Shown here: positions 1 to 64,000 of the stretch, in pieces
Position numbering within the stretch: position 1 is the first letter of the stretch
Layout of the letters: every line of letters starts with the position of its first letter
Origin: a virus
Taxonomy: Duplodnaviria > Heunggongvirae > Uroviricota > Caudoviricetes
Strand: one strand, 5' to 3'
IMG/VR virus record: IMGVR_UViG_3300009537_004349
Length of the DNA stretch: 64,000 nt
The notes under the pieces: generated by a model
What the model was told of the DNA's origin: nothing
Databases searched by the model: none
What the model saw: the letters and a program-made list of their open reading frames with translations, nothing else
Program-made: the position numbers and the translations under genes

Positions 1-551
1 AACTCTTTCCACTTATCATGACCCATCATCGGATGCATGCGAGTAGGCACTAATTCTCTAACAAAGCCAGCCTCTGCGGGCGGCGTGTAACCGAATGAGT
101 TCCAATCTTTCTCTCGTTGGTTCCACTCTTCCTCGGATACCTTCTCATCAGGGTCGGTGTTATTCCAGTAAGAATAGTCCTTTACAAAGCGCCTACGGAA
201 GAATTTCTGCTTGAAGTCAGCCTCACCTGAATACACAATCCCTATCGTGATATCTCTGATAGGATACAGAAATACAGAGAAACTTACATCATAGAGTGAC
301 CTTGTGCCACCTTGCTGCTCTTTGAAAGCTTGTTGTTCAACTTCCCAGATGCAATCCCAAAACTTGATGTCTTCCTTACCATGCATCACTTTTTGATTGT
401 CATACCTACTTACAGCACTCTTAACTATTCTGTCGGTTATTCTTCGCTCAGCCTCACGAAGTATTTGTTTTCTAAACTTATCTAATTTCTTATTTATGTC
501 CAGAAAATCTTGGCTGTCAATCTTAAAGCCATCAAATATCTTAGTGCTCAT
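1..551 (-). CDS. hypothetical protein; start at 551, C-terminal end lies beyond the window start
   Basis: Own translation of the minus strand: ATG at 549-551 (MSTKIFDGFKIDSQ...) stays open to position 1; not in the ORF track because it runs off the edge. Confidence 0.45.
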   Translation of the reverse strand, partial: MSTKIFDGFKIDSQDFLDINKKLDKFRKQILREAERRITDRIVKSAVSRYDNQKVMHGKEDIKFWDCIWEVEQQAFKEQQGGTRSLYDVSFSVFLYPIRDITIGIVYSGEADFKQKFFRRRFVKDYSYWNNTDPDEKVSEEEWNQREKDWNSFGYTPPAEAGFVRELVPTRMHPMMGHDKWKE

Positions 552-688
552 TGCTTTCTTCTTTCAACCTAACGAACTTATTTCGTATCTCTTGGTCAGA
601 CATTCCTTTCCATTCAGGATGTTTGTGACCAGCGTGCATTAAACAATCGAAGCCGCTCATTAACTTCTCGCCGCATTCACATTGCCAC

Positions 689-1039
689 TCAGGCTGCATG
701 GGCGTTGTCCTTCATATAATCGAGCATAACCTTCTGCCCTCTAATGACACCGTATATCCTAAGTCCGCCAGCAGAGGTTTGTTCATAGTCTAACTTAAGT
801 CCGTTCTTGAGTACACACTTATATAGATTGAAGACTGTAATAAACCTTCTGCCTCTCTCCTGCGATTCCTTAATTAGTGGCTCTACCTTTTCTAGTATCT
901 GAGTCCGAGTCTGCTCGTCCATGGCCTTTCTTGCTATGTCAAACTCTAGCTCAAGCCTGCTCCACATACAGCCATCGTTTGTATTGTGGCTTCCACCGCA
1001 GTACTCACATCGGCATTCATCGTAGTGTCCCATTACCAA
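689..1039 (-). CDS. hypothetical protein with Cys-rich N-terminus (CxCxxC...C)
   Basis: 116-aa ORF, co-directional with neighbours. Confidence 0.5.
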   Translation of the reverse strand: MVMGHYDECRCEYCGGSHNTNDGCMWSRLELEFDIARKAMDEQTRTQILEKVEPLIKESQERGRRFITVFNLYKCVLKNGLKLDYEQTSAGGLRIYGVIRGQKVMLDYMKDNAHAA

Positions 1040-1248
1040 TTCACTTTCCCACTGTATGGTGGTGGGTTGAGAGCGTATTCATTTAAGGCGTTATTGATGC
1101 TCTCACTTGCAAATCTATCCGCCCCAGTAGTTTTCTTTCCTGTTATGCACACATAACCTCTATAGTTGATTAAGGTTATGTCCCAGGTTAGGAATATTTT
1201 GTACAAGCTATGTACGGTCGAGTGTTCCATTTCTTTTCTCGTTGGCAC
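1033..1248 (-). CDS. hypothetical protein
   Basis: 71-aa ORF between tRNA and upstream gene; no motif. Confidence 0.3.
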   Translation of the reverse strand: MPTRKEMEHSTVHSLYKIFLTWDITLINYRGYVCITGKKTTGADRFASESINNALNEYALNPPPYSGKVNW

Positions 1249-1320
1249 CCCTGGAGAGATTCGAACTCCCGACCCCGTGGTCCGTAGCCACGTGCTCTCA
1301 TTCCGCTGAGCTACAGGGGT
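1243..1320 (-). tRNA. tRNA-Arg (anticodon ACG)
   Basis: Reverse complement gives ACCCCTG acceptor, TAGCTCAGCGG D-arm, anticodon arm CGTGG-CTACGGA-CCACG, GGTTCGAATCTC T-arm, encoded CCA. Confidence 0.75.
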
Positions 1321-1790
1321 TTATGTGTCGCTATGTCTTTGAGCCAGTCTGGAGGCTCTCGTCTTGTGTAAGTTAGCATCTTCTGCTTAGCACCTATGTA
1401 ATAGTTTCTATATGCCTGCACAGCACTCTCATGCTTAAATTCATCTGGCATAGCTTGAGCGAATGTAGTAAGCTCACCATCTGGTATGGTATCAGCCGAT
1501 GCACACAATATAATAGGAGTTGACTTATGTCTTTTATCATATCGAAATGTGTATTCGGTAAGCAGGGAGACACCTAACTGCTGAAGCCAATAGAAATTTC
1601 CCTTAGTCTTTCTTGTCCAGATACTAGAAGGATGATTTTTATGAGTAGCCTTATATCCATAGCTTCCACCTGTAAGTCTCACTGCCGTAGATAGCAATTG
1701 AGCTGTTTCTAAAATCATCTTTACGACATGTTTATCGCAATGCATTTGGGCGGCTATTTCTGGGTCCTTGTCTAAAACAAATATGTTCAT
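1311..1790 (-). CDS. conserved phage protein (MNIFVLDKDP...CDKHVVKMILETAQLL N-terminal motif), function unknown
   Basis: 159-aa ORF; N-terminal motif recalled as recurring in phage and giant-virus proteins but family not identified; stop is the TAG inside the tRNA D-arm. Confidence 0.55.
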   Translation of the reverse strand: MNIFVLDKDPEIAAQMHCDKHVVKMILETAQLLSTAVRLTGGSYGYKATHKNHPSSIWTRKTKGNFYWLQQLGVSLLTEYTFRYDKRHKSTPIILCASADTIPDGELTTFAQAMPDEFKHESAVQAYRNYYIGAKQKMLTYTRREPPDWLKDIATHKPL

Positions 1791-1993
1791 TCATCATCTT
1801 TTACACTTAATGGAACAAACTCTATTTGACCAGTGCTAAGCATCCTCTTTACATAAGGACAGCACATTCCGCAGCCTAAGCCGAAGTCGATGTGTTCTTG
1901 TAGGTCTTCGATGGTTGAACAGCCGTGTTCCTCGGCTATCTTTTTCAACTCTTCGAAGGGTACATCAAAACAAACACATCTGTTTACACTCAT
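1787..1993 (-). CDS. BFD-like [2Fe-2S]-binding domain protein
   Basis: 68 aa; Cys pattern C-x-C...C-x-x-C (CVCFD...CGMCCPYV) typical of the bacterioferritin-associated ferredoxin fold. Confidence 0.55.
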   Translation of the reverse strand: MSVNRCVCFDVPFEELKKIAEEHGCSTIEDLQEHIDFGLGCGMCCPYVKRMLSTGQIEFVPLSVKDDE

Positions 1994-2385
1994 GGTTCTC
2001 CGAGATAGTCTTTAGCTTTCCTTGTTGCCTCTCGTAGTTGCGTGATTCCAATTTCGTTGTTAACAAACTTGACCACTGCTCCAGCTAAAGCAGAAAGCTC
2101 TTGTCTCAAGTCATAGTTTTGGACTTTAAGCTTGTCTACTTCATCAGCAGAAGCCTTCTTGCTCAAAATTTGATATTCTTTGCCATCGATAGTAATCGAT
2201 ATATCTCTATTAACCAGACTCTTTCTAACTTGCTCCGCTACTGCCGGGGTCTTTAGAACCTTTAGTAGCAGTTCACTTGCTAAATCTTTCATCTTACATC
2301 CCAATCTGAATTTTTGTTGGTGCTTCGACATTGCTTGGGTCATAGCCAGTAGGGCAATACCTTTTAATAATTCTGGCTTCGACAT
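1990..2385 (-). CDS. hypothetical protein
   Basis: 131-aa ORF; 92-bp overlap with the next gene suggests an internal start (Met15 or Met19). Confidence 0.45.
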   Translation of the reverse strand: MSKPELLKGIALLAMTQAMSKHQQKFRLGCKMKDLASELLLKVLKTPAVAEQVRKSLVNRDISITIDGKEYQILSKKASADEVDKLKVQNYDLRQELSALAGAVVKFVNNEIGITQLREATRKAKDYLGEP

Positions 2386-2794
2386 CTTTTATGCTCCTCC
2401 AAAACTCTTTGTTTTTGTGCCAATCGTCTCCGTCACCATTATTCTTAGCCGCAAGGAGCACATGTCCAAGCTCGTGGAATATGGCACTGTGAGCAAAGCA
2501 CTTATGAACTTTAAGGAAGATTACTTTTTCCTCAGCTACCGTAAGCCCATCTGCTACTACTATATTTCCTTCTTCGTTATATCTAGCAAACCACGCTGAG
2601 CTGAACACAAAGTCCCAACCCAACACCGTATGATGGTCAGTGTTTCTAAGTGCCTCTTGCACCAAAAGCCTTAACTCATTCTCAGTCGCTGTATGTTCCG
2701 CCTGTCTGTCGTAAACATCAACACCGTTAACTTGAAAGGTTGCACAGCCCGTCAAGAGCTGTGCAACCAATATTACATGGAGGACTCTCTTCAT
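2294..2794 (-). CDS. putative lipoprotein zinc metallopeptidase (HExxH)
   Basis: Signal peptide plus lipobox (LLTGCAT); HELGH motif. Confidence 0.55.
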   Translation of the reverse strand: MKRVLHVILVAQLLTGCATFQVNGVDVYDRQAEHTATENELRLLVQEALRNTDHHTVLGWDFVFSSAWFARYNEEGNIVVADGLTVAEEKVIFLKVHKCFAHSAIFHELGHVLLAAKNNGDGDDWHKNKEFWRSIKDVEARIIKRYCPTGYDPSNVEAPTKIQIGM

Positions 2795-2814
2795 TTACGT
2801 ATCTTTCTTTCGTT

Positions 2815-2891
2815 TGGTGCTCCCTGGGGGAATTGAACCCGCCATCTTAGGGGTGAAAATCCTAGATCCTGAGCCATTAGACGAAGGGAGC
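2815..2891 (-). tRNA. tRNA-Glu (anticodon UUC), tentative
   Basis: Reverse complement GCTCCCT acceptor, anticodon loop TTTTCAC, T-loop TTCAATT, encoded CCA; one mismatch in T-stem. Confidence 0.6.
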
Positions 2892-2893
2892 GT

Positions 2894-3340
2894 TTATCGC
2901 ATGGCACCTAATTTTGACGATGCTGTCGCACTGTAAGCTGAGTTGTTCAATAGGAACTCATTCATCCAGTACCAGTTGTCTTTCATATAGCAATTGTACT
3001 GGTCTTGGTCTAGCACAATCGTGTCATCTGATGTAAGCTCTAACATTTCAAGAACAGTGTCGTATTCCTTCAACTGATTCTTGGGTACCTTTAAAGACTG
3101 TAGGGGATGCTTCTTCAAACTAGGTGAAGGCAACTTGGTCTTATCCAGTTCACCTAGTTTATCTGCTAGAATGCCCTCTGTCTCTCGGACAGCCTCAACA
3201 AATGCCTTGCGGTATCCTTCAACTGCCTCGTTATAAATCGTTTCGTGTTCTTCCCTGTTCTTCTTTAGAGTTTCAACCACAGTTGCCTTGCTGAAACTCA
3301 TGCTGATGCTGGACGATGCCATCATATCTCTCCTTGCCAT
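2894..3340 (-). CDS. hypothetical protein
   Basis: 148-aa ORF. Confidence 0.5.
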   Translation of the reverse strand: MARRDMMASSSISMSFSKATVVETLKKNREEHETIYNEAVEGYRKAFVEAVRETEGILADKLGELDKTKLPSPSLKKHPLQSLKVPKNQLKEYDTVLEMLELTSDDTIVLDQDQYNCYMKDNWYWMNEFLLNNSAYSATASSKLGAMR

Positions 3341-3828
3341 TACTTACCTCTTAGAGATATACCGTGCTTTTTTAACAAAGCAAGCTCTTTTTTATTTAGC
3401 TTCTTGAGAAGGTCGGAGTGCTCCTGGCGCTCTCTTTCTCGTTTTCTTACTTCTGCTTGTTTACGCTGCTCTTTCCTTAGTCGTGCAGCATCCATCTTTT
3501 TATGTGCTTCCCACCAGGTTAGCAACTCATCAGATGGTTCTTCTAAGTCGTATGTACGCATCACCTCGCACAGAAGTCGAGTAGCTTTATCTAAATCTAT
3601 TTTAAGTTTTCTTTGCTTCTCTTCTTCTAGCTTCCTTTTCTCTTCAGCATTTCTACGCCAACGTGCCTCTTCTTCAGGCGTTGGGTCTACTCTACAAGGC
3701 ATGCTACTTTCCTTTCGCCAGATTCTTAGTTTTGAGATGTTCAGGTATCTTGAGTTTGAAATCAAACCACATTTGCCAATGCTTTTCGCATAGCATTGCT
3801 GGAACATCAAACTCAGCTTCTTGTTCAC
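3340..3828 (-). CDS. hypothetical highly charged coiled-coil protein
   Basis: 162-aa ORF rich in E/K/R heptad-like repeats. Confidence 0.5.
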   Translation of the reverse strand: MNKKLSLMFQQCYAKSIGKCGLISNSRYLNISKLRIWRKESSMPCRVDPTPEEEARWRRNAEEKRKLEEEKQRKLKIDLDKATRLLCEVMRTYDLEEPSDELLTWWEAHKKMDAARLRKEQRKQAEVRKRERERQEHSDLLKKLNKKELALLKKHGISLRGK

Positions 3829-3917
3829 AACCTTTGATTATACATCTCATGTCGCTACCCCTGTCGTTGCAAATGTGTCAAGCGACAGTCAAAGCGTATT
3901 CCCACCAACCCTGCGAC

Positions 3918-4193
3918 TCACGCTTTGGTATAAGTGTCTAAAGCCAATAGTGCCCATCGAGTATCAAGCTCACGGCACCAGTCGTTTATGTCACAAAAAT
4001 AAGAAGCATCTCCCTCTTGTTCCACATCTTTAGATGGGATTACAAGCTGAGGAAACACCGGGTCTATTGATACAATTACCGTGTTTCCTGACTCCCTAAT
4101 GTCAAAAGCCGTCTCTACATCCAATTCTCTGAGATGCTCAAACTGACTCTTCGACATATACAGAGAGTACGCTACTTTACTTGCTAAGTTCAT
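3918..4193 (-). CDS. hypothetical protein
   Basis: 91-aa ORF. Confidence 0.45.
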   Translation of the reverse strand: MNLASKVAYSLYMSKSQFEHLRELDVETAFDIRESGNTVIVSIDPVFPQLVIPSKDVEQEGDASYFCDINDWCRELDTRWALLALDTYTKA

Positions 4194-4407
4194 CTGTATG
4201 CCTTTCGCTACTACCGTATGAGATATTGCTCCACACTCTCTCGTGTATATAATACACTATGGTGGAAACTATATTTGCCCATATCATTACTTCTATTGAG
4301 GTCTTTAAGTTCCCTAAAACCATGTATGTTGTTATGGAACCTGCAACTAAAGCAACCATTCTCCATGATACTGCTTTAGCTATAGACCTTTTCTTTGTTT
4401 CTTTCAT
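4177..4407 (-). CDS. hypothetical membrane protein
   Basis: 76 aa with two hydrophobic segments. Confidence 0.45.
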   Translation of the reverse strand: MKETKKRSIAKAVSWRMVALVAGSITTYMVLGNLKTSIEVMIWANIVSTIVYYIHERVWSNISYGSSERHTDELSK

Positions 4408-4414
4408 TTCGATT

Positions 4415-4492
4415 TGGTGGGGCCGGAAGGACTCGAACCCTCGACCACAAACAGGTTAAAAGCCTGGTGCTCTGCCGCTGAGCTACGACCCC
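4415..4492 (-). tRNA. tRNA-Lys (anticodon UUU)
   Basis: Reverse complement GGGGTCG acceptor, TAGCTCAGCGG D-arm, anticodon loop CTTTTAA, GGTTCGAGTCC T-arm, CCA; long (8-nt) variable region. Confidence 0.65.
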
Positions 4493-4512
4493 ATTGAGTC
4501 GCAGCATAAAGC

Positions 4513-4722
4513 TTAGCAACAGCCGTTCTCACATCTTCCTAGAGCGGAATTAACGGCGCCATCTACAATTTCCCCTACGTCTAGTAGTTCGCGTAGTTCA
4601 TATTGCAAACGTTTACGCCCTTCTTTCAATCCCAGCTCATACCAGTAAGTACGACTATTATCATACTCTTGCTGCGTCATTGATATGCGTTTAGTACGTT
4701 TGCTTTTTTTCTTAGTAGCCAT
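4513..4722 (-). CDS. hypothetical basic protein
   Basis: 69-aa ORF. Confidence 0.4.
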   Translation of the reverse strand: MATKKKSKRTKRISMTQQEYDNSRTYWYELGLKEGRKRLQYELRELLDVGEIVDGAVNSALGRCENGCC

Positions 4723-4723
4723 T

Positions 4724-5245
4724 TTACCACTCCAAATTACGAAACTCGTCCAGCACTTCTTGTGCCTTCTCCTTAGATAAATCTATATGTTGCATGCCTG
4801 GTTGCCCGCGCTGTTGCACTTTGTATGGTCTTCCTGCCACCATAACTGACAATGTGTAGTCACTCATCGGTGTAAAACAGTGCCACGCAGATGGGTTTGT
4901 CATCTCATATTTACACCCTGGATTTAATATCAGAGTGCTAACGAGATAAATCTCCAAGCATAATTCTAACTTATACGTTCCTTTGGCCACATACATAGCC
5001 GCCTCACATGGATGGCTGTGTGCCTCTGGTTCTCCTACATTATATCCTCTGTGCAGGAAAATGTCAAACAATTCTTCCCCAACCTGAATAGTCTTCTTTA
5101 ATCTTTCTAGCCTGGGTGCCGATTCGATTATAGTTGCGCTCCAGTCATCTAAGTCAGACTGGAGGATGTTGGGCATATCCTTAAGAACTTTGTCCAGGAT
5201 ATCCAACATTACTGGTTCCTTGTAATCTTTACTACTGGTTCGCAT
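4724..5245 (-). CDS. hypothetical protein (possible cupin-like metal site HxH...H)
   Basis: 173-aa ORF; HRGYNVGEPEAHSHP segment. Confidence 0.45.
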   Translation of the reverse strand: MRTSSKDYKEPVMLDILDKVLKDMPNILQSDLDDWSATIIESAPRLERLKKTIQVGEELFDIFLHRGYNVGEPEAHSHPCEAAMYVAKGTYKLELCLEIYLVSTLILNPGCKYEMTNPSAWHCFTPMSDYTLSVMVAGRPYKVQQRGQPGMQHIDLSKEKAQEVLDEFRNLEW

Positions 5246-5499
5246 GGAACTTGTACAACGCCATGAGTATTCTTAGTTACAAAGAAACATAAGTCCGTTC
5301 TACTATCCCATACATAATGCCCCTGGTCGCCTGCTGGGATTTTGATAACCCCGTCGTTGGGCAGCTCTTCTGAACCCTCAATAACAGTAGCTGGTTCTGG
5401 TGTCTTAGCTTCTGCCACTGCAATAATTGTCCCAATTGCACCCATAGATACTAATGCTCCAAGGATACAAAACATTATCACTTCTTTTTCACGTTTCAT
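5209..5499 (-). CDS. hypothetical secreted or membrane-anchored protein
   Basis: 96 aa with N-terminal hydrophobic signal-like segment. Confidence 0.45.
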   Translation of the reverse strand: MKREKEVIMFCILGALVSMGAIGTIIAVAEAKTPEPATVIEGSEELPNDGVIKIPAGDQGHYVWDSRTDLCFFVTKNTHGVVQVPCEPVVKITRNQ

Positions 5500-5967
5500 C
5501 TAAAATCCCTTTCGAAGCTTATATCGCCACATCAAAAATTTACAAGTATCCCTAAACATTATTCTAAATGATGGACGATTACCTGCTCCATATGCAGTAT
5601 CCAGTCGCCAGTTTATATATGTAAATGACGCTATGGGTAAAAAAGGAAATCTTTTCCACCATCCTATCTTACAAATAACAAAATAGAATAGCACTGCCTC
5701 TCTAGCTATTATCAATCCTTCTCGAAACCTGCCCATAAACCTTTTCTGGGATGAGCCTTTTTGCATCTTTCAATATAATCCCTTCGACTGGGCAACCTGT
5801 CTCTAACACAATGAGTAATGCTTGCATATCCACAGGCTATAGTTGAACTCATCTTTTCTGGCTCTGCTCCTGCCAACATAGCATCAAGCAATATCCAGTT
5901 TTCCATCCAGCAGAGAGTGTCCACAATAGCAAAAATAAAATCTAATTCGTCATCAGGACTCTTAAAA

Positions 5968-6261
5968 TTATCGCTCACGGGACTTTCTATACTCTGCGCA
6001 TTTCTGCATGAACTCGCACCATTCAGGAGGCGTGTGGTCAAGTTTGATACCATCTTCCAAAACCTGCCAAAGCTCTTCATCATTCTCCCAACACATCTCA
6101 TGACCAGTTTGCTCTCTGTGCTTTTTGATGGCATTCTCTAATTCTTTAATCCTGCCAATCATCCAAGCCGTCTCTTCGCAGTGATGAGCATCGAGTCGCT
6201 TGTATCTTTCTTCCCATGACAAACTGGGGTCATCTACATATTTCTTGATAGGAATTTTCAT
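5968..6261 (-). CDS. hypothetical protein
   Basis: 97-aa ORF with protein-like composition; overlapping ORF 5712..6134 judged less likely. Confidence 0.4.
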   Translation of the reverse strand: MKIPIKKYVDDPSLSWEERYKRLDAHHCEETAWMIGRIKELENAIKKHREQTGHEMCWENDEELWQVLEDGIKLDHTPPEWCEFMQKCAEYRKSRER

Positions 6262-6848
6262 TAGTATCTCTTTTCAGAAATCATCCTGCCAGAATCAAAC
6301 TTGCGTTCCCATCTAGGAGAGCCATCTTCATACCAACCCATATCTCTTCCATGTTGTCTGCCCTCTACCCATTCATGTTCGCTCTTCTTTACACCATTCT
6401 CATAATAGTGCCGAAAGATAATATGGTCAGAGCCGTCTAGGAATTCCATCGTGGCAAGTCTTTCGAACTTATCATCACGATAGTATACTTCATTTTCGTT
6501 CTTGTATTCGGCTATACCAGAAAGGATTTTGATGAATGCTTCAGTGATAAGCTCATCATTAATCGCTTGAACGTAACCCTTCTTAACTTTAGAGGCAATA
6601 AGTTTCTTAGCCTCTCGTTCACATTGGTCTTCGCTGTAATACTTCTTGGTATTAGACTGCCCAATGGTTCCTATTCTTCCCCAGTGAGTAGTAAACTCTT
6701 TTCCATTCGTTTCAAGGTTCCAGAACTTGTTAGACCTAGCATCCTGGAAAACTAGTGATGCACTTGCCATCGTATTGCCTTTCGTTTGAAGCTGCCACCA
6801 CTGCTCTCGGATAGCTATAGGGACTTTAACTCCTGCCAGACTCGTCAT
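6261..6848 (-). CDS. WGR-domain protein with C-terminal MORN repeats
   Basis: WGRIGTIGQ...KKLIASKVKKGY (WGR); C-terminal YYENG...W.EG..HG...W.EDG repeats (MORN). Confidence 0.55.
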   Translation of the reverse strand: MTSLAGVKVPIAIREQWWQLQTKGNTMASASLVFQDARSNKFWNLETNGKEFTTHWGRIGTIGQSNTKKYYSEDQCEREAKKLIASKVKKGYVQAINDELITEAFIKILSGIAEYKNENEVYYRDDKFERLATMEFLDGSDHIIFRHYYENGVKKSEHEWVEGRQHGRDMGWYEDGSPRWERKFDSGRMISEKRY

Positions 6849-6911
6849 TAGGCACTGGCTTCCTGCTGCTTACTAATGAGTAGCGCTACCTCTCATTTTC
6901 AGACAGCTGAT

Positions 6912-6990
6912 TATTCGATTGGTCTGGGTAGAGGGATTCGAACCCCCGACCCCCTGCTCCCAAAGCAGGTGCTCTAGCCAGACTGAGCTA
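6912..6990 (-). tRNA. tRNA-Pro (anticodon UGG)
   Basis: Reverse complement TCTGGGT acceptor, TAGCTCAGTCTGG D-arm, loop TTTGGGA, T-arm GGTTCGAATCC, CCA. Confidence 0.7.
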
Positions 6991-6998
6991 CACCCAGA

Positions 6999-7586
6999 TT
7001 ATTTATTTACACTATCGTAACATCTACGCCAAATCATAGTATACATTCTGCCTTCGACCGTATAGTCGGTGGGCAAGTCTTGTAACAAAGCCCAATCTGT
7101 AAACATGTACTCTATGTTGTGCGCTTCTTGCTGAGAATGAAATCCGCTTATTTCCAAGTAACGGTCGACTATAAAGTGTATTATCTCATGCTGAGCTATA
7201 TTGTATCTATCCATACATTGCATGAGAGGAGTTATGTTGGCCCCCTGTCTTAGATTAACAGTAGCTCCATCACAACAATATCCGCCGCCGTAAGTAGTTG
7301 ACCAGTTAGCCCACTTGTACTCTAAACTGAAATCATGTTCTTCAGCTAAGGCAGACATGTCTAGACCAGGATAATAAAAGTTTACCTCATACTCTAGAGT
7401 ATGAACGACCCAAGATAAAGTCACAGGGTCTATTTCCATAAATCTGCTCTCTTCTATAACACATATACCTTCTATATCATAGTCACAGAAAGATATTTCT
7501 TTTGGCTTTGGTACCGGTTCTTCTGCTGGCTCTTGTCCACACGCCGCAAGCATCAGTGCCAGTAGCACATATTTTGCTTTATACAC
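6999..7586 (-). CDS. putative lipoprotein zinc metallopeptidase (HExxH)
   Basis: Lipobox LMLAACGQ; HEIIH motif. Confidence 0.55.
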   Translation of the reverse strand: MYKAKYVLLALMLAACGQEPAEEPVPKPKEISFCDYDIEGICVIEESRFMEIDPVTLSWVVHTLEYEVNFYYPGLDMSALAEEHDFSLEYKWANWSTTYGGGYCCDGATVNLRQGANITPLMQCMDRYNIAQHEIIHFIVDRYLEISGFHSQQEAHNIEYMFTDWALLQDLPTDYTVEGRMYTMIWRRCYDSVNK

Positions 7587-7602
7587 TGTTGTATCCTAAA
7601 AG

Positions 7603-7854
7603 TCAAGCCCAAAAATCATGCACCCACTCACCCGAAGGATTATAATCAATGCCTTCTTGCAAACTATCAATAAAATCCTGCAATTTTATGTAGTTATTAT
7701 CTATCGTATGTAGTGGAGATTTTAGGCTGGGCGAACCACCAGTTATCGCTAAATCATTTTTATTGATTGATATATGTTCCGCAACACACCTACCATCAGC
7801 AAGCGCTTCATAGTAGTACGACTCCAACCATCTAGGCGACCGATGTACCTTCAT
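7603..7854 (-). CDS. hypothetical protein
   Basis: 83-aa ORF. Confidence 0.45.
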   Translation of the reverse strand: MKVHRSPRWLESYYYEALADGRCVAEHISINKNDLAITGGSPSLKSPLHTIDNNYIKLQDFIDSLQEGIDYNPSGEWVHDFWA

Positions 7855-8045
7855 TTGTTTTTAAGCCTTTCAAAGTACTCGTCCACTTTCATTGTGGAAC
7901 GCTCTGAGCCATAAAAAGCAGTGTGGGTAATCTTCCAACCAGTTCTGCTTAATCCCGCTCTCAGGGCTTTTATTTCAGCTTTTCGCTTTAAGACTTCGGC
8001 ATAGATGCCTGCGACGACACCATTAACTCCCCTGTGCTTTTCCAT
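7851..8045 (-). CDS. hypothetical protein
   Basis: 64-aa ORF, 4-nt overlap with downstream gene. Confidence 0.4.
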   Translation of the reverse strand: MEKHRGVNGVVAGIYAEVLKRKAEIKALRAGLSRTGWKITHTAFYGSERSTMKVDEYFERLKNK

Positions 8046-8215
8046 CTGAAATACTCCGTAAGCGTTAGTTCTATAAACTCATCAGCATCTTTGTGTTGCT
8101 TCAACCTCACTCTTATAGAGGTAAGGTCTCGCTTGTCAACCAGTGCATCCAAGTAAGTGTACAGTGCATGCTTTCCTTCAAACCGCCACATATTGTATAG
8201 TGCATGTTTATTCAT
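7988..8215 (-). CDS. hypothetical protein
   Basis: 75-aa ORF. Confidence 0.4.
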   Translation of the reverse strand: MNKHALYNMWRFEGKHALYTYLDALVDKRDLTSIRVRLKQHKDADEFIELTLTEYFRWKSTGELMVSSQASMPKS

Positions 8216-8544
8216 AGCGGTGAATCTATACTATCATGTAGGTGTGCATCGTCAGCATCAGGGACTTCTATATCCATAATTCTTGCCAACTCTTTATATG
8301 CATTCTCTACCATTCTCAGCTTTCTCTGGTCTAATATGAGCTTTAGCTTACTAAAGTCGTCAGAGAAATACTCTGGGCCAATTCTCACCTGTCTCATTTC
8401 ATAACTATCGTTATAACCTGTAGCTAACGAACGCCATGTGGACGGGTCAGCATCTTCATCTATCCACTCATAATACACTGATAGACTATACTCTTCAGGC
8501 GAAATGAAATAAAGCTTCTTCTTTCCTTTAGGTTTCTTACTCAT
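8212..8544 (-). CDS. hypothetical protein (start moved to Met36 downstream of the tRNA)
   Basis: Track ORF 8212..8649 starts inside tRNA-Leu; first ATG after the tRNA 3' end is at 8542-8544. Confidence 0.45.
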   Translation of the reverse strand: MSKKPKGKKKLYFISPEEYSLSVYYEWIDEDADPSTWRSLATGYNDSYEMRQVRIGPEYFSDDFSKLKLILDQRKLRMVENAYKELARIMDIEVPDADDAHLHDSIDSPL

Positions 8545-8911
8545 CGTCTTTCTCTTTGGTGCCTCTGACAGGATTCGAACCTGTAAGCCCTTTAGTGGGC
8601 ACTGGACTCTCATTCCAGCGTGTATGCCAGTTCCACCACAGAGGCTCATACGTCATAGTCCTGGCGTTATTTTCTGTCACTATGAAATCTATTAAACCCT
8701 GTAAGCTTATCTCTTCTCTTGTTTCAGCAGGGCGAGAATAAATACTAGGGTGGTCTACTTCAAAATAGACCCTTATGTGCTCTGCCCTGGTTTTCTTTTT
8801 CAACAGCGCTACATAAGTATTGTGCACTAAGTGTGGAGCAATCTTATGATAGTCTGTGTCTCTACCATAGTACTCTTTGATTATTTTATGCTTTCTGTAA
8901 TCAAATTCCAT
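8537..8911 (-). CDS. hypothetical protein; reading frame runs through tRNA-Leu
   Basis: 124-aa ORF with protein-like N-terminal 90 aa; C-terminal 36 codons are the tRNA sequence (no earlier stop). Confidence 0.4.
   Translation of the reverse strand: MEFDYRKHKIIKEYYGRDTDYHKIAPHLVHNTYVALLKKKTRAEHIRVYFEVDHPSIYSRPAETREEISLQGLIDFIVTENNARTMTYEPLWWNWHTRWNESPVPTKGLTGSNPVRGTKEKDDE
8557..8645 (-). tRNA. tRNA-Leu (anticodon GAG), type II with long variable arm
   Basis: 89 nt; GCCTCTG acceptor, anticodon arm CTGGA-ATGAGAG-TCCAG, variable arm, GGTTCGAATCC, CCA. Confidence 0.65.
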
Positions 8912-8914
8912 CTT

Positions 8915-8989
8915 GGTGCCCTTACGGGGATTCGAACCCGCGATTGCCTGATTGAGAGTCAGGTAGCCTGGCCATTAGCTGATAAGGGC
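8915..8989 (-). tRNA. tRNA-Glu (anticodon CUC)
   Basis: GCCCTTA acceptor, D-stem AGCT/GGCT, anticodon arm CCTGA-CTCTCAA-TCAGG, GGTTCGAATCC, CCA. Confidence 0.65.
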
Positions 8990-9194
8990 ATCGGCACTCT
9001 ATCCACTCTTCAAAGGTAATGTATCGTTCATCTACTGATGACAACTCGGGAGAAAACTTTTTTATGGTTGCAAAGTCACAATATTGCAAAGCGAAAGCTT
9101 CAGTGTCGTCATTTCCTGGGAATATCATTATATCTTCAATGTTATAGCCATTGAAGACAATCTTATATATATCCGTCTGAAGTCTTGGTATCAT
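8922..9194 (-). CDS. hypothetical protein; C-terminus reads into tRNA-Glu
   Basis: 90-aa ORF; last about 23 codons overlap the tRNA. Confidence 0.4.
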   Translation of the reverse strand: MIPRLQTDIYKIVFNGYNIEDIMIFPGNDDTEAFALQYCDFATIKKFSPELSSVDERYITFEEWIECRCPYQLMARLPDSQSGNRGFESP

Positions 9195-9387
9195 CCCGCT
9201 TACCTATTATAACTGAACAGAAGTAGTTCACGTACTCCATTTCTTCATCTGACATCTTATACCAATGCTCATCCATAGCATCTAGTATTTCATCTTCACG
9301 CTCAGGTTCTTCCTTGCGAACTCTCAATAACTCCATGGTTAAATCCATGTAGGCATTAAAATGTTTGCCAAACTTTGTCTTAGCCAT
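9163..9387 (-). CDS. hypothetical acidic protein
   Basis: 74-aa ORF. Confidence 0.45.
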   Translation of the reverse strand: MAKTKFGKHFNAYMDLTMELLRVRKEEPEREDEILDAMDEHWYKMSDEEMEYVNYFCSVIIGKRDDTKTSDGYI

Positions 9388-9667
9388 GTGCCTGCTTGAG
9401 TGCTAACTCATTCCTAATCATGTAGTCTAAGTCGTGATGCCTGTAAGTTTCTCCATTACAATAGCATTCCTCGGCTATCTCATCATCGATATCTAAATGC
9501 TCAATAAAAGCACTGGCCGGGCCTATGTGTGCTACAAGCCTATCAAACGAAATTTCTCTCTTGCAATGGTAGCTATATAGTTGACGTATCCAATGCTCGG
9601 GTCGTTTATTAATCATATCCCAGTTACGCCTTTCAATATTGCTTTCTGCACAGATATAGACCTGCAA
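9380..9667 (-). CDS. hypothetical protein
   Basis: 95-aa ORF. Confidence 0.45.
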   Translation of the reverse strand: MQVYICAESNIERRNWDMINKRPEHWIRQLYSYHCKREISFDRLVAHIGPASAFIEHLDIDDEIAEECYCNGETYRHHDLDYMIRNELALKQAHG

Positions 9668-9810
9668 TCTTTCAACTGAGGCTTGTTATCTTTCCTAAAC
9701 ACTGCCCCATATCTATACCTGCCTGAGTGATCAACGCACACTAATAAATCTTTTGGATACAAACCGCAGTACAAAGCATAGTGATACTTATCCTCTATTG
9801 TGCGATTCAT
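9613..9810 (-). CDS. hypothetical protein
   Basis: 65-aa ORF. Confidence 0.35.
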   Translation of the reverse strand: MNRTIEDKYHYALYCGLYPKDLLVCVDHSGRYRYGAVFRKDNKPQLKDCRSISVQKAILKGVTGI

Positions 9811-9813
9811 CTA

Positions 9814-10011
9814 TTATCCCAGGTCTTCTATTGATTTTACCTCAGCGTCGTCCCATTCGGTTACAACTAGATAACCGGAGTCTTCAAGAAAACTAATCAT
9901 AGCATCGTACACTTCTTTGTTGCTATCTACCAATTCTCCTCTGACATATATATTACCATTCGGATCAAATCTCAATACCTCGTCGGTATCTACGTTAAAA
10001 GATATAGACAT
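9814..10011 (-). CDS. hypothetical acidic protein (start at Met16 after the tRNA)
   Basis: Track ORF begins inside tRNA-Lys; ATG at 10009-10011. Confidence 0.45.
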   Translation of the reverse strand: MSISFNVDTDEVLRFDPNGNIYVRGELVDSNKEVYDAMISFLEDSGYLVVTEWDDAEVKSIEDLG

Positions 10012-10028
10012 TAAATCCTCTGTTCGAT

Positions 10029-10105
10029 TGGTGGGTCCAGTGGGACTCGAACCCACAACTCCCTGGTTAAGAGCCAGGTACTCTAGCCAATTGAGTTACG
10101 GACCC
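10029..10105 (-). tRNA. tRNA-Lys (anticodon CUU)
   Basis: GGGTCCG acceptor, anticodon arm CCTGG-CTCTTAA-CCAGG, T-arm GTGGG-TTCGAGT-CCCAC, CCA. Confidence 0.75.
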
Positions 10106-10341
10106 CGATTTGTTTGTGCTGTTTCTACCTCAATGATAGTTTGCTGTACTATTTTATTAGTTCGTTCTTCATGCAGTGCTCGAATCAAAGTGTGGTACGT
10201 TTCATCGTACCTGCCATTACTATCTTTGAACGACACACTTTTCGCGCCAATATCTCCAAGAGCCCTGGCAATCGCTGCGGCTATAGTGGACTTGCCTGAA
10301 CCGGAGCCGCCAGTGACTGTAATTTTTACCTTGTGTATCAC
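10096..10341 (-). CDS. small P-loop NTPase-like protein
   Basis: 81 aa with Walker A GGSGSGKST. Confidence 0.45.
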   Translation of the reverse strand: MIHKVKITVTGGSGSGKSTIAAAIARALGDIGAKSVSFKDSNGRYDETYHTLIRALHEERTNKIVQQTIIEVETAQTNRGP

Positions 10342-11090
10342 CAGCCGTTTCCTTTCACAGTGTAAACCTGCACCTGTTTTCTTATCTTGTTCTGTGGCTC
10401 CTGAGGAATTACTCCCAATCTAAAGAAGAATCGCCACCCAGGATTTACACAGGCCACTGCTCGATGCGGAGTGTTCTGGTCGAACTTTACAACATCTCCC
10501 TCTTGTAATTCCTTGTTGTAGAATGCAGCCTGAGAATTGAGTTGTCTATCAAGGCTGCTCCACACGTTCTCTCTATCTATAGTGAGTTCTATCTCCTCGT
10601 CAAGAAATTCTGTCTGAGAAACATTCTCAACCGTGCTAAGAATGCAGGTATAGAACTTTACATTGGGGTTAATCTTAGCTAAGTCGGGTTGTGCATACTG
10701 CTCGCACCGTGGAACCCCATCACAATGCCAACCTGGAATAGCTGGGTACATACCCTTCATTAGCATATGAGAACGAGTATCAATAATACAGTTGTACTCT
10801 ACCTCGCCCTCGCCCTCGCCCTCGACGTCCAGCTCATTGCCGTGTAGGTCTTCGACTTGTGTTCCTTTACTTTTTGCCAGACGAATCATTCTCGCTATGC
10901 CTGCCGAGCAAATGTCTGGCTCATTCTTTAGGAAGTCCAACACATAATTAGTGAGTGGGCCACCATGTTCTCTTGCGAAGTTCCAGTCAGCACTAAATAA
11001 CATAGGCTCACTATGAATTTCCTCAACCGACACCTTGGTCTCGGGAAGTCTTGCCACCACCTCTATTAGTGGATTGAAAGTATGTTTCAT
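10338..11090 (-). CDS. hypothetical protein, possible Fe(II)/2OG-oxygenase-like HxD...H site; contains an (EG)3 repeat
   Basis: Track ORF starts with TTG at 11153; first ATG at 11088-11090; WHCDG...PHRA motif; GCCCTC x3 direct repeat at 10800-10818. Confidence 0.4.
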   Translation of the reverse strand: MKHTFNPLIEVVARLPETKVSVEEIHSEPMLFSADWNFAREHGGPLTNYVLDFLKNEPDICSAGIARMIRLAKSKGTQVEDLHGNELDVEGEGEGEVEYNCIIDTRSHMLMKGMYPAIPGWHCDGVPRCEQYAQPDLAKINPNVKFYTCILSTVENVSQTEFLDEEIELTIDRENVWSSLDRQLNSQAAFYNKELQEGDVVKFDQNTPHRAVACVNPGWRFFFRLGVIPQEPQNKIRKQVQVYTVKGNGW

Positions 11091-11353
11091 TTCTTTTCTT
11101 TCGCGACGGAAGCAAAATCTCCCTCCGCCATCAGATACTCCGCCAGTGTGCAATAACGCTTGTAAGGACCTCGTGGCGGATAAACTTTATCCTCACCAGC
11201 ATACCTATACCCCTGGTCTATGTTCAGGTGAATATTATCATCGCCGCCGGTTATGAACGAATGACCCACAAATCTTTTTTCTACAAGTGTTTCTTTATAA
11301 AGATACCTAATTAGTGCCTCACAACTATCTCTGAGTTCTTTCTTGCTTCTCAT
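11087..11353 (-). CDS. hypothetical protein
   Basis: 88-aa ORF. Confidence 0.45.
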   Translation of the reverse strand: MRSKKELRDSCEALIRYLYKETLVEKRFVGHSFITGGDDNIHLNIDQGYRYAGEDKVYPPRGPYKRYCTLAEYLMAEGDFASVAKEKK

Positions 11354-11357
11354 CGTC

Positions 11358-11435
11358 TGGCCCTCCCAGTAGGACTCGAACCTACGACCTACCGCTTAGG
11401 AGGCGGTCGCTCTTATTCCACTGAGCTATGGGAGG
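11358..11435 (-). tRNA. tRNA-Arg (anticodon CCU)
   Basis: CCTCCCA acceptor, TAGCTCAGTGG D-arm, anticodon arm ACCGC-CTCCTAA-GCGGT, GGTTCGAGTCC, CCA. Confidence 0.7.
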
Positions 11436-11558
11436 TCTAAGTGCACTATCACAAATGGACGAGAACCCTTGAGTTTATGCTGGCCACATAACTGCCAGTA
11501 AAGCCCTTCTGTTCTCACCATATATACGTTGTATTCTCCAAGTGCGTATTTATATATC

Positions 11559-11768
11559 TCATATAACCAGTGTTCCATTCTTTACCTGCTCCAAAAATTC
11601 TTCTCCAGGTATGTACCCTGCAGCACGGATGTCCTCATCTTTCTTTATCATGTTGCCGCAAAATCCTGTTTGAGGATTGAAATAGAAAGAAGTTCCTTTC
11701 TTTAGATTAGCAGGATGCAGCATTAGTCCATATATGCTATACACCCAATTCTGCATGCCATTGCTCAA
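11559..11768 (-). CDS. hypothetical protein
   Basis: 69-aa ORF. Confidence 0.4.
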   Translation of the reverse strand: MSNGMQNWVYSIYGLMLHPANLKKGTSFYFNPQTGFCGNMIKKDEDIRAAGYIPGEEFLEQVKNGTLVI

Positions 11769-12051
11769 TGTAAGCCTCCGTCTGCTTCACCAGCTTCTTA
11801 TAGTCTGGTCCCTTCCTAACGAAAAAGATAGCCTTGTATTCTCTATCAGCCATCCCTAACTCTCTATGCTTAATACTGGGGATAATGTTCTCTAGCTGTC
11901 CTGAAAAAGCTTCGATTTCGTGATAGTCTTCAAAGCCGATTACTACTGGTAAGTTGGCCTCGATAAAGCTGTCAGGAATCTCAAGAGTCACTGTCTTGGT
12001 CACTTTTCTTCGCGACACTTTCTTTGCTACTTTCTTTTTTGCCATTTCCAA
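11737..12051 (-). CDS. hypothetical protein
   Basis: 104-aa ORF. Confidence 0.45.
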   Translation of the reverse strand: MEMAKKKVAKKVSRRKVTKTVTLEIPDSFIEANLPVVIGFEDYHEIEAFSGQLENIIPSIKHRELGMADREYKAIFFVRKGPDYKKLVKQTEAYIEQWHAELGV

Positions 12052-13087
12052 AAACCTCGTCTATATCTTCGATGGCCTTACAAATTGCACGGCACCTTCT
12101 ATCTAATTGTTTAAGCTTCATTTTGAAGCTATCGGAATCCATGCCACCAAACATCTTGGCGTTAGCATGGATTTCAGCAATACCTGTAAGAAGCAACGTT
12201 GCTGCCTCTGGCCTTGCTGCAAACTCTGGAACATCCTTCGCCTTCAAACAGTGGATGTCCATATCCATTCTAATCAATCTTCCGACCTTTTCATCACCGC
12301 CACACTTTCGCATCCAAGTCTTATAGGATACTTCGGCGTGATTTAAGAAGTGCCTCTTGCCTTCTTCATCAGTCCGCAAACAGTAGGGCTTTCCACAGTC
12401 ATGGAATACGGTATATTTTTCAAGAGTGAAGTCGTCAAATACCCTTTCGAGTAAAAGCTCTCGGTAATCATGTAGTCCTCTAGGAAGTCTAAAAGACTCG
12501 ATTCCTCTCCTGCCGTTATCGCTTGCCAGCCCTTCAAGTAGTAGGCGTAAGTGATGATGAACTTGTTGTCCATGCTCCAGTACCGACATGCCTTTCGTTT
12601 GCTCACAGGATTGCATATCTTTTACAACCTGTCTTGTCTGTCGTTCTTGTCTATCCAGAGCCTCAATCTGTTCAGATGTGCTGAGATTGCCCTGGTCCCA
12701 CGTTTCTCGCCAGCCTAATTTGCCGCCGTGATTTTTCTTTACTCGCCGATTCGGACGCAACGCTGTCTTATAGCCACGACAGAACTCCTTCACTCCTGGT
12801 CCGGGGCAAAGTGCTATCGCCGTTATAGCGTCGCCAATATCTGGCTCTCGAAATGTGGTATGTTGAATATTTTGAACCCTTAGGGTTCTGGAAACGGCGT
12901 AAAGGTCTCGTTCCGTTTTAACCGAAAGCGTGATAATAGAATTTGATGTGTCATGCCAGACCCTCGCCTCTTCTGGGAATTGAAATATGAAATCTGCAAC
13001 TGCGTGATTTGCTTGAACTAACTGATATCCTGGTGTTAAATCTTCTCGTGTAATGATGTAGAGCTTGTGCTCAGGAACCTACGACAT
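11981..13087 (-). CDS. PTH2-family peptidyl-tRNA hydrolase / HD-domain phosphohydrolase fusion; ATG-TCG-TAG then 366 sense codons (in-frame amber at codon 3, 13079-13081)
   Basis: Own translation: the minus-strand frame is open from 13078 into track ORF 11981..12793. The N-terminal extension (HKLYIITREDL...QANHA...ITAIALCPGPG) matches the PTH2 fold. The C-terminal part has an HD motif (VHHH...VFHDCGKP). AAGGAG is 7 nt upstream of ATG 13085-13087, followed by TCG and TAG. Confidence 0.5.
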
Positions 13088-13228
13088 ATTAAATCTCCTT
13101 AAAATGGTTTTTCCTTAACTCTTGGAACATCTGGAACTCTTCTTTTGAGTACCTGAGGCCCTTAATAATAATCAATCGGATGAGGTCTTTAGACGACTTA
13201 CATCCGTACAGATGATATAGGTACACCA

Positions 13229-13256
13229 TCTGTAATACCTTATAGTCTTTATTGGT
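13229..13256 (-). promoter_or_regulatory. candidate sigma70-like promoter (TTGACA-16 nt-TATAAG) upstream of the PTH2-HD gene
   Basis: Minus-strand TTGACA at 13251-13256 and TATAAG at 13229-13234 with 16-nt spacer; about 140 nt upstream of the SD-ATG. Confidence 0.3.
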
Positions 13257-13842
13257 CATTTGTCAATCCTAAAATTTCCAAAATGCGGTCGTCGGTGACA
13301 ACTCTATGCATTCGGATATCGTGCTGCTCGTGAGGTATGGAATCTATGAGCTGAAAGTCATAGCCTATCCCTATAATCTCGCCGTCGAATTTGGCAAGAT
13401 ATTTGTCATAGTATCCTCCGCCGTAACCTATTCTGTGTCCGTGGTGGTCAAAGGCTACACCGGGCACAATCAGAGCGTCTATGGCATTACGAGGATGGGT
13501 TACGAATCTTTTAGGCTGTGGAAAGCCCTGCCTAAAGTGATTCATGCTTCGTGGGTCATCCACTCGTGTAAACACCATGACCTGGTTTCTGCCACGAGTT
13601 CTAATGGCTGGATACAATGGAGCTATTCCCATAGCCAATAGATGATTGTGAATCTTCTGAGTCCTTACTTCGCTTTTAATAGGGACATATAATCCAACAC
13701 TATCATAATTGCTGATTATGGGGACAAGGTTACGAAAGATATGGGTGCTTCGTTCTTCCTGGTTTTGTGCAGGTTCCGCATCTCTTCGCGCCAGAGTTTG
13801 TTTTCTAATCCTGTTCTTGTCAGCTACAATTATACTGCTCAT
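13249..13842 (-). CDS. 5-formyltetrahydrofolate cyclo-ligase (MTHFS/YgfA family)
   Basis: ALIVPGVAFDHHGHRIGYGGGYYDKYL is the signature C-terminal motif of 5-FTHF cyclo-ligases. Confidence 0.7.
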   Translation of the reverse strand: MSSIIVADKNRIRKQTLARRDAEPAQNQEERSTHIFRNLVPIISNYDSVGLYVPIKSEVRTQKIHNHLLAMGIAPLYPAIRTRGRNQVMVFTRVDDPRSMNHFRQGFPQPKRFVTHPRNAIDALIVPGVAFDHHGHRIGYGGGYYDKYLAKFDGEIIGIGYDFQLIDSIPHEQHDIRMHRVVTDDRILEILGLTNDQ

Positions 13843-14005
13843 GAATTCGTTTAGCGTTGTCTAAATACTTCTCCTGAGATTCTGTGCTGAGACTGTCTAG
13901 ATACTTTCCCATATCGTCGCGTAGTTTTTTCCAATTCCTGGTGCCTGCATAATGTGTGCACAGGAAATAGTAGTATCTGATTATAAGGTTCTCAGTACTG
14001 TTCAT
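13820..14005 (-). CDS. hypothetical protein
   Basis: 61-aa ORF. Confidence 0.35.
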   Translation of the reverse strand: MNSTENLIIRYYYFLCTHYAGTRNWKKLRDDMGKYLDSLSTESQEKYLDNAKRIHEQYNCS

Positions 14006-14351
14006 CGACCAATTCCACGTCCAAGGCAGACAAATAATCAGCGAATGCTAATCTAATATCACCCTTATGACAATTCTCCGTTACTTCGAAGCAAACCCCT
14101 TTCTTATCACTCACATAGACTCTCCAGCCTATTTCTTTACCTAAATCCTTAAAGGACCGTTCCCACACCCAATACCTAAACTCTCCGGTAAAGCAATAAT
14201 GTTGCTTTCCTAGCCGCTGTTTATGAAAAGCCACTAAGGGTCTGGGTATGGAGCGGTGGAACTTTAGTTCCTTATTCTGCCACCAGAGAACGCCATCCTT
14301 ATAGTCTTGTAAAAGATTAATAGGTGGGGTTGTTTGAGTCTTTTTATTCAT
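13992..14351 (-). CDS. hypothetical protein (start at Met23, ATGA-coupled to upstream gene)
   Basis: ATG 14349-14351 overlaps TGA stop of the M23 peptidase gene. Confidence 0.45.
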   Translation of the reverse strand: MNKKTQTTPPINLLQDYKDGVLWWQNKELKFHRSIPRPLVAFHKQRLGKQHYCFTGEFRYWVWERSFKDLGKEIGWRVYVSDKKGVCFEVTENCHKGDIRLAFADYLSALDVELVDEQY

Positions 14352-14818
14352 TTCTCGTCTCTTAAAATACAGGTGGGATTCCATAGACCCTGAGGCTTGC
14401 GCTCTCCTAATTTCCACACCACCGACTCAGTTGTGCCGTGCTTGTATAGCTCTAAATGAAGCATGGTCATAGGCTTACCCTTGTCCTTCTTAAGCACCGT
14501 AGATACTGTTCCTATAATATCTCCCTCAGATACCTGCTGTCCTACCCGGCATTGCGTTTCTATTTCACCGTAGCAGAAAACTCCAGACTTACTCTCAATC
14601 AATACAGATTGGGTGTCGTTCCACCATGGCGTTCCAGCCTTGGGTCCAGTAAAGTTCTCTACCGCTACGACAATGCCATCTTCTATTGCGTAGACAGTTT
14701 CGCCTGGGTCGCAATACAAGTCGACTCCAGTATGAATATCATGTTTCCTGATTGCCCCAAACTTACCTTCCTTACCAGGCCAGGTGTAGTTTTTTAGAGG
14801 GAACATTATCCTTTTCAT
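14348..14818 (-). CDS. M23-family metallopeptidase (LytM-like)
   Basis: HTGVDL...GETVYAIEDGIV and MLHLELY motifs (HxxxD / HxH). Confidence 0.65.
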   Translation of the reverse strand: MKRIMFPLKNYTWPGKEGKFGAIRKHDIHTGVDLYCDPGETVYAIEDGIVVAVENFTGPKAGTPWWNDTQSVLIESKSGVFCYGEIETQCRVGQQVSEGDIIGTVSTVLKKDKGKPMTMLHLELYKHGTTESVVWKLGERKPQGLWNPTCILRDEK

Positions 14819-15559
14819 TTAGCCCCACCATTGACACAGCAGAGGCTTCATATCAAAAATAGTATCTGGGTCCCTGAACACATTGTAATAGTGACAGAAC
14901 AACTTGATGGATGTAGGAATGGAGGGAGCCCAATCTTCCTGCAAATGTTTTAGCAGGTCTTTATCCTTGGCCATTGGAGGTTGCCCAGGGTCCCAATGTC
15001 CAGTGAGCATATTGTAACGCCCAATCTCCATGTAGTCTTTATCCCAGTTTGTCTTATTTTCTCTTCCGGGCTTTAGCAACATGAAAGAATCGTATGGATG
15101 CAAACCTCTTACACCATACTCACTTAGGTCTACTACCACGCTTTCCAGTTGCTTCTTGTACACACGATTCTCGTAGTAATCAATCGTGTCATCGTATCTG
15201 CGCCAGCTACCAAATAGGCTGTCGTCTATATTGTTGTGCGGGTAAAACAGAATAAAACTCTCTGGATGTTCTGTCTCTTGCTCAAAGAAATCAGGAGGAT
15301 GTGGCTGCCGTCTAGCTTTGTTCTTCAAATAGTCAAGAAACAAATCAATGTTTCCATAGTACAACGGAGCCTTATCGGCATCCTCGTGGTATACATTTAC
15401 CAAAACATCTACACACTTTTGCTCGTCCGACAGAAACGCTTTGTAATCATCAAAGTCAGACTCGTAAATGTTCTCTTCCCACTCCTCGTCTATGTTCAGC
15501 TTATCATTAGGTGTCGGAGAAAATCCGTAACCAATCGACTTATGAATCCTAATTCCCAT
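14819..15559 (-). CDS. hypothetical protein
   Basis: 246-aa ORF, acidic, no motif recognised. Confidence 0.5.
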   Translation of the reverse strand: MGIRIHKSIGYGFSPTPNDKLNIDEEWEENIYESDFDDYKAFLSDEQKCVDVLVNVYHEDADKAPLYYGNIDLFLDYLKNKARRQPHPPDFFEQETEHPESFILFYPHNNIDDSLFGSWRRYDDTIDYYENRVYKKQLESVVVDLSEYGVRGLHPYDSFMLLKPGRENKTNWDKDYMEIGRYNMLTGHWDPGQPPMAKDKDLLKHLQEDWAPSIPTSIKLFCHYYNVFRDPDTIFDMKPLLCQWWG

Positions 15560-15945
15560 TATCTTTCGCTTTCATGTATCAAGCACTCGTAACTTTTCTT
15601 CCAAAGCCTGCCGAATGTAAATATTGTAACCTTTTCTATTGTGCACACACCGGTAAGCTTTTCGCCCCTCTTAACCCTATTGTAGAGATTCGCCATAGCT
15701 ATTGTGTTGTGTTCTGGATATTTGTGAAAGCAATGCCACAAATCATACGCACGTGTATACTTAGGAAATATCACCATCTCACATACTAGACATAAAGCTA
15801 TCAACATCATATGCGATGCGTATAGTATCGGTTGCTCTAACGTCCAGCTGCCAGTAAATAAAAGGTTTAATCCCGGTATTAGTATGTAAACAAAACTAGT
15901 CCACCAAGCTTTGTGGATTTTTCTAAACAACTTTGCTTTTCGCAT
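15559..15945 (-). CDS. hypothetical membrane protein
   Basis: 128 aa, multiple hydrophobic helices. Confidence 0.45.
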   Translation of the reverse strand: MRKAKLFRKIHKAWWTSFVYILIPGLNLLFTGSWTLEQPILYASHMMLIALCLVCEMVIFPKYTRAYDLWHCFHKYPEHNTIAMANLYNRVKRGEKLTGVCTIEKVTIFTFGRLWKKSYECLIHESER

Positions 15946-16114
15946 CTATGTAATCCTGAACAGAATACCTATAGAACGCAGGGTTTGGCTTCACTATGCC
16001 AGAGCATATCCACTTAACTGATGGTGGAGAGAACCCGGTATCTTCTATAATCAGTCTGTTTACGTTTCTACCAGACAACAGAAAGTGATACAGTCCATAT
16101 ATAGCTCTATCCAT
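15923..16114 (-). CDS. hypothetical protein
   Basis: 63-aa ORF. Confidence 0.35.
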   Translation of the reverse strand: MDRAIYGLYHFLLSGRNVNRLIIEDTGFSPPSVKWICSGIVKPNPAFYRYSVQDYIDAKSKVV

Positions 16115-16650
16115 TACCGACTCTTATACTTATCTACTAAGTTCTTAGCCAGCCTAAATGAACTCTCATTTTTCTTATGAGCAGCCATATCATCACGAAC
16201 TTTTGTAACAACCTCACCCAGCCAATTCTTACCATCCCAAGTCTTACGACTTTGAGTTTTAGGGTCGCCTTCTGCCAAACCAATTCCCCAAATCTTATCA
16301 TAAGGACTGGCTTCAACCAAAGTGGTGCCTGCTGTTTTTACCAGAGCATCTTTATGATTACTATTCTGACTGAACTTACAATAGTTCCCCACATACACAA
16401 GTTCACGTGCCACCTTAGCCCAAGCAGGAATGTCAAAACCTTTAACCTGCCTGCCAAGTTTCTTTTGCACACCAGGATGGTCTTCCGACATAATCTTTTT
16501 GGCAGTGGAATAGTCCTCGAACAATACAGCCTTCATGAACATCATAAACTGCTCTGCTCTGTTAAACTTCATTCCCTCGAACTCAAACGGGCTGCTACTC
16601 CACTGAGAGAAGGGTCCGTTCCAAAAGAATGTAAACTGCTCAGCCATCAT
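16114..16650 (-). CDS. NADAR (YbiA-like, DUF1768) family protein
   Basis: FFWNGPFSQWS...EGMKFNRAEQFMMFMKA...KLGRQV...LVEASPYDKIWGIGL matches the YbiA/NADAR domain. Confidence 0.6.
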   Translation of the reverse strand: MMAEQFTFFWNGPFSQWSSSPFEFEGMKFNRAEQFMMFMKAVLFEDYSTAKKIMSEDHPGVQKKLGRQVKGFDIPAWAKVARELVYVGNYCKFSQNSNHKDALVKTAGTTLVEASPYDKIWGIGLAEGDPKTQSRKTWDGKNWLGEVVTKVRDDMAAHKKNESSFRLAKNLVDKYKSR

Positions 16651-17677
16651 GATTCTCCATCACAGCCCAACCAGCCTGTGGTCGGATGGTAAAGTCATCA
16701 TCTTGTGCTGCACCAACAAGCCCAGCAACGAACTTCATTTTGATATCTGTACCTAGATATTCCCATACAAACGGGACAGATGAAATACCTAGAGGAAAAT
16801 CATCTGGATTATTACCAGAGAATCCGCCACCAGTATTCCACTTCTCAACGAATGGATTCTTTCTATCGCGTACCAGGTAGGGAAACAAGGTATTCACCCA
16901 TCCAGTCACATACGGTCCACCAGAACCACCACCAATCTTGTACAGCGAACGCCAGAAGTCTTTGTCTACATTTCCCTCTGCCGACTCTTTTACTTTTTCA
17001 AGCACAGGTAGTAGATGGTCAGTCCACCACTCAAGCCCGAACTCGCTCATGTAAGAGGCTTTGTCGATTAGCTTCTGCCAATCTTCAGGCTCTCCCTCAA
17101 GAGTAATGCTTGGGAAACCACAAAGAGTTCGGCAGATATAGTCAAAGTAGTTCTGCATAGCATCCATAAGTACAACTTCAGATGCTGCCTTCTCTAACAC
17201 ACCAGTTGTGCTAAAGTTACATACGATTAGGTCTCGCTTCTTACCGATATAGTCTGATATCTTATCGCTAAACTCATCGAAGCAACCCTCCCAATCATTA
17301 TCAGGGGAGCCTTTGACGAAATGGTCTCTGCGAACAATAATCTTTTTCTTACCCTCAAAGTCTACAAATTTCTTACGTAGCTTCTCAGCGTTAAGATTGA
17401 TATGTGTTGCAAGTCCACCAGAAATCGTGAGCCAGAACGCATCAGGGGATAGGCTCAAAGGACGATGTTGGTCAAACGCCATATGAATAGCTGACAATAG
17501 ACCGTGCTTTGTATCATTGATTAGCGGTGTATTAGACCAGGCTTCAATAGGTGGCTTCTCTAGCTCACCATATAACTTTCGCTTGCCCAGCTTGTTATCT
17601 AAAATAACTTTCGTATCTACTGTGTGCAATGGCTCCGTGGCCATCTGAACATCGTCTACTTGAAACTGAATGGACAT
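16640..17677 (-). CDS. hypothetical protein (345 aa)
   Basis: Long ORF; glycine-rich segments GGGSGGP, GGGFSG; no assignable family. Confidence 0.55.
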   Translation of the reverse strand: MSIQFQVDDVQMATEPLHTVDTKVILDNKLGKRKLYGELEKPPIEAWSNTPLINDTKHGLLSAIHMAFDQHRPLSLSPDAFWLTISGGLATHINLNAEKLRKKFVDFEGKKKIIVRRDHFVKGSPDNDWEGCFDEFSDKISDYIGKKRDLIVCNFSTTGVLEKAASEVVLMDAMQNYFDYICRTLCGFPSITLEGEPEDWQKLIDKASYMSEFGLEWWTDHLLPVLEKVKESAEGNVDKDFWRSLYKIGGGSGGPYVTGWVNTLFPYLVRDRKNPFVEKWNTGGGFSGNNPDDFPLGISSVPFVWEYLGTDIKMKFVAGLVGAAQDDDFTIRPQAGWAVMENHDG

Positions 17678-17697
17678 TTGCCTACCTTTATTCGAAA

Positions 17698-17774
17698 TGG
17701 TAGGCCCGGAGGGACTCGAACCCCCAACCTGGCCGTTATGAGCGGCTCGCTCTGACCAATTGAGCTACGGGCCT
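17698..17774 (-). tRNA. tRNA-Met (anticodon CAU; elongator-type or Ile2 precursor)
   Basis: AGGCCCG acceptor, TAGCTCAATTGG D-arm, loop CTCATAA, GGTTCGAGTCC, CCA. Confidence 0.7.
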
Positions 17775-17915
17775 TTATTATTTATAGAGACTCCAGTCTT
17801 ACTTTTAGAATCTCTAATGCTTGTACAGCAGCCTCAACCTCTTGAGATGTACCAAACTCCGCTGGCTCATCCATGATTTCCTGTTGAAACTTTTCAAGCT
17901 CTTTAATTGCTTCTT

Positions 17916-18140
17916 TCATTCCACTAACTCCAACACTCTGCGCATCACCCTAGCGATGCCTTTCTTACTGCAACCATATCCACCAGACGACTCTAGCATG
18001 TCAATCACCTTGAATGCTAGTTCACCAATCACAGCATCTTCAGCAGCAGCTTTCAGGGCAGGCTTTACATCATCAGAGGCATTGGCTCTGATAACATAAT
18101 CATAAATATGCTCTTCATCACCAATCTTAGCAAACGCCAT
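17916..18140 (-). CDS. hypothetical protein
   Basis: 74-aa ORF. Confidence 0.4.
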   Translation of the reverse strand: MAFAKIGDEEHIYDYVIRANASDDVKPALKAAAEDAVIGELAFKVIDMLESSGGYGCSKKGIARVMRRVLELVE

Positions 18141-18486
18141 ATTTATTCTCCATACTCATGATATGCCTTTCGAGACGGGCAATCTCATTGTTCCATCTTT
18201 CCACTGATTGGAGGCTAATCTTAAGACTCTGTTTCATACCTCGAAGGCTTTGTCTTCGTCTCTTTACATAACACTCAATAGCTTCCTGCTTTGAAGTGAA
18301 GAAACTTCTGTTGTATTCTAATCGAATCCAGCCACTAGATGTTTTAATTCGATAACCATATGCATCTTTATTTTTGGTTTTAACCTTGTACTTGGTCATG
18401 CCATCTCCTGGGTATACAACATACATCCATTGTCCTGGTCGCAATCTCTTGTACAATTTATCTAGCTCTGTTTCTTTCTTAGCCAT
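18127..18486 (-). CDS. hypothetical protein
   Basis: 119-aa ORF. Confidence 0.45.
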   Translation of the reverse strand: MAKKETELDKLYKRLRPGQWMYVVYPGDGMTKYKVKTKNKDAYGYRIKTSSGWIRLEYNRSFFTSKQEAIECYVKRRRQSLRGMKQSLKISLQSVERWNNEIARLERHIMSMENKYGVC

Positions 18487-18701
18487 CTTAGGTCTTCCTT
18501 GATATCTTCTAGATTGGCATTAACTATCTCAGGCTTAGCACTAATTATCAATCTTTTATCTAGGTCTAATCCTCTAATAGCCTCTCTTATTCTTCGCTTA
18601 ACCTTATTCCTCACTACTGCTTTCTTGCTCACCTTCTTGCTCACCCGAATCCACACTTTGTCCTTGGAGTCTTTTGAGAAATAGATTTTCATGTTCTTCA
18701 T
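18462..18701 (-). CDS. rnpA: ribonuclease P protein component (RnpA-like, short form)
   Basis: VSKKVSKKAVVRNKVKRRIREAIR matches the RnpA RNR motif (A-x-x-R-N-x-x-K-R-x-x-R); downstream ...ISAKPEI...L..DL..L also RnpA-like. Confidence 0.65.
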   Translation of the reverse strand: MKNMKIYFSKDSKDKVWIRVSKKVSKKAVVRNKVKRRIREAIRGLDLDKRLIISAKPEIVNANLEDIKEDLRWLRKKQS

Positions 18702-18936
18702 TTTCCCAATCCTTTATAGACTCAGAGTGCCTCTTTAGGGTATCGAAGTGCTTACCATTAGCAATCTTCTCAAAGACTTCACGAGGCAAGCGGACTGTCA
18801 CTCGTTGACCATCAAACTCCCATTGTGGTTTGCCCAGCTGGAGGTAGATAGCATCAGGCTCCATGCACTCTAGATACAGATGAAAATCGGTATCATCATC
18901 TGCATTCTTGTATTCCACGGTAACCTTGGTGCTCAT
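18604..18936 (-). CDS. hypothetical acidic protein
   Basis: 110-aa ORF. Confidence 0.45.
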   Translation of the reverse strand: MSTKVTVEYKNADDDTDFHLYLECMEPDAIYLQLGKPQWEFDGQRVTVRLPREVFEKIANGKHFDTLKRHSESIKDWENEEHENLFLKRLQGQSVDSGEQEGEQESSSEE

Positions 18937-18937
18937 A

Positions 18938-19540
18938 CTACTCTCCTTGCACTACCACATGGGTAATATTGCCCTGGTCATCTAGTCGGACATAACCACG
19001 GAGTTGGTCATCGAAAGGCTCACAGTCGAAACCATACCCCATGACATCATCAAAGTCATCTGCCGGGTCAAGGTCAGAATCTCGCTCGCTGGAAGTAAAC
19101 CAGTTAGACAAGTCAGTCGTCTCAGCAAATTGTGCATCAGTAAGTGGCGACGTAAACTCTGCATCGAGTGCAGGGCGGTTGTTCGCACACCAATCTACTA
19201 TAGCCTGACGGCAAGTGTTGTAAAGTGCTACTCGTTCAAGTGCACCAGGCCCAGGCCCGGTCGAAGCTGGGACAGAATCATCATCCTCTGTATCAACCTC
19301 GTCGCCTGTATCTGTGGGCATTACAAAGGGAGTATCGTGAGAAATCCCAGCAATGTGCAGATGAGCAGCATAAACCTCAAAGCTTTCTCTCATATAGGGC
19401 TGGAAGTCATCCAAAGCCTCGACCGCATCTTCTCGTGTGAAAAATACTCGGTCATCATGAATTCTTGTCTCGTTAGGCAGCGAACCATCTCCTGGCTTTG
19501 CTGCAATCACATAAATCTCGTGTGCTACACCATTAGGCAT
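18938..19540 (-). CDS. hypothetical acidic protein
   Basis: 200-aa ORF. Confidence 0.5.
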   Translation of the reverse strand: MPNGVAHEIYVIAAKPGDGSLPNETRIHDDRVFFTREDAVEALDDFQPYMRESFEVYAAHLHIAGISHDTPFVMPTDTGDEVDTEDDDSVPASTGPGPGALERVALYNTCRQAIVDWCANNRPALDAEFTSPLTDAQFAETTDLSNWFTSSERDSDLDPADDFDDVMGYGFDCEPFDDQLRGYVRLDDQGNITHVVVQGE

Positions 19541-19955
19541 CTTTATTTTCCTTTTTAGTTAATACCTTGTAAAAACCAGAAATATCTTTTAGCTCCACGT
19601 TCCATCGCCCGTTCTTGTATTCGAGGGATTCACCAACTTTAATGAACCCTCCACTTTCCCAGGCCCATGAGACATACATGGAGCTATCACATGACACATA
19701 GTATCCTTCTTTTGCCAGAGCAATAGCTATCGCTAATCTCTTGGTAAAGTTCCATGCTAGTGTCCATCCAACAAAATAAAACACTCTGTTTTCACCTGAC
19801 GACACGGCACGTTTAATGTCGCTTTCCACCTTTGCCAGCTTTTTCTGGAGCCATAGTGGACGCTCCTCTACCATAGCCTCGGCTTTCTCGATCATATCAC
19901 TATACTTTACGCCGTAAGCTTTCAGTAAAGTATGTGCGTCAGATGCATTTAGCAT
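19533..19955 (-). CDS. hypothetical protein
   Basis: 140-aa ORF. Confidence 0.5.
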   Translation of the reverse strand: MLNASDAHTLLKAYGVKYSDMIEKAEAMVEERPLWLQKKLAKVESDIKRAVSSGENRVFYFVGWTLAWNFTKRLAIAIALAKEGYYVSCDSSMYVSWAWESGGFIKVGESLEYKNGRWNVELKDISGFYKVLTKKENKDA

Positions 19956-20165
19956 TTACTTAACCTCTCTTGCCACCCAGTTATGATTCTTCCACTGGTT
20001 AAATTGCTCTTTAGTCACAGCTATAAGAGTGGCACCGTCACAATTTCTGGCTGTGATAAACTCTTCGTCTCCATTACTCTTAACTCTGTAGAAAGCATAA
20101 AGCGGCGTACTATCAATTCCGGTATAGCCATACCTAGATTCGTCTAATACAACCTTAACGCTCAT
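19956..20165 (-). CDS. hypothetical protein
   Basis: 69-aa ORF. Confidence 0.45.
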   Translation of the reverse strand: MSVKVVLDESRYGYTGIDSTPLYAFYRVKSNGDEEFITARNCDGATLIAVTKEQFNQWKNHNWVAREVK

Positions 20166-20766
20166 CAGCCATTAGCTTTTCTACAATGTTATACACGCCA
20201 GGATTCAATTCCTTAATCCTGGGCACTAACTCGTGCCTGATATAGTTCCTCTTGTACTTTGTGTCTACATTAGATGGGTCTTCTACCCAGTTATAACCAT
20301 GCCAGTTCATGTAGTTTTCGATATCTTCCCGCTTCCACAAACGGAATGGCCGAATACAATTTTTGTTACTGTATTTAATGGTACCAGGATATCCTCGAAC
20401 CATCGTACACATGATGTACTCTTCCAAGCAATCATCGAAGTTGTGGGCAAGAATAACCGGCTCTGAAAAACTATGAAAGAAGTTGTACCTCTTCTCTCTC
20501 CACCAAGCCTCCCTAGATTCCCCCTTTGGTGGCTCCTCTTCTAAGATGTGCCACTTGCAAGTAACGCCGTAGTATTCCTTCATAGACAGCACAAAATCAT
20601 ATGCCTCGTCAGAATACAGCCCTGTCTTGTGGTTTACATGTAGCATTCCCAAGAGATTATCTTTCCTTGACTCTTTGTAGAGCCAATGAAATGCTGCCAT
20701 GCTATCGATACCACCACTCACAGCAACCCAATACTTTTTAGGCAATGGATGTGTCAGTCTGAACAT
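20155..20766 (-). CDS. tilS: tRNA(Ile)-lysidine synthetase-like PP-loop ATPase (TilS N-terminal domain)
   Basis: VAVSGGIDS PP-loop, HVNHKTG and AHNFDDCLE motifs as in the TilS catalytic domain. Confidence 0.65.
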   Translation of the reverse strand: MFRLTHPLPKKYWVAVSGGIDSMAAFHWLYKESRKDNLLGMLHVNHKTGLYSDEAYDFVLSMKEYYGVTCKWHILEEEPPKGESREAWWREKRYNFFHSFSEPVILAHNFDDCLEEYIMCTMVRGYPGTIKYSNKNCIRPFRLWKREDIENYMNWHGYNWVEDPSNVDTKYKRNYIRHELVPRIKELNPGVYNIVEKLMADER

Positions 20767-20954
20767 AGTTGTTCACCAAGTCTTCTTAGAGTTCTAAGAT
20801 AACCAGGGAGCCGCATCGCCTTTTCCTGAACAATATTAGCTCCCATGCCACCGAATCCTTTATCTAGTCTCACCTTAGCTGCGTATGCCCTATAAGCATC
20901 TCGCACTTCAACTTGACATCTTTTAAGAATCCGTTCCTCTTGTTGCTTGTCCAT
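20754..20954 (-). CDS. hypothetical protein
   Basis: 66-aa ORF. Confidence 0.4.
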   Translation of the reverse strand: MDKQQEERILKRCQVEVRDAYRAYAAKVRLDKGFGGMGANIVQEKAMRLPGYLRTLRRLGEQLCSD

Positions 20955-21345
20955 CTTCTACTGCCTGCTTAATCAAATCTGGTGGAAGCACATCATCCAC
21001 TGCTACCACATCGTAAAAACGAAGGGATGTAAGTTCGTATAGTTTTTCGAATTGCTCATCAGTTAGACCGCTGAGATTGAGTTCATAGTGGTCATTTGTG
21101 TCAATACCGAGACTATCTAAGAAGTCTACCATGCCACCCGCATCAATTTCATCTAGGCCATAACAATACTGACCAATTTCGTTTCTCTTCAACTCCTCGA
21201 TATTCTTCTTCTGACAGTACAAATTAGCCAGCTTCTTGTCATGAAAAACTTTTACAGGCTCACCATTACTACCACCTTGGTTGTTGTAGTATACTTCATC
21301 GTTATACTCGAACCCAATCCTAACTAGGACGTACATCGTGCTCAT
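20923..21345 (-). CDS. hypothetical protein
   Basis: 140-aa ORF. Confidence 0.5.
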   Translation of the reverse strand: MSTMYVLVRIGFEYNDEVYYNNQGGSNGEPVKVFHDKKLANLYCQKKNIEELKRNEIGQYCYGLDEIDAGGMVDFLDSLGIDTNDHYELNLSGLTDEQFEKLYELTSLRFYDVVAVDDVLPPDLIKQAVEDGQATRGTDS

Positions 21346-21748
21346 CTTCTTGTTCCTTTCTTACTAACTTGGCCAGCTTCTCTACGAAAAACTTAGGAAA
21401 CGAAAACCACGCTTGCCTATCCAGGTGCTCATAGTAATCATTCAGAGACGGAATCCAGCCCAAATCTTCCTTGATATGTTGTTCGGCGATGTCCCTCACC
21501 TGTACTTTATTACCATCGCTGTTGGTAATATAGGTCGTCTTTATAATTGTTCCATCTTGCTTCTGAATAAAATCACCAAAAGCTTTTTCAACTATGAAAC
21601 ATCCAAAAGCATGATGTAATGCTGCTCTGTGTCTAGCATCAGCCATTACAGCCTTTGAAGAGTCCATAAAGTTGTGAATCTCGATATAGTCTTCAGGTAT
21701 GCCTCCCCATAGCTTGGCACTGTTTCTTGCGTGCCTGTATGGTTTCAT
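21320..21748 (-). CDS. hypothetical protein
   Basis: 142-aa ORF. Confidence 0.5.
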   Translation of the reverse strand: MKPYRHARNSAKLWGGIPEDYIEIHNFMDSSKAVMADARHRAALHHAFGCFIVEKAFGDFIQKQDGTIIKTTYITNSDGNKVQVRDIAEQHIKEDLGWIPSLNDYYEHLDRQAWFSFPKFFVEKLAKLVRKEQEDEHDVRPS

Positions 21749-22158
21749 ATTGGCAACTCCTCCACTACAAGCTTGGCAATCTCTGCATCAGACAGGGACT
21801 TGATAGAGTCCTTATTCCCCCCTCTAATTTTCACGAGAATGTCCCTGCAAATCTCTGGGGTAAGAGCCTCGGCACCAAATTCTTGATTAAACATCTCTAC
21901 TCTGGACCAATCAGGAGCCTCTACTAGATTCTCTACATCCAGGTCACACAGGTTTCTTATAGCCATCAACATTACGTGTTCTACATAATGCCTATCACAC
22001 ACGGGGATGCTTAGTTGTCCCTTGAACATCAGCCGATTATTCACGCCACCTTCGCAGGCTGAACCCATATTCCATACACAAGTTAATGGGCTCGTGTCTT
22101 CACCGTCTTTTCTTTTTTCTATGTTCTGTGAAAGAAAGACTGCACTTTCTTTAATCAT
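21745..22158 (-). CDS. hypothetical protein
   Basis: 137-aa ORF. Confidence 0.5.
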   Translation of the reverse strand: MIKESAVFLSQNIEKRKDGEDTSPLTCVWNMGSACEGGVNNRLMFKGQLSIPVCDRHYVEHVMLMAIRNLCDLDVENLVEAPDWSRVEMFNQEFGAEALTPEICRDILVKIRGGNKDSIKSLSDAEIAKLVVEELPI

Positions 22159-22268
22159 CGTCGTCTCTTTTCCTACACTTAAGTTTATCTTGTTCCTTCT
22201 TTTTATTTTTAATAGGGCCAGCAGAATTGCGAAACCACGCTATCACTGCGCCCCAATCACGAGGCTTT

Positions 22269-22472
22269 CTAGCTTTGGTCTGCTTCTTTTGCTTTTTCCT
22301 CCGCTTTCCTTTTGACATTTTTGATACCCTCGTTTAGATTGCCGAGAAAGACACCAGCGGTTCGTCCTAGAAACTCTACATAGGTCTCCTCATAAGCAGG
22401 ATCGTTGTATGTCTTGAAACTCCAGTATCCCAGAGTAAACATGCCAACACCAATCACAAGCCATTCTAGCAT
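22269..22472 (-). CDS. hypothetical small membrane protein
   Basis: 67 aa with N-terminal TM helix. Confidence 0.4.
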   Translation of the reverse strand: MLEWLVIGVGMFTLGYWSFKTYNDPAYEETYVEFLGRTAGVFLGNLNEGIKNVKRKAEEKAKEADQS

Positions 22473-22825
22473 TTCTTCTTGCCCCTTTTCTTTCTAATAA
22501 CTTTAGTCCTTTTAGTAGGTTTTTCTCTTAGGTCCATAGTTGCTCGGGCTAGCAGCACAACCAATTTGCCCTGTTCGATTTTATCCTCGTACAACTTACC
22601 TAAGTATTTCTTTTCCTCTTGAACGAATTTCTGATACAGCTTTTCATCTTCCCAGCCGTTGTTAGATATGGCCACAAAAGTTTTAACCAGAGCCTCAGGA
22701 AATTTCTTACGCTGTTGTTCGTTAGTTTCAGGCTCATAGTTTGTGGACTTAGGTATCCTGCTCCTGCGTTTTCGTCTTTTCTTTTTGGGCATAAATCCTA
22801 ACCTTACCTGATAAAATATCCACAA
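22466..22825 (-). CDS. hypothetical basic protein
   Basis: 119 aa, K/R-rich termini. Confidence 0.45.
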   Translation of the reverse strand: MWIFYQVRLGFMPKKKRRKRRSRIPKSTNYEPETNEQQRKKFPEALVKTFVAISNNGWEDEKLYQKFVQEEKKYLGKLYEDKIEQGKLVVLLARATMDLREKPTKRTKVIRKKRGKKKC

Positions 22826-23023
22826 ACTCTTGTAGACTTATTATTCGTTTTATGCTTCCACTAAAGCTCCACTTCTCAAACTCTGTACGTTCATTAAGGG
22901 AAAAACTCTTACCATCCTTAAAAATGGCGCAACCCAACTCATCAATGGTGCGTTTCAAACAAAGCACATCGCAATAGATTGTAAAAATATAATCGGGAAC
23001 GCCAACAGGATTTTTGTTTAGCT

Positions 23024-23097
23024 TGGCTGGGGAAGAAGGACTCGAACCCTCACTACTTGGGCCAGAACCAAGCGGCCTGCCATTAGCCGATTCCCCA
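23024..23097 (-). tRNA. tRNA-Gln (anticodon CUG)
   Basis: TGGGGAA acceptor, anticodon arm CTTGG-TTCTGGC-CCAAG, GGTTCGAGTCC, CCA. Confidence 0.65.
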
Positions 23098-23334
23098 TTT
23101 TGATTTAGAATAGCCATATGAAAGTAAATGTTAGAGACCATCTATTTAAGTCATAGCTTCTGGCATCAGCACAAATACTCGTTGAATTATCTGACCAACA
23201 TGGATGAGCAAATGCATGTATCATCCATATGTCTTTATTCAAGAACCTTACAATAGGATGCACAGGCTTGGGCGGTAATTTTGGCGGAGGATCAAATGGT
23301 CCACATAGCATCATAGCTATCACCGCCGCCTTTA

Positions 23335-23592
23335 TCATTTGTCTACGTATTCAACTACATTATCCAGGAAGTGCAAAACAGTTTTCTTAATAAACTCTTT
23401 AGACATGCATTCGGTATAGCACACTACCTTATCACCCTCTTTGACGAAACCAAACTCGCCAAAGCCTACACCTTTTGCTCCCCACTGCAATAGGAAGCCG
23501 CCGTCATTATGTGGGTGTTTGTCCCAAGTTTGTAATTCGGTATAAACAAACTCTGGATTTTCTCTTGCCGCCTTGAGTTCTTCAGGCGTCAT
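23335..23592 (-). CDS. hypothetical protein (start at Met43 after the tRNA)
   Basis: Track ORF 23335..23718 begins inside tRNA-Gln; ATG at 23590-23592. Confidence 0.45.
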   Translation of the reverse strand: MTPEELKAARENPEFVYTELQTWDKHPHNDGGFLLQWGAKGVGFGEFGFVKEGDKVVCYTECMSKEFIKKTVLHFLDNVVEYVDK

Positions 23593-23606
23593 ATCGAATA
23601 ACGATT

Positions 23607-23680
23607 TGGCTGAGGAGGAAGGACTCGAACCCTCATTACCTGGGCCAAAACCAGGCGTCCTGCCATTAGACGACTCCTCA
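23607..23680 (-). tRNA. tRNA-Gln (anticodon UUG)
   Basis: TGAGGAG acceptor, anticodon arm CCTGG-TTTTGGC-CCAGG, GGTTCGAGTCC, CCA; paralogous to the 23024 tRNA. Confidence 0.65.
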
Positions 23681-23698
23681 TCGGGTTGTTGAGGACCG

Positions 23699-23890
23699 TC
23701 ACTTTGATTGCCAGTCATGATAAGCTCTCCATTCTTCGCTACTTTTCCACTTCTGACCTATATCAGTGTGTAGAAACTCAGCAAATTTTTCAATAAAACC
23801 AGGCTGATGGAACAGTTCGTCAAAGCCTCTGTGAAATCTAGAGGCCCAAAACAAATCGTGCTGAATTTTTAGTAGTTCCACCCGTCTCAT
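23699..23890 (-). CDS. hypothetical protein
   Basis: 63-aa ORF. Confidence 0.4.
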   Translation of the reverse strand: MRRVELLKIQHDLFWASRFHRGFDELFHQPGFIEKFAEFLHTDIGQKWKSSEEWRAYHDWQSK

Positions 23891-23927
23891 ATTTGTTATT
23901 ATACCTGGTTAGTCTCCATCGTCAAGT

Positions 23928-24302
23928 TCATTTTGTCATTTGGGCTCGTGCTTTGATGTATTCCATTAAAGGGATAACATTAACATGCTTTTTGAACCAC
24001 TCGTTTCTTAGTCTCAAGACCTCTTGAGAAAGCTCGGCAGATGGCTCTACTCCTAATTGCTTGGCTACATTCACGGGATTTAATCCACTGTATTTGCTCA
24101 CTGCCCATAAGGGATGAACAATCCTACGTGCCATTGTGGTAGCCCAGCTAAGACTATTCCAGAAAAACTTACCTCGCATTTGTACGGGCTTGCCATCTAC
24201 CAGAACAATGTATCTGCCCTCAGGATTAAACTTTGAGAAGTTATATCGGGCAGCCTTGTTAATAAGTTTCTTTACTTCCAGTTCTTGTTCTTCAGTAAGC
24301 AT
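23928..24302 (-). CDS. hypothetical protein
   Basis: 124-aa ORF. Confidence 0.5.
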   Translation of the reverse strand: MLTEEQELEVKKLINKAARYNFSKFNPEGRYIVLVDGKPVQMRGKFFWNSLSWATTMARRIVHPLWAVSKYSGLNPVNVAKQLGVEPSAELSQEVLRLRNEWFKKHVNVIPLMEYIKARAQMTK

Positions 24303-24485
24303 CTATCTTATCACCTTAAGTTTTCTTTCCTCTGTCAGCTCTATCTTTCTTTCGTCTAGTAAATCCCACATATACTTGCGCGCTTCATAAGGCAAGCCAT
24401 CCTTAAAACCCATAACTCTTGCCAATTCCGTTGGACATAATCCATCTGGGTTTAGGCTAAGAATATATAGAATTACCCCTCTCAT
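24303..24485 (-). CDS. hypothetical protein
   Basis: 60-aa ORF. Confidence 0.4.
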   Translation of the reverse strand: MRGVILYILSLNPDGLCPTELARVMGFKDGLPYEARKYMWDLLDERKIELTEERKLKVIR

Positions 24486-24826
24486 TTTAGTTCGTACTTA
24501 TACAACAGCCTCACAAGCATTTTCGCTCTAGCAGAAGACACATCGCACTTTAACATTTGCACATAATCATCTGGATTTTGGGATACTGCTGTACACCTTT
24601 CATAAAAGTACAGGGCGTTATTAAGATTACCTTTTTTGAACTCCCTGTCGCCCCATCGCCTTAACACCCAGGCAATAAATGAAAGCTTCTTATACAAGTA
24701 GCTCATTGCCCAGTCCCGGAGCAGTACATCATTTATAAAGAAGATTTTTCTACGCCAGCCTCTTATGCCATCTAGATTGCCGTGATGAAGTAACCATTCT
24801 GCGACAATCTTCTTCATTCTCAACAT
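24482..24826 (-). CDS. hypothetical protein (start moved to Met18, downstream of the rnpB 3' end)
   Basis: Track ORF 24482..24877 overlaps the RNase P RNA P4/P1 3' strands; ATG at 24824-24826. Confidence 0.4.
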   Translation of the reverse strand: MLRMKKIVAEWLLHHGNLDGIRGWRRKIFFINDVLLRDWAMSYLYKKLSFIAWVLRRWGDREFKKGNLNNALYFYERCTAVSQNPDDYVQMLKCDVSSARAKMLVRLLYKYELK

Positions 24827-24832
24827 GTTCGA

Positions 24833-25240
24833 ATCTCGGAGTAAGCCTGTAAGCTGGATTCTGTCTAGTGCAATCATTCATCTAGGCTTACCATTACTGA
24901 TAAGCTCAAGCCTCTTACCCGCCAGCACATCGAGCCAATGTATAGCTGGTCTATTTTGAGTTGCAACACCTAGAGTTTAGCCGTTTCACCCTTGTTACTT
25001 ACCTGGGGCAGTACCTTCCACAACTAGTGAGAGCGGCCATCCCCTTATAGGCTCTCAGGGTTTTATTGGTTGTAACAAGACTCGTCTCTGTTCCACTAGT
25101 CCTCACCTCACGGTGGATGGGCGTTACCCACTAGGTTGCTCTGTGTTGTCCAGACTTTCCTCTGCATAGCCACAAGCTAAAGTTTTCAGTGGCGGCGGAC
25201 GCAAGCTCCTTGTATGCAGCGATTGCACGGATTACTCCGT
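24833..25240 (-). ncRNA. rnpB: RNase P RNA, bacterial type-A-like (rnpB)
   Basis: Minus strand carries conserved RNase P blocks in order: AGGAAAGTCTGGAC, GGGTAACGCC, ACAGAGA...AACC, GATGGCC, CAGGTAAG...GGGTGAAA, GGCTAAACTC, CAAAATAG, GGGTAAGAGGCTTGAGC, CCTAGATGAATGA, ACAGAATCCAGCTTA. P1 pairing CGGAGTAA (25232-25239) with TTACTCCG (24837-24844). No ORF at or above the 60-aa track cutoff across this 365-bp gap. Confidence 0.75.
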
Positions 25241-25244
25241 TATG

Positions 25245-25451
25245 TTAGCCTGTAACCCGAACGTCCTTAGCTTCCTTACCCTTTTTGCCTTGAACGACAT
25301 CGAATTCCACGCTCTGTCCATCTTGCAATGACTTAAAGCCATCACTTTTGATAGCGGAGAAGTGTACGAATACATCTTGTCCTCCGTCATCAGGAGCGAT
25401 AAAACCGTACCCCTTAGACTCACTAAACCACTTTACTGTACCTGTTGCCAT
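25245..25451 (-). CDS. cold-shock protein (CspA family)
   Basis: [34 protein letters not shown]... has both RNP1 (KGYGFI) and RNP2 (VFVHF) motifs. Confidence 0.9.
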
Positions 25452-25618
25452 TTGTTTTGTTTTTCCTTTGTTAAAATTTCCCTACTATTTTTAATGTATG
25501 GCTGAAAGAATGCAGGGAAACTTCCTAAATCCATATACTCTAGAGGCATAATGGTACAGTCAGGTCTTAACATAATCCTGTACATTCCCAATACACTTAT
25601 AGAAAACTTCTCATTCAT
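25433..25618 (-). CDS. hypothetical protein
   Basis: 61-aa ORF. Confidence 0.35.
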
Positions 25619-25619
25619 A

Positions 25620-26018
25620 TTACAATTTCGTTTCTAGACTTTCATCATATGGAAAGTTGCGGTCGTTATCATCTCTAAACAACTGACATGCCGAGCCTTG
25701 TCCAATGAGAAGTCTCCAGATAAACTTAGTTCCTCCTAAGTTAAAGTATGCCAGATACTCAGGAAAAATATCAGCCTTTCCTGCCTTAATTCTATTGCCC
25801 GCCTGTTGTTCTAGGTATCTAAACACATCAGAATAATCTCGGCGACTAAAGGGATAGTCCTTCTCGTTGTAGGCAATATTCTCATCGTCTAGATAATCTA
25901 CATTGCTAAGATGGTCAACTATCTGAGCTAACTTATCTCGCCCATTCTCTAGCCGCTTCTCTTCCTCAGCAAAATGATTCCTTACTGATTCTCTAAACGC
26001 CTCTTTGTCTAGTTCCAT
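25620..26018 (-). CDS. hypothetical protein
   Basis: 132-aa ORF. Confidence 0.5.
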   Translation of the reverse strand: MELDKEAFRESVRNHFAEEEKRLENGRDKLAQIVDHLSNVDYLDDENIAYNEKDYPFSRRDYSDVFRYLEQQAGNRIKAGKADIFPEYLAYFNLGGTKFIWRLLIGQGSACQLFRDDNDRNFPYDESLETKL

Positions 26019-26031
26019 TTCGTTTCCTCGC

Positions 26032-26106
26032 TGGAGCCTGGAATGGGGTTCGAACCCATGACTTCCTCCTTACCAAGGAGGTACTCTACCACTGAGTTAC
26101 CCAGGC
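26032..26106 (-). tRNA. tRNA-Thr (anticodon GGU)
   Basis: GCCTGGG acceptor, anticodon arm CCTCC-TTGGTAA-GGAGG, GGTTCGAACCCC, CCA. Confidence 0.7.
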
Positions 26107-26107
26107 G

Positions 26108-26572
26108 CTAATAACTTTTATCGTTAGATTCACGTGTACATTGCCAATCGTAACAGTATGACTTGCCATTGATATTTATTGTCGACTCGTTTCTATTACA
26201 TACACAGCACAAGTTTCTATGAGTTTCGCATGTGTAAAACCCATAGTCAGCATCAGCTCCACACCATGCCCAGCGACATTTGTCTCTTCCGTTAGATGAC
26301 TCGAACATCTTTTGGATACGAGCTAATCCTTCATCTGGAACACCGCGCTTGAGTACGCCACGCTCTTTGATGTCCATGCGCCAGCCTAACTTCTTTGACC
26401 AATACTTACCAAAAAAGAAAAGCATAAACCTGTCTTTTAGCTTTGGCTTCTTATTCTTATGGGCGAATGGATCAGCTGGCCATATACTTAAGCCTGACTG
26501 TTTAAACCTATAGTTCTTGTTTTTCAGGTAGAGATAATACAGGAAGCCAATGGTCTTATCAAATTTTTCCAT
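26108..26572 (-). CDS. hypothetical Cys-rich protein
   Basis: 154 aa; C-terminal CRWAWCG...C..H..LCCVCN...C..C cluster. Confidence 0.5.
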   Translation of the reverse strand: MEKFDKTIGFLYYLYLKNKNYRFKQSGLSIWPADPFAHKNKKPKLKDRFMLFFFGKYWSKKLGWRMDIKERGVLKRGVPDEGLARIQKMFESSNGRDKCRWAWCGADADYGFYTCETHRNLCCVCNRNESTININGKSYCYDWQCTRESNDKSY

Positions 26573-26795
26573 AGTATTCCTGATACAAAGTGTTGTTCTT
26601 AGAGAAGCTCTCAGTAATCACCCAGTCATAGTTCTCATCCTTGGTAACTTTTGTGAATCTCTCTGTCACAAAGACACGCTCTAGCCACACCCAGAACTTA
26701 TCATCTGTTCTGCGGGGAGTCCAACAAAACTTAAACCTGCGTCTGATGTCTCCTGGCTTATGCTTCAGTTTCTTCGGTTTCAGTCTCAGCTTCAT
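26559..26795 (-). CDS. hypothetical basic protein (start at Met26)
   Basis: N-terminal 25 codons of the track ORF overlap a better ORF in another frame; ATG at 26793-26795. Confidence 0.35.
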   Translation of the reverse strand: MKLRLKPKKLKHKPGDIRRRFKFCWTPRRTDDKFWVWLERVFVTERFTKVTKDENYDWVITESFSKNNTLYQEYYGKI

Positions 26796-26976
26796 TTGTA
26801 AACCGTGCCACTTCCCAATCAAACTGGGGAAACTCCATGCCATGTGCCCAGCCCATAACAGCCTGTCCATTGGCTGCGTCTAACCACTTCTGAGCCTGTT
26901 CGCCAGTCAATCGCTGAACAGTACCATCATCGAACTCCATCTCAATCCTAACTGCCTTCTTCTCGTCTGACATCAT
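26758..26976 (-). CDS. hypothetical acidic protein
   Basis: 72-aa ORF. Confidence 0.45.
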   Translation of the reverse strand: MMSDEKKAVRIEMEFDDGTVQRLTGEQAQKWLDAANGQAVMGWAHGMEFPQFDWEVARFTNEAETETEETEA

Positions 26977-27362
26977 AGCTCCTTAGCTTTCTGCTGAAAC
27001 CTATCGTAATGTTCTTTGTATTCCTGCCTAAGCTTTTCTGTTTGCCTCTTAGATAGTCCGCCACGATTAATCATGAACTCACGGCGTCTCTGTTTAAGAA
27101 TGCCTGTTATAGTAGACTGTAGATGCTCAGCAATAGGGGTGGGTAACTCCATACCTCTTGCTCGTGCCCTTATATCTTTGTTGAGCATAATCCAAATGTG
27201 CTCATACATTCTACGATTAGGGCTGCCATAGAGAAAGTCTAAGGTTTCATGCAGCTCAGCAATAAGACACCCTATCTTACGTTTGTATCTTTCATTCTCA
27301 GGCTGTGAAAGCATATGTTGTAACACTAACCCTGCACTACTAACACCATAAGATGCAAACAT
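26973..27362 (-). CDS. hypothetical protein
   Basis: 129-aa ORF. Confidence 0.5.
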   Translation of the reverse strand: MFASYGVSSAGLVLQHMLSQPENERYKRKIGCLIAELHETLDFLYGSPNRRMYEHIWIMLNKDIRARARGMELPTPIAEHLQSTITGILKQRRREFMINRGGLSKRQTEKLRQEYKEHYDRFQQKAKEL

Positions 27363-27607
27363 TACTTCTCTCCAGAAGTATCAATCTCTGAGAAATCCCC
27401 TAGTGCATCATTCACCATAGACCTCAAACGCTGCGCATGAGACCTACATAAATAGATATCAACTCTACCGCCAGCATCTTCTGCTACCAAATGAAAGGCG
27501 TAGTCACCAGATGGTATCTTTTTACGACGCAGAGAACCGTGCTCATTGACTCTTGGGCACATTCTGCATCTTGATTTACCTGTAGCTGTTTCTACTTCAA
27601 ACTTCAT
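27362..27607 (-). CDS. hypothetical protein (start at Met19 after the tRNA)
   Basis: ATG at 27605-27607; upstream part of the track ORF is tRNA-Gly. Confidence 0.45.
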   Translation of the reverse strand: MKFEVETATGKSRCRMCPRVNEHGSLRRKKIPSGDYAFHLVAEDAGGRVDIYLCRSHAQRLRSMVNDALGDFSEIDTSGEK

Positions 27608-27616
27608 ATTAACCCT

Positions 27617-27692
27617 TGGAGCGCGTGCACGGGTTCGAACCGAGGACCTCCACCATGGCAAGGTGGCGCTCTACCAGCTGAGCTACACGCGC
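27617..27692 (-). tRNA. tRNA-Gly (anticodon GCC)
   Basis: GCGCGTG acceptor, TAGCTCAGCTGG D-arm, anticodon arm CCACC-TTGCCAT-GGTGG, GGTTCGAACCC, CCA. Confidence 0.75.
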
Positions 27693-27754
27693 TATTCCAT
27701 TATGTACTTCGATATAGCATGTTGCAAGCATACGCTATCGGTTTTATTTTGCAT

Positions 27755-28312
27755 CTATTTAATATCGTTCTTTTGAAACAACCTTATTCTTACATTAAAT
27801 TCTTCCCACATGCGCTTAATCATTGCTACCTCTATACCCTGCGGACTATTGATAGAGGCTCTAATTGCACCTGAATCGCTCTGATCATGAAACATATAAA
27901 ATACGTAATCAAAATCACCGCTAGCGGTGTGCATTATAGACTGGCCTATGCCTTGTTTGATAACACTACCATTTGGGCTTTGCTTATACTCTATTGCCAT
28001 CTTGTATGGCTCATCAATGATAAAGTCAGGGTAGTTTCTCGCACCAAAGACTGGTCGTTTAGGTTCACCATATTTGCCCTCTTGCCCTTCCCAGTAGAAA
28101 GACTTGTGTGCCTTTTTAATAGGATCTTTAAGCCCCTGATCTCTAAAATAAAACTCAAGATAACTAATGATGATGGGACGTAATTCTGCCTGCACCTGAG
28201 CCTCAGATTTAGTAGTGGTCTTTATTCTAAATTGAGGATGACTAATAATAAAGTCATACATTCTATCCATAAATTGAATAACATTATTGGTTTTCTTTTT
28301 TAACTTAATCAT
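27755..28312 (-). CDS. PD-(D/E)xK nuclease-family protein
   Basis: YPDFIIDEPYKMAIEYKQ fits a PD...(D/E)xK core. Confidence 0.45.
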   Translation of the reverse strand: MIKLKKKTNNVIQFMDRMYDFIISHPQFRIKTTTKSEAQVQAELRPIIISYLEFYFRDQGLKDPIKKAHKSFYWEGQEGKYGEPKRPVFGARNYPDFIIDEPYKMAIEYKQSPNGSVIKQGIGQSIMHTASGDFDYVFYMFHDQSDSGAIRASINSPQGIEVAMIKRMWEEFNVRIRLFQKNDIK

Positions 28313-28426
28313 CGCTTTCTCTACTCTCTATTCCACTGTCCCTTTCTACATGAATAGCAGAAACGATACTCGTGCTTTCCGCCAAATATTCTGTCGTACT
28401 GGTCAGCCCAATATGACACATGCCAT

Positions 28427-28762
28427 TCAGTCCACTTGTGTAGACCCAGAAGACACAGCATTTTCTTTCTCGTCCCAATACTTTTCGCGAGCCTCTAGAA
28501 ATCTATCTATAAATGCTCGATACTCTTTAGCTGTCTCTGGTCTCCAAAGGAACTCATCAAAGTCTCCAAACCTAGAACGAAACCCAAAGGCATACTTAAC
28601 AGCTTGCCACAATCTACGAAGGAAGGTTTTCTGGCGAAGATGAATCTCAACATACATTTCTTCTGGCTCATCCTTAAAGTAGGACACCCGTAGAATGTGG
28701 TCCATGTCTCCACAGTCACATTCAAAATACTCTGTATCTGTCAAGTCTTCTCGCCAGCTCAT
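28427..28762 (-). CDS. hypothetical protein
   Basis: 111-aa ORF. Confidence 0.5.
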   Translation of the reverse strand: MSWREDLTDTEYFECDCGDMDHILRVSYFKDEPEEMYVEIHLRQKTFLRRLWQAVKYAFGFRSRFGDFDEFLWRPETAKEYRAFIDRFLEAREKYWDEKENAVSSGSTQVD

Positions 28763-28763
28763 A

Positions 28764-29702
28764 TCAACCTCCTGATGGTGAGCAACAATCCTCTTCCATT
28801 GGCTCAGCTTTGGTTTCAGCCATCTTTTCAGCCAGCTTATGAGCCAGTCTCAAGGTGCTGAGCTTATTGTTGCCATTGCCAAGCAGCAAATCTTCCTGCT
28901 CCATGCGTCGAATCTTGGCGATAGCATCATCCAACGATACCTCAAGCACCAACACGCTGATGATAAGGTCCTTCAGGTGGTCGATGGTAAGACCCTCAGT
29001 CTTATCCACCCATTCTTGCAGGTTAACATTGTCATCCCGGTGAACCTTAGCATGGATGAATGCCTTACGAAGAGATGGTCCCGGAGGCCCAATCTCAATA
29101 ACATCTGCGAATCGAGAGGGGCGATTACGAATTCTTGGCGGAATTTGCTCCAGGTAGTTGGTCGTTGCCAAGAAAAATGCATTGTCTACCTGGTCAACAC
29201 CATCCAATAGGTCAAGCAGGTCTCCTTCACACTTATCTACCCATCGCTCAAACTCTTCCCAAACAACCATAACGGGTCGGTCGGTCTTTTCAATCTCTCG
29301 AACATAGTCTACGATATAGCAGACCAAGGCAGGCTCAGGGTTAATCAAAACCACCATATCCTTCTTTACTGCTTGTCGCATAAGAAGATGAACGATAGAA
29401 GTCTTACCAGTGCCAGGAATACCGTGCATCAAGAGTCCACGCTTGTATAGCAGGTCATATCGCTCGAAACGCTTACGGACATCCTCTGATAAAAAGTAGT
29501 CTACTTCCTTGTTGATTTTCTCAGCAGGACTACCTGGCAAAGCAATAAGTTTGTCAGTGTGAGTCTCGAAAGGATTCAGATAGATATTGCCAAACTGGTC
29601 TTGTGAGGCACTGTAGGTTCCAGCGGGTAGCTTCTGTAGCTTATTAACAGGACCAGAGAACCGAATGGCACCATCTTCCTGTTGTAGATATTGCGTAATC
29701 AT
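28764..29702 (-). CDS. AAA+ ATPase
   Basis: Walker A HGIPGTGKTS; Walker B hhhhWEEFE; arginine-finger-like region downstream. Confidence 0.65.
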   Translation of the reverse strand: MITQYLQQEDGAIRFSGPVNKLQKLPAGTYSASQDQFGNIYLNPFETHTDKLIALPGSPAEKINKEVDYFLSEDVRKRFERYDLLYKRGLLMHGIPGTGKTSIVHLLMRQAVKKDMVVLINPEPALVCYIVDYVREIEKTDRPVMVVWEEFERWVDKCEGDLLDLLDGVDQVDNAFFLATTNYLEQIPPRIRNRPSRFADVIEIGPPGPSLRKAFIHAKVHRDDNVNLQEWVDKTEGLTIDHLKDLIISVLVLEVSLDDAIAKIRRMEQEDLLLGNGNNKLSTLRLAHKLAEKMAETKAEPMEEDCCSPSGG

Positions 29703-30025
29703 TAAAGTCTTTCCTCGATGCCATCATTTAGAAGGCGGTCTAATTTATCTTGTTTAGTAAGTTTCTTCGGCTTTGGTCGTTGTTCCCAGGCATACTCTAT
29801 GTGACTCACCCAGCTCTGAATATGATTTGTATTAAGGTCAATCATAGCCATAGGGAATATGATACCTGTTAGTCCTGCTGTGACAAAACAAAATACAGCA
29901 TATGGGACTACCTGGTATTGCAACAGGATAGTCCCGGCCAGCGCCAAGGCAAGAACCCAGGCATATACCATAAGAAGTACCATCCCTTTGGTCAGGAACT
30001 TCATCATCCAGATTATATGTCTCAT
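29702..30025 (-). CDS. hypothetical membrane protein
   Basis: 107 aa with three hydrophobic helices. Confidence 0.5.
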   Translation of the reverse strand: MRHIIWMMKFLTKGMVLLMVYAWVLALALAGTILLQYQVVPYAVFCFVTAGLTGIIFPMAMIDLNTNHIQSWVSHIEYAWEQRPKPKKLTKQDKLDRLLNDGIEERL

Positions 30026-30044
30026 TGTTCTTTTCTTTTTCGAT

Positions 30045-30120
30045 GGTGGAGCCTACCGGGCTCGAACCGGTAACCTTCTGCGTGCAAGGCAGATGCTCTC
30101 CCAAATTGAGCTAAGGCCCC
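30045..30120 (-). tRNA. tRNA-Ala (anticodon UGC)
   Basis: GGGGCCT acceptor, anticodon arm TCTGC-CTTGCAC-GCAGA, GGTTCGAGCCC, CCA. Confidence 0.7.
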
Positions 30121-30158
30121 ATCTTAATTATACTACTAATTATTAGCGTGTCAAGCTT

Positions 30159-30335
30159 TTATGGCATAAATAACACACAGGCGTCATGCCAATTACCAGT
30201 CCGATGCCCAATCTCATACTCGTCATACTTGATTCTAACATATCCTTTGGGCATATTAGGGTATGGATGATTAGAGAGTTTGTTCTTTTTTCTCAGAGCC
30301 GCAACGTATAGCTTCCTAATATCCCCGTGAATCAT
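30159..30335 (-). CDS. small hypothetical protein (58 aa), paralog of the next gene
   Basis: Own translation MIHGDIRKLYVAALRKKNKLSNHPYPNMPKGYVRIKYDEYEIGHRTGNWHDACVLFMP; shares HPYPNMPKGYVRIK with 30332..30550; ATGA overlap with the upstream stop. Confidence 0.4.
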   Translation of the reverse strand: MIHGDIRKLYVAALRKKNKLSNHPYPNMPKGYVRIKYDEYEIGHRTGNWHDACVLFMP

Positions 30336-30550
30336 CTTGAAGCCACAGGAAAAAGAAGGAGGTTTGAAGGGTCATCCGAATAGATTAACTCATTATCCCA
30401 TGAAATACGACCCTTATGTTTTATCCTAACATACTCTTTGGGCATATTAGGATACGGCTCGCTCATCTCTATGTATTTACCATCCAGGGCACTAATATAC
30501 ACCCTTATTATTTTTTCGTCAACTCTGATTTGACTTACTGACATCTTCAA
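30332..30550 (-). CDS. small hypothetical protein (72 aa), paralog of 30159..30335
   Basis: Contains EPYPNMPKEYVRIKHKGRISW. Confidence 0.45.
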   Translation of the reverse strand: MKMSVSQIRVDEKIIRVYISALDGKYIEMSEPYPNMPKEYVRIKHKGRISWDNELIYSDDPSNLLLFPVASR

Positions 30551-30800
30551 GTCTTTCTATATATTCGATTGGACTAACACCAGGCTCAAGCTCCACGATG
30601 TTAACGAAGCCATTCTCTTCCGTAATGATTGACTCTTTAGGCTTCACAGCACCAGGATACTTAGGCTTAACCTTTTCTAAACCAGAGCCAGGGATTTGAT
30701 TCCCCCAATCACCATCTGTCTTGCCGCCCTTTTGAATAGGCTCTACACAATAGAGCTTGCCTGATTTAGAACGTATGTAAAATCTGCCTGTCTCGCTCAT
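30519..30800 (-). CDS. hypothetical protein
   Basis: 93-aa ORF. Confidence 0.45.
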   Translation of the reverse strand: MSETGRFYIRSKSGKLYCVEPIQKGGKTDGDWGNQIPGSGLEKVKPKYPGAVKPKESIITEENGFVNIVELEPGVSPIEYIERLEDVSKSNQS

Positions 30801-31369
30801 TTCTTGTTCCTATACTCGTTCCATATCTCCAAGTCAAACTCGGAGACGCTCTTGCCAGCTTTATCAGCCTCCAGCAAGAACCATTGCTCGATTTGTTTAT
30901 ACTTCTTTCCGGTTGGTGTAGACTTAGGAACATTATACCCTTTGTCTCTCAGAAAGTTAAGTGCATGTCTATCTAACCCAGCTAGTCTTTGGTTAGGTCG
31001 GCTGTGAATAAGAAAGCATCGTGCTGTCTTTGGTCCGATGCCATGAATAGCTTCTAGGTCATCTACTGTACATGTTCTAAGATTAATGCCGGAGTCGACT
31101 AAATGTTGAAATGATTTAGCCTTAGAGCTATAGCAACCGATTCCTGCGTATTTCAACCAAGCAGGAAGTTTATCATAAAATCTTCTCAGCATCAGAAAAG
31201 GCTGCCGTTCTTGTGGAGGATAATCTTCCTCCATACTACCCAGCAATCTCTCTAAACAAGTTGCCGCCGTTACTCCGTTCTTGCCAGCCGCACATACCCA
31301 GAACAGAATGTGCTCTTCAAGCTCGTAGTCGGTGAGATTATAGTTGGTTATGTTCGTCGGGTCTAGCAT
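30797..31369 (-). CDS. HhH-GPD superfamily base-excision DNA glycosylase-like protein
   Basis: LEAIHGIGPKTARCFLIHS helix-hairpin-helix plus Gly/Pro-rich loop. Confidence 0.55.
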   Translation of the reverse strand: MLDPTNITNYNLTDYELEEHILFWVCAAGKNGVTAATCLERLLGSMEEDYPPQERQPFLMLRRFYDKLPAWLKYAGIGCYSSKAKSFQHLVDSGINLRTCTVDDLEAIHGIGPKTARCFLIHSRPNQRLAGLDRHALNFLRDKGYNVPKSTPTGKKYKQIEQWFLLEADKAGKSVSEFDLEIWNEYRNKK

Positions 31370-31544
31370 GAATAGGCTCTAAGTACAGGATGCACACCTC
31401 ATGTTCTTGAGAAGTGGGCTTGCTGTTTTTGTATATGGGAAGCCACCTATATATACTGCGTCCTCCTCCATCTTCTTCGTGACTAGAGAGACGTGGGCCA
31501 TTAACTAATGCCTGCAAGTATAGATGGTATATTTCTCCCGTCAT
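31338..31544 (-). CDS. hypothetical protein
   Basis: 68-aa ORF. Confidence 0.35.
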   Translation of the reverse strand: MTGEIYHLYLQALVNGPRLSSHEEDGGGRSIYRWLPIYKNSKPTSQEHEVCILYLEPIHARPDEHNQL

Positions 31545-31843
31545 TTAGGACTCTCAATCTTAACTGCCTTACCATATATCGTTCGTGTCCAGCCATTAAT
31601 ACCACCACGATTGTTACCAATAAGAAACTTTGTACCGTGAATAGCTTTGACTAGATGAAGGTACACATTGCCCTTGACCTTGCAAAGAACTATATCTCCA
31701 ACCCCTACATCTTCAGGCTGAATAGGGTCAACGGTTACAGTAGAGCCGCTCTCTACCTTGCCCTTCATAGAGTTTCCGTGTGGCTTAATGACAGTAGTAA
31801 GTCCAGCCTCTAAATCTTTGATAGCTCTATTTGCCCAGCCCAT
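31541..31843 (-). CDS. S24-family (LexA/UmuD-like) peptidase domain protein
   Basis: PHGNSMKG...VTVDP...GDIVLCKV...YLHLVKA resembles the Ser-Lys dyad region of S24 peptidases; no N-terminal HTH. Confidence 0.5.
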   Translation of the reverse strand: MGWANRAIKDLEAGLTTVIKPHGNSMKGKVESGSTVTVDPIQPEDVGVGDIVLCKVKGNVYLHLVKAIHGTKFLIGNNRGGINGWTRTIYGKAVKIESPK

Positions 31844-32291
31844 TTAGTGTTGCCTTTACTTCCTTAGGATACCCACTCTTTACCATCTTCTGAATGCCTT
31901 TGTGTATCAACTGCACTCTGCCTGGCATATCTTTCATCCTGGCATTGATATAGGAGGCGTAAGTCGGATACTTATTAACCACACCCTTCCACTTTTCTCC
32001 TACACCTTCATCAGAGATAGTGCCATTGTATAGCAAGGCAAACTCATTGTGCAGAATGCATTGTACCCACCAGCACCAATCTGAACCGCCATTTCTCCAC
32101 TCTAGTTTATGTACATTCTCCACCCAAAAAGGAACCGAGAATGGATACTCGAAACCTACAGTGAAGTAATCTCCTTCACGAGTGTACGGAAGCTTATTTC
32201 CAAACCTCTTGAGCAGAATTTCTTTTAAGTCCTGCTCAACCCTGTCAGCCTTGAGCCATTTCTTGGTGGTTACAAAACTATGATTCGCCAT
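31827..32291 (-). CDS. hypothetical protein
   Basis: 154-aa ORF. Confidence 0.5.
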   Translation of the reverse strand: MANHSFVTTKKWLKADRVEQDLKEILLKRFGNKLPYTREGDYFTVGFEYPFSVPFWVENVHKLEWRNGGSDWCWWVQCILHNEFALLYNGTISDEGVGEKWKGVVNKYPTYASYINARMKDMPGRVQLIHKGIQKMVKSGYPKEVKATLNGLGK

Positions 32292-32628
32292 TGCTTAGTA
32301 TTCTCTTGTATAGTTCTTCAATGTAGTATTCATTCTCTTCTTCAGCCTTCTCCCAGTAGGTAGGAATATCATCGTAATCCTCACCTTTTATCCACGGAAC
32401 TATATAACTAAGATACATTGGGTGTTCCCATGGAATAGGAGTATTGGCAAACATAAAACAACCATGCCTGTTTGTATGTTTAGAATCTATCTTTCTAACA
32501 CCTTTGTTATTTTCATATAGATAGTAGTAGATAGTATCCTCTGCATTATCTTTGTTTGCCCAAGTAATGGTGGCCTCAACTGTTTTCACCAGCTTCCATT
32601 TAATCTCTTTTTTCTTAAAAGGCCACAT
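32278..32628 (-). CDS. hypothetical protein, paralog of 32628..33008
   Basis: Shared IVPWIKGEDYDDIPTYWEK / IYPWLKGMHFADIPSYWDV C-terminal blocks. Confidence 0.5.
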   Translation of the reverse strand: MWPFKKKEIKWKLVKTVEATITWANKDNAEDTIYYYLYENNKGVRKIDSKHTNRHGCFMFANTPIPWEHPMYLSYIVPWIKGEDYDDIPTYWEKAEEENEYYIEELYKRILSNGES

Positions 32629-33008
32629 TATTTTCGTCCCTTAAGCAATCTTGTGTACATGTGATTTATGTATTTCTCATTGTCTTTTGCTCTCACGTCC
32701 CAATAAGACGGAATATCAGCGAAATGCATTCCTTTCAGCCAAGGATATATTTTTTCGGTATAGTTGTATACACCATCGTAGTTGTTGTTTGCACGAGATA
32801 TACTATGTTTGGACTCTATTCTTCTTTCTTCGTCTGGAGCCTCATACAAATAGAAGCTTAACCTACCCTCTTCTTCATCAAGTGTACCTTTGCCCACTAC
32901 CACATCAATGTGCATTGTAGCAACCAGAACCCAATCTTTCTTGGGTTTTAGCCAATCAAACCATCCCATATCTTCCTCACTTATCTGTAGACTTGTACAA
33001 TGTGGCAA
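32628..33008 (-). CDS. hypothetical protein, paralog of 32278..32628
   Basis: See paralog; 126 aa. Confidence 0.5.
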   Translation of the reverse strand: MPHCTSLQISEEDMGWFDWLKPKKDWVLVATMHIDVVVGKGTLDEEEGRLSFYLYEAPDEERRIESKHSISRANNNYDGVYNYTEKIYPWLKGMHFADIPSYWDVRAKDNEKYINHMYTRLLKGRK

Positions 33009-33369
33009 AGGCTACCTGAAACCCTTCGTTTAACTCATCCTTATATTGATTTAGATGGCTGGCTTCTTGCGGGCCTCTGAGATGAAAGGCACACACAGTA
33101 TCGAGCAGATGTCCGGGGATTTGTGAAAGAACTTCTCCAACAGATGGCTTGAACATTCCGTAGTAACCATAAGTGTGGAGCGTCTTAATAGTAGTGACGG
33201 GCTCTAAGCACTCTGCTTTATTGGTTGGCTTAGGGTCCCAGGTGTATGCGATGGAAGTCAAAGAATCCGGACGCTTTATATAGTATAGCCCCCCATCTTT
33301 AAGAATAAGGGGCTTAATCTTTTCGTATCGGCTCTCTAACTCTTCTCTTGAGATTTCAGGAATCTTCAT
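32977..33369 (-). CDS. hypothetical protein
   Basis: 130-aa ORF. Confidence 0.5.
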   Translation of the reverse strand: MKIPEISREELESRYEKIKPLILKDGGLYYIKRPDSLTSIAYTWDPKPTNKAECLEPVTTIKTLHTYGYYGMFKPSVGEVLSQIPGHLLDTVCAFHLRGPQEASHLNQYKDELNEGFQVAFATLYKSTDK

Positions 33370-33601
33370 TTGGCACCAAACAGGCTACGGTAACCTGCTC
33401 TTTTTTGTATTCTACTTTTTCTTTTCCAGTTACAGTGATAATACTTCTCTTGCGAGAAATAGTACTTTCATGCTTTCCTTTTACGGGATACTTTCGCTCT
33501 TGCAGTATCTTTACGAAGTTTCGATTAGGAAGATTCTTTGATAATATTCTGTTGCCTTGACTCAGGACCACATCATATATCTTTCTAATTCTATAATCCA
33601 T
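33356..33601 (-). CDS. hypothetical basic protein (start at Met47 after the tRNA-like element)
   Basis: ATG at 33599-33601. Confidence 0.4.
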   Translation of the reverse strand: MDYRIRKIYDVVLSQGNRILSKNLPNRNFVKILQERKYPVKGKHESTISRKRSIITVTGKEKVEYKKEQVTVACLVPNEDS

Positions 33602-33617
33602 CCAATGCCTCTTTCGT

Positions 33618-33709
33618 TGGCGGATAGTGAGGGAGTCGAACCCACCGACGCTTTTAGACGCCAACCGCATTCCAAACGGCCCCAGAACACCTGACTGGTT
33701 GCCTATCCT
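33618..33709 (-). tRNA. atypical long tRNA-like gene (possible type II, anticodon GGA Ser?)
   Basis: Canonical 3' half (GGTGGGTTCGACTCCCTC T-arm, ACTATCC acceptor, G, CCA); irregular 5' half (GGATAGG acceptor with 1 mismatch, CCAG/CTGG D-stem, no clean variable stem). Confidence 0.4.
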
Positions 33710-33912
33710 TGTGGTCTTAGATAACCTATTAGTTCCCACGCCTCCGTTATATCATCATCTTGAGAAGGGTCGTCGGGAAATAAAGCGGACATTACGGTGA
33801 CTGTATATATCTTAACATAGCCATCCAGTGTACGCTCTGTCACAATATCTTTACCAGACTTCAATGCTTCTGCGTAAACTTCCTTTAGGGCATCAAAGCC
33901 ATACTTGTTCAT
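33703..33912 (-). CDS. hypothetical protein
   Basis: 69-aa ORF. Confidence 0.45.
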   Translation of the reverse strand: MNKYGFDALKEVYAEALKSGKDIVTERTLDGYVKIYTVTVMSALFPDDPSQDDDITEAWELIGYLRPQG

Positions 33913-33924
33913 TTCTTTTCTCGT

Positions 33925-34016
33925 TGGCGGAGAGCAGAGGACCCGACCCCCAGACTAATTAAAGCCACCGAGTTTTCAAGGCTCGTCGCCGCTCCAATGC
34001 AGCTGCTTTACTCTCC
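33925..34016 (-). tRNA. atypical long tRNA-like gene (possible tRNA-Ser, anticodon UGA)
   Basis: GGAGAGT/GCTCTCC acceptor pairing, CCA encoded, loop CTTGAAA; T-loop region GGGGGTCGGGTCCTC deviates from TTCGAAT consensus. Confidence 0.35.
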
Positions 34017-34149
34017 AGTTTTCTCTTTTTCGTTTGGATAAAGAGTTACCCCTGTTCGTTCCCATCTAGACTTACCAGACACCACAGGCCATAGCTTAAG
34101 TGTGAGAACGTATCTACCTGAAGGCTTGAAGTTCTTTTTGTTAGTAATT

Positions 34150-34443
34150 CTATAGTTTACATCTACCACGTTCGCCTTCACAATGCGACGGTCTACCCAG
34201 TTCTTCTTCCAGTATTTCATCTTCTTCAACATCACTTTGTAAAGAAGAGTCATGTTGAATATCTGTCGCTCCTCGGCGTCCATCCTGATGTTCCTTTATT
34301 ATTTGTCGAATGTGTTTGCAGCAACAGCTACATCCTGTTCCTGCTCCTAGATATTCTCCTATCTCTTTGCATGTAGTATATCCGTCATCAACTGCCTGTC
34401 TTATTTGTTTATCAGTTGTAGGTATACACAAACACACATACAT
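34150..34443 (-). CDS. bfd: bacterioferritin-associated ferredoxin (Bfd)-like [2Fe-2S] protein with acidic C-terminal extension
   Basis: MYVCLCIPTTDKQIRQAV...GTGCSCCCKHIRQII closely parallels E. coli Bfd MYVCLCNGISDKKIRQAV...CGKC. Confidence 0.6.
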   Translation of the reverse strand: MYVCLCIPTTDKQIRQAVDDGYTTCKEIGEYLGAGTGCSCCCKHIRQIIKEHQDGRRGATDIQHDSSLQSDVEEDEILEEELGRPSHCEGERGRCKL

Positions 34444-34445
34444 AT

Positions 34446-43024: not shown

Positions 43025-43664
43025 TCAGGTAATCCTGTTGATAAATGGTCATTGTTTCAAGATGGAGTCCAGTAAGCTTCTTATGTCGAGAATCATCCAG
43101 GCAAATAGCATACATGCCCTCGTCATCTCTCCATTCACGTAGCCCAAACTGAGAATTATGCCCACATACTTGCAGCTTCCACTTTTCTCTACGCACCGGC
43201 TCTCTGCGATTCCAAAGGATGGTAGTCTCTCCCTTCTCCCACACACCGCTACCAAGTTCGCAATTCTCTTTTAGAACTACTTCATCTTCTATAGCAGCGG
43301 GACGAAGGAAAGCATGACTAATTAAAGTGTCATCGATTTCTATGAACAAGGGTAAACCCTGTAACCACTCAACCACATCCTCTGGCACTTCGTAGTCATA
43401 CGAGCGCAGAGTATGTCCGCCTCCATTATAGAGCCAGATGTCAGATGAATAAAACCCTCCCTTAGTTAGGTTGTCAATCATCATGTGTTCGTGGTTGCCC
43501 ATAATAGCGCGACCGTTCTTCATAAACCAGTCTACTACCTTGGCTGAGTCGGGGCCTCTGTCAACCATATCACCTACAGATATAACCTCACCTTCAGGCA
43601 TCTTATCCAAGAGTGCCATTAGTGTATTATATTCTCCAGCTATATCGCCAATGATATTGGTCAT
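43017..43664 (-). CDS. PPP-family metallophosphoesterase (lambda Ser/Thr phosphatase / ApaH-like)
   Basis: IGDIAGEY, GDMVDRGPDS and GNHE motifs in canonical order. Confidence 0.7.
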   Translation of the reverse strand: MTNIIGDIAGEYNTLMALLDKMPEGEVISVGDMVDRGPDSAKVVDWFMKNGRAIMGNHEHMMIDNLTKGGFYSSDIWLYNGGGHTLRSYDYEVPEDVVEWLQGLPLFIEIDDTLISHAFLRPAAIEDEVVLKENCELGSGVWEKGETTILWNRREPVRREKWKLQVCGHNSQFGLREWRDDEGMYAICLDDSRHKKLTGLHLETMTIYQQDYLNE

Positions 43665-43673
43665 TTAATCACC

Positions 43674-44006
43674 TCATTCAAACTTTTTCTTAAGCCGTTC
43701 GTATTCGGCTCGTTCTTCAGCTTCCTTTTTAGCCTTTTTGTCTTGTTCCTGCTGTTCTCTTATATCACGAGTAAGGTCCTCAATGTCAAGTTTTGTTACG
43801 CCTGCTGCCTCAATAACTGTGACAGATTCGATACGTTCCTCGGCATAAGTAGGCGACTCCTCAACCTCCTCTTTGACTTGTGCCCAAACTTCTTCGGCAG
43901 ATTCGGCATTGATAACTTCTACTCGGAGATTGCAACCAATGGTATAGTCACAACCGTAGCCACGACCCTCATAGTATACATAAAAAGTCTTCATAGCGGT
44001 TTCCAA
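43674..44006 (-). CDS. hypothetical acidic protein
   Basis: 110-aa ORF. Confidence 0.5.
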   Translation of the reverse strand: METAMKTFYVYYEGRGYGCDYTIGCNLRVEVINAESAEEVWAQVKEEVEESPTYAEERIESVTVIEAAGVTKLDIEDLTRDIREQQEQDKKAKKEAEERAEYERLKKKFE

Positions 44007-44362
44007 CTGTGTCCAAAATCACTGGTGCTGATGTATCTTCCCGGCTCAACTTTGCGGGTAGTACAAATGATAGCAAGAACAATATGTAATTCCTCATGAA
44101 GGGACATTGCCTTTTCATATTGTTCCTCAGAGTAGTGTTCTTCTCCCTCGTGGTCCTTGAATGGCTTCTCTCCAATGGCTCGACATATATCTCTGAGGAT
44201 ATCACTATTCCCATATGGGCGCTTGAGATTCATCCCAGCTGCTCCATCATACATACTGTCATCGTGCTCCCAGCATGCTTCTTCTAGCAGCTTGAGATGC
44301 TCTTCCTTTACATCGAATACGGTATTTTTATTGTAATGCAACAAGGGTCTTACTCTTCCCAT
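43991..44362 (-). CDS. hypothetical protein
   Basis: 123-aa ORF. Confidence 0.5.
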   Translation of the reverse strand: MGRVRPLLHYNKNTVFDVKEEHLKLLEEACWEHDDSMYDGAAGMNLKRPYGNSDILRDICRAIGEKPFKDHEGEEHYSEEQYEKAMSLHEELHIVLAIICTTRKVEPGRYISTSDFGHSWKPL

Positions 44363-44934
44363 AATGGTTCTCCTGGCAGTCTTTTAGCCGCTCTTTCAAT
44401 AGCCTGAGCAACTGTGCCCAGGTTGTCGTTAGATACTCTCACAACCTGCCCCGGATAACGCTCATCGAACCCTTCATTGTACGGGTAAGCAGGCATAAGA
44501 ACAAGGCCGCGAGGACGAAACTTTAACCAAGCCTCACAATATTCTGGCCAATCATCAAATAGAATCTTGCCATATACAATGCCCTTATTCTCGGTGATAG
44601 TAACAGGGGTACCGGGTAAGTGCTCCCTACACCATTCGACCTTCTCAGTCCATGCACCTGTAGTTTTGTAGGGGCCTTTGGTGAGAACATGGATATTGAA
44701 TCCAGCAGACTGTAGTAACTTAACCACAGTCATACCAAGCTCGATAGTCTCAAGATTCCGCCAGAAACCATCCTGGCGCTTAATCATATCAACTAGAGCA
44801 TCATATTTATCATCGTGCATACTTACAGATTCGCCCAGCAATCGCTTAAGCTCAGCCTCTACAGCCTTTCTGTAGTCACACAAAGTGCCATCCATATCTA
44901 CCAGTGCAATCATTGCTATTCCTCTACAGGGCAA
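44350..44934 (-). CDS. HAD-superfamily hydrolase, 5'(3')-deoxyribonucleotidase-like
   Basis: IALVDMDGTLCDY (DxDGT) and C-terminal ILFDDW. Confidence 0.55.
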   Translation of the reverse strand: MPCRGIAMIALVDMDGTLCDYRKAVEAELKRLLGESVSMHDDKYDALVDMIKRQDGFWRNLETIELGMTVVKLLQSAGFNIHVLTKGPYKTTGAWTEKVEWCREHLPGTPVTITENKGIVYGKILFDDWPEYCEAWLKFRPRGLVLMPAYPYNEGFDERYPGQVVRVSNDNLGTVAQAIERAAKRLPGEPLWEE

Positions 44935-45206
44935 TTCTCCTTAAGACAAAACTTAAGGTGATAGTCTACCGGCCTTCCTGCCTCATCGTGTTGCCAGGTA
45001 AACTTAATTGACTTAACCTGTTCTGGAATCCTGCAATCGAAGCCTTCTTCTTCAATCTTATCACAAGCTTCGCCTTCGATAGCAATTTCCAACAAACCTT
45101 TAAGTACATTATCGAGCCTGCCATCGATATCTAACACATCAGGAGCGAATTCTTTTCCGCATCCAGAGATAGCAAAGACAGTAAGTAGTGCGCAAACGTA
45201 TTTCAT
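44916..45206 (-). CDS. hypothetical lipoprotein
   Basis: MKYVCALLTVFAISGCGKE lipobox. Confidence 0.5.
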   Translation of the reverse strand: MKYVCALLTVFAISGCGKEFAPDVLDIDGRLDNVLKGLLEIAIEGEACDKIEEEGFDCRIPEQVKSIKFTWQHDEAGRPVDYHLKFCLKENCPVEE

Positions 45207-45231
45207 TTTATTTTTATTGGGCGGTTAGCCG

Positions 45232-45308
45232 CGCCCCGGGTGGGATTCGAACCCACGACATGCAGGGTTTTAGAGACCCCAGCTCTAACCAGACTGAGCT
45301 ACCGGGGC
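45232..45308 (-). tRNA. amber-suppressor-type tRNA (anticodon CUA), isotype unknown; no encoded CCA
   Basis: Reverse complement GCCCCGG-TA-GCTC-AGTCTGGTTA-GAGC-T-GGGGT-CTCTAAA-ACCCT-GCATGTC-GTGGG-TTCGAAT-CCCAC-CCGGGGC-G. Anticodon loop is 7 nt with U33, C34-U35-A36 and A37. Discriminator is followed by CGG rather than CCA. Flanks extend the acceptor complementarity to 9-10 bp. Confidence 0.6.
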
Positions 45309-45323
45309 GCGAGCCTACCTTGC

Positions 45324-45659
45324 TTACTGAGCGTCCGAAGTCTCTTCAGACTCGGAATCTTCAGTAGGGGCAGGGCGACCAGAAAGACTACCCTCAATCT
45401 CGTTGAAGAGAGAGTGAATCTGCTTGTCAAACTTCTGACGCTCACCATTGAACTTCTTCTCTAAAGCAACCACTTGCTCTCTCAGCTCCATGAGCTTGCG
45501 GAGCTTGCCACGTGCAGCTTCCTTTGCCTTTTCGAGTCGGTCCTTTTGAGCCTCATCCAGAAGTTCCTTAAACAGATCTTGGGTAAGATTCTGTCGGCGT
45601 GCAGGATCAAATCCCAACACCTTTTGAAATCTCTCAGGACTTGCATCAACCTTAGACAT
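45324..45659 (-). CDS. hypothetical coiled-coil protein
   Basis: 111-aa ORF. Confidence 0.5.
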   Translation of the reverse strand: MSKVDASPERFQKVLGFDPARRQNLTQDLFKELLDEAQKDRLEKAKEAARGKLRKLMELREQVVALEKKFNGERQKFDKQIHSLFNEIEGSLSGRPAPTEDSESEETSDAQ

Positions 45660-46158
45660 TTACTTCCTCCATGTACATTTCTTTGCTGACTTCCATCAGC
45701 TGTTTGTTAAGGGCCTCAGAGAGACCAGCAGCATCTGACATCTTGCTAGTTAATATGCTCATAGCTGCAATAGATAGTTGCATGTCCTCGTATGGGTCAC
45801 TGGGAAGTGAGTCATGAAGGACTTGCTCCATTACATAGTTTACCACAGCCTTAATACTATCAGGCATATTACGAGCCGTGGTTTTCATATTGGTGAGAAA
45901 TAGTTTCTTTATATAAGAATCATCCCTCATTGTATACCACATATTGGTACGCAATCTGGTATAAATCTCACCAAAGATATCTGCCTCTGTTTTGCCATCT
46001 AGGCTTGTAGCCTCAATGGCCTTGCGTAAATTCTGGCAGAAATCGTGAACATCCTGATTAGTGACTGCGGTTTTATCGCAATTCCTCAGGCGTCGAACAT
46101 GATAGAAGTTTCTACTCATCCCACTTGCCAGTCTCAATGAAACGAGGAACCTTTGCAA
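45652..46158 (-). CDS. hypothetical protein
   Basis: 168-aa ORF. Confidence 0.5.
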   Translation of the reverse strand: MQRFLVSLRLASGMSRNFYHVRRLRNCDKTAVTNQDVHDFCQNLRKAIEATSLDGKTEADIFGEIYTRLRTNMWYTMRDDSYIKKLFLTNMKTTARNMPDSIKAVVNYVMEQVLHDSLPSDPYEDMQLSIAAMSILTSKMSDAAGLSEALNKQLMEVSKEMYMEEVNV

Positions 46159-46579
46159 GCTCTTTGCTCACACCCTCTCCTTCGCGATTGATACTCTCGA
46201 TGTCTGTAACACATCCGCGCATGGTAGTAACCATGGACTCAATATCGAACATAGCCTTATCGGCATCTGAGAAATGTTCGTTGGTCACCTTATCCAAAAT
46301 CTTATTCAACATTGCTGTCTCCTCGTCTAAACTAACTCCGAAAGAAAACAAGCTTCCTTTCTTAAAAACTCTAGCTAAAGCAGAGTGAGTATAGTGTCTA
46401 TAGTTTCTTGACTTATACCCCAGATTGCCATACTTATTAATATAAGTGTATCGCATTCTAGAATACAAAGAGTTCTTGAAGCCCTCTTTGCTACGGAACC
46501 ATCCATCCTTATGGATTCTTTCCGCCTCGGTGCATGCTTCTTTATAAAGCTCACCTACTTCCTCTTGAGTCAAACTCAT
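46112..46579 (-). CDS. hypothetical protein
   Basis: 155-aa ORF. Confidence 0.5.
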   Translation of the reverse strand: MSLTQEEVGELYKEACTEAERIHKDGWFRSKEGFKNSLYSRMRYTYINKYGNLGYKSRNYRHYTHSALARVFKKGSLFSFGVSLDEETAMLNKILDKVTNEHFSDADKAMFDIESMVTTMRGCVTDIESINREGEGVSKELAKVPRFIETGKWDE

Positions 46580-46836
46580 GGTTTATTTCCTTTGCTTATC
46601 TGAAACCAGTGCTGCTCCATTTTCTTTAGAAACTCTTTGTCAAATGAAACCAGCTTATCTGGCAACACAGAATCTATACCACACTTAGGGCACAGAGCGG
46701 TTTGACCACCATCGCACCACTCATATATCTCAGTGGGGCTATAGATACGGCAGCAACAGAAGCAGCCACAGGTTTCACTCTCCATGACTGCTTCTAAATG
46801 ATAGCTGCTGTGTTCGTGTGCTTCAATGATATCCAT
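46576..46836 (-). CDS. hypothetical Cys-rich zinc-ribbon-like protein
   Basis: 86 aa; CGCFCCC...CDGG...CPKC. Confidence 0.45.
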   Translation of the reverse strand: MDIIEAHEHSSYHLEAVMESETCGCFCCCRIYSPTEIYEWCDGGQTALCPKCGIDSVLPDKLVSFDKEFLKKMEQHWFQISKGNKP

Positions 46837-47942
46837 TAGATGATGTCCACGTGATTGATGTCCAACCAGTCTTCCAGCGCCTTGATATTCATCTCGGCTA
46901 GATACTGCCGTACACTCTGCACCTTTCCATGCTTGAGGGAAAACAACGCCCCGGAGTACTTGGAGTCCTTGACTTTCATAGCGAACTGCTTCTTGTCATC
47001 GATATCCTTAACCATCTCATACATACCCTCGATGATACCGCGAGTATAGTCAAACTTTCCTCGCACTTCGGCATACAAAGATGCATACTCGGGATAATCC
47101 TCTAGATAAGAAGAAAACTCTTCGTTCTCATTATCCAGCATGACCTTGAGAATCTCTCTCGCAGGCACAGTGGACATCTTATCCTTGAAGCGAGATAGCG
47201 CTACATACTGCGGGGTCTTAACCTTCACACGATTATAGTTCCCATCGGCGACTACAAACCCTTCGCTCTCTAGAGGGTCCAGCTTCTTAGACGCCTCCAT
47301 AATGTCTTCCCAAGTCTCCAGCGAATGAATCTCCACGCACTCCCAGCCATTATGGTGGGCCACTACGATGGGGTTTACTTCGCTAAAGTCGGACAAATTA
47401 CGAGCGCCGTGTAGAACGATACGATTACGTGCATGCTTAACAACTACCCTGTTATAGGGAGTCATCAACTCAAACATATAGCACATGTTCTTGTTATCTG
47501 GCAAGTCATACTCTAGTTGCTCCCAAACCTTCCAAAACAGGTCGGCGAAAGACAATTCGGAGTTTAGAACATTACCAGCAGCATCAGGCATACCCGAGCT
47601 GGACACATGCCACTTGTTGTCGTAATGGTACAGCGTCATGAGAGAGCCATCTAGTTTCTCATAGACACGAGCGGAGCCCCAGTCTAAGTCCGCTGCGTTA
47701 GATTCTCCATAGTTGAAGAACTTATCGTAGGGATAAGATACAACGGCCCAATCATTTGCCTCATCTAAGATGATTCCTCGTGCCTGCTGTACGATTGGAG
47801 AGTTCATGGGCGAATCAATCTGATTGTACTTAAACAACACCAGATTATCATACACACCGTGGCGCTTTGCTGTTACGGCAAAGCGATTTTCCAACTCCTT
47901 GACTCCATGGTCACGGATGAAGTTCCTTAGTTGCTGGGCCAT
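46836..47942 (-). CDS. rnlA: RNA ligase, T4 Rnl1 family
   Basis: ARGIILDE...YPYDKFFNYGE and nucleotidyltransferase motif I VYEKLDGSLM (KxDG) aligned to T4 Rnl1 RGIMFEMDG...PMEKFFNLNE / TKEDGSLV. Confidence 0.7.
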   Translation of the reverse strand: MAQQLRNFIRDHGVKELENRFAVTAKRHGVYDNLVLFKYNQIDSPMNSPIVQQARGIILDEANDWAVVSYPYDKFFNYGESNAADLDWGSARVYEKLDGSLMTLYHYDNKWHVSSSGMPDAAGNVLNSELSFADLFWKVWEQLEYDLPDNKNMCYMFELMTPYNRVVVKHARNRIVLHGARNLSDFSEVNPIVVAHHNGWECVEIHSLETWEDIMEASKKLDPLESEGFVVADGNYNRVKVKTPQYVALSRFKDKMSTVPAREILKVMLDNENEEFSSYLEDYPEYASLYAEVRGKFDYTRGIIEGMYEMVKDIDDKKQFAMKVKDSKYSGALFSLKHGKVQSVRQYLAEMNIKALEDWLDINHVDII

Positions 47943-48189
47943 CTAGATTATCCTCTGGGTAAAACTTTTTGTAAGCGTTGTGTGCCTCTTCAGCACTGTC
48001 GAATCTTGTGCGCTCCAGGAACTCATCGGTTCTACTGGATGGCATGGGCTCGTATTCAAACTTTCCAGTGTTCTTATCCATCACTGTACCGATTTCTTCC
48101 ACGACCCACTTAATCGTTTTGTCTTTCTGACGACGAGCGGAAATGAATGTAACCCATTCATACTCTATTGCATACTTAATAGGAATCAT
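47911..48189 (-). CDS. hypothetical protein
   Basis: 92-aa ORF. Confidence 0.45.
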   Translation of the reverse strand: MIPIKYAIEYEWVTFISARRQKDKTIKWVVEEIGTVMDKNTGKFEYEPMPSSRTDEFLERTRFDSAEEAHNAYKKFYPEDNLDGPATKELHP

Positions 48190-48620
48190 CTGTCTTTACC
48201 CCATAGCTGAATGTCATCATAGTTCCAAACATCGTATATAGTAACTGGTTTATGTATCTCGCACACACTTAGCATCTCTAAGTTACGCTCTGTGCTGGCT
48301 ATTGTGTAGCAACTCTTAAAGCGCTTCATATCAGTAACTATACTAAGACCCTCATTGTTAATCCATAGGTGCCACGGGTCTACTTGCAATATTAGCTCTG
48401 CATCTAAGCCTGGATATTGTGGAGGCTCATACACATCAAATGTAAACTGCCCATAGAATCTCTTGGAAATAGTGCATGGAATCTCACAGCCTATCACAAA
48501 ATGTAGAACGAGATTCCACTCATCCCACGTCATATGTCGTGCGTGTTCCATTGTATCATTATAGGATTTTCGCCAGATGCTATTATTGAGTTGACTTAGG
48601 AACCTAATACCGTCGTTCAT
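48186..48620 (-). CDS. hypothetical protein (start at Met25 after the tRNA)
   Basis: ATG at 48618-48620. Confidence 0.45.
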   Translation of the reverse strand: MNDGIRFLSQLNNSIWRKSYNDTMEHARHMTWDEWNLVLHFVIGCEIPCTISKRFYGQFTFDVYEPPQYPGLDAELILQVDPWHLWINNEGLSIVTDMKRFKSCYTIASTERNLEMLSVCEIHKPVTIYDVWNYDDIQLWGKDR

Positions 48621-48631
48621 TTCTTTTCCGT

Positions 48632-48707
48632 TGGTCCCGAGTGCTGGGTTCGAACCAGCGACCTTTCGAATATGAGTCGAATGCTCTACCAACTGAGCTA
48701 ACTCGGG
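48632..48707 (-). tRNA. tRNA with anticodon CAU (Met or lysidine-modified Ile2), C1-G72 acceptor
   Basis: CCCGAGT acceptor, TAGCTCAGTTGG D-arm, anticodon arm TTCGA-CTCATAT-TCGAA, GGTTCGAACCC, CCA. Confidence 0.65.
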
Positions 48708-49607
48708 TTAGTAATCGTTCAACATATAGTTGTACAAATCCTCTGGGTTGTCGAATGTTCCGATGATAGTATCCTTTACCATATCTGCAAACTCAAGATG
48801 ATGCTTGATGCTAAAATCTTGAGAGCCGCAACCAGAACTTGCCTTAAAGGCTCGACGGAGATACATCATTGCAGCCTCTAATGCCTGCAACTCTGTACGC
48901 AACGTACTGTATTCTTCAACTAGCTTCTTTCGTTTCTTCTTGGGAGCGTCTAGCCAGACAGCCTTAAGAACTTCCCGTAGATTAACTCCGCTGAACCTAA
49001 GAGCATCTCTATTAGTCCCCATCATAGCGATAGACTCGGTAAGGCGATGCAGGCTTTCTGATTCTAAAAGCACCTTCTCTACTTCTGTTAGTTTGCTCTT
49101 CTTCTTTTTTTCAGATAGTGCTTTAAGCTTCTCACCAGTCTCGAAGTGAGCATGTAGGTCCATTGTATTTTCTTCTCTGAGCATAGGAGAATATTTAGCA
49201 ATAAGCTTGTCATACAAACCACCGTGCATCATAAGCATACTAATAGGATAGTCCTTTACGCCTCGACCTATATCGGTCATATCACGTTGAATAGATAGCC
49301 CGTAGTCATCCCTCATGTGATCCATAATTCTACTTATAATCTCATCAAGAGGTGAGTCGAACATCTTTTCAATCATAAGCACAGCTACATCACTAACACT
49401 CCAATCCTCAATGGAGCCGTAGTCATTATAGCGGGCTTTGATTGGTAGACTGATTGGTTCTTCTTCATCGCCCGGATAGCAGAAACTTGCTCTGGCTCTA
49501 TGCTTCGTTGGCTCCCAACCACCCTGTGCAGTAATAAAAGCTACAACGGGGTCTCCGTGTCGGATGGGCAGATTACTCATAAAACATGTTTCGTTCCAGC
49601 ATCCCAT
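48708..49607 (-). CDS. hypothetical protein
   Basis: 299-aa ORF; N-terminal MGCW; Lys-rich central segment. Confidence 0.5.
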   Translation of the reverse strand: MGCWNETCFMSNLPIRHGDPVVAFITAQGGWEPTKHRARASFCYPGDEEEPISLPIKARYNDYGSIEDWSVSDVAVLMIEKMFDSPLDEIISRIMDHMRDDYGLSIQRDMTDIGRGVKDYPISMLMMHGGLYDKLIAKYSPMLREENTMDLHAHFETGEKLKALSEKKKKSKLTEVEKVLLESESLHRLTESIAMMGTNRDALRFSGVNLREVLKAVWLDAPKKKRKKLVEEYSTLRTELQALEAAMMYLRRAFKASSGCGSQDFSIKHHLEFADMVKDTIIGTFDNPEDLYNYMLNDY

Positions 49608-50200
49608 TATTCTTCCCTCGGTGTCATGTCTTCAGGCAGGAACCAATGTTTGGTTCCCTTATTGATATTGTACGAAACATATTCATCTTCTTCTTCGTCG
49701 TATTCGTACCATGGATTCTCGTTCACACTGATAGCATGCAGGCACACAGCATATACATTCATATCATCAATGTATGCTCTAATATCTCTGGCCCATGATT
49801 GAAGGTGGCATACGACTTGAGGGTTCTTGTAATCATTGTAAAATGACTCTAAACTATCCGCAAGTTTTTCAAAGTACTTACGACTAACCATAGCATTGTC
49901 ATAGGAAAAGTATAAGGTAAACAATTCCCACTCTTTAAGAGACCTCCTGAATGCCTCATCGTCTCTTACCTTGTCCCACAATTTGCCCCATGCTTCAGAG
50001 CCATGATAGCCGTAATCGTCCTTGATATCGTATCTCTTGCACATAGCATTCCAAATGAATGCTACACCACCGTGGGCATTACGATACTCTTTATCTTCAT
50101 GAACATCGCCTGCAATATCTACGGTGCATAATGCACAATAACTCATGTCGTTCCTTTCGACTGGTAGGCCCGGGTGGATTTGAACCACCGACCTTCCCAT
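49607..50200 (-). CDS. hypothetical protein
   Basis: 197-aa ORF. Confidence 0.5.
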   Translation of the reverse strand: MGRSVVQIHPGLPVERNDMSYCALCTVDIAGDVHEDKEYRNAHGGVAFIWNAMCKRYDIKDDYGYHGSEAWGKLWDKVRDDEAFRRSLKEWELFTLYFSYDNAMVSRKYFEKLADSLESFYNDYKNPQVVCHLQSWARDIRAYIDDMNVYAVCLHAISVNENPWYEYDEEEDEYVSYNINKGTKHWFLPEDMTPREE

Positions 50201-50237
50201 TATCAGTGGGATGCTCTGCCAGCTGAGCTACGGGCCT
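50162..50237 (-). tRNA. tRNA-Ile (anticodon GAU)
   Basis: AGGCCCG acceptor, TAGCTCAGCTGG D-arm, anticodon arm TCCCA-CTGATAA-TGGGA, GGTTCAAATCC, CCA. Confidence 0.7.
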
Positions 50238-50787
50238 ATTTTCTGACGGGCATCCAGTAGTCCTCTTCGCTGCCTAGTGTGCTAATCCTAACAACACCAT
50301 AACTCTCTTGAAGTTTTCCAATGGCATGCACAACTGATGAAGTTTTAAGCAGGTCTCCTCTACTGTGCCTAAGCTCACTGCCGTATGCCGTGACTTCCAG
50401 GCCCATCTTAGCTCTATTTTGAATGCGTACCTTGTAACTAGCTGTAACACAATCATAGTGTATAACTTGCACAGTGATACCATTCGGAAGCTGATATGTT
50501 TCGTGTCCTAACAGGTCGATATCACTAGAGCGCTCGATTACAGGATTGGCTCGTAACTCTAGCTTGCTGAAAAACTCTTGTCCAGCAATCCATATTGGTT
50601 CTGTCCAAAGCTTTTGCCACCAAGTGAGCTTTGTAGCATCTAATATTCTACCTATAAGGCATATCTCACAGTACTTGTATCCAGGAACAGGCCAACTATG
50701 GTAATCTACACCCAGCTCGCTGCAATCCAGACAGACTTTGGGCGTCCCCTTGAGATATTTTTTCTCTGTTATCAGAGGAATCTCCAT
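50236..50787 (-). CDS. hypothetical protein
   Basis: 183-aa ORF. Confidence 0.5.
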   Translation of the reverse strand: MEIPLITEKKYLKGTPKVCLDCSELGVDYHSWPVPGYKYCEICLIGRILDATKLTWWQKLWTEPIWIAGQEFFSKLELRANPVIERSSDIDLLGHETYQLPNGITVQVIHYDCVTASYKVRIQNRAKMGLEVTAYGSELRHSRGDLLKTSSVVHAIGKLQESYGVVRISTLGSEEDYWMPVRK

Positions 50788-50790
50788 ACC

Positions 50791-50973
50791 CTATTCCTTT
50801 TTTACATTCACCGTACTTTTGAACAATCCTCCTAGTATCAATGCTGCTAGCCACGTCGAAAATGTATACGGAATAGCAAGCACAGGGAAAAGTGTATTGA
50901 GGGACCAGATAGTGAGCAACGGACCCAGGGTGAGTAGAGCAATGACAAATAGAATAAGCAATAAAGCTGGCAT
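50791..50973 (-). CDS. hypothetical small membrane protein
   Basis: 60 aa, two hydrophobic helices. Confidence 0.4.
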   Translation of the reverse strand: MPALLLILFVIALLTLGPLLTIWSLNTLFPVLAIPYTFSTWLAALILGGLFKSTVNVKKE

Positions 50974-50994
50974 ATTTTGTTCCTTTCTTTCCGT

Positions 50995-51070
50995 TGGTGC
51001 GCCGGGTAGGATTCGAACCTACAACTTCACGCTAATCAGGCGTGCGCTCTCCCAGTTGAACTACCAGCGC
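50995..51070 (-). tRNA. tRNA with anticodon loop CTGATTA (reads as GAU/Ile but with U37); isotype uncertain
   Basis: GCGCTGG acceptor, anticodon arm CACGC-CTGATTA-GCGTG, GGTTCGAATCC, CCA. Confidence 0.55.
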
Positions 51071-51073
51071 TTA

Positions 51074-51150
51074 TGGAGGCTAGGGTAGGATTCGAACCTA
51101 CGAACATTCGGGTTGCAACCGAAGCCCTTAAGCCACTTGGGTACCTAGCC
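51074..51150 (-). tRNA. tRNA-Cys (anticodon GCA)
   Basis: GGCTAGG acceptor, anticodon arm TTCGG-TTGCAAC-CCGAA, GGTTCGAATCC, CCA. Confidence 0.65.
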
Positions 51151-51765
51151 CTTAGGTGCGACCTTTCTAAATTCGCTCATGATATTGTTGAAGACAGGTT
51201 TGTACTTCTTTTGGAAGTAAGACCAGTCATCTATACCACAGCCCTTGATTTGATTCCAGTAGTGATTAGCAGCAGCATAGTCGGTAATTTTACCATGCTC
51301 TGCTAGCTGTTTGCCAAACATGGGAATACGAAGCGCATGAAACAAACTCTTCTTACCCACATAGATGTCATTCTCTACTGTAAACTTCTTCTTAGCCTTC
51401 ACAAAGCTATTGGAAGCTTTCGCAGATACCGCTCTACGCAATACCTGATTATCTATTACAACTTCAAAGCTAAGCTTGTCTTTTAATACCATTTCTTTTG
51501 GGAGATACAAGCACTCAAGAGCACTAATCTCATGCTCCTGTAATCTCTTGTACCATTCTGTCAGACTAAATACCGTGACATTTACTTTCTCGTGCTTGAA
51601 TTGTACAAATGGTTCCTCGATGCTAGACACCATAAGGTAGTCGTAGTCAGAGGACTCATCGTATGTCCCGTATACCCTGGAACCATACAGATATAGATTC
51701 GTTGCCTTGTACACATTGAATGGGTTATGGGTCAGAATCGTGTTGATTACTTCTTTATGTTCCAT
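51145..51765 (-). CDS. Pol-beta-superfamily nucleotidyltransferase-like protein
   Basis: LYLYGSRVYGTYDESSDYDYLMV matches the GS...DxD minimal nucleotidyltransferase motif. Confidence 0.5.
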   Translation of the reverse strand: MEHKEVINTILTHNPFNVYKATNLYLYGSRVYGTYDESSDYDYLMVSSIEEPFVQFKHEKVNVTVFSLTEWYKRLQEHEISALECLYLPKEMVLKDKLSFEVVIDNQVLRRAVSAKASNSFVKAKKKFTVENDIYVGKKSLFHALRIPMFGKQLAEHGKITDYAAANHYWNQIKGCGIDDWSYFQKKYKPVFNNIMSEFRKVAPKG

Positions 51766-51964
51766 AAAGTTTCTCGATTAGTTTGGCGAGCCTTAGAGCC
51801 TCTCGCTTTTCTAGATAGACATAGGCACGAGTGGAATCAAAAGTCTCAAGCTCTATAGTAATGCCTTCTGAGTAAGGCTCTCCTCGATTGTCATAAGACA
51901 CGGAGCAGTGGTCTCCATCTTCACTGTAGAAGTCTTCTCTCTGCTTGTACTTATCTACTTTCAT
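51755..51964 (-). CDS. hypothetical protein
   Basis: 69-aa ORF. Confidence 0.45.
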   Translation of the reverse strand: MKVDKYKQREDFYSEDGDHCSVSYDNRGEPYSEGITIELETFDSTRAYVYLEKREALRLAKLIEKLYGT

Positions 51965-52320
51965 TTCCCACCCGAGTAGAGCTTCTTAACTACGTCGGAC
52001 AATACCGATTCAGTGAGCATCTCTGCTACCTGACCCTTGTCTTCGTAGTCTTCTATCTGCACGTTGAGTTTGCCTTCTGGTGTAATAGTGATGTGCATGT
52101 TTAGAGCATCACCTATACGCATCCACCACGTACTATCTCCCATATGCTCTATGTGGAGCCAGTTGTCAACTACTAATTCATCAAAGAAGGACTTGCCATC
52201 GCCTCGAACATCCCTAAAGGCAGACTTCTCTCTATCACTTGGAGCATTAAACCTCCACTCGTAGCCTGCTGGGTATGTGTACTTAGGTTCGCCCATTGCT
52301 GTTCTCCAGTGTTGGGACAA
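51961..52320 (-). CDS. hypothetical protein
   Basis: 119-aa ORF. Confidence 0.5.
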   Translation of the reverse strand: MSQHWRTAMGEPKYTYPAGYEWRFNAPSDREKSAFRDVRGDGKSFFDELVVDNWLHIEHMGDSTWWMRIGDALNMHITITPEGKLNVQIEDYEDKGQVAEMLTESVLSDVVKKLYSGGK

Positions 52321-53200
52321 CTACATTCAAAGGCTTACCAATACTAATGCGTGCCTCTGAACCTCGGCAGAACTCATGCTCTTCCCAAGAATCAATACTG
52401 AGCAATCCCTCATTATCATTCAAAGAGTACAGCGTGACTTCTTCCCCTGGCGCAATATACTCAGCTGTAGGAGCTGATACGCCATTAGGGGTGGTACTAT
52501 ACATTTCAGTGACGGCAAAGCCACAGAACTTATCTCCAGGGCTCCAAGGCGGACGACTACTGGATGAGGCATACCATCCTGTACTGCCAGCTCCAGTGGC
52601 AAAGATGATACCAGAGCACTTCTGCTCATACTCTTTACCCTTGTACACTATGACATGGCGAGACATATGATTCCTTTGTCGCTCGCCAAAGAAATACTCG
52701 CTGGTAGCAGGAGTCACTTTTTGCCCATCAATAGTAGCTTCCAGTCTAGTCCAGGGCTCAATTACGAAATCTTCAAAGTCAATGGCTTCAACTAGATTAA
52801 AGATATCTTCTTCATCACCAATAGACCATCTAGTCAGACAACCTACACTGCGCTCAGGGTCAGAATTAATACCCAGGATAGGCAGGTCTCCAATTAGATG
52901 ACTAACACATGTGAAGCTGTTGTCGCCACCAAGAACTAGTACCATGTTGATATCTGACCGAAGCTCTATGCCCTTCAGCCCCCGAGCAGCCTGCAATGAA
53001 TCCATCATGATTAGTTCAGAGGATGGTAATGTGTTGGCCAAACATTCTCTAACGTTCACTTGTTTCTCGTGACTACACAGAATGGCATCTAAGTTAGCAT
53101 GTTCTTTGCTATACTTAGCCACAAGTTGTTCGTGAGAAAGACCAAAACATTTTCTCTCCCACTCATACTTAGAATGCTTCGCAACAACTAATATGTTCAT
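52283..53200 (-). CDS. NAD kinase-like protein (ATP-NAD/DAG-kinase fold)
   Basis: VLVLGGDNSF...ILGINSDPERSVGCLT vs NadK VVVGGDGSML...VIGINRGNLGFLT; IIFATGAGSTGWYASS vs LIISTPTGSTAYSLSAG; GGDG variant GGDN. Confidence 0.6.
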   Translation of the reverse strand: MNILVVAKHSKYEWERKCFGLSHEQLVAKYSKEHANLDAILCSHEKQVNVRECLANTLPSSELIMMDSLQAARGLKGIELRSDINMVLVLGGDNSFTCVSHLIGDLPILGINSDPERSVGCLTRWSIGDEEDIFNLVEAIDFEDFVIEPWTRLEATIDGQKVTPATSEYFFGERQRNHMSRHVIVYKGKEYEQKCSGIIFATGAGSTGWYASSSSRPPWSPGDKFCGFAVTEMYSTTPNGVSAPTAEYIAPGEEVTLYSLNDNEGLLSIDSWEEHEFCRGSEARISIGKPLNVVVPTLENSNGRT

Positions 53201-53379
53201 TCGACTTCTCTATCTAACTGGTCTCTGATAAGCTGGCGAACTAATTCATCGAACGTCACACCAAGCTCATCGGCTAATTCCTCTAGCTCCTGAACGAGTT
53301 CTTCTTCAAGCTCGATTTCGACCCCAATTAATTCTTGATCGTCATCATCATCCGACATCTTGCTCACTCTTTTTGCCAT
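53197..53379 (-). CDS. hypothetical highly acidic small protein
   Basis: 60 aa, D/E-rich. Confidence 0.4.
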   Translation of the reverse strand: MAKRVSKMSDDDDDQELIGVEIELEEELVQELEELADELGVTFDELVRQLIRDQLDREVE

Positions 53380-53710
53380 ACTTCTTCTTGAGGCGCAGAT
53401 ACTCCTTTAGCTCTGCCTGCTCAATACGCTGGCGTTCCATCGTCTCACGCTGTTCGCGCTCTTGACGCTCTGTATCAGTCTCATCTCGCGAGCCGGAAAG
53501 CAGCAATACTCCCGCGCCCTTCTTCTGTACAGCATACACTTTGAGTTCACTAAAGGGAGAAGTGACATGCTTGGCTTTCAGCTCCTGCAACTTCTCAATA
53601 AAGCTATCGAGTGTAACTGCATCTTGACCTTCAGCAGCGACGACCTCGATATCTTCGCTGACCTTCTTCACTTCAACTTCTGTTTCTTCACTCATTGTGC
53701 AATTCCTCAA
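53348..53710 (-). CDS. hypothetical charged protein
   Basis: 120-aa ORF. Confidence 0.5.
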   Translation of the reverse strand: MRNCTMSEETEVEVKKVSEDIEVVAAEGQDAVTLDSFIEKLQELKAKHVTSPFSELKVYAVQKKGAGVLLLSGSRDETDTERQEREQRETMERQRIEQAELKEYLRLKKKYGKKSEQDVG

Positions 53711-53978
53711 TTGATTTTCTTATGAATTCTTTTTTCTCACGCTCTTCCTCTGTAAGAACGTTATCGAACCACTCTTTAGATTCCTGAGAATACTTACCTC
53801 TCAGGTTCCACCTATCGTATCCAAAGTTATGGTTATATCCGTACTCTCTTTTCTCTAAGTACGATTCAAACCATACCCAGCGCTTATCTTCACAATGCTT
53901 TGGTAAAAAGGCAAAGACCTTGCACCAAGCAACATCTCCGAACCTGGGATTAGGCGTCTTGCCCGTGCCCCACCTCAT
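53688..53978 (-). CDS. hypothetical protein
   Basis: 96-aa ORF. Confidence 0.45.
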   Translation of the reverse strand: MRWGTGKTPNPRFGDVAWCKVFAFLPKHCEDKRWVWFESYLEKREYGYNHNFGYDRWNLRGKYSQESKEWFDNVLTEEEREKKEFIRKSIEELHNE

Positions 53979-54454
53979 CGCTGGAAACGTCCTGCCATTC
54001 GCTTGATAGCCTCAAGTGGAACACCATGCACATTGCGTTCAGCGTACAATCTGAGGCTTTCTTCATCAAAGCTACCAACAGTATGCTGGACAACCCGGTA
54101 ACCGTTGCGCTTGGCCATCTTCTTATAAGGGGCCATTTCCTTTTCCATAGTATTGGTGTTGTCGATGATAACTACAGTAACACCCTTCTGCATAGCTGTG
54201 TCCGCTGTGTGCTTAGAATAACCGTGAGCGTTGCCCAGCTTATCCCTGTCGAAGTGATAGTTTCCGTCTTCGTCAGTAAAGTAATCATCTGCGGAGCATT
54301 TGACTAAACTGAGCCCCAGCGTCTTGCAGGCTTCCATTACTGCCTTTACATACGTCGACTTTCCGCTCCCCGGAACCCCTCTCATCAGCAACAGCGTCTT
54401 TTGCAGACTGGACTTCTCGTCCTCCAACATCTTCAAAATGTCTTTTGAACTCAT
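53975..54454 (-). CDS. polynucleotide 5'-kinase-like P-loop protein (T4 Pnk kinase-domain homologue); true start may be internal
   Basis: GVPGSGKSTYVKAV...DDYF and KGVTVVIIDNTN...GYRVVQHTV...VPLEAIKRM parallel T4 Pnk GCPGSGKSTWAREF...RDDYR and KGVIISDTNLN...GWKVEHKVF...VPIDVLRSM; 170-bp overlap with the upstream ORF. Confidence 0.6.
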   Translation of the reverse strand: MSSKDILKMLEDEKSSLQKTLLLMRGVPGSGKSTYVKAVMEACKTLGLSLVKCSADDYFTDEDGNYHFDRDKLGNAHGYSKHTADTAMQKGVTVVIIDNTNTMEKEMAPYKKMAKRNGYRVVQHTVGSFDEESLRLYAERNVHGVPLEAIKRMAGRFQR

Positions 54455-54791
54455 AATTCATCTCCAATGCCACTTTCATTGTAGACTTGGCAATATCTTC
54501 TTCCTTGCCCTCAATTTCTTCGCCATTTCTCAGCTTAGAACGGACAACGGAGTTAAGAGCTTCTTTAGCAAACTCTCTTATATTATTCCTATCACTATCT
54601 AGATGGTGTATACGTTCATACAAATCTTTGGCACGAGCTATAGCTTCCTTCTCATTCATGGCATAAACCATCATGCCAAAATCAATGTTGGGCAGGGAGT
54701 CGATAGTAGCACACCCTAAAGCTGTACCCCAAGATTCATCAGAGTGGAGACTTCTATAGACATAGAACGTCTCTAACTTACTAGAATCCAC
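54285..54791 (-). CDS. hypothetical protein; C-terminal frame overlaps the Pnk-like gene
   Basis: 168-aa ORF; overlap leaves its true 3' end uncertain. Confidence 0.4.
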   Translation of the reverse strand: MDSSKLETFYVYRSLHSDESWGTALGCATIDSLPNIDFGMMVYAMNEKEAIARAKDLYERIHHLDSDRNNIREFAKEALNSVVRSKLRNGEEIEGKEEDIAKSTMKVALEMNYEFKRHFEDVGGREVQSAKDAVADERGSGERKVDVCKGSNGSLQDAGAQFSQMLRR

Positions 54792-54802
54792 AGGAGGCTC
54801 CT

Positions 54803-55498
54803 TTACTTGCGAGTTACCGCTCGTCTTGCTCGATTCTCCTCAGCAACTTCAGCCATGACTTCATCACTCGTAACTACTTGTACACCAGCGTCTTGCATTT
54901 CTTGTACAGCTTTGTCAGAGTCAGCAGGATCCAAATTAACCCCGCGACAGCCATCCAGAACAAGCCTTGTGTCAAACCCCAAAGCCACTGAATCAAGGGC
55001 TGTAAACTTGACGCAATAGTCCGTAGCAAGCCCCATAACATAAACAGTAGTAACGCCCCTGCCCCTGAGAAAATCTCCCAGGCCCGTCGAATACCTGACT
55101 TCTTCTCCATTGATAATAGCCTTGTTGTCAAAAAATGCCGAATAAGAATCAACAGAGACTCTCATTCCTTTGCGAAAGAGTGCTGTCAGATGCGTCACAT
55201 CAAGATTCGAATGAAGTTCGGAACCCTGAGTTCCCCAAACACAATGGTCTGGCCACATGACCTGCGGCACACCATTCAACTCTCCCAATGACATTACCTC
55301 TGCACCTTCGTTGTTAGATGCAAAGCTCCTGTGTGCAGGTGGATGATAGTCCTGAGTAGCTACGACAAGGGCCTCATCGCCTAAGAAACCCCACTGAAGT
55401 TTATTAGCGACAGCCATTACCTCATCGCCTGTATTAACTGCTAATGCCCCGCCAGGACAAAAATCATTCTGAAGGTCTACTAAGATTAACGCTTTCAT
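54803..55498 (-). CDS. pncA: nicotinamidase/pyrazinamidase (isochorismatase family)
   Basis: MKALILVDLQNDFCPGGALAV..., WPDHCV, DSYSAFFDN, MGLATDYCVKFTALD align along the length of E. coli PncA including the catalytic Cys. Confidence 0.85.
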   Translation of the reverse strand: MKALILVDLQNDFCPGGALAVNTGDEVMAVANKLQWGFLGDEALVVATQDYHPPAHRSFASNNEGAEVMSLGELNGVPQVMWPDHCVWGTQGSELHSNLDVTHLTALFRKGMRVSVDSYSAFFDNKAIINGEEVRYSTGLGDFLRGRGVTTVYVMGLATDYCVKFTALDSVALGFDTRLVLDGCRGVNLDPADSDKAVQEMQDAGVQVVTSDEVMAEVAEENRARRAVTRK

Positions 55499-56048
55499 TG
55501 TATTGCTCCTCTGTCAATTTAGACAGGTGTGTGAGCTTGATAGAATACTCTCCGCCTCCACCAATAACGTCGCGTTCACATCTTACCCTGCCATCTATAA
55601 TTCCTGTTACTTGAACATAATCTTCTTTGTGTATTTCAAGTAGCAGGTCTAATACCTGGTCGTCTGCTTCTGTAAGTATAGCCTGAATAACCGTAGTGTG
55701 TGTATCGTATGCTGTGTTCTCTACATAAAGATTTATGTAGAGTCTTTCCTCATCACTATGGTCAAAGACATATCGGACTTTACCTGCGAATGAAACGTGA
55801 GTTCCTTTTATTTTTCCCCACTTTTCATTCGCATACTTCACAGCCTGCATATGAGTTGTGTTCTTTGGTAGCCTCTCACAAACATTCCAGGGATAGGGTC
55901 CGTCAGAAGATTTACTAACTTCTTGTTCTACTCTATTCTTCCTAGAAAAATCTGATTCAGTGAGAACAACAGTAAACATGGTGGCAAACATACCCAGTAG
56001 AGCACCAAGCATCATACCTAGAACAAACCTATCTACTGTCATTTTCAC
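55464..56048 (-). CDS. hypothetical membrane-anchored protein
   Basis: 194 aa, N-terminal TM helix. Confidence 0.5.
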   Translation of the reverse strand: MKMTVDRFVLGMMLGALLGMFATMFTVVLTESDFSRKNRVEQEVSKSSDGPYPWNVCERLPKNTTHMQAVKYANEKWGKIKGTHVSFAGKVRYVFDHSDEERLYINLYVENTAYDTHTTVIQAILTEADDQVLDLLLEIHKEDYVQVTGIIDGRVRCERDVIGGGGEYSIKLTHLSKLTEEQYNESVNLSRPSE

Positions 56049-56430
56049 TAGCCTCCCGCTTCATCTCTGAGAGAAACTTTACAGCCTCGTCTTTATCCTT
56101 AATGCAAGCTGACACTCTGTCTGTACTACCATTCGTTCTCTCTTGAACAACATAATAGCAATCATCCCAAGCATCCATGTGAAATACGTTTGTCAATCTT
56201 GCGGGAGGTTCATCTGGAACCAATACATTATACGAAACGATACTGGACGCCAAAATAAAAGCCAGTCCTACAAGGGCGGACACCACCTGCGCGCCTTCGC
56301 TTTCGCAATAGCTCTCCCACATTCTGCTGACACCAAAAATAGGACGGGGTTTTTCTTTCAACTGCCTCTTAAGGTCAGCGTTTTCTTGTTCAAGCTTGTC
56401 AATCAGTTTGGTCAGTATCTCGTCGCTCAT
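56029..56430 (-). CDS. hypothetical membrane protein
   Basis: 133 aa, central TM helix. Confidence 0.45.
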   Translation of the reverse strand: MSDEILTKLIDKLEQENADLKRQLKEKPRPIFGVSRMWESYCESEGAQVVSALVGLAFILASSIVSYNVLVPDEPPARLTNVFHMDAWDDCYYVVQERTNGSTDRVSACIKDKDEAVKFLSEMKREASENDSR

Positions 56431-58333
56431 TGATATACTTCCACATGTCTTCCAGTTCTATTGTGAAGCCCCCGGAAAGAATCGGGAACCTACACCAGCT
56501 TTTTGGGTCAAGGTTCTTATCATCTACATGGAACGACGGAGCATATCGCTCTCTCTTCCATTGGTTTCTAGACCATAGTCTAAAGAACTTCTCAATCCAA
56601 ACGCCTAATTGATTATCGTCAAACTTGCCCCTTAATGTCTTAAACACTTCGAGAGGCGGCTTCTTATCTCTAATAGCCAGACCTTCAATCGTATCAAGCA
56701 AATCATACGGCATAAGGTCTGATTCATCGTGCTGATTATACTTCTCTGGTCTTAATTCTGCGGTGGGCTTTTGTTCGATAACCAAGTCGAGTGACTTCCA
56801 AACGAACTCATTTCGTACCCACACCAACCACTTAAGCAGAAAATCCTTATCAATCCCTGCCAGTGGACTTAAGCCACCACAAGTATCTCCATCCATAGTT
56901 GCGTACCCAACAGCTGCCTCAGAACGATTACTTGTAGCCAATAAGATAGCGTTATTCAAGTTTGCTACCATCCAAGCGCTTGGTGCTCGTGCTCGTGCTT
57001 GAATGTTCTGCATGGTGATATCATCAGTATCCCAGCTTAGCTCGCGACCGATAGCTCTCTCGACTCTAGCTGTATACATCTCCACCATTGCATCTACATC
57101 CAGCTCCATATAATCAGCGCCGAGTTCCTCAGCTACAGCTCTTGCTGCGTTCTGAGTTATGGTAGTACTATGTCGTGTGGGCTGGTAAATGCAAGTAAGG
57201 AACGCTCTTGTAGCAGTATACTTAAGCTTCCTTTCAAAGGCGTCTTTGTAATCCTTTCTTCCATAGTAGGGAATAAGTCTTACCAAACATGCTGCTGCTG
57301 TAGAATCTGCGCCCCCGCTAAGTGAGACAACAAATCCATTCGACCTTGTTTTGCGCATGTAATCAAACATACCCAAGCACATTGCGCGTGTGAACTCTTC
57401 GAACTCTGAAGCAAGCTCTGTGCTAATAGGTGCAGAAGGTTCCGCATCAGTTAACGGAGACTCAGCTCCCAGAATATCTTCAAAGTTATAGGCTCCTTGA
57501 AGATTTGGCTGATACGAACCCAGTCTCATTCTGTTCTGAGTATTGATGTCCAGGTCAACTACTGCTGTGGTTAGCTGCCCACTGTTATAGCTGAACCTAT
57601 CACCGTTTGCTACCACAACACCATTGTTGGCGATGATAGTATCACCATCATAAATGGTTCGTCCAGACTCATTGCCAAGCAGATTGCAGTAAACATAAGC
57701 TACATTAAGAGAGCGTGAACCCTCTTCCACAATCCGCAACCTGTTTTTGTGCTTGCCGAATGCAAAATGGCTTGCACTGGGATTAAGGATTACCTCAACA
57801 CCATCAGAGGCTAATTTAGCTCCCACTCTATTTGCTGCCCAAGCATCTTCACAAATCTCAAATCCAATCTTGACGCCGCCGAAATCGAATCTTAAGTCAC
57901 CAATCTGAGTATCCAACTCATTGTGATACTCGGTAACCCCGATAGGCCAAGGCTTGAACCAACGATGTTCATAATGCACACCATCATTAGCGAGATGCTT
58001 CTTGGGTACAAGACCAGCAATCTCCCCATTGGATAGCACTGCTACACAGTTGTACAGTGCTCCCTTGTGCAACACTGGCAGACCCACACACACAAACATA
58101 TCTGTAGCTGCTGATGCTACTGGCTCAAGATATGAATAAGCTCTCTTGATTAGTGATGGGGAATGGAATTGGTCCTCGCATCCATAGCCAGTAATGCAAA
58201 GCTCAGGCAAGCAAAGGATTCTTACATCCTCCTCTTTAGCCCTTTGAATAGCGTAATAAACATTGTTTAGATTGTTTTGCCAATCCAGAGGAGTTTGGTT
58301 TAGTGCTGCTGCCCCGAGCTTTACTCTTCGCAT
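56399..58333 (-). CDS. nadE: glutamine-dependent NAD+ synthetase (N-terminal nitrilase/CN-hydrolase domain + C-terminal PP-loop NAD synthase domain)
   Basis: LCLPELCITGY and FEICEDAW (CN-hydrolase E/K/C triad context); VVSLSGGADSTAAA PP-loop. Confidence 0.85.
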   Translation of the reverse strand: MRRVKLGAAALNQTPLDWQNNLNNVYYAIQRAKEEDVRILCLPELCITGYGCEDQFHSPSLIKRAYSYLEPVASAATDMFVCVGLPVLHKGALYNCVAVLSNGEIAGLVPKKHLANDGVHYEHRWFKPWPIGVTEYHNELDTQIGDLRFDFGGVKIGFEICEDAWAANRVGAKLASDGVEVILNPSASHFAFGKHKNRLRIVEEGSRSLNVAYVYCNLLGNESGRTIYDGDTIIANNGVVVANGDRFSYNSGQLTTAVVDLDINTQNRMRLGSYQPNLQGAYNFEDILGAESPLTDAEPSAPISTELASEFEEFTRAMCLGMFDYMRKTRSNGFVVSLSGGADSTAAACLVRLIPYYGRKDYKDAFERKLKYTATRAFLTCIYQPTRHSTTITQNAARAVAEELGADYMELDVDAMVEMYTARVERAIGRELSWDTDDITMQNIQARARAPSAWMVANLNNAILLATSNRSEAAVGYATMDGDTCGGLSPLAGIDKDFLLKWLVWVRNEFVWKSLDLVIEQKPTAELRPEKYNQHDESDLMPYDLLDTIEGLAIRDKKPPLEVFKTLRGKFDDNQLGVWIEKFFRLWSRNQWKRERYAPSFHVDDKNLDPKSWCRFPILSGGFTIELEDMWKYINERRDTDQTD

Positions 58334-58336
58334 GTC

Positions 58337-59497
58337 TTAATCCTTGATTTGAAATACCTTTTTCAGGTACTTGACGTATTCTTCATCGCGACACATTCCC
58401 TTGCCAGCGCTGTCAGAAATCTTAGCGACCGGTCTACCATTACATTCTACAATTTTCATCACGATTTGTAAAGGGGTAATGCCATCGAAGTCATTTGTCA
58501 GGTTTGTACCAATGCCGAAGCTGACGTTGATATCTTTATTAAGCCCATCATACAAGGCTTTAGCTTTCTCAAGGCTTAGACCATCGCTGAATACCAGGGT
58601 CTTGGTCTTAGGGTCAATGCCCAGCTTTTTGTAGTGTTCAATGGCTGCCGCTGCCCACCAAAAAGGGTCGCCGCTATCGTGCCTAAGTCCGTCATAGAGC
58701 TTAGCAAAATACAGGTCGAAGTCCCTAAGGAATGCGTCAAACCCAACCACATCGGTCAGTGCGATACCCAGGTCTCCTCGGTACTCATCCACCCACGCTT
58801 GCAACATTCGCTTCTGTGAATCAATCAGCGGAACATCTAAAGCCTGTCCCACCTGAAGGAACTCGTGAGCCATAGTCCCAATAGGAGTTAGTCCATAATT
58901 TTTGGCAAAGAATACATTTGAGGTACCCCTAAATTGCTCTATTAGGTCAGAGCAACTTAATCTGTCTATTACCTCATCATGCCAATCGTGACTAAATCTT
59001 CTTCTAGTGCCAAAATCTACGAATGAAAATCTTGATGCTTTGGCAACTTCAATCTTATCTATTAGCTTTTTTAATCCATTCTCTAATAGCTCATCTGTGG
59101 CATAGTCTGAAAAGTATACCTCATTCGCAATAGCGAGTACAGGGACCTCCCAATAAACTGTGAGGAACCACGGACCTTTGACAGTGATGCTAAGCTCACC
59201 GTCTTTGTGTTCCACATTCAAGTGAGATAAGTCAGGGCGATAAAGTTTCAGGAAATCGATGTAGCTGTCCTTAAAGAACCTAATGTTCCTCAAGTAATCC
59301 AGCTCATCTTCAGTGAATTTTAGAAGGGAAAAATGTTCCAGCTCATGTCTAATACGTCCAACCTTTGCAGGCGTCCACTCAGCATCATTGCGACACTTGA
59401 ATTCGTACTCGACATTTACCCAGGGGAATTGATGTAGGGCGACTTGGCCCATCGTGAACTTGTACAGGTCTGTATCAAGTAGGCTTGTTACTATCAT
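58337..59497 (-). CDS. pncB: nicotinate phosphoribosyltransferase
   Basis: SLLDTDLYKFTMGQVALHQFP...EYEFKCRN parallels E. coli PncB [20 protein letters not shown]...EFRCRG; 386 aa. Confidence 0.85.
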   Translation of the reverse strand: MIVTSLLDTDLYKFTMGQVALHQFPWVNVEYEFKCRNDAEWTPAKVGRIRHELEHFSLLKFTEDELDYLRNIRFFKDSYIDFLKLYRPDLSHLNVEHKDGELSITVKGPWFLTVYWEVPVLAIANEVYFSDYATDELLENGLKKLIDKIEVAKASRFSFVDFGTRRRFSHDWHDEVIDRLSCSDLIEQFRGTSNVFFAKNYGLTPIGTMAHEFLQVGQALDVPLIDSQKRMLQAWVDEYRGDLGIALTDVVGFDAFLRDFDLYFAKLYDGLRHDSGDPFWWAAAAIEHYKKLGIDPKTKTLVFSDGLSLEKAKALYDGLNKDINVSFGIGTNLTNDFDGITPLQIVMKIVECNGRPVAKISDSAGKGMCRDEEYVKYLKKVFQIKD

Positions 59498-60005
59498 CGG
59501 TCTTACTCAGCTCTTTCTCAAGTCGCTTGTTTTCTCGACTTAGTATTTGACAGGCTTCTTCTAATTCAGCAACCCTGTCTTCCCACGCCGCCTGCCTTAA
59601 ATCTATCACTGCGGATTTGACACGGTACTTCTCGATTGAATCTTGGTAATCCTCTTTGTACTTCTTCAACTCTTGCTTCGTTTTGTTAAGCTCAGAAGTC
59701 AGACTGTCAATCTTGGCTTTTACTTCTACAGCAAACTCCTTGACTTGCCCAACTAAAATATCGCTGGCTCTTTCAAAACCTTCAGCATACTTCTTACGAC
59801 TTGCAATAGAACTAAACGCAACCAGTTTACCGTCTATGATAACATCGATTCGCTTGTCCTTCTGTCTCTTCAAAAACTTACACAGGTCATAAAGATGACT
59901 TCCATCTTCTATATCAGCTCTAAAAGCTTTGTGCTGTTGCTTGTTCTTTACCTGTTTAATCTGTAACCTTGAGTTCATAACCCGCCTTTCGTTGGCGGAA
60001 GGCAA
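59475..60005 (-). CDS. hypothetical coiled-coil protein
   Basis: 176 aa, heptad-rich C-terminal half. Confidence 0.5.
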   Translation of the reverse strand: MPSANERRVMNSRLQIKQVKNKQQHKAFRADIEDGSHLYDLCKFLKRQKDKRIDVIIDGKLVAFSSIASRKKYAEGFERASDILVGQVKEFAVEVKAKIDSLTSELNKTKQELKKYKEDYQDSIEKYRVKSAVIDLRQAAWEDRVAELEEACQILSRENKRLEKELSKTDDSNKPT

Positions 60006-60084
60006 GGGATTCGAACCCTCATCACACAGTTAAGGTGAACTGGTTTAGCAAACCAGCGCAGCAAGCCGTATCTGCCTACCTTCC
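59993..60084 (-). tRNA. tRNA-Ser (anticodon GCU), type II
   Basis: GGAAGGT acceptor, GCAG/CTGC D-stem, anticodon arm CTGGT-TTGCTAA-ACCAG, long variable arm, GGTTCGAATCC, CCA. Confidence 0.65.
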
Positions 60085-60085
60085 A

Positions 60086-60349
60086 TCATCTCTGCCACAG
60101 TAATGTCTCTATTAAGAACTGGGCTTTTTGTGAAGGCTGTTTAGTTAGGAACCCACGACCTCTCGCCTGTGAATAGTTTGGCTTGCGCTTAAACTGTTTT
60201 ACAGTAGGGTCAAGTATGAGTCCCGATTCGTGTCTTAAAAACCAATGAGAATCGCCTTCGTGTCTCATATTCATTGGTGTCCAACCTGCCTGCTTCCCAC
60301 CCATTAGATGGTATAGCGCTTCACAGGTTGCGTAACAATTTCCTCTCAT
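60086..60349 (-). CDS. hypothetical protein
   Basis: 87-aa ORF. Confidence 0.45.
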   Translation of the reverse strand: MRGNCYATCEALYHLMGGKQAGWTPMNMRHEGDSHWFLRHESGLILDPTVKQFKRKPNYSQARGRGFLTKQPSQKAQFLIETLLWQR

Positions 60350-60651
60350 AGCTCTGCCAGTTTGATAATGAACAATGTCTCAATCATGTGTTCAAGTGAG
60401 TCAAACTTTTCTCCCTGGCTCCACCTGACTGCATCTAATCCATGTAGTACGCAGGGGACACGCTTTCTGGCTGTTACCTTATGCACACTCTTAAGTTCAT
60501 GCGCATTGTCTTCCATACTTCGTGCAAGCTCGCTGTCCTTATGAACTACTGTTAGTTGCCCATAGTGACTGCTGTAAAACTTATAGTCCGACAGTCCCTT
60601 GTTCTGTTTCCAGTTACGGAACTCATATCGTCTACGTTCACCTTTAGTCAT
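60346..60651 (-). CDS. hypothetical protein (start at Met63 after tRNA-Gly)
   Basis: ATG at 60649-60651. Confidence 0.45.
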   Translation of the reverse strand: MTKGERRRYEFRNWKQNKGLSDYKFYSSHYGQLTVVHKDSELARSMEDNAHELKSVHKVTARKRVPCVLHGLDAVRWSQGEKFDSLEHMIETLFIIKLAEL

Positions 60652-60659
60652 ATCGTTTC

Positions 60660-60737
60660 TGGAGCCCGTACTCGGATTCGAACCGAGGACCCTCTGCTTG
60701 GAAGGCAGACGCTCTAATACCGCTGAGCTACACGGGC
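60660..60737 (-). tRNA. tRNA-Gly (anticodon UCC)
   Basis: GCCCGTG acceptor, TAGCTCAGCGG D-arm, anticodon arm TCTGC-CTTCCAA-GCAGA, GGTTCGAATCC, CCA. Confidence 0.7.
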
Positions 60738-61201
60738 TTGATTTTTTGAATAGCTCTAAACATCGAGCTAGAAATGTGCGAAAGGTTTCTATCACAGATG
60801 AAATATACAATAGGAATCTCCAGACCCAAATCCTCATTCCAATATTGCTGGTTCATCTCATACTGTAGGTCGTGTCCGTTTCGTAGACCTCGAATCACAG
60901 CATTCAAATTGTGCTTCTTAACTTCATCTACCAGGAACCCAGCAAAGGATACCACTTTAACTCGATAGTTTTCATAGTTGCCTACTTCATCACCAAGTTC
61001 TTCGTTAATAGCATCAGCTAACTGGTTGTCGCTTAGCTTAAAGCTCTCGATGTCTTTCTCAGGATTGTAACCACGAGCTACAATAATCTCATCGAATACT
61101 TTGAGAGCCTTGTTAAGAATATCAGCATGACCCTTGTGCCAAGGATTAAATGAGCCAGGATAGATTGCTCTACTCACTGTCTGATACCACATCTTCTTCA
61201 T
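60728..61201 (-). CDS. cytidylyltransferase-fold adenylyltransferase, closest to phosphopantetheine adenylyltransferase (CoaD/PPAT); candidate NaMN/NMN adenylyltransferase
   Basis: RAIYPGSFNPWHKGHADIL vs CoaD RAIYPGTFDPITNGHIDIV; AVIRGLRNGHDLQYEM...SHISSSMFRAI vs VLIRGLRAVADFEYEM...SFISSSLVKEV; 157 aa. Confidence 0.65.
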   Translation of the reverse strand: MKKMWYQTVSRAIYPGSFNPWHKGHADILNKALKVFDEIIVARGYNPEKDIESFKLSDNQLADAINEELGDEVGNYENYRVKVVSFAGFLVDEVKKHNLNAVIRGLRNGHDLQYEMNQQYWNEDLGLEIPIVYFICDRNLSHISSSMFRAIQKIKPV

Positions 61202-61442
61202 TAGCCCACTCCCTAAGCTCGCCTAATGTCTTGTGCTTTATGCTCTTAATGCAAAGCTCACACGTACCATCTTGCAGCCTGTCAGTCTCAAACACCCTGC
61301 TGCATTTACCACACCTGGTAAATGTACCGTCAGCTAAGTAAGCATCTATCATATCACCAGCTATACATAGTGGGTCTATAACTCCACCAGCATCATGTAG
61401 TTCATGTAGTTGGCGTTTTAACTCTCGCATTACGCTTTTCAT
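61170..61442 (-). CDS. hypothetical zinc-ribbon-like protein
   Basis: 90 aa; C..C ... C..C pairs. Confidence 0.45.
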   Translation of the reverse strand: MKSVMRELKRQLHELHDAGGVIDPLCIAGDMIDAYLADGTFTRCGKCSRVFETDRLQDGTCELCIKSIKHKTLGELREWANEEDVVSDSE

Positions 61443-61449
61443 ATCGTTC

Positions 61450-61535
61450 TGGTGGGTAGTGATGGAGTCGAACCACCCGAGCCCGAAGGCAACTGGTTTA
61501 CAGCCAGTCCCGCTACCCCTACGGTATAACTACCC
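61450..61535 (-). tRNA. tRNA-Tyr (anticodon GUA), type II
   Basis: GGGTAGT acceptor, anticodon arm ACTGG-CTGTAAA-CCAGT, variable arm, GGTTCGACTCC, CCA. Confidence 0.7.
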
Positions 61536-61709
61536 TTAGATTAATTGTGGGTCACCGGGATCAAGGGTAATCCATCCCTCTCCGATGACATCTTTACCGA
61601 GTTTTAACTTTATAGTAACTCGCTCTGTTTGACTGTATGCCTCTGTTTCTTGGTCAACATCCAGCGTGAGATTTTCTTTCAAAAACTGAATGAGTTCTTC
61701 TTTATCCAT
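61536..61709 (-). CDS. small hypothetical acidic protein (57 aa)
   Basis: Own translation MDKEELIQFLKENLTLDVDQETEAYSQTERVTIKLKLGKDVIGEGWITLDPGDPQLI; ATG overlaps the stop of the upstream gene. Confidence 0.35.
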   Translation of the reverse strand: MDKEELIQFLKENLTLDVDQETEAYSQTERVTIKLKLGKDVIGEGWITLDPGDPQLI

Positions 61710-61917
61710 TGAGTTCGATTCCTAATGCATCGAGAACCTTGCAGCAACATGTATCACAGATGTCACCAGCAGCCTCTCTGTTGTTGTTAGCATATCCTTT
61801 ACGCTCTCCATAACTGAAGATTGAAAAGTGGCCATGAAAAGAACCGTCGCGTTCTCTGTCTGCTATCTTATATGTTTCGTGGCAGACATCGCACTCGAAC
61901 ATTTCATACTGCGACAT
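61702..61917 (-). CDS. hypothetical zinc-ribbon-like protein
   Basis: 71 aa; CDVCH ... CDTCCC. Confidence 0.45.
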   Translation of the reverse strand: MSQYEMFECDVCHETYKIADRERDGSFHGHFSIFSYGERKGYANNNREAAGDICDTCCCKVLDALGIELNG

Positions 61918-61918
61918 A

Positions 61919-62317
61919 CTAACACCTAATTAGCTTGTCTTTGCCACAGTAAGGCCCATTGTGATTGGGAAACGATGGCTTGGTGGGATTATGAATCTCA
62001 TCTAGTACTTCCTGTAGTTCCTTCCCGCCATACTTTCCATCAACCTCATGCTTGAATACTGAATTAAGCCTATCACGAACCATCTGATTCATTTCTTGAC
62101 GACCCTCTTCAGTCATTCCGCCGACTTCTTGGAGCTTCTCATAAGCATCAAGCATACCCATAAGCCAAGCAGGGAAACCTTCGAGCTTCTTTTCTACAGT
62201 CTCTACCAATTTGATGTGCTTTTTGATACACTCAATTTGGCTATCAGTTAGATGCTCATTGCCTTCTCGTAGCTCAAAGTATCCTTGAAGCCAATAACAA
62301 AATTCGTGTTTATGCAT
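61919..62317 (-). CDS. hypothetical protein
   Basis: 132-aa ORF. Confidence 0.5.
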   Translation of the reverse strand: MHKHEFCYWLQGYFELREGNEHLTDSQIECIKKHIKLVETVEKKLEGFPAWLMGMLDAYEKLQEVGGMTEEGRQEMNQMVRDRLNSVFKHEVDGKYGGKELQEVLDEIHNPTKPSFPNHNGPYCGKDKLIRC

Positions 62318-62330
62318 TTAATTCCTCGTA

Positions 62331-62406
62331 TGGCAGGCGAGGTAGGATTCGAACCCACAGTCGCGGGGTTGGAGCCCGCTGGTTTAGCCAGTTAACCGAC
62401 TCGCCC
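62331..62406 (-). tRNA. tRNA-Trp (anticodon CCA)
   Basis: GGGCGAG acceptor, D-stem GGTT/AACC, anticodon arm GCGGG-CTCCAAC-CCCGC, GGTTCGAATCC, CCA. Confidence 0.7.
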
Positions 62407-62964
62407 TCAGTCTTTTTTTATCGTTCCATCTTCGTTCCAGTATTGCCAGGAACCTACTTTCTTACCTTCATCAAGCTGACCTTTCACAGCCAGTTGCCCA
62501 TTCTCGTAGTAGTTTTCTATAACGCCAGTTCTCTTTCCGTCAACCCAATTCACAACAAATATAGGGTTTCCGTTATTAAACCAGGCTTTCCAAAGACCGT
62601 CTTGAATGCCATGCTTAAACCTGCCCTTCATATAGAGCTGACCGTTCTCATGCCACCAAGCCCACATTCCCTCTTCCTGGTCATCAAAATAGTGACCGGC
62701 CATCTCTCGATTGCCGTTACGTCTCCACCAGCGCCAGTAGCCAGTCTTCTTTTCTCCATCGTAGTAGCCGTATAACCGTGGCTTACCATCAGGATAGAAC
62801 TCCTGCCAATGTCGGACACACTTCATGGGTGTGTATTCTGGCCAGGGAGCGACCCATGTAACTACCTTTGTACCTTGTGCCGTTACTTGCTCTGTCTTAT
62901 CTGTAGGCCCGCAAATTACGCCTAGATAAACAGCGAGTACTAAGTTGAGCATCAATCCCACCAA
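62407..62964 (-). CDS. MORN-repeat protein with N-terminal hydrophobic segment
   Basis: Repeated Y..G.K.G.W..W..NG motifs across the C-terminal 120 aa. Confidence 0.55.
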   Translation of the reverse strand: MVGLMLNLVLAVYLGVICGPTDKTEQVTAQGTKVVTWVAPWPEYTPMKCVRHWQEFYPDGKPRLYGYYDGEKKTGYWRWWRRNGNREMAGHYFDDQEEGMWAWWHENGQLYMKGRFKHGIQDGLWKAWFNNGNPIFVVNWVDGKRTGVIENYYENGQLAVKGQLDEGKKVGSWQYWNEDGTIKKD

Positions 62965-63521
62965 CCCTGCATATGGTTCTTCATGGTATCAAAAATCTCG
63001 TTCCAGCATTCCTGCTTTTCTTTTTCTCGTTTCTCAAGCAGGATACGATATTCTTTTTCTTCCTGCTCTCTATCATCGTCAGTGATAACATTCTTTCTGT
63101 TGAAAATCATCTGTAGCAACTGAGGATTACTGGTTGGCTTAGAACCAATCTCTAATTCGCCCCACTTATCATCGTGAGCTTTCATCTCAGCCGTACAGAA
63201 ATCGTCGTCCATGTATCTGTCGATGAGCTTTTCTACGTGGAGAATTTCGTTGACAATTACTGGAGCAGCTACTACGAGATTGTTTTCTTTAATCCTTATT
63301 CTGGTTCTCTTTAGTTTATACTGTAAGAGATATAGGATATAGGAATAATCCCAATCAAAGTCTGACCAAAGAAGCCTGGAATACTGAATGGACTTTACTA
63401 TCCAATCCCATGTGCGCGTAAATGGATGCGTAAGCTTGCCCCATAGACTGGACACATTCCAGGCAAAACTCATTTCAGAGTCATACCAATCCAGCAAGTT
63501 ACGTTTAATCCATTTTAGCAT
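62952..63521 (-). CDS. hypothetical protein
   Basis: 189-aa ORF. Confidence 0.5.
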   Translation of the reverse strand: MLKWIKRNLLDWYDSEMSFAWNVSSLWGKLTHPFTRTWDWIVKSIQYSRLLWSDFDWDYSYILYLLQYKLKRTRIRIKENNLVVAAPVIVNEILHVEKLIDRYMDDDFCTAEMKAHDDKWGELEIGSKPTSNPQLLQMIFNRKNVITDDDREQEEKEYRILLEKREKEKQECWNEIFDTMKNHMQGWWD

Positions 63522-64000
63522 GTCAGAAATTTATCCATCACCAATACGTAGATTATGAAATAGTGGGTCAAATGGTGTACTGTTTGGTCTAAACCTAACG
63601 ACCACCAGAATAACACATTACCCTTTAGCTTCTCTCTCGCTGCCTTTACAGCTTCAGCATCATCTGCATTCGTATATGTATCATAGGCTTTCTTAAACCC
63701 ATTAGCTGTGAGTGGCTTATACCTACCCAAGTACTTAGGTCCAGCCTTAATACGGTCCATAAAGAAATGTACCGTCATGTCTACTAAAGCAAGCCACCAG
63801 TAAGTTGGGTTTACCCACAGACATAGTGCCAATGTCATAGCGCCATGTACACCGACATGTGCAAGCAGGGGTAAAAAGAAATCCCATCCTGGCTTGAACT
63901 TGCCAAGCATATAGGTTCCTTGCAGCGGGTAGTCAGCAAAGAAATGCTTAGCTTGAAAGAATAGCAGAAGCCCAAATGTGAATGTAATAAACTCAAACAT
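63515..64000 (-). CDS. hypothetical polytopic membrane protein
   Basis: 161 aa with at least four hydrophobic helices; start codon at the window edge. Confidence 0.45.
   Translation of the reverse strand: MFEFITFTFGLLLFFQAKHFFADYPLQGTYMLGKFKPGWDFFLPLLAHVGVHGAMTLALCLWVNPTYWWLALVDMTVHFFMDRIKAGPKYLGRYKPLTANGFKKAYDTYTNADDAEAVKAAREKLKGNVLFWWSLGLDQTVHHLTHYFIIYVLVMDKFLTC

Follow-up and report, generated by a model that had tools for sequence, protein, structure and literature searches.

The window analyzed here, 64,000 nucleotides long, comes from a contig of 291,701 bp. Two of its short open reading frames, ORF1 and ORF2, both present on the minus strand at the coordinates that an initial annotation had given, are the subject of this work. 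They and their immediate neighbors are as follows.

1311..1790, minus strand: Pyr_excise-like / phrog_624 gene, 159 aa (PF03013, 25.2 bits; phrog_624, E 5.8e-59)
1787..1993, minus strand: ORF1, 68 aa (MSVNRCVCF...GLGCGMCCPYV), stand-alone BFD-domain protein with a predicted [2Fe-2S] site
1990..2385, minus strand: gene without known function, 131 aa, no match in Pfam
34008..34283, minus strand: 91-aa ORF that covers the final 134 nt of ORF2 in a different frame
34150..34443, minus strand: ORF2, 97 aa (MYVCLCIPTTDKQIRQAV...GTGCSCCCKHIRQII), putative Bfd-type BFD-domain protein
34288-34443, minus strand: predicted BFD domain of ORF2, residues 1-52
34446..34889, minus strand: NUDIX hydrolase gene (Pfam NUDIX, E 5.5e-15)

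The best explanation for the window is that it is an accessory, tRNA-rich region of a phage of ~292 kb. That both genes belong to a phage, as the initial annotation had it, is well supported, if indirectly. The window carries 27 tRNA genes dispersed across its length, every gene lies on one strand, and there are PHROG matches, a T4-type RNA ligase and NAD salvage genes; the best matches are to uncultured huge phages, and the length of the source contig (291,701 bp) also fits. The window contains no structural genes, and megablast of positions 1-12000 against deposited phages gave no match. A tRNA with a CUA anticodon raised the idea of global TAG recoding, which was ruled out for the window: TAG is the stop codon of 11 of the 48 long ORFs, and code 11 leaves the long ORFs uninterrupted. 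Among all ORFs of at least 60 aa in the window there is no bfr or other ferritin gene, no redox or iron partner and no obvious iron-consuming enzyme. The clients that had been suggested for released iron, ribonucleotide reductase and Fe(II)/2OG oxygenases, are not found in the window, and the suggested iron Trojan horse finds no support in these results.

ORF1 is closely packed between its neighbors. The stop of the 131-aa gene overlaps the start of ORF1 (ATGA), and the ATG of the Pyr_excise-like gene overlaps the stop of ORF1 (again ATGA). ORF1 belongs to a block of genes whose synteny is conserved across six related contigs, with the 131-aa gene syntenic in all close relatives; the pairing with the Pyr_excise-like gene is also present in two relatives (L001 and L002), and an extra gene intervenes in a third (L003). 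Against its relatives ORF1 has a dN/dS of 0.07-0.11, with dS above 1, and it is a real gene under purifying selection (dN/dS about 0.1). ORF2 begins 2 nt after the stop codon (TAG) of the NUDIX gene. Neither ORF belongs to a PHROGs family.

Each ORF encodes a genuine small BFD-domain protein with a complete four-cysteine, predicted [2Fe-2S] site. The Pfam Fer2_BFD profile (PF04324; gathering score 26 bits), which had been proposed as a check, matches ORF1 with 32.3 bits (E 1.3e-7, profile positions 3-49 of 50) and ORF2 with 45.5 bits (E 9.8e-12, positions 1-50 of 50). The cysteines of ORF2 (C4, C6, C38 and C41; CxC-x31-CxxC) occupy the positions of those in Pseudomonas aeruginosa Bfd. Those of ORF1 (C6, C8, C41 and C44; CxC-x32-CxxC) are in register with the Bfd family with a one-residue insertion, as aligned by phmmer, MAFFT and hhalign, and hhalign of the ORF1 family against the Bfd family gives a probability of 96%, again with the cysteines in register. 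The initial annotation had described the arrangement in the two ORFs as the same. Because ORF1 has one extra residue between its cysteine pairs, that description is right for the CxC...CxxC pattern and up to the one-residue insertion (x32 versus x31). The same Pfam domain occurs in NirB/NasB nitrite reductase and in NifU, but there as an internal domain of 300-850-aa enzymes, whereas ORF1 and ORF2 are stand-alone proteins with scores far below the cut-offs of those families; the best NCBIfam matches of ORF1 are in fact NirB segments (26.1 and 23.7 bits, far below the family cut-offs).

From its sequence and predicted structure, ORF2 is a credible Bfd-type ferredoxin. The close match to Bfd that had been noted earlier amounts to about 40% identity over 52-59 aa (E 2.5e-9 by phmmer against P. 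aeruginosa Bfd, 4E6K_G). ORF2 resembles the Bfds of P. aeruginosa (PA3530; PDB 4E6K, 6E6Q-S) and Acinetobacter baumannii in the length of the folded domain, the predicted three-helix fold, the MYVCLC start and the ligands C4/C6/C38/C41. P. aeruginosa Bfd docks through its N-terminal surface over the heme of a bacterioferritin (Bfr) subunit dimer, with M1, Y2 and L5 binding Bfr and C4 and C6 serving as ligands (PMC11303784, PMC12261321). Since ORF2 starts with MYVCLC, the docking residues M1, Y2 and L5, which it has in common with both Bfds, are all present; conservation of Y2 and L5 is 90% or higher among 41 Bfd-family sequences. In the AF2 model of ORF2 the domain has a pLDDT of about 70-87 and the tail less than 50. 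This model superposes on Bfd structures only: the top four Foldseek matches are all P. aeruginosa Bfd (TM 0.72-0.76, rmsd 2.2 A).

ORF2 also departs from Bfd in several respects. The near-invariant G8, R29 and G39 of the Bfd consensus are replaced in it by P8, G29 and S39, and there are extra cysteines at positions 40 and 42. At the positions of the phosphate-binding basic triad (R26/R29/K46) that stabilizes the fold of P. aeruginosa Bfd (PMC11303784), it has K26, G29 and R46, two of three basic. Unlike bacterial Bfd it is phage-borne, has a 45-residue acidic tail (residues 53-97, modeled with low confidence) that overlaps another ORF, and has no adjoining bfr, with no Ferritin-family ORF of at least 60 aa in the window; canonical bfd-bfr pairs were seen in bacterial loci. 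Its closest relative anywhere is ~48% identical, and no relatives turned up when IMG/VR and JGI metagenomes were scanned with its protein as seed.

ORF2-type genes are also present, unannotated, in the Xanthomonadaceae jumbo phages XacN1, Xoo-sp13, RAS14 and CM1, none of which has an ORF1-type gene. The products are phage-encoded, stand-alone proteins of 71-80 aa with an M[YF]VC[LI]C start, and they fall in the same Bfd clade as ORF2 (42-93 bits on the Bfd profile), although they are only 32-41% identical to it. Their genes are found in accessory regions close to NUDIX/NadM genes, and ORF2 adjoins a NUDIX gene. The hosts of these phages are gammaproteobacteria known to have Bfr and Bfd. Two other Bfd matches in deposited phage records, Acinetobacter phage MD-2021a and Pseudomonas phage Y5 (unverified), were discarded as phage genes; both are bacterial chromosome with bfd-bfr. 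Phages are known to carry another small, host-derived [2Fe-2S] carrier as an auxiliary metabolic gene: cyanophages encode a plant-type ferredoxin (petF). That protein differs from BFD proteins in fold, family and partner (photosynthetic electron transport, PebS).

Comparison of sequence profiles places ORF1 and ORF2 in separate clades; the phage does not simply carry one gene in duplicate. With clade profiles built without the sequences being scored, ORF2 scores 55.6 bits on the Bfd-clade profile and ORF1 26.0 bits, whereas on the ORF1-clade profile ORF1 scores 109.9 bits and ORF2 19.0 bits. The ORF1 clade comprises 566 cluster representatives (50% identity), nearly all of them stand-alone proteins of 57-130 aa, with the signature 'RCVC...C..C.PYV..ML.TG.T.F'. 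C6, C8, C41, C44 and Y47 are invariant, and F13, L31 and F59 are near-invariant. ORF1 has every one of these residues as well as the PYV..ML.TG.T.F extension. On the NCBIfam Bfd equivalog NF007803 (PRK10509), ORF2 scores 32.8 bits and ORF1 16.6 bits, but the cut-off of 75 is not discriminating, because the validated Bfds of P. aeruginosa (49.4 bits) and A. baumannii (54.3 bits) also fall below it.

Beyond the domain and its ligands, ORF1 has nothing in common with Bfd. Its N-terminus, MSVNRCVC, lacks the Bfr-docking residues (N4 for Y2, V7 for L5) and, compared with Bfd, has a two-residue extension and no free N-terminal Met. Five residues, not three, precede the first cysteine, and thus the docking N-terminus differs. 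The phosphate-triad positions are I28, L31 and K49, one of three basic, and its match to Bfd has E 0.02-0.15. An AF2 model made from an alignment of only four sequences had a pLDDT of 45.6 and was unusable. We infer that ORF1 is not a Bfd; the docking residues are missing from its clade. The initial annotation had counted it as a second Bfd-like protein for host iron stores, a view at odds with the clade scores, the missing Y2 and free N-terminal Met, and the operons in which its relatives lie.

Relatives of ORF1 were looked for in both phages and bacteria. For phages, tblastn of ORF1 against deposited sequences, a protein-seeded scan of IMG/VR and a strict DNA motif of the clade in IMG/VR gave no matches, and a relaxed DNA motif in IMG/VR gave eight true homologues. 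Across distant phage loci ORF1 has no conserved neighbor. Bacterial loci were collected by a scan of GTDB genomes with a degenerate DNA motif, and all 120 motif matches are true homologues. In 52 of these 120 loci, a TonB-dependent receptor and a propeller protein lie directly upstream on the same strand. In 18 of 18 Rhodothermales/Bacteroidota receptor-propeller loci (46-110 bits), and likewise in 10 of 11 Planctomycetota loci that were informative, Rfam places a Cobalamin riboswitch upstream; this makes 28 of 29 loci of the two main lineages, and 28 of the 56 bacterial loci scanned. In the PDB the receptor is matched best by Bacteroides BtuB, and the propeller by the chains that accompany BtuB in those entries. 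That the TonB receptor might point to uptake of iron or siderophores was considered, and dropped once the riboswitches and the BtuB/BtuG structure matches were found. In these riboswitch loci the clade gene is the last of the operon, in Rhodothermales and Bacteroidota after BtuB and BtuG homologues. One cultured carrier of the riboswitch-btuB-btuG-BFD operon is Longimonas halophila KCTC 42399 (locus L062).

The protein that ends the btuB-btuG riboswitch operons in Rhodothermales, Salinibacter, Rubricoccaceae and Bacteroidota, and likewise riboswitch operons in Phycisphaerae, is annotated as a '(2Fe-2S)-binding protein'; some members of the clade are labeled 'bacterioferritin-associated ferredoxin' by JGI. 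ORF1 shares the clade residues and the ML.TG.T.F extension with the operon protein (35-61% identity), but the phage copy has neither a riboswitch nor btuB/btuG neighbors. Neither RF00174 (cobalamin riboswitch) nor a B12 gene was found in the window, and RF00174 was absent from eight other virus-derived loci (L015, L138-L140 and L142-L145, with L141 left out). No riboswitch was found in the DNA scanned near the closest bacterial relatives of ORF1 (Zixibacteria and Ignavibacteria, 54-61% identity), and in Balneolaceae the B12 link is absent and the neighbor of the clade gene is a dCTP deaminase. The link between ORF1 and B12 is one of guilt by association in bacteria, and since the phage gene has no riboswitch, its own role can only be inferred.

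We favor a model with two clades, to which we give a probability of about 0.5, in which ORF2 is a Bfd-type protein that acts on host Bfr and ORF1 is a non-Bfd protein with another partner. ORF2 keeps the M1-Y2-x-C4-L5-C6 surface and therefore would bind host Bfr during infection. Electrons that it accepts from a host ferredoxin reductase would reach the ferric core by way of the Bfr heme, and Fe2+ would be released. Host iron release by ORF2, as the initial annotation envisaged, is plausible. ORF1 would most likely do a different job and donate single electrons to a partner that is not Bfr. The bacterial members of its clade appear to belong to operons in the order riboswitch, BtuB-like receptor, BtuG-like propeller and BFD-like protein, and reduction or processing of corrinoids is the leading candidate for its role. 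In the phage, the gene would have lost the riboswitch and become translationally coupled to unrelated small genes. Overall, then, the initial interpretation is partly supported.

It is possible, although we consider it unlikely, that ORF1, ORF2 or both are general small ferredoxins for nucleotide or DNA enzymes of the phage or host, with no connection to Bfr or B12. Several gene neighborhoods point this way. ORF1 is coupled to the Pyr_excise-like gene; a clade member directly follows dCTP deaminase in 15 Balneolaceae-type loci, at least one of which has a photolyase-related gene nearby; ORF2 is immediately preceded by a NUDIX gene, and a Bfd-like ORF of the XacN1 type lies near NadM-Nudix. The lack of a conserved ORF1 neighbor in distant phage loci would also fit a general carrier. 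However, no neighboring family is known to require a ferredoxin, the Pyr_excise pairing is broken by another gene in a close relative, and the Bfr-docking residues kept in ORF2 would be left unexplained.

A bolder form of the two-clade model is doubtful in our judgment. In this form, ORF1 would be the phage member of an undescribed group of B12-regulated [2Fe-2S] ferredoxins that act after BtuB-BtuG import, for example in cob(III)alamin reduction for adenosylation or dealkylation. Together with the Bfd mimic ORF2, it would allow the phage to reprogram two separate pools of its host, stored iron and cobalamin, perhaps for the benefit of replication enzymes that depend on iron or B12; a class II ribonucleotide reductase encoded on another part of the 292-kb genome would be one example.

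We regard it as improbable that ORF1 and ORF2 are equivalent Bfd proteins that both act on host Bfr, providing two doses or serving two Bfr specificities. Both pass Fer2_BFD, their two families are homologous by hhalign, and the JGI label on some members of the ORF1 clade agrees with this idea. But ORF1 is without Y2 and has a different docking N-terminus, the clade profiles part the two ORFs cleanly, and whereas canonical bfd adjoins bfr, none of the 120 bacterial loci of the ORF1 clade (~8 kb each) has a Bfr gene.

We find it very improbable that ORF2 is a decoy that occupies the Bfd site of host Bfr without productive electron transfer and so blocks iron mobilization, as a means of host shut-off or competition. 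Blocking the Bfr-Bfd interaction does cause cytosolic iron starvation in P. aeruginosa (PMC12261321), and a decoy might look like ORF2, with docking residues kept, R29 of the phosphate site lost and extra cysteines flanking the ligands. However, ORF2 has all four ligands and a predicted Bfd fold, and an iron-starved cell would starve phage replication too.

The 3' end of ORF2 needs some caution. The 91-aa ORF that overlaps it has an AAGGAA motif 8 nt upstream of its ATG, and the codon-usage score per codon in the overlap is 0.29 in its frame and 0.06 in that of the ORF2 tail, against a mean of 0.22 +/- 0.10 in real genes. It had no match in Pfam, PHROG or tblastn against phages. Because of this overlap, the true 3' extent of ORF2, and thus its tail, is uncertain. 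The least probable of the alternatives is that ORF2 is a decaying or mis-assembled gene in which a frameshift near codon 53 fused out-of-frame sequence to it; the better-scoring ORF in the other frame and the absence of ORF2 from the protein collection that contains ORF1 of the same contig speak for this, but the 52-residue domain is complete, with a start codon, ligands and a well-modeled helix 3, and a disordered C-terminal tail is normal in Bfd, for which crystal constructs end at residue 56.

Neither the ORF2-type phage genes nor the B12 operons of the ORF1 clade are described in the papers we searched; a literature search combining BFD-like proteins or Bfd with phages, cobalamin riboswitches or BtuG returned nothing relevant. 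If ORF2 works as the two-clade model predicts, it would give a virus its own means of unlocking the bacterioferritin store of the host, and would be a new kind of auxiliary metabolic gene. The mechanism is testable with the existing Bfr-Bfd assays and inhibitors from P. aeruginosa, whose Bfd binds Bfr with a Kd of about 5 uM, and the unannotated Bfd-like genes of XacN1, Xoo-sp13, RAS14 and CM1 are in cultured jumbo phages, so that genetics is possible. The ORF1 clade reaches more widely than phage. In two or more phyla its genes share transcripts with B12 uptake genes of the BtuB-BtuG type that are controlled by cobalamin riboswitches, and the automatic 'bacterioferritin-associated ferredoxin' labels on its members are probably wrong. 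We suspect that these operons point to an unrecognized redox step in corrinoid acquisition.

The two small genes that the initial annotation took to encode Bfd-like (bacterioferritin-associated ferredoxin-like) proteins are both present:

1787-1993, minus strand: ORF1, 68 aa, Fer2_BFD
34150-34443, minus strand: ORF2, 97 aa, Fer2_BFD

In Pfam, both clear the 26-bit gathering score of Fer2_BFD: ORF1 reaches 32.3 bits (E 1.3e-7) and ORF2 45.5 bits (E 9.8e-12), the latter matching the profile over its full length. The cysteine spacing of each is compatible with the BFD profile. C4, C6, C38 and C41 of ORF2 occupy the same positions as in P. aeruginosa Bfd (4E6K_G; E 2.5e-9, ~40% identity). ORF1 aligns weakly to the same Bfd structures (E 0.02-0.15), with C6, C8, C41 and C44 in register with Bfd and one additional residue between the cysteine pairs. 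The observation is confirmed; its interpretation, release of host iron by two Bfd-like proteins, is partly supported.

The two proteins are 23% identical and fall into different clades, as judged with clade profiles built without the sequences under test:

Bfd-clade profile: ORF1 26.0 bits; ORF2 55.6 bits; E. coli Bfd 65.3 bits
ORF1-clade profile: ORF1 109.9 bits; ORF2 19.0 bits; E. coli Bfd 28.6 bits

The description as Bfd is therefore supported for ORF2 but not for ORF1, which is a member of another clade. Exhaustive searching with HMMER and a profile of the ORF1 family gave 566 cluster representatives at E <= 1e-3, and 121 at E <= 1e-10. Almost all of these matches stand alone as proteins of 57-130 aa and align to ORF1 end to end, including a conserved C-terminal extension past the Pfam domain. 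In a 46-sequence alignment of this clade (motif RC[VI]C...F...L...C..C.PYV..ML.TG.T.F), C6, C8, C41, C44 and Y47 are invariant and F13, L31 and F59 nearly so. When this clade was compared, profile against profile, with 41 aligned Bfd sequences, the two families proved to be true but distant homologues (96% probability, E 3.8e-9), and their cysteines align.

Membership of ORF2 in the Bfd clade is supported by several features. In P. aeruginosa Bfd, M1, Y2 and L5 are the residues that dock on bacterioferritin, C4 and C6 are among the cluster ligands, and a stabilizing phosphate is held by R26, R29 and K46 (PMC11303784, PMC12261321). ORF2 begins M1-Y2-V3-C4-L5-C6. Of the columns in the Bfd alignment it shares all of the invariant ones (M1, V3, C4, C6, G21, C38, C41) and 6 of the 9 near-invariant ones; it differs from the family in having P8, G29 and S39 in place of G8, R29 and G39. 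The only solved structures that match its AlphaFold model (domain pLDDT ~70-87) are four P. aeruginosa Bfd chains (rmsd 2.2 A, TM 0.72-0.76), with E already ~1 for the match that follows. ORF2 scores 32.8 bits against the NCBIfam Bfd equivalog, below the cut-off of 75, but this cut-off also excludes two experimentally validated Bfds, with 49.4 bits for P. aeruginosa and 54.3 bits for A. baumannii, and is therefore uninformative. We infer that ORF2 would act like Bfd on host bacterioferritin (Bfr). ORF2 is a plausible phage Bfd that might tap host bacterioferritin, a mechanism that we place at somewhat under even odds (roughly 0.45).

We take ORF2 to be a real gene because it has a complete domain, because its start codon lies 2 nt past the stop codon of the NUDIX gene, and because of the structure model. 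Among 5.8 billion proteins there was no close relative, the nearest being an Acinetobacter Bfd (~48% identity). ORF2 is missing from a large protein collection, although ORF1 of the same contig is present there. The 52-residue domain is secure and the tail uncertain: the last 45 residues are acidic (pLDDT < 50), and the tail overlaps by 134 nt, out of frame, a 91-aa orphan ORF (34008-34283, minus strand) that has its own AAGGAA Shine-Dalgarno motif. In the overlap, the codon score is 0.29 per codon for the 91-aa ORF versus 0.06 for the ORF2 tail (real genes, 0.22 +/- 0.10).

Four jumbo phages in culture, XacN1, Xoo-sp13, RAS14 and CM1, also have unannotated ORF2-type genes, near a NadM-Nudix gene. 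In these four Xanthomonadaceae phages the Bfd-like ORFs (71-80 aa, M[YF]VC[LI]C...) lie between a gene for a large acidic protein and NadM-Nudix. Positions in the compared loci are:

RAS14 (L007) 3001-3243: Bfd-like ORF
XacN1 (L008) 3001-3216: Bfd-like ORF
Xoo-sp13 (L011) 3001-3216: Bfd-like ORF

Two other records would yield false counts of phage Bfd. 'Acinetobacter phage MD-2021a' (L009, CAKLQH020000003.1) and the unverified 'Pseudomonas phage Y5' (L010, OQ572407.1) are bacterial chromosome at the match (spoT-bfd-bfr and ahpC-bfd-bfrB, respectively). Among the genomes examined, only the phage studied here has both types. Full-text searches found no paper on a phage Bfd or on a BFD-like protein in B12 operons.

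The evidence that the window derives from a phage is strong but indirect, because the 64 kb hold no capsid or tail gene. The top protein matches are to uncultured huge phages (LR756508, LR756511) and crAss-like Bacteroides phages; there is no nucleotide-level match among deposited phages, and a protein identical to ORF1 is encoded on a 291,701-bp JGI contig. The tRNA and RNase P RNA genes and those for RNA ligase, the HAD_SAK_2 phosphatase, NUDIX, the HD_4 protein, NadE, NAPRTase and the SPFH protein speak for a phage as well. The cargo includes:

1243-62406, minus strand: 27 tRNA genes (e.g., 45231-45308), singly among ~137 small ORFs over the whole 64 kb, everything on this one strand
24834-25238, minus strand: full-length bacterial class A RNase P RNA (RF00010, 209.5 bits, gathering score 100, E 4e-66, model 1-367)
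46836-47942, minus strand: T4 Rnl1-type RNA ligase (phrog_562)
34867-35439, minus strand: HAD_SAK_2 ('Swiss Army Knife') RNA repair phosphatase
36315-36935, minus strand: HD_4 domain protein (RNA repair/stress)
56399-58333, minus strand: NadE (NAD salvage)
58337-59497, minus strand: NAPRTase (NAD salvage)
34446-34889, minus strand: NUDIX (NAD-salvage/ADP-ribose tool-kit)
16640-17677, minus strand: DUF4419 protein (E 6e-75)
40764-41948, minus strand: SPFH/Band-7 protein (phrog_11908)
2294-2794, minus strand: 166-aa protein directly upstream of the ORF1 block (lipoprotein-like N-terminal sequence, HELGH motif)

The RNase P RNA gene (rnpB) sits among the tRNA genes, and the combination suggests that the phage supplies its own tRNA 5'-processing ribozyme. 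One tRNA has a CUA anticodon (amber suppressor; labeled tRNA-Pyl by ARAGORN), but TAG is still the stop codon in 11 of 48 long ORFs, the NUDIX gene and ORF2 among them, which rules out global TAG recoding within the window. The closest phage kin of the SPFH/Band-7 protein are in crAss-like Bacteroides phages, a weak hint that the host may be of Bacteroidota type. Elsewhere in the window are NADAR and WGR domain proteins and an isochorismatase (PncA-like) protein, which belong to the NAD-salvage/ADP-ribose tool-kit, as well as a PP-loop ATPase and a cold-shock protein. Ribonucleotide reductase and Fe(II)/2OG oxygenases had been proposed as clients of the released iron; among all ORFs of at least 60 aa in the window we found neither, nor a ferritin, radical SAM or recognizable B12 gene.

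ORF1 lies in a syntenic block (148 aa / 166 aa / 131 aa / ORF1 / 159 aa) and has relatives at 72-85% identity on short Logan contigs, with pairwise dN/dS of 0.07-0.11 (dS > 1). ATGA overlaps at its start and stop imply translational coupling to both flanking genes, the upstream 131-aa gene and the downstream Pyr_excise-like/phrog_624 gene. Its N-terminus, MSVNRCVC, has two extra residues and Asn in the place of Y2, and equivalents of R26 and R29 are absent.

Scanning GTDB species genomes with a degenerate DNA motif that encodes C..C.PYV..ML.TG gave at least 120 loci. The matches listed belong to Rhodothermales, Salinibacter, Rubricoccaceae, Balneolaceae, other Bacteroidota, Ignavibacteria, Zixibacteria, Phycisphaerae, other Planctomycetota and Sericytochromatia. 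Among these matches, 120/120 encode an ORF1 homologue (35-61% identity) and 0/120 a bacterioferritin within the locus. In 52 of the 120 listed, genes for a TonB-dependent receptor and a YVTN/YncE-type beta-propeller lie directly upstream on the same strand, with 4-nt overlaps or a few bases before the BFD-like gene. The best solved relatives of the receptor are Bacteroides BtuB (8bmx_C, 8p97_A, 8p98_A, 8blw_A), and those of the propeller are the partner chains in BtuB entries (8bmx_D, 8p97_B, 8blw_B), making it BtuG-type. A cobalamin riboswitch lies just upstream of the receptor in 18/18 loci tested (46-110 bits; Rfam gathering score 31.5). Given the riboswitches and structure matches, we dropped an iron-uptake reading of the receptor. 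In the Planctomycetota the intervening genes are different and uncharacterized (e.g., dockerin-like and prepilin-type DUF1559 proteins). Of the 11 loci with enough upstream DNA, 10 have a cobalamin riboswitch on the same strand, 2-3.4 kb ahead of the BFD-like gene, and the arrangement may represent a B12-related system not yet described. Loci by arrangement are:

Cobalamin riboswitch, BtuB-like receptor, BtuG-like beta-propeller, BFD-like [2Fe-2S] protein (Rhodothermales, Salinibacter, Rubricoccaceae, Bacteroidota): L014, L016, L031, L036, L045, L059, L062 (the cultured Longimonas halophila KCTC 42399), L066, L072, L084, L086, L091, L095, L103, L114, L125, L128, L135
Riboswitch operons ending in the BFD-like gene (Phycisphaerae/Planctomycetota): L022, L023, L026, L028, L041, L055, L065, L067, L071, L127
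Balneolaceae-type, with dCTP deaminase (DCD): L018, L048, L052, L056, L061, L063, L089, L097, L099, L101, L109, L110, L119, L124

In the Balneolaceae-type arrangement, the BFD-like gene directly follows the deaminase at 15 loci among the 120 matches, and an RsmE-like gene comes next in 13 of these 15. At L048, the sole locus checked further, the deaminase is preceded by a photolyase-related DPRP gene. The neighbor of ORF1 in the phage is a pyrimidine-dimer-glycosylase-like gene; the link to pyrimidines or UV damage common to phage and Balneolaceae may be coincidence.

Genes repressed by cobalamin riboswitches normally encode B12 synthesis or import, or B12-independent substitutes. The simplest reading of the riboswitch control is therefore that the ORF1-clade ferredoxin serves corrinoid acquisition, perhaps by reducing imported cob(III)alamin, an argument from guilt by association. 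ORF1 belongs to a different, uncharacterized BFD-like clade that is linked to cobalamin uptake in bacteria. Such a role for ORF1 in the phage seems unlikely, and the main rival is that it is a generic electron carrier. The window contains no cobalamin riboswitch, and none was found in the DNA scanned around several of the kin nearest the phage copy (Zixibacteria, Ignavibacteria; 54-61% identity); at one Zixibacteria locus a radical SAM gene lies upstream and B12-dependent MetH is divergent. ORF1-type genes are absent from deposited phages. They occur on eight IMG/VR contigs (29-47% identity) and on a 135.8-kb JGI contig (L015; tblastn, 62% identity over 60 aa) with at least 13 tRNAs, HNH, SNase and an RF-1-like gene, and they have no conserved neighbor on these viral or virus-like contigs. 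At L015 6001-6926, the release-factor-like (PCRF/RF-1) gene begins 39 nt after the ORF1-type gene of this tRNA-rich, phage-like contig.

At the level of protein families our findings are ordinary: a known domain, and small host-derived accessory genes in a huge phage. What is new is a viral protein predicted to conserve the Bfr-docking surface and a previously unremarked clade of B12-regulated ferredoxins, both of which are cheaply testable.

What the first reader, a model, noticed from the sequence alone, without database searches (positions are those of the whole stretch)
11981..13087. PTH2 peptidyl-tRNA hydrolase / HD-domain fusion gene whose third codon is an in-frame TAG behind a strong SD-ATG
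The annotated ORF 11981..12793 (HD domain; the track's M is a GTG) is only the 3' part of a longer frame. The same frame stays open for 95 more codons upstream and encodes a clear PTH2-type peptidyl-tRNA hydrolase domain (HKLYIITREDL...VQANHAV...ITAIALCPGPG). The only upstream start is ATG at 13085-13087, preceded by AAGGAG with a 7-nt spacer, and the mRNA reads AUG UCG UAG GUU.... Nearly the entire protein therefore lies behind an amber codon at position 3. Combined with the phage-encoded tRNA(CUA) 32 kb away, this looks like programmed amber readthrough, not a dead gene. Full-length PTH2-HD would then be made only when the suppressor tRNA is present. That is striking for a peptidyl-tRNA hydrolase, an enzyme that clears products of aberrant termination.
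Basis: seen in the sequence. Interest (0 to 1): 0.85.

Follow-up and report, generated by a model that had tools for sequence, protein, structure and literature searches.

The report
Amber-locked tRNA-hydrolase gene, suppressor-tRNA key
A phage gene for a tRNA-end-processing enzyme starts with a tiny leader that ends in a stop codon, and comparison with over 100 related genes suggests the stop is a conserved lock opened by the phage's own suppressor tRNA, an arrangement I found described nowhere.

Summary
On the minus strand, AAGGAG-N7-ATG TCG TAG GTT (13100-13076) heads a 365-codon frame. The first 95 codons after the TAG have no ATG, GTG or TTG, yet encode a PTH2-fold domain, followed by an HD-superfamily domain.

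It is not a mutation or a sequencing error. An 87%-identical relative has the same ATG TCG TAG GTT, and a 61% relative has ATG ACA TAG GTT.

Across 144 distinct PTH2 or HD gene starts from phage, metagenome and MAG loci, 111 have ATG, 0-7 further codons, then TAG. This holds whether the domains are fused in either order or are separate genes. Six have a TGA leader instead.

- tRNA(CUA) lies within 3 kb in 29 of 69 unique IMG/VR loci, always co-oriented with the gene.
- In the three TGA-leader lineages where a suppressor is known, it is tRNA(UCA).
- One of these, Agrobacterium phage Atu_ph07, was predicted first and then confirmed.

The window uses the standard code, and this is its only such gene.

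Best explanation: suppressor-tRNA-gated translation of tRNA 3'-end enzymes. Gating rests on comparative evidence; its purpose is inferred. I found no prior description, and the authors of the XacN1 phage paper could not find targets for their suppressor tRNAs.

The parts
13095..13100 (-). Shine-Dalgarno sequence AAGGAG, 7 nt upstream of the leader ATG
   Evidence: Read directly. The spacing fits the ATG, not the TAG or any later codon. 75 of 147 ORFs in the window have an SD-like 4-mer upstream.
13079..13087 (-). Leader ATG TCG TAG: start codon, one sense codon, then an in-frame amber codon at codon 3. The next base (+4) is G.
   Evidence: The same leader is in L001; L002 has ATG ACA TAG GTT. 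Family-wide there are 111 TAG leaders, most often 2 codons long. The base after the TAG is A in 83, G in 21, C in 7 and T in 0.
12797..13066 (-). PTH2-fold domain (residues 5-94 after the TAG), inside the stretch that has no canonical start codon
12059..12679 (-). HD-superfamily domain (about residues 134-340), family phrog_14850
11981..13087 (-). Full coding sequence of the amber-gated PTH2-HD fusion: 368 codons including the leader, stop TGA at 11983-11981. The annotated 270-aa ORF from GTG 12793 is only its 3' part.
   Evidence: AF2 model of the 365 residues after the TAG has pLDDT 89.7 and shows two folded domains.
13089..13259 (-). Upstream 56-aa ORF whose TAA stop ends 1 nt before the leader ATG (TAA-T-ATG), an arrangement that permits translational coupling
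   Evidence: The same ORF and junction occur in L001.
45231..45308 (-). tRNA(CUA) amber suppressor. It is a class-I cloverleaf with anticodon loop CUCUAAA. It has no encoded CCA.
   Evidence: ARAGORN, Rfam tRNA 61 bits, sequence. It is the only stop-codon-reading tRNA among the 27 in the window.

Best explanation
The gene is a translational lock-and-key.

How it most likely works:
- Ribosomes load at AAGGAG and start at ATG 13087, probably coupled to the upstream ORF.
- After one codon they meet UAG.
- With only host release factor 1 (RF1) present, they release a dipeptide and nothing useful is made. No start codon follows for 95 codons.
- When the phage tRNA(CUA) (45231-45308) is expressed, processed and charged, it competes with RF1 and inserts an amino acid.
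- The ribosome then makes the full PTH2-HD protein.

The amber codon sits in a non-conserved leader ahead of the first domain. Any inserted amino acid is therefore tolerated, and an abortive product costs almost nothing.

The protein joins a PTH2-fold domain to an HD domain. PTH2 enzymes hydrolyse the ester bond at a tRNA 3' end. The HD domain most resembles the one in CCA-adding enzymes. I infer that the protein cleans or repairs tRNA 3' ends.

The same lock is found on PTH2 and HD genes of phages of Proteobacteria, Bacteroidota and Actinobacteria. The suppressor tRNA gene usually lies next to them and in the same orientation. The tRNA therefore looks like a dedicated translational activator of these genes. 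If tRNA and mRNA are co-transcribed, which is not shown, the pair would form a coherent feed-forward gate.

Shown: the anatomy, its conservation, purifying selection, linkage, and stop/anticodon covariation.

Inferred: that readthrough actually occurs, its efficiency, the amino acid inserted, the enzyme activities, and what the gate is for (timing or leak suppression, scaling with suppressor activity, or feedback on tRNA charging).
For: 1. Anatomy in the window.

2. Conservation despite divergence:
- L001 (87% identity) has an identical leader, with 5 synonymous and 0 nonsynonymous changes in the start-less region.
- L002 (61%) has ATG ACA TAG GTT.
- L097 (52%) has ATG TCA TAG ATT.

3. Family-wide pattern:
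- Of 144 distinct PTH2/HD gene starts, 111 have a TAG leader, 6 a TGA leader and 27 none.
- The leader is present on PTH2-HD fusions, HD-PTH2 fusions and separate genes. Where the two genes are separate, each usually has its own leader.
- An unbiased scan of all loci finds 45 such leaders with TAG on the gene strand, against 8 with TGA and 7 with TAA.

4. Shine-Dalgarno sites are positioned for the leader ATG, whatever the leader length.

5. Linkage to the suppressor:
- tRNA(CUA) lies within 3 kb in 29 of 69 unique IMG/VR loci.
- 36 of 160 neighbouring tRNAs are CUA; the next most common anticodon has 9.
- Of 16 loci with a single tRNA, 13 have CUA.
- All 36 are co-oriented with the gene and 28 lie downstream.

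6. Covariation of leader stop and anticodon:
- L009/L011 have a TGA leader and a tRNA(UCA) nearby.
- L095/L096 have a TGA leader with two tandem tRNA(UCA) genes 60 nt downstream. Their protein is 70% identical to that of L009.
- Atu_ph07 is reported to carry a UCA suppressor (PMC6102473). I predicted a TGA leader on its PTH2 and found ATG ATT GGC GAA CAC TTT TGA ATT.

7. Cultured phages with a TAG leader and a tRNA(CUA):
- XacN1
- RsoM2USA
- GAP32, Arash and ME3
- pT24
- Mycobacteriophages Bxz1 (ATG TAG GTG) and ScoobyDoobyDoo (GTG TAG GTG)

8. Sequence context: the base after the TAG is a purine in 104 of 111, all 7 C cases are CUN codons, and T never occurs. The suppressor's anticodon loop is CUCUAAA. 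From my own recollection of Bossi 1983, Miller & Albertini 1983 and Yarus's 'extended anticodon', both features favour efficient amber suppression.

9. The suppressor tRNAs are 38 different sequences of several types. This fits a codon position where the amino acid does not matter.
Against: - There is no protein, ribosome-profiling or reporter evidence here or in the searchable literature.
- In the window the tRNA(CUA) is 32 kb away. Unlike most of its neighbours it lacks an encoded CCA, so its activity is assumed.
- 27 of 144 family members have ordinary starts. These include an HD gene that sits beside two tRNA(CUA) genes (L017). The second, membrane-anchored PTH2 of Atu_ph07 also has an ordinary start.
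- Some leader genes have an in-frame ATG or GTG a few codons after the stop: XacN1, Bxz1 and L095. They could be expressed without suppression.
- The codon after TAG is ATT in 49 of 111, and a near-cognate start codon in 63 of 111. Some tRNA-independent reinitiation therefore cannot be excluded in those genes. It does not apply in the window, where the codon is GTT.
- The canonical Pth2 catalytic Lys is not conserved in this subfamily (it reads GYQ). 'Peptidyl-tRNA hydrolase' is therefore a fold-level inference.
Confidence: 0.85

Rival explanations
1. The mini-ORF works by termination and reinitiation, or by non-canonical initiation. Ribosomes translate ATG-NNN-TAG, terminate, and restart at the adjacent codon (often AUU) without any suppressor tRNA. 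On this view the neighbouring tRNA(CUA) is incidental.
For: The codon after the TAG is ATT in 49 of 111 leaders, and a near-cognate start codon (ATT, ATC, ATA, ACG, GTG, CTG, ATG) in 63 of 111. Mycobacteriophages have ATG or GTG, then TAG, then GTG. Some genes have an ATG a few codons further on.
Against: - In the window and its close relatives the codon is GTT. Elsewhere it is AAC, ACC, GGC or AAT, none of which is a start codon.
- The model does not explain why the stop is TAG in 111 cases and never TAA.
- It does not explain why tRNA(CUA) is the dominant neighbour.
- It does not explain why TGA leaders go with tRNA(UCA) in three lineages, including a prediction that was confirmed.
Confidence: 0.07
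2. The phage has reassigned TAG genome-wide (genetic code 15), so this TAG is simply a sense codon like many others.
For: The phage encodes a tRNA(CUA). Stop-codon recoding with suppressor tRNAs is known in phages (Borges et al. preprint). One database record translated a homologue's TAG as Q (P0004).
Against: - Standard-code ORFs cover about 96% of the window.
- 28 of 147 ORFs end in TAG.
- Only this gene shows an interrupted frame.
- Within the family, TAG occurs only at codons 2-9 and never in the gene body.
- Cultured carriers such as XacN1 are treated as ordinary standard-code phages; XacN1 has 18 amber stops.
Confidence: 0.03
3. The leader is a bar-type minigene. Its job is to produce short peptidyl-tRNAs by drop-off at the early stop. 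It would either sense host Pth capacity or provide substrate, and readthrough would be secondary.
For: SD + ATG + 1-7 codons + stop is the anatomy of minigenes that cause peptidyl-tRNA drop-off and depend on Pth. Background comes from PMC2490762 and PMC10192219 and my own knowledge of lambda bar. The gene behind the leader has a Pth-type fold.
Against: - The HD gene carries the same leader even when it is a separate gene.
- The main ORF has no start of its own, so it must be reached by ribosomes that pass the stop.
- A minigene would work with any stop codon, yet TAA is never used and the stop co-varies with the suppressor anticodon.
Confidence: 0.04
4. A recent nonsense mutation, a pseudogene or a sequencing error.
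For: It is a single in-frame stop near the start, and gene callers report only the 270-aa 3' part.
Against: Independent assemblies from other samples carry the same TAG. The TAG is conserved at 61% and 52% protein identity. There are 5 synonymous and 0 nonsynonymous changes downstream of it. There are 111 independent examples.
Confidence: 0.01

Closest known systems
Stop-codon recoding in phages with suppressor tRNAs (code 15 TAG->Gln, code 4 TGA->Trp; crAss-like, Lak, Agate and others; Borges et al.)
   Same: A phage-encoded suppressor tRNA lets in-frame stop codons be read. The arrangement is proposed to regulate when genes are translated.
   Different: In those phages, tens of percent of genes carry many in-frame stops, mainly late and lysis genes, and the genome is unreadable in the standard code.

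Here the genome uses the standard code. TAG is still a normal terminator. One or two specific genes carry exactly one stop, always at codons 2-9 in a leader. Those genes are tRNA-related enzymes, not structural or lysis genes.
prfB (RF2) autoregulation by an early in-frame UGA
   Same: An early in-frame stop codon makes synthesis of a translation factor depend on the outcome of a competition at that stop.
   Different: prfB is rescued by a +1 frameshift, using a slippery CUU-U and an internal SD. The competitor it senses is its own product.

Here the downstream frame is in frame with the leader, there is no slippery site, and the rescuer is a dedicated tRNA.
Lambda bar and other toxic minigenes that depend on peptidyl-tRNA hydrolase
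   Same: SD + AUG + one or a few codons + stop. Both are linked to Pth biology.
   Different: Bar minigenes are stand-alone and have no in-frame protein behind the stop. Here a 365-codon conserved ORF continues in frame, and the stop type tracks a suppressor tRNA.
Synthetic amber-suppressor feed-forward 'leak dampener' (PMC7969014)
   Same: The target gene carries an amber codon and the suppressor tRNA is co-expressed. Output therefore needs both mRNA and tRNA.
   Different: That system is engineered. This would be a natural, widely conserved counterpart, with the tRNA gene commonly just downstream of the gated genes and co-oriented with them.
Programmed readthrough in RNA viruses and phage Q-beta (A1 protein)
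   Same: A fraction of ribosomes read through a stop codon to make a longer protein.
   Different: Those cases use host near-cognate tRNAs. Readthrough adds a C-terminal extension to an already functional protein. Here almost nothing is made without readthrough, and the virus supplies a cognate suppressor.

Membership tests
PTH2 peptidyl-tRNA hydrolase (Pfam PF01981) | Sequence match above the curated threshold | tested here: met
   Pfam 27.0 bits against a cutoff of 23, residues 5-94. The NCBIfam Pth2 equivalog gives only 18 bits against a cutoff of 126, so the domain is not an equivalog.
PTH2 peptidyl-tRNA hydrolase (Pfam PF01981) | Pth2 alpha/beta fold | tested here: met
PTH2 peptidyl-tRNA hydrolase (Pfam PF01981) | Conserved catalytic Lys (the 'GK' before AAQxxHA) and Asp (DxG) | tested here: inconclusive
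   The Asp (D80 in E-P-D-I-G) and the Q..H-A motif are invariant. The Lys position is Tyr, Thr or Gln in this subfamily. It was compared by eye with the canonical Atu_ph07 gp680 sequence. A second phage PTH2 subfamily that also has leaders keeps GKLAxQxxHA.
PTH2 peptidyl-tRNA hydrolase (Pfam PF01981) | Hydrolysis of peptidyl-tRNA | not testable with these tools
   Needs enzyme assays.
HD-domain metal-dependent phosphohydrolase superfamily | H...HD...D metal-binding motif | tested here: met
   H169, H226-D227, H247, D272 and H276 are invariant in 24 sequences.
HD-domain metal-dependent phosphohydrolase superfamily | Sequence match to Pfam HD (PF01966) or HDIG | tested here: not met
   No Pfam hit at E<=0.1. 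TIGR00277 HDIG gives 15.5 bits against a cutoff of 27.6. PF01966 is recorded only for the distant homologues P0073 and P0090.
HD-domain metal-dependent phosphohydrolase superfamily | HD all-alpha fold | tested here: met
Genome-wide stop-codon reassignment (code 15) | Many genes with in-frame TAG; fragmented ORFs under the standard code; TAG not used as a terminator | tested here: not met
   About 96% ORF coverage under the standard code, 28 of 147 ORFs end in TAG, and there is one interrupted gene. Only the 64-kb window was examined.
Programmed stop-codon readthrough by a cognate suppressor tRNA | In-frame stop conserved across divergent relatives, with purifying selection downstream | tested here: met
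Programmed stop-codon readthrough by a cognate suppressor tRNA | Cognate suppressor tRNA encoded by the same genome; stop codon and anticodon co-vary | tested here: met
   Window tRNA(CUA). Linkage statistics. TGA with UCA in L009/L011, L095/L096 and Atu_ph07.
Programmed stop-codon readthrough by a cognate suppressor tRNA | Full-length protein containing an amino acid at the stop position | not testable with these tools
   Needs proteomics or reporter assays.
Pyrrolysine system (ARAGORN labels the tRNA 'tRNA-Pyl') | Atypical tRNA-Pyl architecture (6-bp anticodon stem, 3-nt variable loop, small D-loop without GG) | tested here: not met
   The tRNA has an ordinary cloverleaf: a 5-bp anticodon stem, a 10-nt D-loop with GG, and a 7-nt variable region. 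It scores 61 bits on the general tRNA model. The label only reflects the CUA anticodon. pylS and pylBCD were not searched for.
prfB-type frameshift autoregulation | Slippery site plus internal SD, with the downstream ORF in the +1 frame | tested here: not met
   The downstream ORF is in the 0 frame. TCG-TAG-G offers no re-pairing in +1, and the +1 frame is not the PTH2 frame.

The most novel reading that the evidence does not exclude
The suppressor tRNA is not a decoding aid. It is a dedicated regulatory RNA, a charged-tRNA 'reporter' that closes a feedback loop.

PTH2 and HD enzymes act on tRNA 3' ends. Their own synthesis would require a suppressor tRNA with an intact, aminoacylated 3' end. 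The enzymes would then be produced in proportion to, or be limited by, the state of the tRNA pool they act on.

That would make this a natural, self-contained orthogonal translational switch. It is conserved in phages of at least three bacterial phyla. It could also be the seed from which whole-genome stop-codon reassignment in phages evolved.
Probability: 0.3. Interest if true: 0.95.

Novelty: new variant of a known kind. Interest (0 to 1): 0.88.

Why it matters
1. It offers an answer to an open question. Many standard-code jumbo phages carry a suppressor tRNA with no known target. The XacN1 authors looked downstream of amber stops, found nothing, and said they could not identify targets (PMC5852040). 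The RsoM2USA and Atu_ph07 papers only speculate. The targets appear to be PTH2 and HD genes, locked at their 5' ends. XacN1 ORF364 is one of them.

2. It would be a natural, widely conserved example of a gene switched on by a dedicated tRNA, the logic that synthetic biologists build with amber suppressors.

3. It has practical consequences for annotation. These genes are systematically truncated, split or missed:
- pT24, RAS14 and GAP32 are affected.
- Arash PTH2 is annotated as a 50-aa fragment.
- Atu_ph07 gp256 and P0001/P0002 are affected.

4. It ties suppressor tRNAs to tRNA 3'-end maintenance and ribosome rescue. tmRNA genes sit next to the module in several phages. This is relevant to the phage-host conflict over tRNAs.

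5. It is directly testable in tractable systems: Salmonella phage Arash, Cronobacter phage GAP32, M. smegmatis phage Bxz1 and Xanthomonas phage XacN1.

Tried and rejected
Searches that found nothing useful:
- Megablast of 8 kb around the gene against GenBank phages gave no match, so no close cultured relative exists.
- PADLOC gave no hit.
- The metagenome scan did not return the source contig. It gave 12 more loci, and every one with readable upstream sequence has a TAG leader.
- Six literature searches and five papers read found no description of the leader-stop arrangement. Subscription-only literature was not covered.

Analyses that were inconclusive:
- I tried to assign the amino-acid identity of the suppressor tRNAs by nearest neighbour among 250 phage tRNAs. 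The best matches were only 64-78% identical, to mixed Lys, Arg, Thr and Met types.
- Three TAG-terminated ORFs in the window abut the next ORF in frame. I examined them as further suppressor targets. Similar junctions occur with TAA and TGA, so they were not pursued.

Hypotheses rejected:
- Amber-initiator tRNA. The tRNA has a paired 1:72 and lacks the three G:C pairs of an initiator anticodon stem. SD spacing tracks the ATG even though leader length varies from 1 to 8 codons.
- Ribosome hop. There is no matching landing codon after the TAG.
- +1 frameshift. There is no re-pairing codon, and +1 is the wrong frame.
- Internal GTG 12793 as the real start of an HD-only protein. The only SD-like AGGA directly abuts it, and the Val is not conserved in relatives, which have Ile or Thr. 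This is not excluded experimentally.

One negative data point: the first Atu_ph07 PTH2 I examined (gp680, membrane-anchored) has an ordinary start. The TGA leader is on the phage's other PTH2.
Full report
**1. The observation**

On the minus strand the sequence reads AAGGAG (13100-13095), ATTTAAT, ATG (13087-13085), TCG, TAG (13081-13079), GTT CCT GAG CAC AAG CTC TAC ATC ATT ACA CGA GAA GAT....
- The frame stays open for 365 codons after the TAG, to TGA at 11983-11981.
- The first canonical start after the TAG is GTG 12793. That is why ORF finders and public gene calls report a 270-aa protein (P0001 and P0002).
- The 95 start-less codons hit Pfam PTH2 above threshold. The domain begins 5 residues after the TAG.
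- The upstream 56-aa ORF ends in TAA one base before the ATG.
- ARAGORN finds 27 tRNAs, all on the minus strand. One is a tRNA(CUA) at 45231-45308, which scores 61 bits on Rfam.

**2. Is it unusual within the window?**

The window reads well in the standard code.
- Minus-strand ORFs cover about 96% of it.
- Stop usage is TAA 62, TGA 57, TAG 28.
- The 95 start-less codons behind an upstream stop are the extreme of 147 ORFs; the next values are 53 and 29.
- A scan for ATG, up to 8 codons, a stop, then a long ORF finds no other case with a Shine-Dalgarno site and a long start-less frame.

This phage has not reassigned TAG. It has one locked gene.

**3. It is conserved, not a lesion**
- Contig L001 comes from a different sample and its protein is 87% identical. 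It has the identical AAGGAGATTTAAT ATG TCG TAG GTT. In the 95 start-less codons it differs by 5 synonymous and 0 nonsynonymous changes. The rest of the gene has 46 synonymous and 33 nonsynonymous changes.
- L002-L005 (61% identity) read ATG ACA TAG GTT GGT CAT AAA CTA TAT. Codon 2 differs at all three positions, while ATG, TAG and GTT are kept.
- P0004 (52% identity) appeared to have Gln at this position ('MSQINQ'). The DNA reads ATG TCA TAG ATT (L097).

**4. It is a family-wide rule**

I collected 80 IMG/VR loci, 8 genome or MAG loci, 12 metagenome loci and several GenBank phages. For each PTH2 or HD domain I walked upstream to the first in-frame stop.
- Of 144 distinct gene starts, 111 have ATG, 0-7 further codons, then TAG. 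Six have the same arrangement with TGA, and 27 have ordinary starts (earlier counts).
- Counting the ATG, leader lengths are 1 codon (8 cases), 2 (53), 3 (24), 4 (16), and 5-8 (10).
- The leader occurs on PTH2-HD fusions, on reversed HD-PTH2 fusions (XacN1, RAS14, L074-L082), and on separate genes.
- When PTH2 and HD are adjacent separate genes, each usually carries its own leader (for example L015, L018, L021, L028, L030, L035, L110-L115).
- In L112-L114 the two genes share the same leader peptide, MKEEFT*.
- A second, more canonical PTH2 subfamily (GKLAxQxxHA...ITALGIGP) also has the leader.
- TAG never occurs inside the gene bodies.
- An unbiased scan of 730 kb of loci finds 45 such leaders with TAG on the gene strand, against 8 with TGA and 7 with TAA. 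Nearly all the TAG cases are PTH2 or HD genes.
- Where an SD is visible, it is positioned for the leader ATG.

**5. Link to the suppressor tRNA**

In the 69 unique IMG/VR loci with 3-kb flanks:
- 29 contain a tRNA(CUA).
- 36 of 160 tRNAs are CUA; the next most common anticodon has 9.
- Of 16 loci with exactly one tRNA, 13 have CUA.
- All 36 are co-oriented with the gene, and 28 lie downstream.

Cultured phages that show both features:

| Phage | Leader | tRNA(CUA) |
|---|---|---|
| Tenacibaculum pT24 | ATG AAA TAG ATA | 2.6 kb away |
| Cronobacter GAP32 | ATG GCA CAA TAG AAT | within 3 kb |
| Salmonella Arash | ATG CTG TAG AAC | within 3 kb |
| Acinetobacter ME3 | ATG ACT TAG ATT | within 3 kb |
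| Ralstonia RsoM2USA | leaders on both genes | one, elsewhere in the genome (per its paper) |
| Xanthomonas XacN1 | ORF364: ATG AAG TAG ACC | two, in the terminal repeats |
| Mycobacteriophage Bxz1 | ATG TAG GTG | 180-300 nt downstream of the PTH2 gene |
| Mycobacteriophage ScoobyDoobyDoo | GTG TAG GTG | 180-300 nt downstream of the PTH2 gene |

**6. Covariation and a prediction**

In one clade the leader stop is TGA and the neighbouring tRNA is tRNA(UCA).
- L009/L011 have the leader MNTNHEA*.
- L095/L096 have MSMNINHEA*, with two tandem tRNA(UCA) genes 60 nt downstream of the gene.
- The L009 and L095 proteins are 70% identical.

I then used Agrobacterium phage Atu_ph07 as a test. Its paper reports an opal (UCA) suppressor, so I predicted a TGA leader. 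Its canonical-type PTH2 is annotated as a truncated hypothetical protein. It begins TTGACG-N17-TATAAT ... ATG ATT GGC GAA CAC TTT TGA ATT AAT..., and the PTH2 domain follows in frame. Relatives of that gene in phages with tRNA(CUA) nearby (L053, L065) have TAG leaders.

I saw no TGA leader with a tRNA(CUA) neighbour. The one TAG leader near a 'UCA' call (L027) involves an atypical tRNA that lacks U33. This covariation is the strongest argument that the stop is decoded by the tRNA rather than bypassed in some other way.

**7. Context features**
- The base after the leader TAG is A in 83, G in 21, C in 7 and T in 0. All seven C cases are CUN codons.
- Ordinary TAG terminators in the window are followed by a purine in 18 of 28 cases.
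- As I recall the classical E. coli work (Bossi; Miller & Albertini), purine or CUN after UAG favours suppression. This was not checked here.
- The window tRNA has the anticodon loop CUCUAAA, the loop of efficient amber suppressors (Yarus; also from memory).
- The suppressor tRNAs in the loci are 38 different sequences of several structural types, sometimes two different types in tandem. Their amino-acid identity cannot be assigned. This fits a codon placed where any residue will do.

**8. What the protein is**

An AlphaFold model built on 24 homologues has pLDDT 89.7 and shows two domains joined by a disordered linker.
- Both halves therefore point to chemistry at tRNA 3' ends. This is an inference.
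- The neighbourhood fits: 27 tRNAs, an Rnl1-type RNA ligase, and an RNase P RNA. In related phages, tmRNA genes and a CCA-adding enzyme sit beside the module.
- The family is essentially confined to phages and megaplasmids, with only 8 loci in 185,579 species genomes.

**9. Mechanism and its uncertainties**

The best-supported reading is suppressor-gated translation, as set out in the best explanation. What the gate is for is not established. I see three possibilities.
- *Feed-forward AND gate.* If the tRNA, usually just downstream and co-oriented, is co-transcribed with the mRNA, the pair forms a coherent feed-forward gate. Such a gate suppresses leaky or premature expression, like the synthetic system of PMC7969014.
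- *Scaling with readthrough.* Output would track suppressor activity, so that rescue or recycling enzymes match the readthrough burden.
- *Feedback.* Enzymes acting on tRNA 3' ends would limit or promote the charging of the tRNA that unlocks them.

Exceptions exist.
- 27 of 144 starts are ordinary.
- The L017 HD gene is unlocked although it sits beside two tRNA(CUA) genes.
- Atu_ph07's other PTH2 is unlocked.
- Some locked genes have an ATG or GTG soon after the stop.
- ATT follows the TAG in 49 of 111 leaders. A low level of tRNA-independent reinitiation in some phages therefore cannot be excluded. It does not apply to the window gene, where GTT follows the TAG.

**10. Novelty**

I found no description of this arrangement.
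- The XacN1 paper explicitly failed to find targets for its suppressors.
- The Atu_ph07 and RsoM2USA papers only speculate.
- The jumbo-phage comparative review lists PTH2 without mentioning suppressors.
- The phage recoding study does not mention hydrolases and deals with genome-wide recoding of late genes.
- Other searches returned nothing relevant.

The search covers open-access papers and bioRxiv only.

I classify this as a new variant of a known kind: suppressor-tRNA-mediated recoding in phages. The logic is distinct, with a single start-proximal stop on specific tRNA-related genes in phages that otherwise use the standard code.

**Verdict:** The finding is of high interest.

Noticed in passing
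window 24834-25238 (-): A full-length bacterial class-A RNase P RNA (Rfam RF00010, 209.5 bits against a gathering score of 100) is encoded among the phage-like genes and tRNAs. A virus-encoded RNase P RNA would be unusual, and it fits a phage that matures its own tRNAs.
   Followed up: no
window 1-64000 (-), tRNA(CUA) at 45231-45308: All 27 tRNA genes are on one strand and scattered singly about every 2 kb between small ORFs rather than clustered. The phage tRNAs whose sequences I read in closely related loci (L001, L002) encode CCA. The suppressor does not: it ends ...CCGGGGC-G-CGG, and its acceptor stem can be extended to 9 bp by flanking bases.
   Followed up: partly
window 24303-24485|23928-24302; 5500-5766|5209-5499; 50791-50973|50236-50787 (-): Three TAG-terminated ORFs are followed directly and in frame by the next ORF ('TAG ATG' or 'TAG GGT ATG'). 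Amber suppression would fuse each pair. Similar junctions exist for TAA and TGA, so this may be chance.
   Followed up: partly
window 46836-47942, 56399-58333, 58337-59497, 13249-13842 (-): A T4 Rnl1-type RNA ligase lies 1.5 kb from the suppressor tRNA. There is an NAD synthase/nitrilase fusion and a nicotinate phosphoribosyltransferase (NAD salvage). A 5-formyl-THF cyclo-ligase lies one short ORF upstream of the locked gene.
   Followed up: no
L015, L018, L035, L071, L083, L110: tmRNA genes lie within about 3 kb of the PTH2/HD/tRNA(CUA) module in several unrelated phage contigs. This hints at a ribosome-rescue island.
   Followed up: no
L112-L114 (PTH2 start 3001 region and HD start about 3540): The PTH2 and HD genes of the same phage carry nearly the same leader peptide (MKEEFT* or MKEQFT*) with synonymous differences. 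The leader peptide or cassette may itself be under selection or be copied between genes.
   Followed up: no
family-wide: The codon after the leader TAG is ATT in 49 of 111 genes, in both unrelated protein families, and never begins with T. This is stronger than a simple purine preference and is unexplained. It could be an optimal suppression context or a near-cognate restart codon.
   Followed up: partly
L092 (Salmonella phage Arash OQ632216) 2838-2990 and 3976-4050; L086 (pT24); L091 (GAP32); L108 (Atu_ph07) 38552-38884: Public annotations are affected. Arash's PTH2 is annotated as a 50-aa fragment, and its tRNA(CUA) is labelled tRNA-Phe. The pT24, GAP32 and Atu_ph07 genes are truncated or split.
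   Followed up: yes
window 46576-46836 (-): This ORF has the second-longest start-less stretch in the window, 53 codons behind an in-frame TGA. The window has no tRNA(UCA).
   Followed up: no
L101 (Sphingomonas sp. 3-13AW, NZ_JASNVZ010000001) about 2940-3000: A chromosomal PTH2-HD homologue has no canonical start for more than 25 codons. A short ATG AAC ACT TCG CAT TGA leader lies one frame off from the PTH2 frame. It may be a degenerate copy, an indel, or a frameshifted variant of the lock.
   Followed up: no

What the first reader, a model, noticed from the sequence alone, without database searches (positions are those of the whole stretch)
18462..18701. RnpA-like RNase P protein subunit also encoded, 6.5 kb from the rnpB-like RNA: a complete viral RNase P holoenzyme
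The 79-aa ORF contains the RNR signature of bacterial RnpA (KKVSKKAVVRNKVKRRIREAIR) followed by an RnpA-like C-terminal region, but lacks about 40 N-terminal residues. Together with the RNase P RNA this suggests the phage brings both holoenzyme components. They could speed processing of its own tRNA array, or make it independent of a host RNase P that is targeted or shut off.
Basis: partly seen in the sequence, partly recalled or inferred. Interest (0 to 1): 0.75.

Follow-up and report, generated by a model that had tools for sequence, protein, structure and literature searches.

The report
Phage-encoded minimal RNase P protein
A large phage-like genome encodes a shortened version of the bacterial RNase P protein alongside its own RNase P RNA, so it appears to carry its own tRNA-trimming enzyme, which I could not find described for any virus.

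Summary
Window 18462..18701 (- strand) is a 79-aa, very basic ORF. It matches Pfam Ribonuclease_P (PF00825) at 48.7 bits (cut-off 22.3, E 8.7e-13). Its AlphaFold model (pLDDT 87.7) finds only bacterial RnpA structures as top PDB hits. It lacks about 27-30 N-terminal residues (tail plus helix alpha1), not about 40.

The truncation is native. In-frame stops lie 4-9 codons upstream in four lineages, and at least 12 relatives start at the same place. Codon differences to a close relative are 19 synonymous against 2 non-synonymous.

A class-A RNase P RNA lies 6.1 kb upstream on the same strand (209.5 bits). All five family loci with enough flank carry such an RNA 1.4-6.1 kb upstream of the protein gene, among dispersed tRNA genes.

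The RNR helix and beta sheet are kept. Two family-specific residues (W17, R19) replace small or aliphatic residues on the sheet face that alpha1 normally covers.

Best reading: a phage RNase P ribonucleoprotein with a minimal protein subunit that matures the phage's 27 or more tRNAs. Activity is untested. I found no phage RnpA in GenBank phages or IMG/VR, and no paper describing one. New variant of a known kind; interest about 0.7.

The parts
18462..18701 (-). rnpA-like gene: 79 aa, pI 10.6, natively alpha1-less RNase P protein homologue (stop TAG at 18462..18464)
   Evidence: ORF. PF00825 at 48.7 bits. Custom RnpA HMM E 1.4e-24, positions 27-109. AF2 pLDDT 87.7 with strand-strand-helix-strand-helix order. 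Foldseek top 15 hits are all RnpA. 19 synonymous against 2 non-synonymous codon differences to L007. pI and composition.
18573..18638 (-). Codons 22-43: KKVSKKAVVRNKVKRRIREAIR, the RNR motif helix (the P RNA-binding element of RnpA)
   Evidence: R31, N32 and R36 are invariant in 12/12 family members and 94/94 bacterial RnpAs. K33, K35 and R39 stay basic. Model helix H28-42.
18645..18653 (-). Codons 17-19 (W-I-R): family-specific W17 and R19 on the beta strand that aligns with B. subtilis G47-S49
   Evidence: W and R are present in 12/12 family members. The same columns are G/A/T/S/C and V/I/S/L/T in the 94 bacterial RnpAs aligned. A role compensating for the lost alpha1 is inference.
18702..18715 (-). 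Purine-rich putative ribosome-binding site (AAAGGATTGGGAAA) directly upstream of the ATG
   Evidence: Read from the sequence. It lies inside a 63-nt stretch with no substitution between the window and L007. Function is inferred.
18604..18936 (-). Upstream 110-aa ORF overlapping the rnpA-like gene by 98 nt in another frame; lineage-specific neighbour, not part of RnpA
   Evidence: Its non-overlapping part shows 24 synonymous against 5 non-synonymous codon differences, so it is a real gene. In the overlap all 4 of its codon changes are non-synonymous, while the differences there in the rnpA frame are 4 synonymous and 1 non-synonymous. No Pfam hit. Absent upstream of rnpA in L001, L002 and L006.
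24834..25238 (-). Class-A bacterial-type RNase P RNA, the presumed catalytic partner
   Evidence: RF00010 at 209.5 bits (gathering 100), model positions 1-367. CR-I GAGGAAAGUC, the L15 GGGUA and CR-V ACAGAAUCCAGCUUACAG are intact. There is a large P12 insertion, and the 43 model positions after P12 are absent.
1243..62406 (-). 27 tRNA genes dispersed between ORFs on the same strand: the presumed substrates (nearest is tRNA-Met 17698..17774)
   Evidence: 26 of 27 encode 3'-CCA, which pairs with the GGU of L15 in class-A RNase P (PMC4919922). Many start directly after the upstream ORF's stop codon.

Best explanation
The ORF encodes a genuine but minimal member of the bacterial RNase P protein (RnpA) family.

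What is kept: the beta sheet, the RNR helix that binds RNase P RNA, and the C-terminal helix.

What is missing: the N-terminal tail and helix alpha1. In bacteria these form one wall of the cleft that holds the pre-tRNA 5' leader.

Proposed mechanism: the protein is made from the same strand as a phage-encoded class-A RNase P RNA 6.1 kb upstream. It most likely binds that RNA through the RNR helix and stabilises the active fold and its Mg2+ sites. The resulting phage ribonucleoprotein would cut the 5' leaders from the phage's own tRNAs. These tRNAs sit singly between protein genes, often directly after a stop codon, so the same cuts would also segment the long phage transcripts.

The remodelled sheet face (invariant Trp17 and Arg19) probably replaces the aromatic and basic leader contacts lost with alpha1.

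Shown: family membership, fold, native truncation, purifying selection, and conserved linkage to an RNase P RNA and tRNAs.

Inferred: assembly with the phage RNA, catalytic activation, the role of W17/R19, and the benefit to the phage (more RNase P capacity, or independence from the host enzyme).
For: Family and fold:
- PF00825 at 48.7 bits against 22.3.
- Custom HMM E 1.4e-24.
- AF2 pLDDT 87.7.
- The top 15 Foldseek PDB hits are all RnpA, including the T. maritima holoenzyme chain 3q1q_A.
- RNR residues R31, N32 and R36 are invariant, and K33, K35 and R39 stay basic.

Native truncation:
- In-frame stops lie 4-9 codons upstream of the start in the window, L001, L002 and L006.
- 12 family members start at the same position.
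- No alpha1-like peptide appears in any frame of the window or four related loci.

Selection: 19 synonymous against 2 non-synonymous codon differences to L007.

Partner RNA and substrates:
- RF00010 at 209.5 bits with an intact conserved core.
- An RNase P RNA lies upstream on the same strand in 5 of 5 informative family loci.
- There are 27 tRNAs, 26 with encoded CCA.

Precedent that an alpha1-less RnpA can serve a cell: a bacterial contig with rpmH-rnpA-yidC order has an RnpA of about 83 aa (start codon not fixed) that begins right after the rpmH stop codon.

Background on the roles of the cleft, alpha1, the RNR motif and CCA-L15 pairing: PMC4919922, PMC8447495, PMC10731613.
Against: - No activity, binding or expression data exist.
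- TIGR00188 (the equivalog model) is below its cut-off.
- Alpha1, which helps align the leader in bacterial enzymes (PMC8447495), is missing, so the protein could be a weaker or different cofactor.
- Six huge IMG/VR contigs carry an RNase P RNA in tRNA arrays with no RnpA in the few kb of flank held. The RNA may therefore work with host RnpA, and the phage protein may not be strictly needed.
- The RNA lacks 43 model positions after P12.
- Phage identity is inferred from context, not from structural genes: PHROG hits, one-strand ORFan-rich layout, and a 291.7-kb contig.
Confidence: 0.75

Rival explanations
1. The protein works on the host's RNase P RNA rather than on the phage RNA. It would replace or compete with host RnpA and re-tune host RNase P towards phage precursors. 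The phage RNA might in turn use host RnpA.
For: Bacterial RnpAs are broadly interchangeable between species (PMC10731613, PMC3308948). Other huge-phage contigs carry the RNA without an RnpA nearby, which shows that the RNA can exist without a phage protein.
Against: In this clade the protein gene is accompanied by a phage RNase P RNA in 5 of 5 informative loci, on the same strand and 1.4-6.1 kb away. Co-inheritance is most simply explained by joint function.
Confidence: 0.1
2. It is an RNA-binding protein that has left RNase P function. It could be a decoy that inhibits host RNase P, or a general RNA chaperone or mRNA-decay factor built on the RnpA scaffold.
For: The loss of alpha1 removes part of the substrate-leader site. 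The family-specific W17 and R19 show that the surface has changed. TIGR00188 is below its cut-off.
Against: All RNR-motif residues that bind P RNA are retained. The gene is linked to a P RNA and embedded among tRNA genes. An alpha1-less RnpA sits in the canonical rpmH-rnpA-yidC slot of a bacterium, so the truncation alone does not imply loss of the RNase P role.
Confidence: 0.1
3. It is a decaying fragment of a captured host rnpA gene with no function.
For: It is truncated relative to bacterial RnpA, and an upstream ORF overlaps it by 98 nt.
Against: There are 19 synonymous against 2 non-synonymous codon differences to L007, and the rnpA frame is the one under selection in the overlap. The start position is the same in 12 diverged relatives of 42-59% identity. 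The AF2 fold is confident.
Confidence: 0.02
4. The window is not viral: it is part of a small cellular or plasmid genome, and this is simply that organism's own RNase P.
For: No capsid or terminase gene is present in the 64 kb examined. An alpha1-less RnpA exists in a bacterial contig.
Against: - No rpmH, yidD or yidC next to the gene.
- All tRNAs lie on one strand, separated by short ORFan genes.
- PHROG hits to phage families.
- The nearest relative of a 430-aa ORF is a 595-kb uncultured phage.
- An HNH endonuclease lies in the related locus L001.
- No rRNA or ribosomal protein genes were seen: no rRNA in the Rfam scan of the whole window, and none among the proteins scanned.
- The source contig is 291.7 kb.
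Confidence: 0.03

Closest known systems
Bacterial RNase P protein RnpA / C5 (Pfam PF00825; structures 1A6F B. subtilis, 1NZ0 and 3Q1Q T. maritima, 2LJP E. coli)
   Same: Sequence family, the RNR motif, a basic character (pI 10.6), the predicted beta-sheet / RNR-helix / C-terminal-helix core, and a cognate class-A RNase P RNA encoded nearby.
   Different: It is 79 aa instead of about 110-130 aa. It lacks the N-terminal tail and helix alpha1 (B. subtilis residues 1-27, including F16 and F20). It has Trp and Arg where bacteria have Gly/Ala and Val/Ile/Ser. It is not in the rpmH-rnpA-yidD-yidC operon. It is carried by a phage-like genome. It scores below the TIGR00188 cut-off.
Alpha1-less RnpA in a bacterial rpmH-rnpA-yidC operon (metagenome contigs L137/L138; similar to P0010 and P0084)
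   Same: The same N-terminal truncation point, with the protein starting at the first beta strand. Length is about 82-95 aa, and the RNR motif is intact.
   Different: It has a cellular context (L34 gene upstream, YidC downstream) and no RNase P RNA within the locus. It has no W17/R19 pair. Identity to the window protein is only about 45% (measured for the similar protein P0010). I do not know whether this form has been described.
Huge-phage tRNA arrays with an RNase P RNA but no RnpA nearby (IMG/VR contigs of 168-463 kb: L016, L025, L029, L031, L045, L076)
   Same: A class-A RNase P RNA (147-269 bits) embedded among phage tRNA genes.
   Different: No RnpA homologue in the flanks held. The tRNAs there are in dense arrays rather than dispersed between ORFs. 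These phages presumably borrow host RnpA or act as RNA alone.
Phage T4 tRNA cluster (own knowledge)
   Same: A phage brings its own tRNA genes, and they need 5' processing.
   Different: T4 relies on the host's RNase P. It has no RNase P RNA or protein gene.
Camelpox / orthopoxvirus RNase P-like RNA (described in PMC3001073)
   Same: A virus-encoded RNA with some resemblance to RNase P RNA.
   Different: That RNA had no pre-tRNA processing activity in vitro and has no viral RNase P protein partner. Here the RNA scores as a full class-A RNase P RNA and is accompanied by an RnpA homologue.

Membership tests
Bacterial RNase P protein, RnpA (PF00825) | Sequence match to the family profile above the curated threshold | tested here: met
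   PF00825 at 48.7 bits against a gathering score of 22.3, E 8.7e-13. Custom HMM E 1.4e-24.
Bacterial RNase P protein, RnpA (PF00825) | NCBI equivalog model TIGR00188 (rnpA) above its cut-off | tested here: not met
   30.5 bits against a cut-off of 38.35. Only profile positions 27-69 align.
Bacterial RNase P protein, RnpA (PF00825) | RNR motif (conserved Arg-Asn-Arg/Lys and flanking basic residues in the long helix that binds P RNA) | tested here: met
   R31-N32-K33, K35, R36 and R39 align with B. subtilis R60-N61-R62, K64, R65 and R68. Model helix 28-42.
Bacterial RNase P protein, RnpA (PF00825) | [quoted passage not shown] | tested here: not met
   The model starts with a beta strand and there is no alpha1. 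Profile positions 1-25 are absent. In-frame stops upstream exclude an extension. The rest of the fold matches RnpA, with TMq 0.61-0.79.
Bacterial RNase P protein, RnpA (PF00825) | Operon context rpmH-rnpA-(yidD)-yidC | tested here: not met
   The neighbours have no Pfam hits, apart from a PP-loop ATPase 1.5 kb upstream.
Bacterial RNase P protein, RnpA (PF00825) | Binds RNase P RNA and activates pre-tRNA 5' cleavage at physiological Mg2+ | not testable with these tools
   Needs reconstitution or genetic complementation.
RNase P ribonucleoprotein encoded as a unit by a virus (proposed) | Both an RNase P RNA and an RnpA homologue on the same viral genome, conserved across relatives | tested here: met
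   RNA scores in bits by locus: window 209.5, L001 179.8, L002 210.3, L006 149.6, L134 164.6. In each locus the RNA is on the same strand and upstream of the RnpA-like gene.
RNase P ribonucleoprotein encoded as a unit by a virus (proposed) | The carrier is a virus | tested here: inconclusive
   Evidence for a phage is: PHROG hits, ORFan-rich one-strand layout, nearest relative a 595-kb uncultured phage, and a 291.7-kb source contig. No capsid, terminase or tail gene lies inside the window.

The most novel reading that the evidence does not exclude
This clade of large phages carries a self-sufficient RNase P ribonucleoprotein whose protein subunit is the smallest natural RnpA (76-79 aa). Helix alpha1 has been dispensed with, and the leader-binding face rebuilt around an invariant Trp and Arg. 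This would give an enzyme tuned to phage precursors in which the tRNA begins right after a stop codon, so one cut both ends an mRNA segment and frees a tRNA. It would be the first virus-encoded RNase P holoenzyme and a natural experiment on what the RNase P protein minimally has to do.
Probability: 0.45. Interest if true: 0.82.

Novelty: new variant of a known kind. Interest (0 to 1): 0.72.

Why it matters
RNase P is regarded as a core cellular enzyme. Phages with tRNA genes, T4 being the classic case, are understood to depend on the host's RNase P (own knowledge).

A phage that brings both the catalytic RNA and a protein cofactor extends the list of translation-related machinery that viruses can own. 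It also suggests that RNase P capacity or specificity limits phages that express dozens of tRNAs from long transcripts.

For RNase P enzymology, a naturally alpha1-less RnpA under purifying selection is informative. It comes with its own compact RNA partners (275-470 nt in the five loci). Together they form a ready-made minimal system for asking which protein functions are essential: RNA folding and metal affinity, or leader binding.

The gene is also easy to miss. NCBI's equivalog model rejects it, PHROGs has no family for it, and one source's gene caller shortened it to 65 aa because of the overlap with the upstream ORF.

Tried and rejected
1. Stop-codon recoding. The ORF ends in TAG and the window has a tRNA with anticodon CTA. 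However, opening TAG lengthens ORFs no more than opening TGA or TAA, and TAG ends 22 of 102 long ORFs. Readthrough would add only 21 residues. Rejected.

2. Missing N-terminus encoded upstream, by frameshift, or as a separate peptide. In-frame stops lie 4-9 codons upstream in four lineages. The overlapping 110-aa ORF is absent in other lineages, and its tail evolves freely. A 30-position alpha1 HMM finds nothing better than E = 2 in six frames of the window and four loci (low power for so short a model).

3. A conserved partner protein. The roughly 200-aa ORF just upstream of rnpA looked syntenic in all loci, but the two subgroups are not demonstrably homologous (E 0.026 over 14 residues).

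4. Known phages:
- megablast of 10 kb, tblastn of the protein and blastn of the RNA against 50,697 GenBank phage records found nothing;
- a full-length bacterial RnpA query found only full-length matches in small unannotated faecal 'Bacteriophage sp.' contigs and Staphylococcus records, which I take to be bacterial sequence (not checked);
- the IMG/VR peptide-pattern scan found no relative.

5. Short RnpAs in the protein databases as precedents. One (P0046) is a mis-called start, with alpha1 encoded upstream and yidD downstream. One (L012/P0069) is unclear. L137/L138 are genuine.

6. Literature:
- five full-text searches for phage or viral RNase P found no phage case, only the inactive camelpox RNase P-like RNA;
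- the huge-phage paper PMC7162821 does not mention RNase P;
- details of the truncation study by Gossringer and Hartmann (2007) could not be read.

7. PHROGs gave no hit for the protein.

8. An exact-sequence look-up of a window neighbour to name the source record failed.
Full report
**1. The observation**

Window 18462..18701 on the - strand is an ATG-to-TAG ORF of 79 aa:
MKNMKIYFSKDSKDKVWIRVSKKVSKKAVVRNKVKRRIREAIRGLDLDKRLIISAKPEIVNANLEDIKEDLRWLRKKQS.

- It has 16 Lys and 9 Arg, and pI 10.6.
- Pfam Ribonuclease_P (PF00825) matches at E 8.7e-13 and 48.7 bits (gathering 22.3). Residues 2-77 align to profile positions 26-107 of 109.
- NCBI's equivalog model TIGR00188 scores 30.5 bits, below its cut-off of 38.35.
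- PHROGs has no match.
- By sequence, the best PDB chains are RNase P proteins of B. subtilis (1a6f, E 0.003) and relatives.
- An HMM I built from 94 full-length bacterial RnpAs matches the ORF at E 1.4e-24, over HMM positions 27-109 only.

So the ORF is real and the similarity is far beyond chance. The missing N-terminal piece is about 27-30 residues, not about 40. In alignments M1 falls near N28 of B. subtilis RnpA and Y7 falls on Y34.

**2. Fold**

AlphaFold2, run on an alignment of 20 homologues, gives mean pLDDT 87.7 and pTM 0.73. The elements are E4-8, E17-19, H28-42, E51-55, H57-61 and H64-78.

Foldseek against the PDB returns RNase P proteins as the top 15 hits:
- 4jg4, TMq 0.79
- 1a6f, TMq 0.78
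- S. aureus, E. coli and T. maritima chains
- the holoenzyme chain 3q1q_A, TMq 0.61

Unrelated folds follow only at E above 0.1.

[quoted passage not shown] The model has everything except the first helix.

**3. The truncation is native, and the gene is under selection**

- A search of 5.8 billion proteins found a small family of short relatives. These are P0001-P0008, 65-105 aa and 55-91% identical. Ordinary bacterial RnpAs of about 112-127 aa follow.
- An exhaustive phmmer run added P0020-P0022 and P0027.
- Twelve family members at 42-59% identity to the window protein all start at the same place: M-x(0-4)-[KR]-I-Y-K-S-K, then K-V-W-I-R-V-S-K-K.
- In the window, L001, L002 and L006 an in-frame stop lies 4-9 codons upstream of the start. 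No longer form is therefore possible.
- A 30-position HMM of the bacterial N-terminus finds nothing better than E = 2 in any frame of the window or of four related loci. This is a weak test because the model is so short.
- Against the 91%-identical relative in L007, the first 68 codons differ at 21 codons: 19 synonymous and 2 non-synonymous.
- The upstream 110-aa ORF (18604..18936) overlaps the gene by 98 nt. In its own unique part it shows 24 synonymous and 5 non-synonymous differences, so it is a real gene. In the overlap all four of its changes are non-synonymous. In the rnpA frame the five codon differences there are four synonymous and one non-synonymous.
- The rnpA frame is therefore the constrained one in the overlap. 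The overlap is a local accident of this lineage: the 110-aa ORF is absent in L001, L002 and L006.
- Because of that overlap, the gene caller of one source shortened the relative to 65 aa (P0001). The window's exact 79-aa product is not in the 15-billion-protein collection.

**4. The partner RNA and the substrates**

Rfam finds a full-length bacterial class-A RNase P RNA at 24834..25238 on the - strand (209.5 bits, gathering 100, model positions 1-367).
- CR-I (GAGGAAAGUC), the L15 GGGUA and CR-V (ACAGAAUCCAGCUUACAG) are intact.
- P12 carries a large insertion.
- The 43 model positions after P12 are absent. By my reading of the class-A structure this is the P13/P14 region; I did not verify that.
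- It lies 6,132 nt upstream of the protein gene on the same strand.

The window also has 27 tRNA genes, all on the - strand and dispersed between ORFs.
- 26 of the 27 encode 3'-CCA. This fits a class-A RNA whose L15 GGU pairs with RCCA (PMC4919922, PMC10731613).
- Many tRNAs start directly after the stop codon of the preceding ORF. As a result the leader is A at -1 in 15 of 27 and A at -2 in 17 of 27. [quoted passage not shown]

**5. The linkage is conserved**

Every family locus with enough upstream sequence has a class-A RNase P RNA on the same strand, upstream of the RnpA-like gene, among dispersed tRNAs.

| Locus | RNA (bits) | Gap to the protein gene |
|---|---|---|
| Window | 209.5 | 6.1 kb |
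| L001 | 179.8 | 5.5 kb |
| L002 | 210.3 | 1.4 kb |
| L006 | 149.6 | 1.4 kb |
| L134 | 164.6 (RNA only 275 nt) | 1.5 kb |

Sources. L007 ends before the expected position and is uninformative.

The loci look phage-like:
- short same-strand ORFs, mostly without Pfam hits;
- an HNH endonuclease, a cold-shock protein and Peptidase_M23.

In the window:
- PHROG hits include a T4 Rnl1-like RNA ligase, NAD synthetase, NAMPT and phage families of unknown function;
- a 430-aa ORF is closest (39%) to a 595-kb uncultured phage, LR756511.1;
- the neighbouring genes sit on a 291,701-bp JGI/IMG contig;
- no capsid or terminase gene is in the window, so 'phage' is a well-supported inference rather than a demonstration.

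**6. What is kept and what is changed in the protein**

Alignment to 94 bacterial RnpAs and to B. subtilis shows the RNR helix fully retained:
- R31, N32 and R36 are invariant in 12/12 family members and 94/94 bacteria.
- K33, K35 and R39 are basic.
- The VSKK strand is also conserved.
- Y7 aligns with B. subtilis Y34, and Tyr is present in 9 of 12 family members in alignment A3.

What is absent is the flexible N-terminal tail and alpha1. In the T. maritima protein the tail becomes ordered on the P RNA, and alpha1 helps align the 5' leader (PMC8447495). Conserved aromatic residues of RnpA recognise leader position -4 (PMC10731613). From memory, these are F16 and F20 in alpha1 and Y34 in B. subtilis.

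Two family-specific substitutions stand out:
- The column of B. subtilis G47 is Trp in 12/12 family members. Among the 94 bacterial sequences it is G, A, T, S or C in 90, and no aromatic residue was among the five commonest residues listed.
- The column of S49 is Arg in 12/12. In bacteria it is mostly V, I, S, L or T.

The two positions are i and i+2 on one strand, so they point to the same face, opposite to the hydrophobic V16, I18 and V20. By topology that is the face alpha1 covers and that floors the cleft. I did not inspect coordinates, so this is inference. A Trp plus an Arg there is what one would expect if the leader-binding surface had been rebuilt after alpha1 was lost.

**7. Can an alpha1-less RnpA work?**

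- One database 'short RnpA' (P0046) is only a mis-called start. Its alpha1 is encoded upstream and yidD follows.
- Metagenome contigs L137 and L138 show a genuine case. The L34 gene (rpmH) ends in a stop codon that is immediately followed by an RnpA ORF whose Pfam match again starts at profile position 25. A YidC gene follows.
- In that bacterium this is presumably the only RnpA. RNase P is essential, so an alpha1-less protein is evidently compatible with function.
- That bacterial form lacks the W/R pair.

**8. How unusual is it?**

- GenBank phages (50,697 records) have no match to the window DNA, to the protein or to the RNA.
- A full-length bacterial RnpA query finds only small faecal 'Bacteriophage sp.' contigs and Staphylococcus records with full-length matches. 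I take these to be bacterial sequence, but did not check.
- A peptide-pattern scan of IMG/VR found no relative.
- A scan of IMG/VR for a CR-IV/CR-V motif gave at least 120 loci. Of 13 from contigs of 122-463 kb, six hold a full-length class-A RNase P RNA (147-269 bits) inside dense tRNA arrays, and one of these six loci also holds a tmRNA.
- None of the 120 loci encodes an RnpA homologue in the flank held. Flanks are only about 0.5-12 kb per side.
- RNase P RNA genes therefore seem to recur in huge phages. The RNA-plus-protein arrangement is confined, as far as I could see, to this small clade.
- Full-text searches found no description of a phage RNase P RNA or protein. The only viral case found is the inactive camelpox RNase P-like RNA (PMC3001073). 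The library is incomplete, so this is absence of evidence.

**9. Mechanism proposed**

Shown:
- an RnpA-family protein with the P RNA-binding helix intact;
- a native truncation, under purifying selection;
- co-inheritance with a class-A RNase P RNA and many CCA-bearing tRNA genes.

Inferred:
- The protein binds the phage RNA and stabilises its catalytic core and Mg2+ sites, the general role of RnpA (PMC4919922).
- The resulting phage enzyme cleaves the 5' side of each tRNA embedded in the long phage transcripts.
- Because many tRNAs abut stop codons, each cut also separates an upstream mRNA segment.
- Losing alpha1 and gaining W17/R19 would relax or shift leader preference towards these A-rich, coding-derived leaders.

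The benefit could be extra RNase P capacity for 27 or more tRNAs, or independence from a host enzyme that is limiting or shut down. I cannot distinguish these.

**10. Rivals**

- The protein re-tunes host RNase P RNA (0.10). Bacterial RnpAs are interchangeable, but co-inheritance with a phage RNA argues for joint function.
- It is a decoy or a general RNA-binding protein (0.10). The surface has changed, but the RNR residues and the context argue otherwise.
- It is a decaying remnant (0.02). Selection contradicts this.
- The contig is cellular (0.03). Context contradicts this.

**11. Verdict**

Activity remains to be shown.

The protein is a member of PF00825 by sequence and fold. It fails two family features, the complete fold with alpha1 and the operon context, so I file it as a new variant of a known kind.

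Interest is 0.72. A virus-encoded RNase P ribonucleoprotein would surprise both phage and RNase P specialists. The system offers a natural minimal RnpA with compact RNA partners for direct experiments.

Noticed in passing
IMG/VR loci L016, L025, L029, L031, L045, L076 (contigs of 168-463 kb): Full-length class-A RNase P RNAs (147-269 bits) sit inside dense tRNA arrays of huge viral contigs. L029 also has a tmRNA, as does L014, a scanned locus where no RNase P RNA was found. No RnpA homologue is present in the flanks held. RNase P RNA may be a recurrent, apparently undescribed, huge-phage gene.
   Followed up: partly
window, all 27 tRNA genes (e.g. 1243..1320, 17698..17774, 39695..39779, 50995..51070, 61450..61535): 26 of 27 tRNAs encode 3'-CCA. 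Many begin directly after the upstream ORF's stop codon, giving A-rich -1 and -2 leader positions. Trailers carry a recurrent CGA/CGG motif 1-4 nt after CCA, followed by a purine-rich RBS-like run.
   Followed up: partly
window 45231..45308 (-): A tRNA with anticodon CTA (amber suppressor; ARAGORN labels it Pyl) is the only tRNA without encoded CCA. The rnpA-like ORF ends in TAG, and readthrough would add 21 residues. ORF-length statistics give no sign of TAG recoding.
   Followed up: partly
window 20155..20766 (-); also L001 8386..8994 and L007 3552..4163: A PP-loop ATPase (PF01171, the TilS/MesJ-type family) is syntenic with the rnpA-like gene. The window has two tRNAs with anticodon CAT (17698..17774, 48632..48707). 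One of them could be a lysidine-modified tRNA-Ile, which would point to a phage tRNA-modification module.
   Followed up: no
window 24834..25238 (-); L134 2442..2716; L006 6399..6712: The phage RNase P RNAs vary from 275 to 470 nt. The window's RNA has a large P12 insertion and lacks the 43 model positions after P12. A P12 expansion that is excised in vivo is known in Thermodesulfatator indicus (PMC9945441).
   Followed up: no
L137 9822..10827 and L138 (JGI contigs Ga0210017_1001213, Ga0210019_1004406): A bacterial rpmH-rnpA-yidC operon whose RnpA natively lacks helix alpha1: the rpmH stop codon immediately precedes the ORF. This is a cellular precedent for the truncated architecture.
   Followed up: partly
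window 18604..18936 (-): A 110-aa ORF without family hits overlaps the rnpA-like gene by 98 nt. A 63-nt stretch around the rnpA start has no substitution between the window and L007, while the flanks differ about every 8-10 nt. The ORF's acidic tail is an out-of-frame reading of the Lys-rich rnpA codons.
   Followed up: yes
window 46836..47942, 54803..55498, 56399..58333, 58337..59497 (-): A T4 Rnl1-like RNA ligase (a possible tRNA-repair enzyme) and an NAD+ salvage set: isochorismatase-family protein, NAD synthetase and nicotinamide phosphoribosyltransferase.
   Followed up: no
L011 2..388 (protein P0046): A database 'short RnpA' of 87 aa is a mis-called start. The alpha1 segment (NRLKKRKQFNYIHQKGK) is encoded in frame upstream, with no ATG, GTG or TTG codon available before it. 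yidD follows.
   Followed up: yes
protein P0024 (5,796 aa): A giant protein matched the query in five stretches (E 2.5e-8). This is probably Lys-rich low-complexity similarity; I did not examine it.
   Followed up: no
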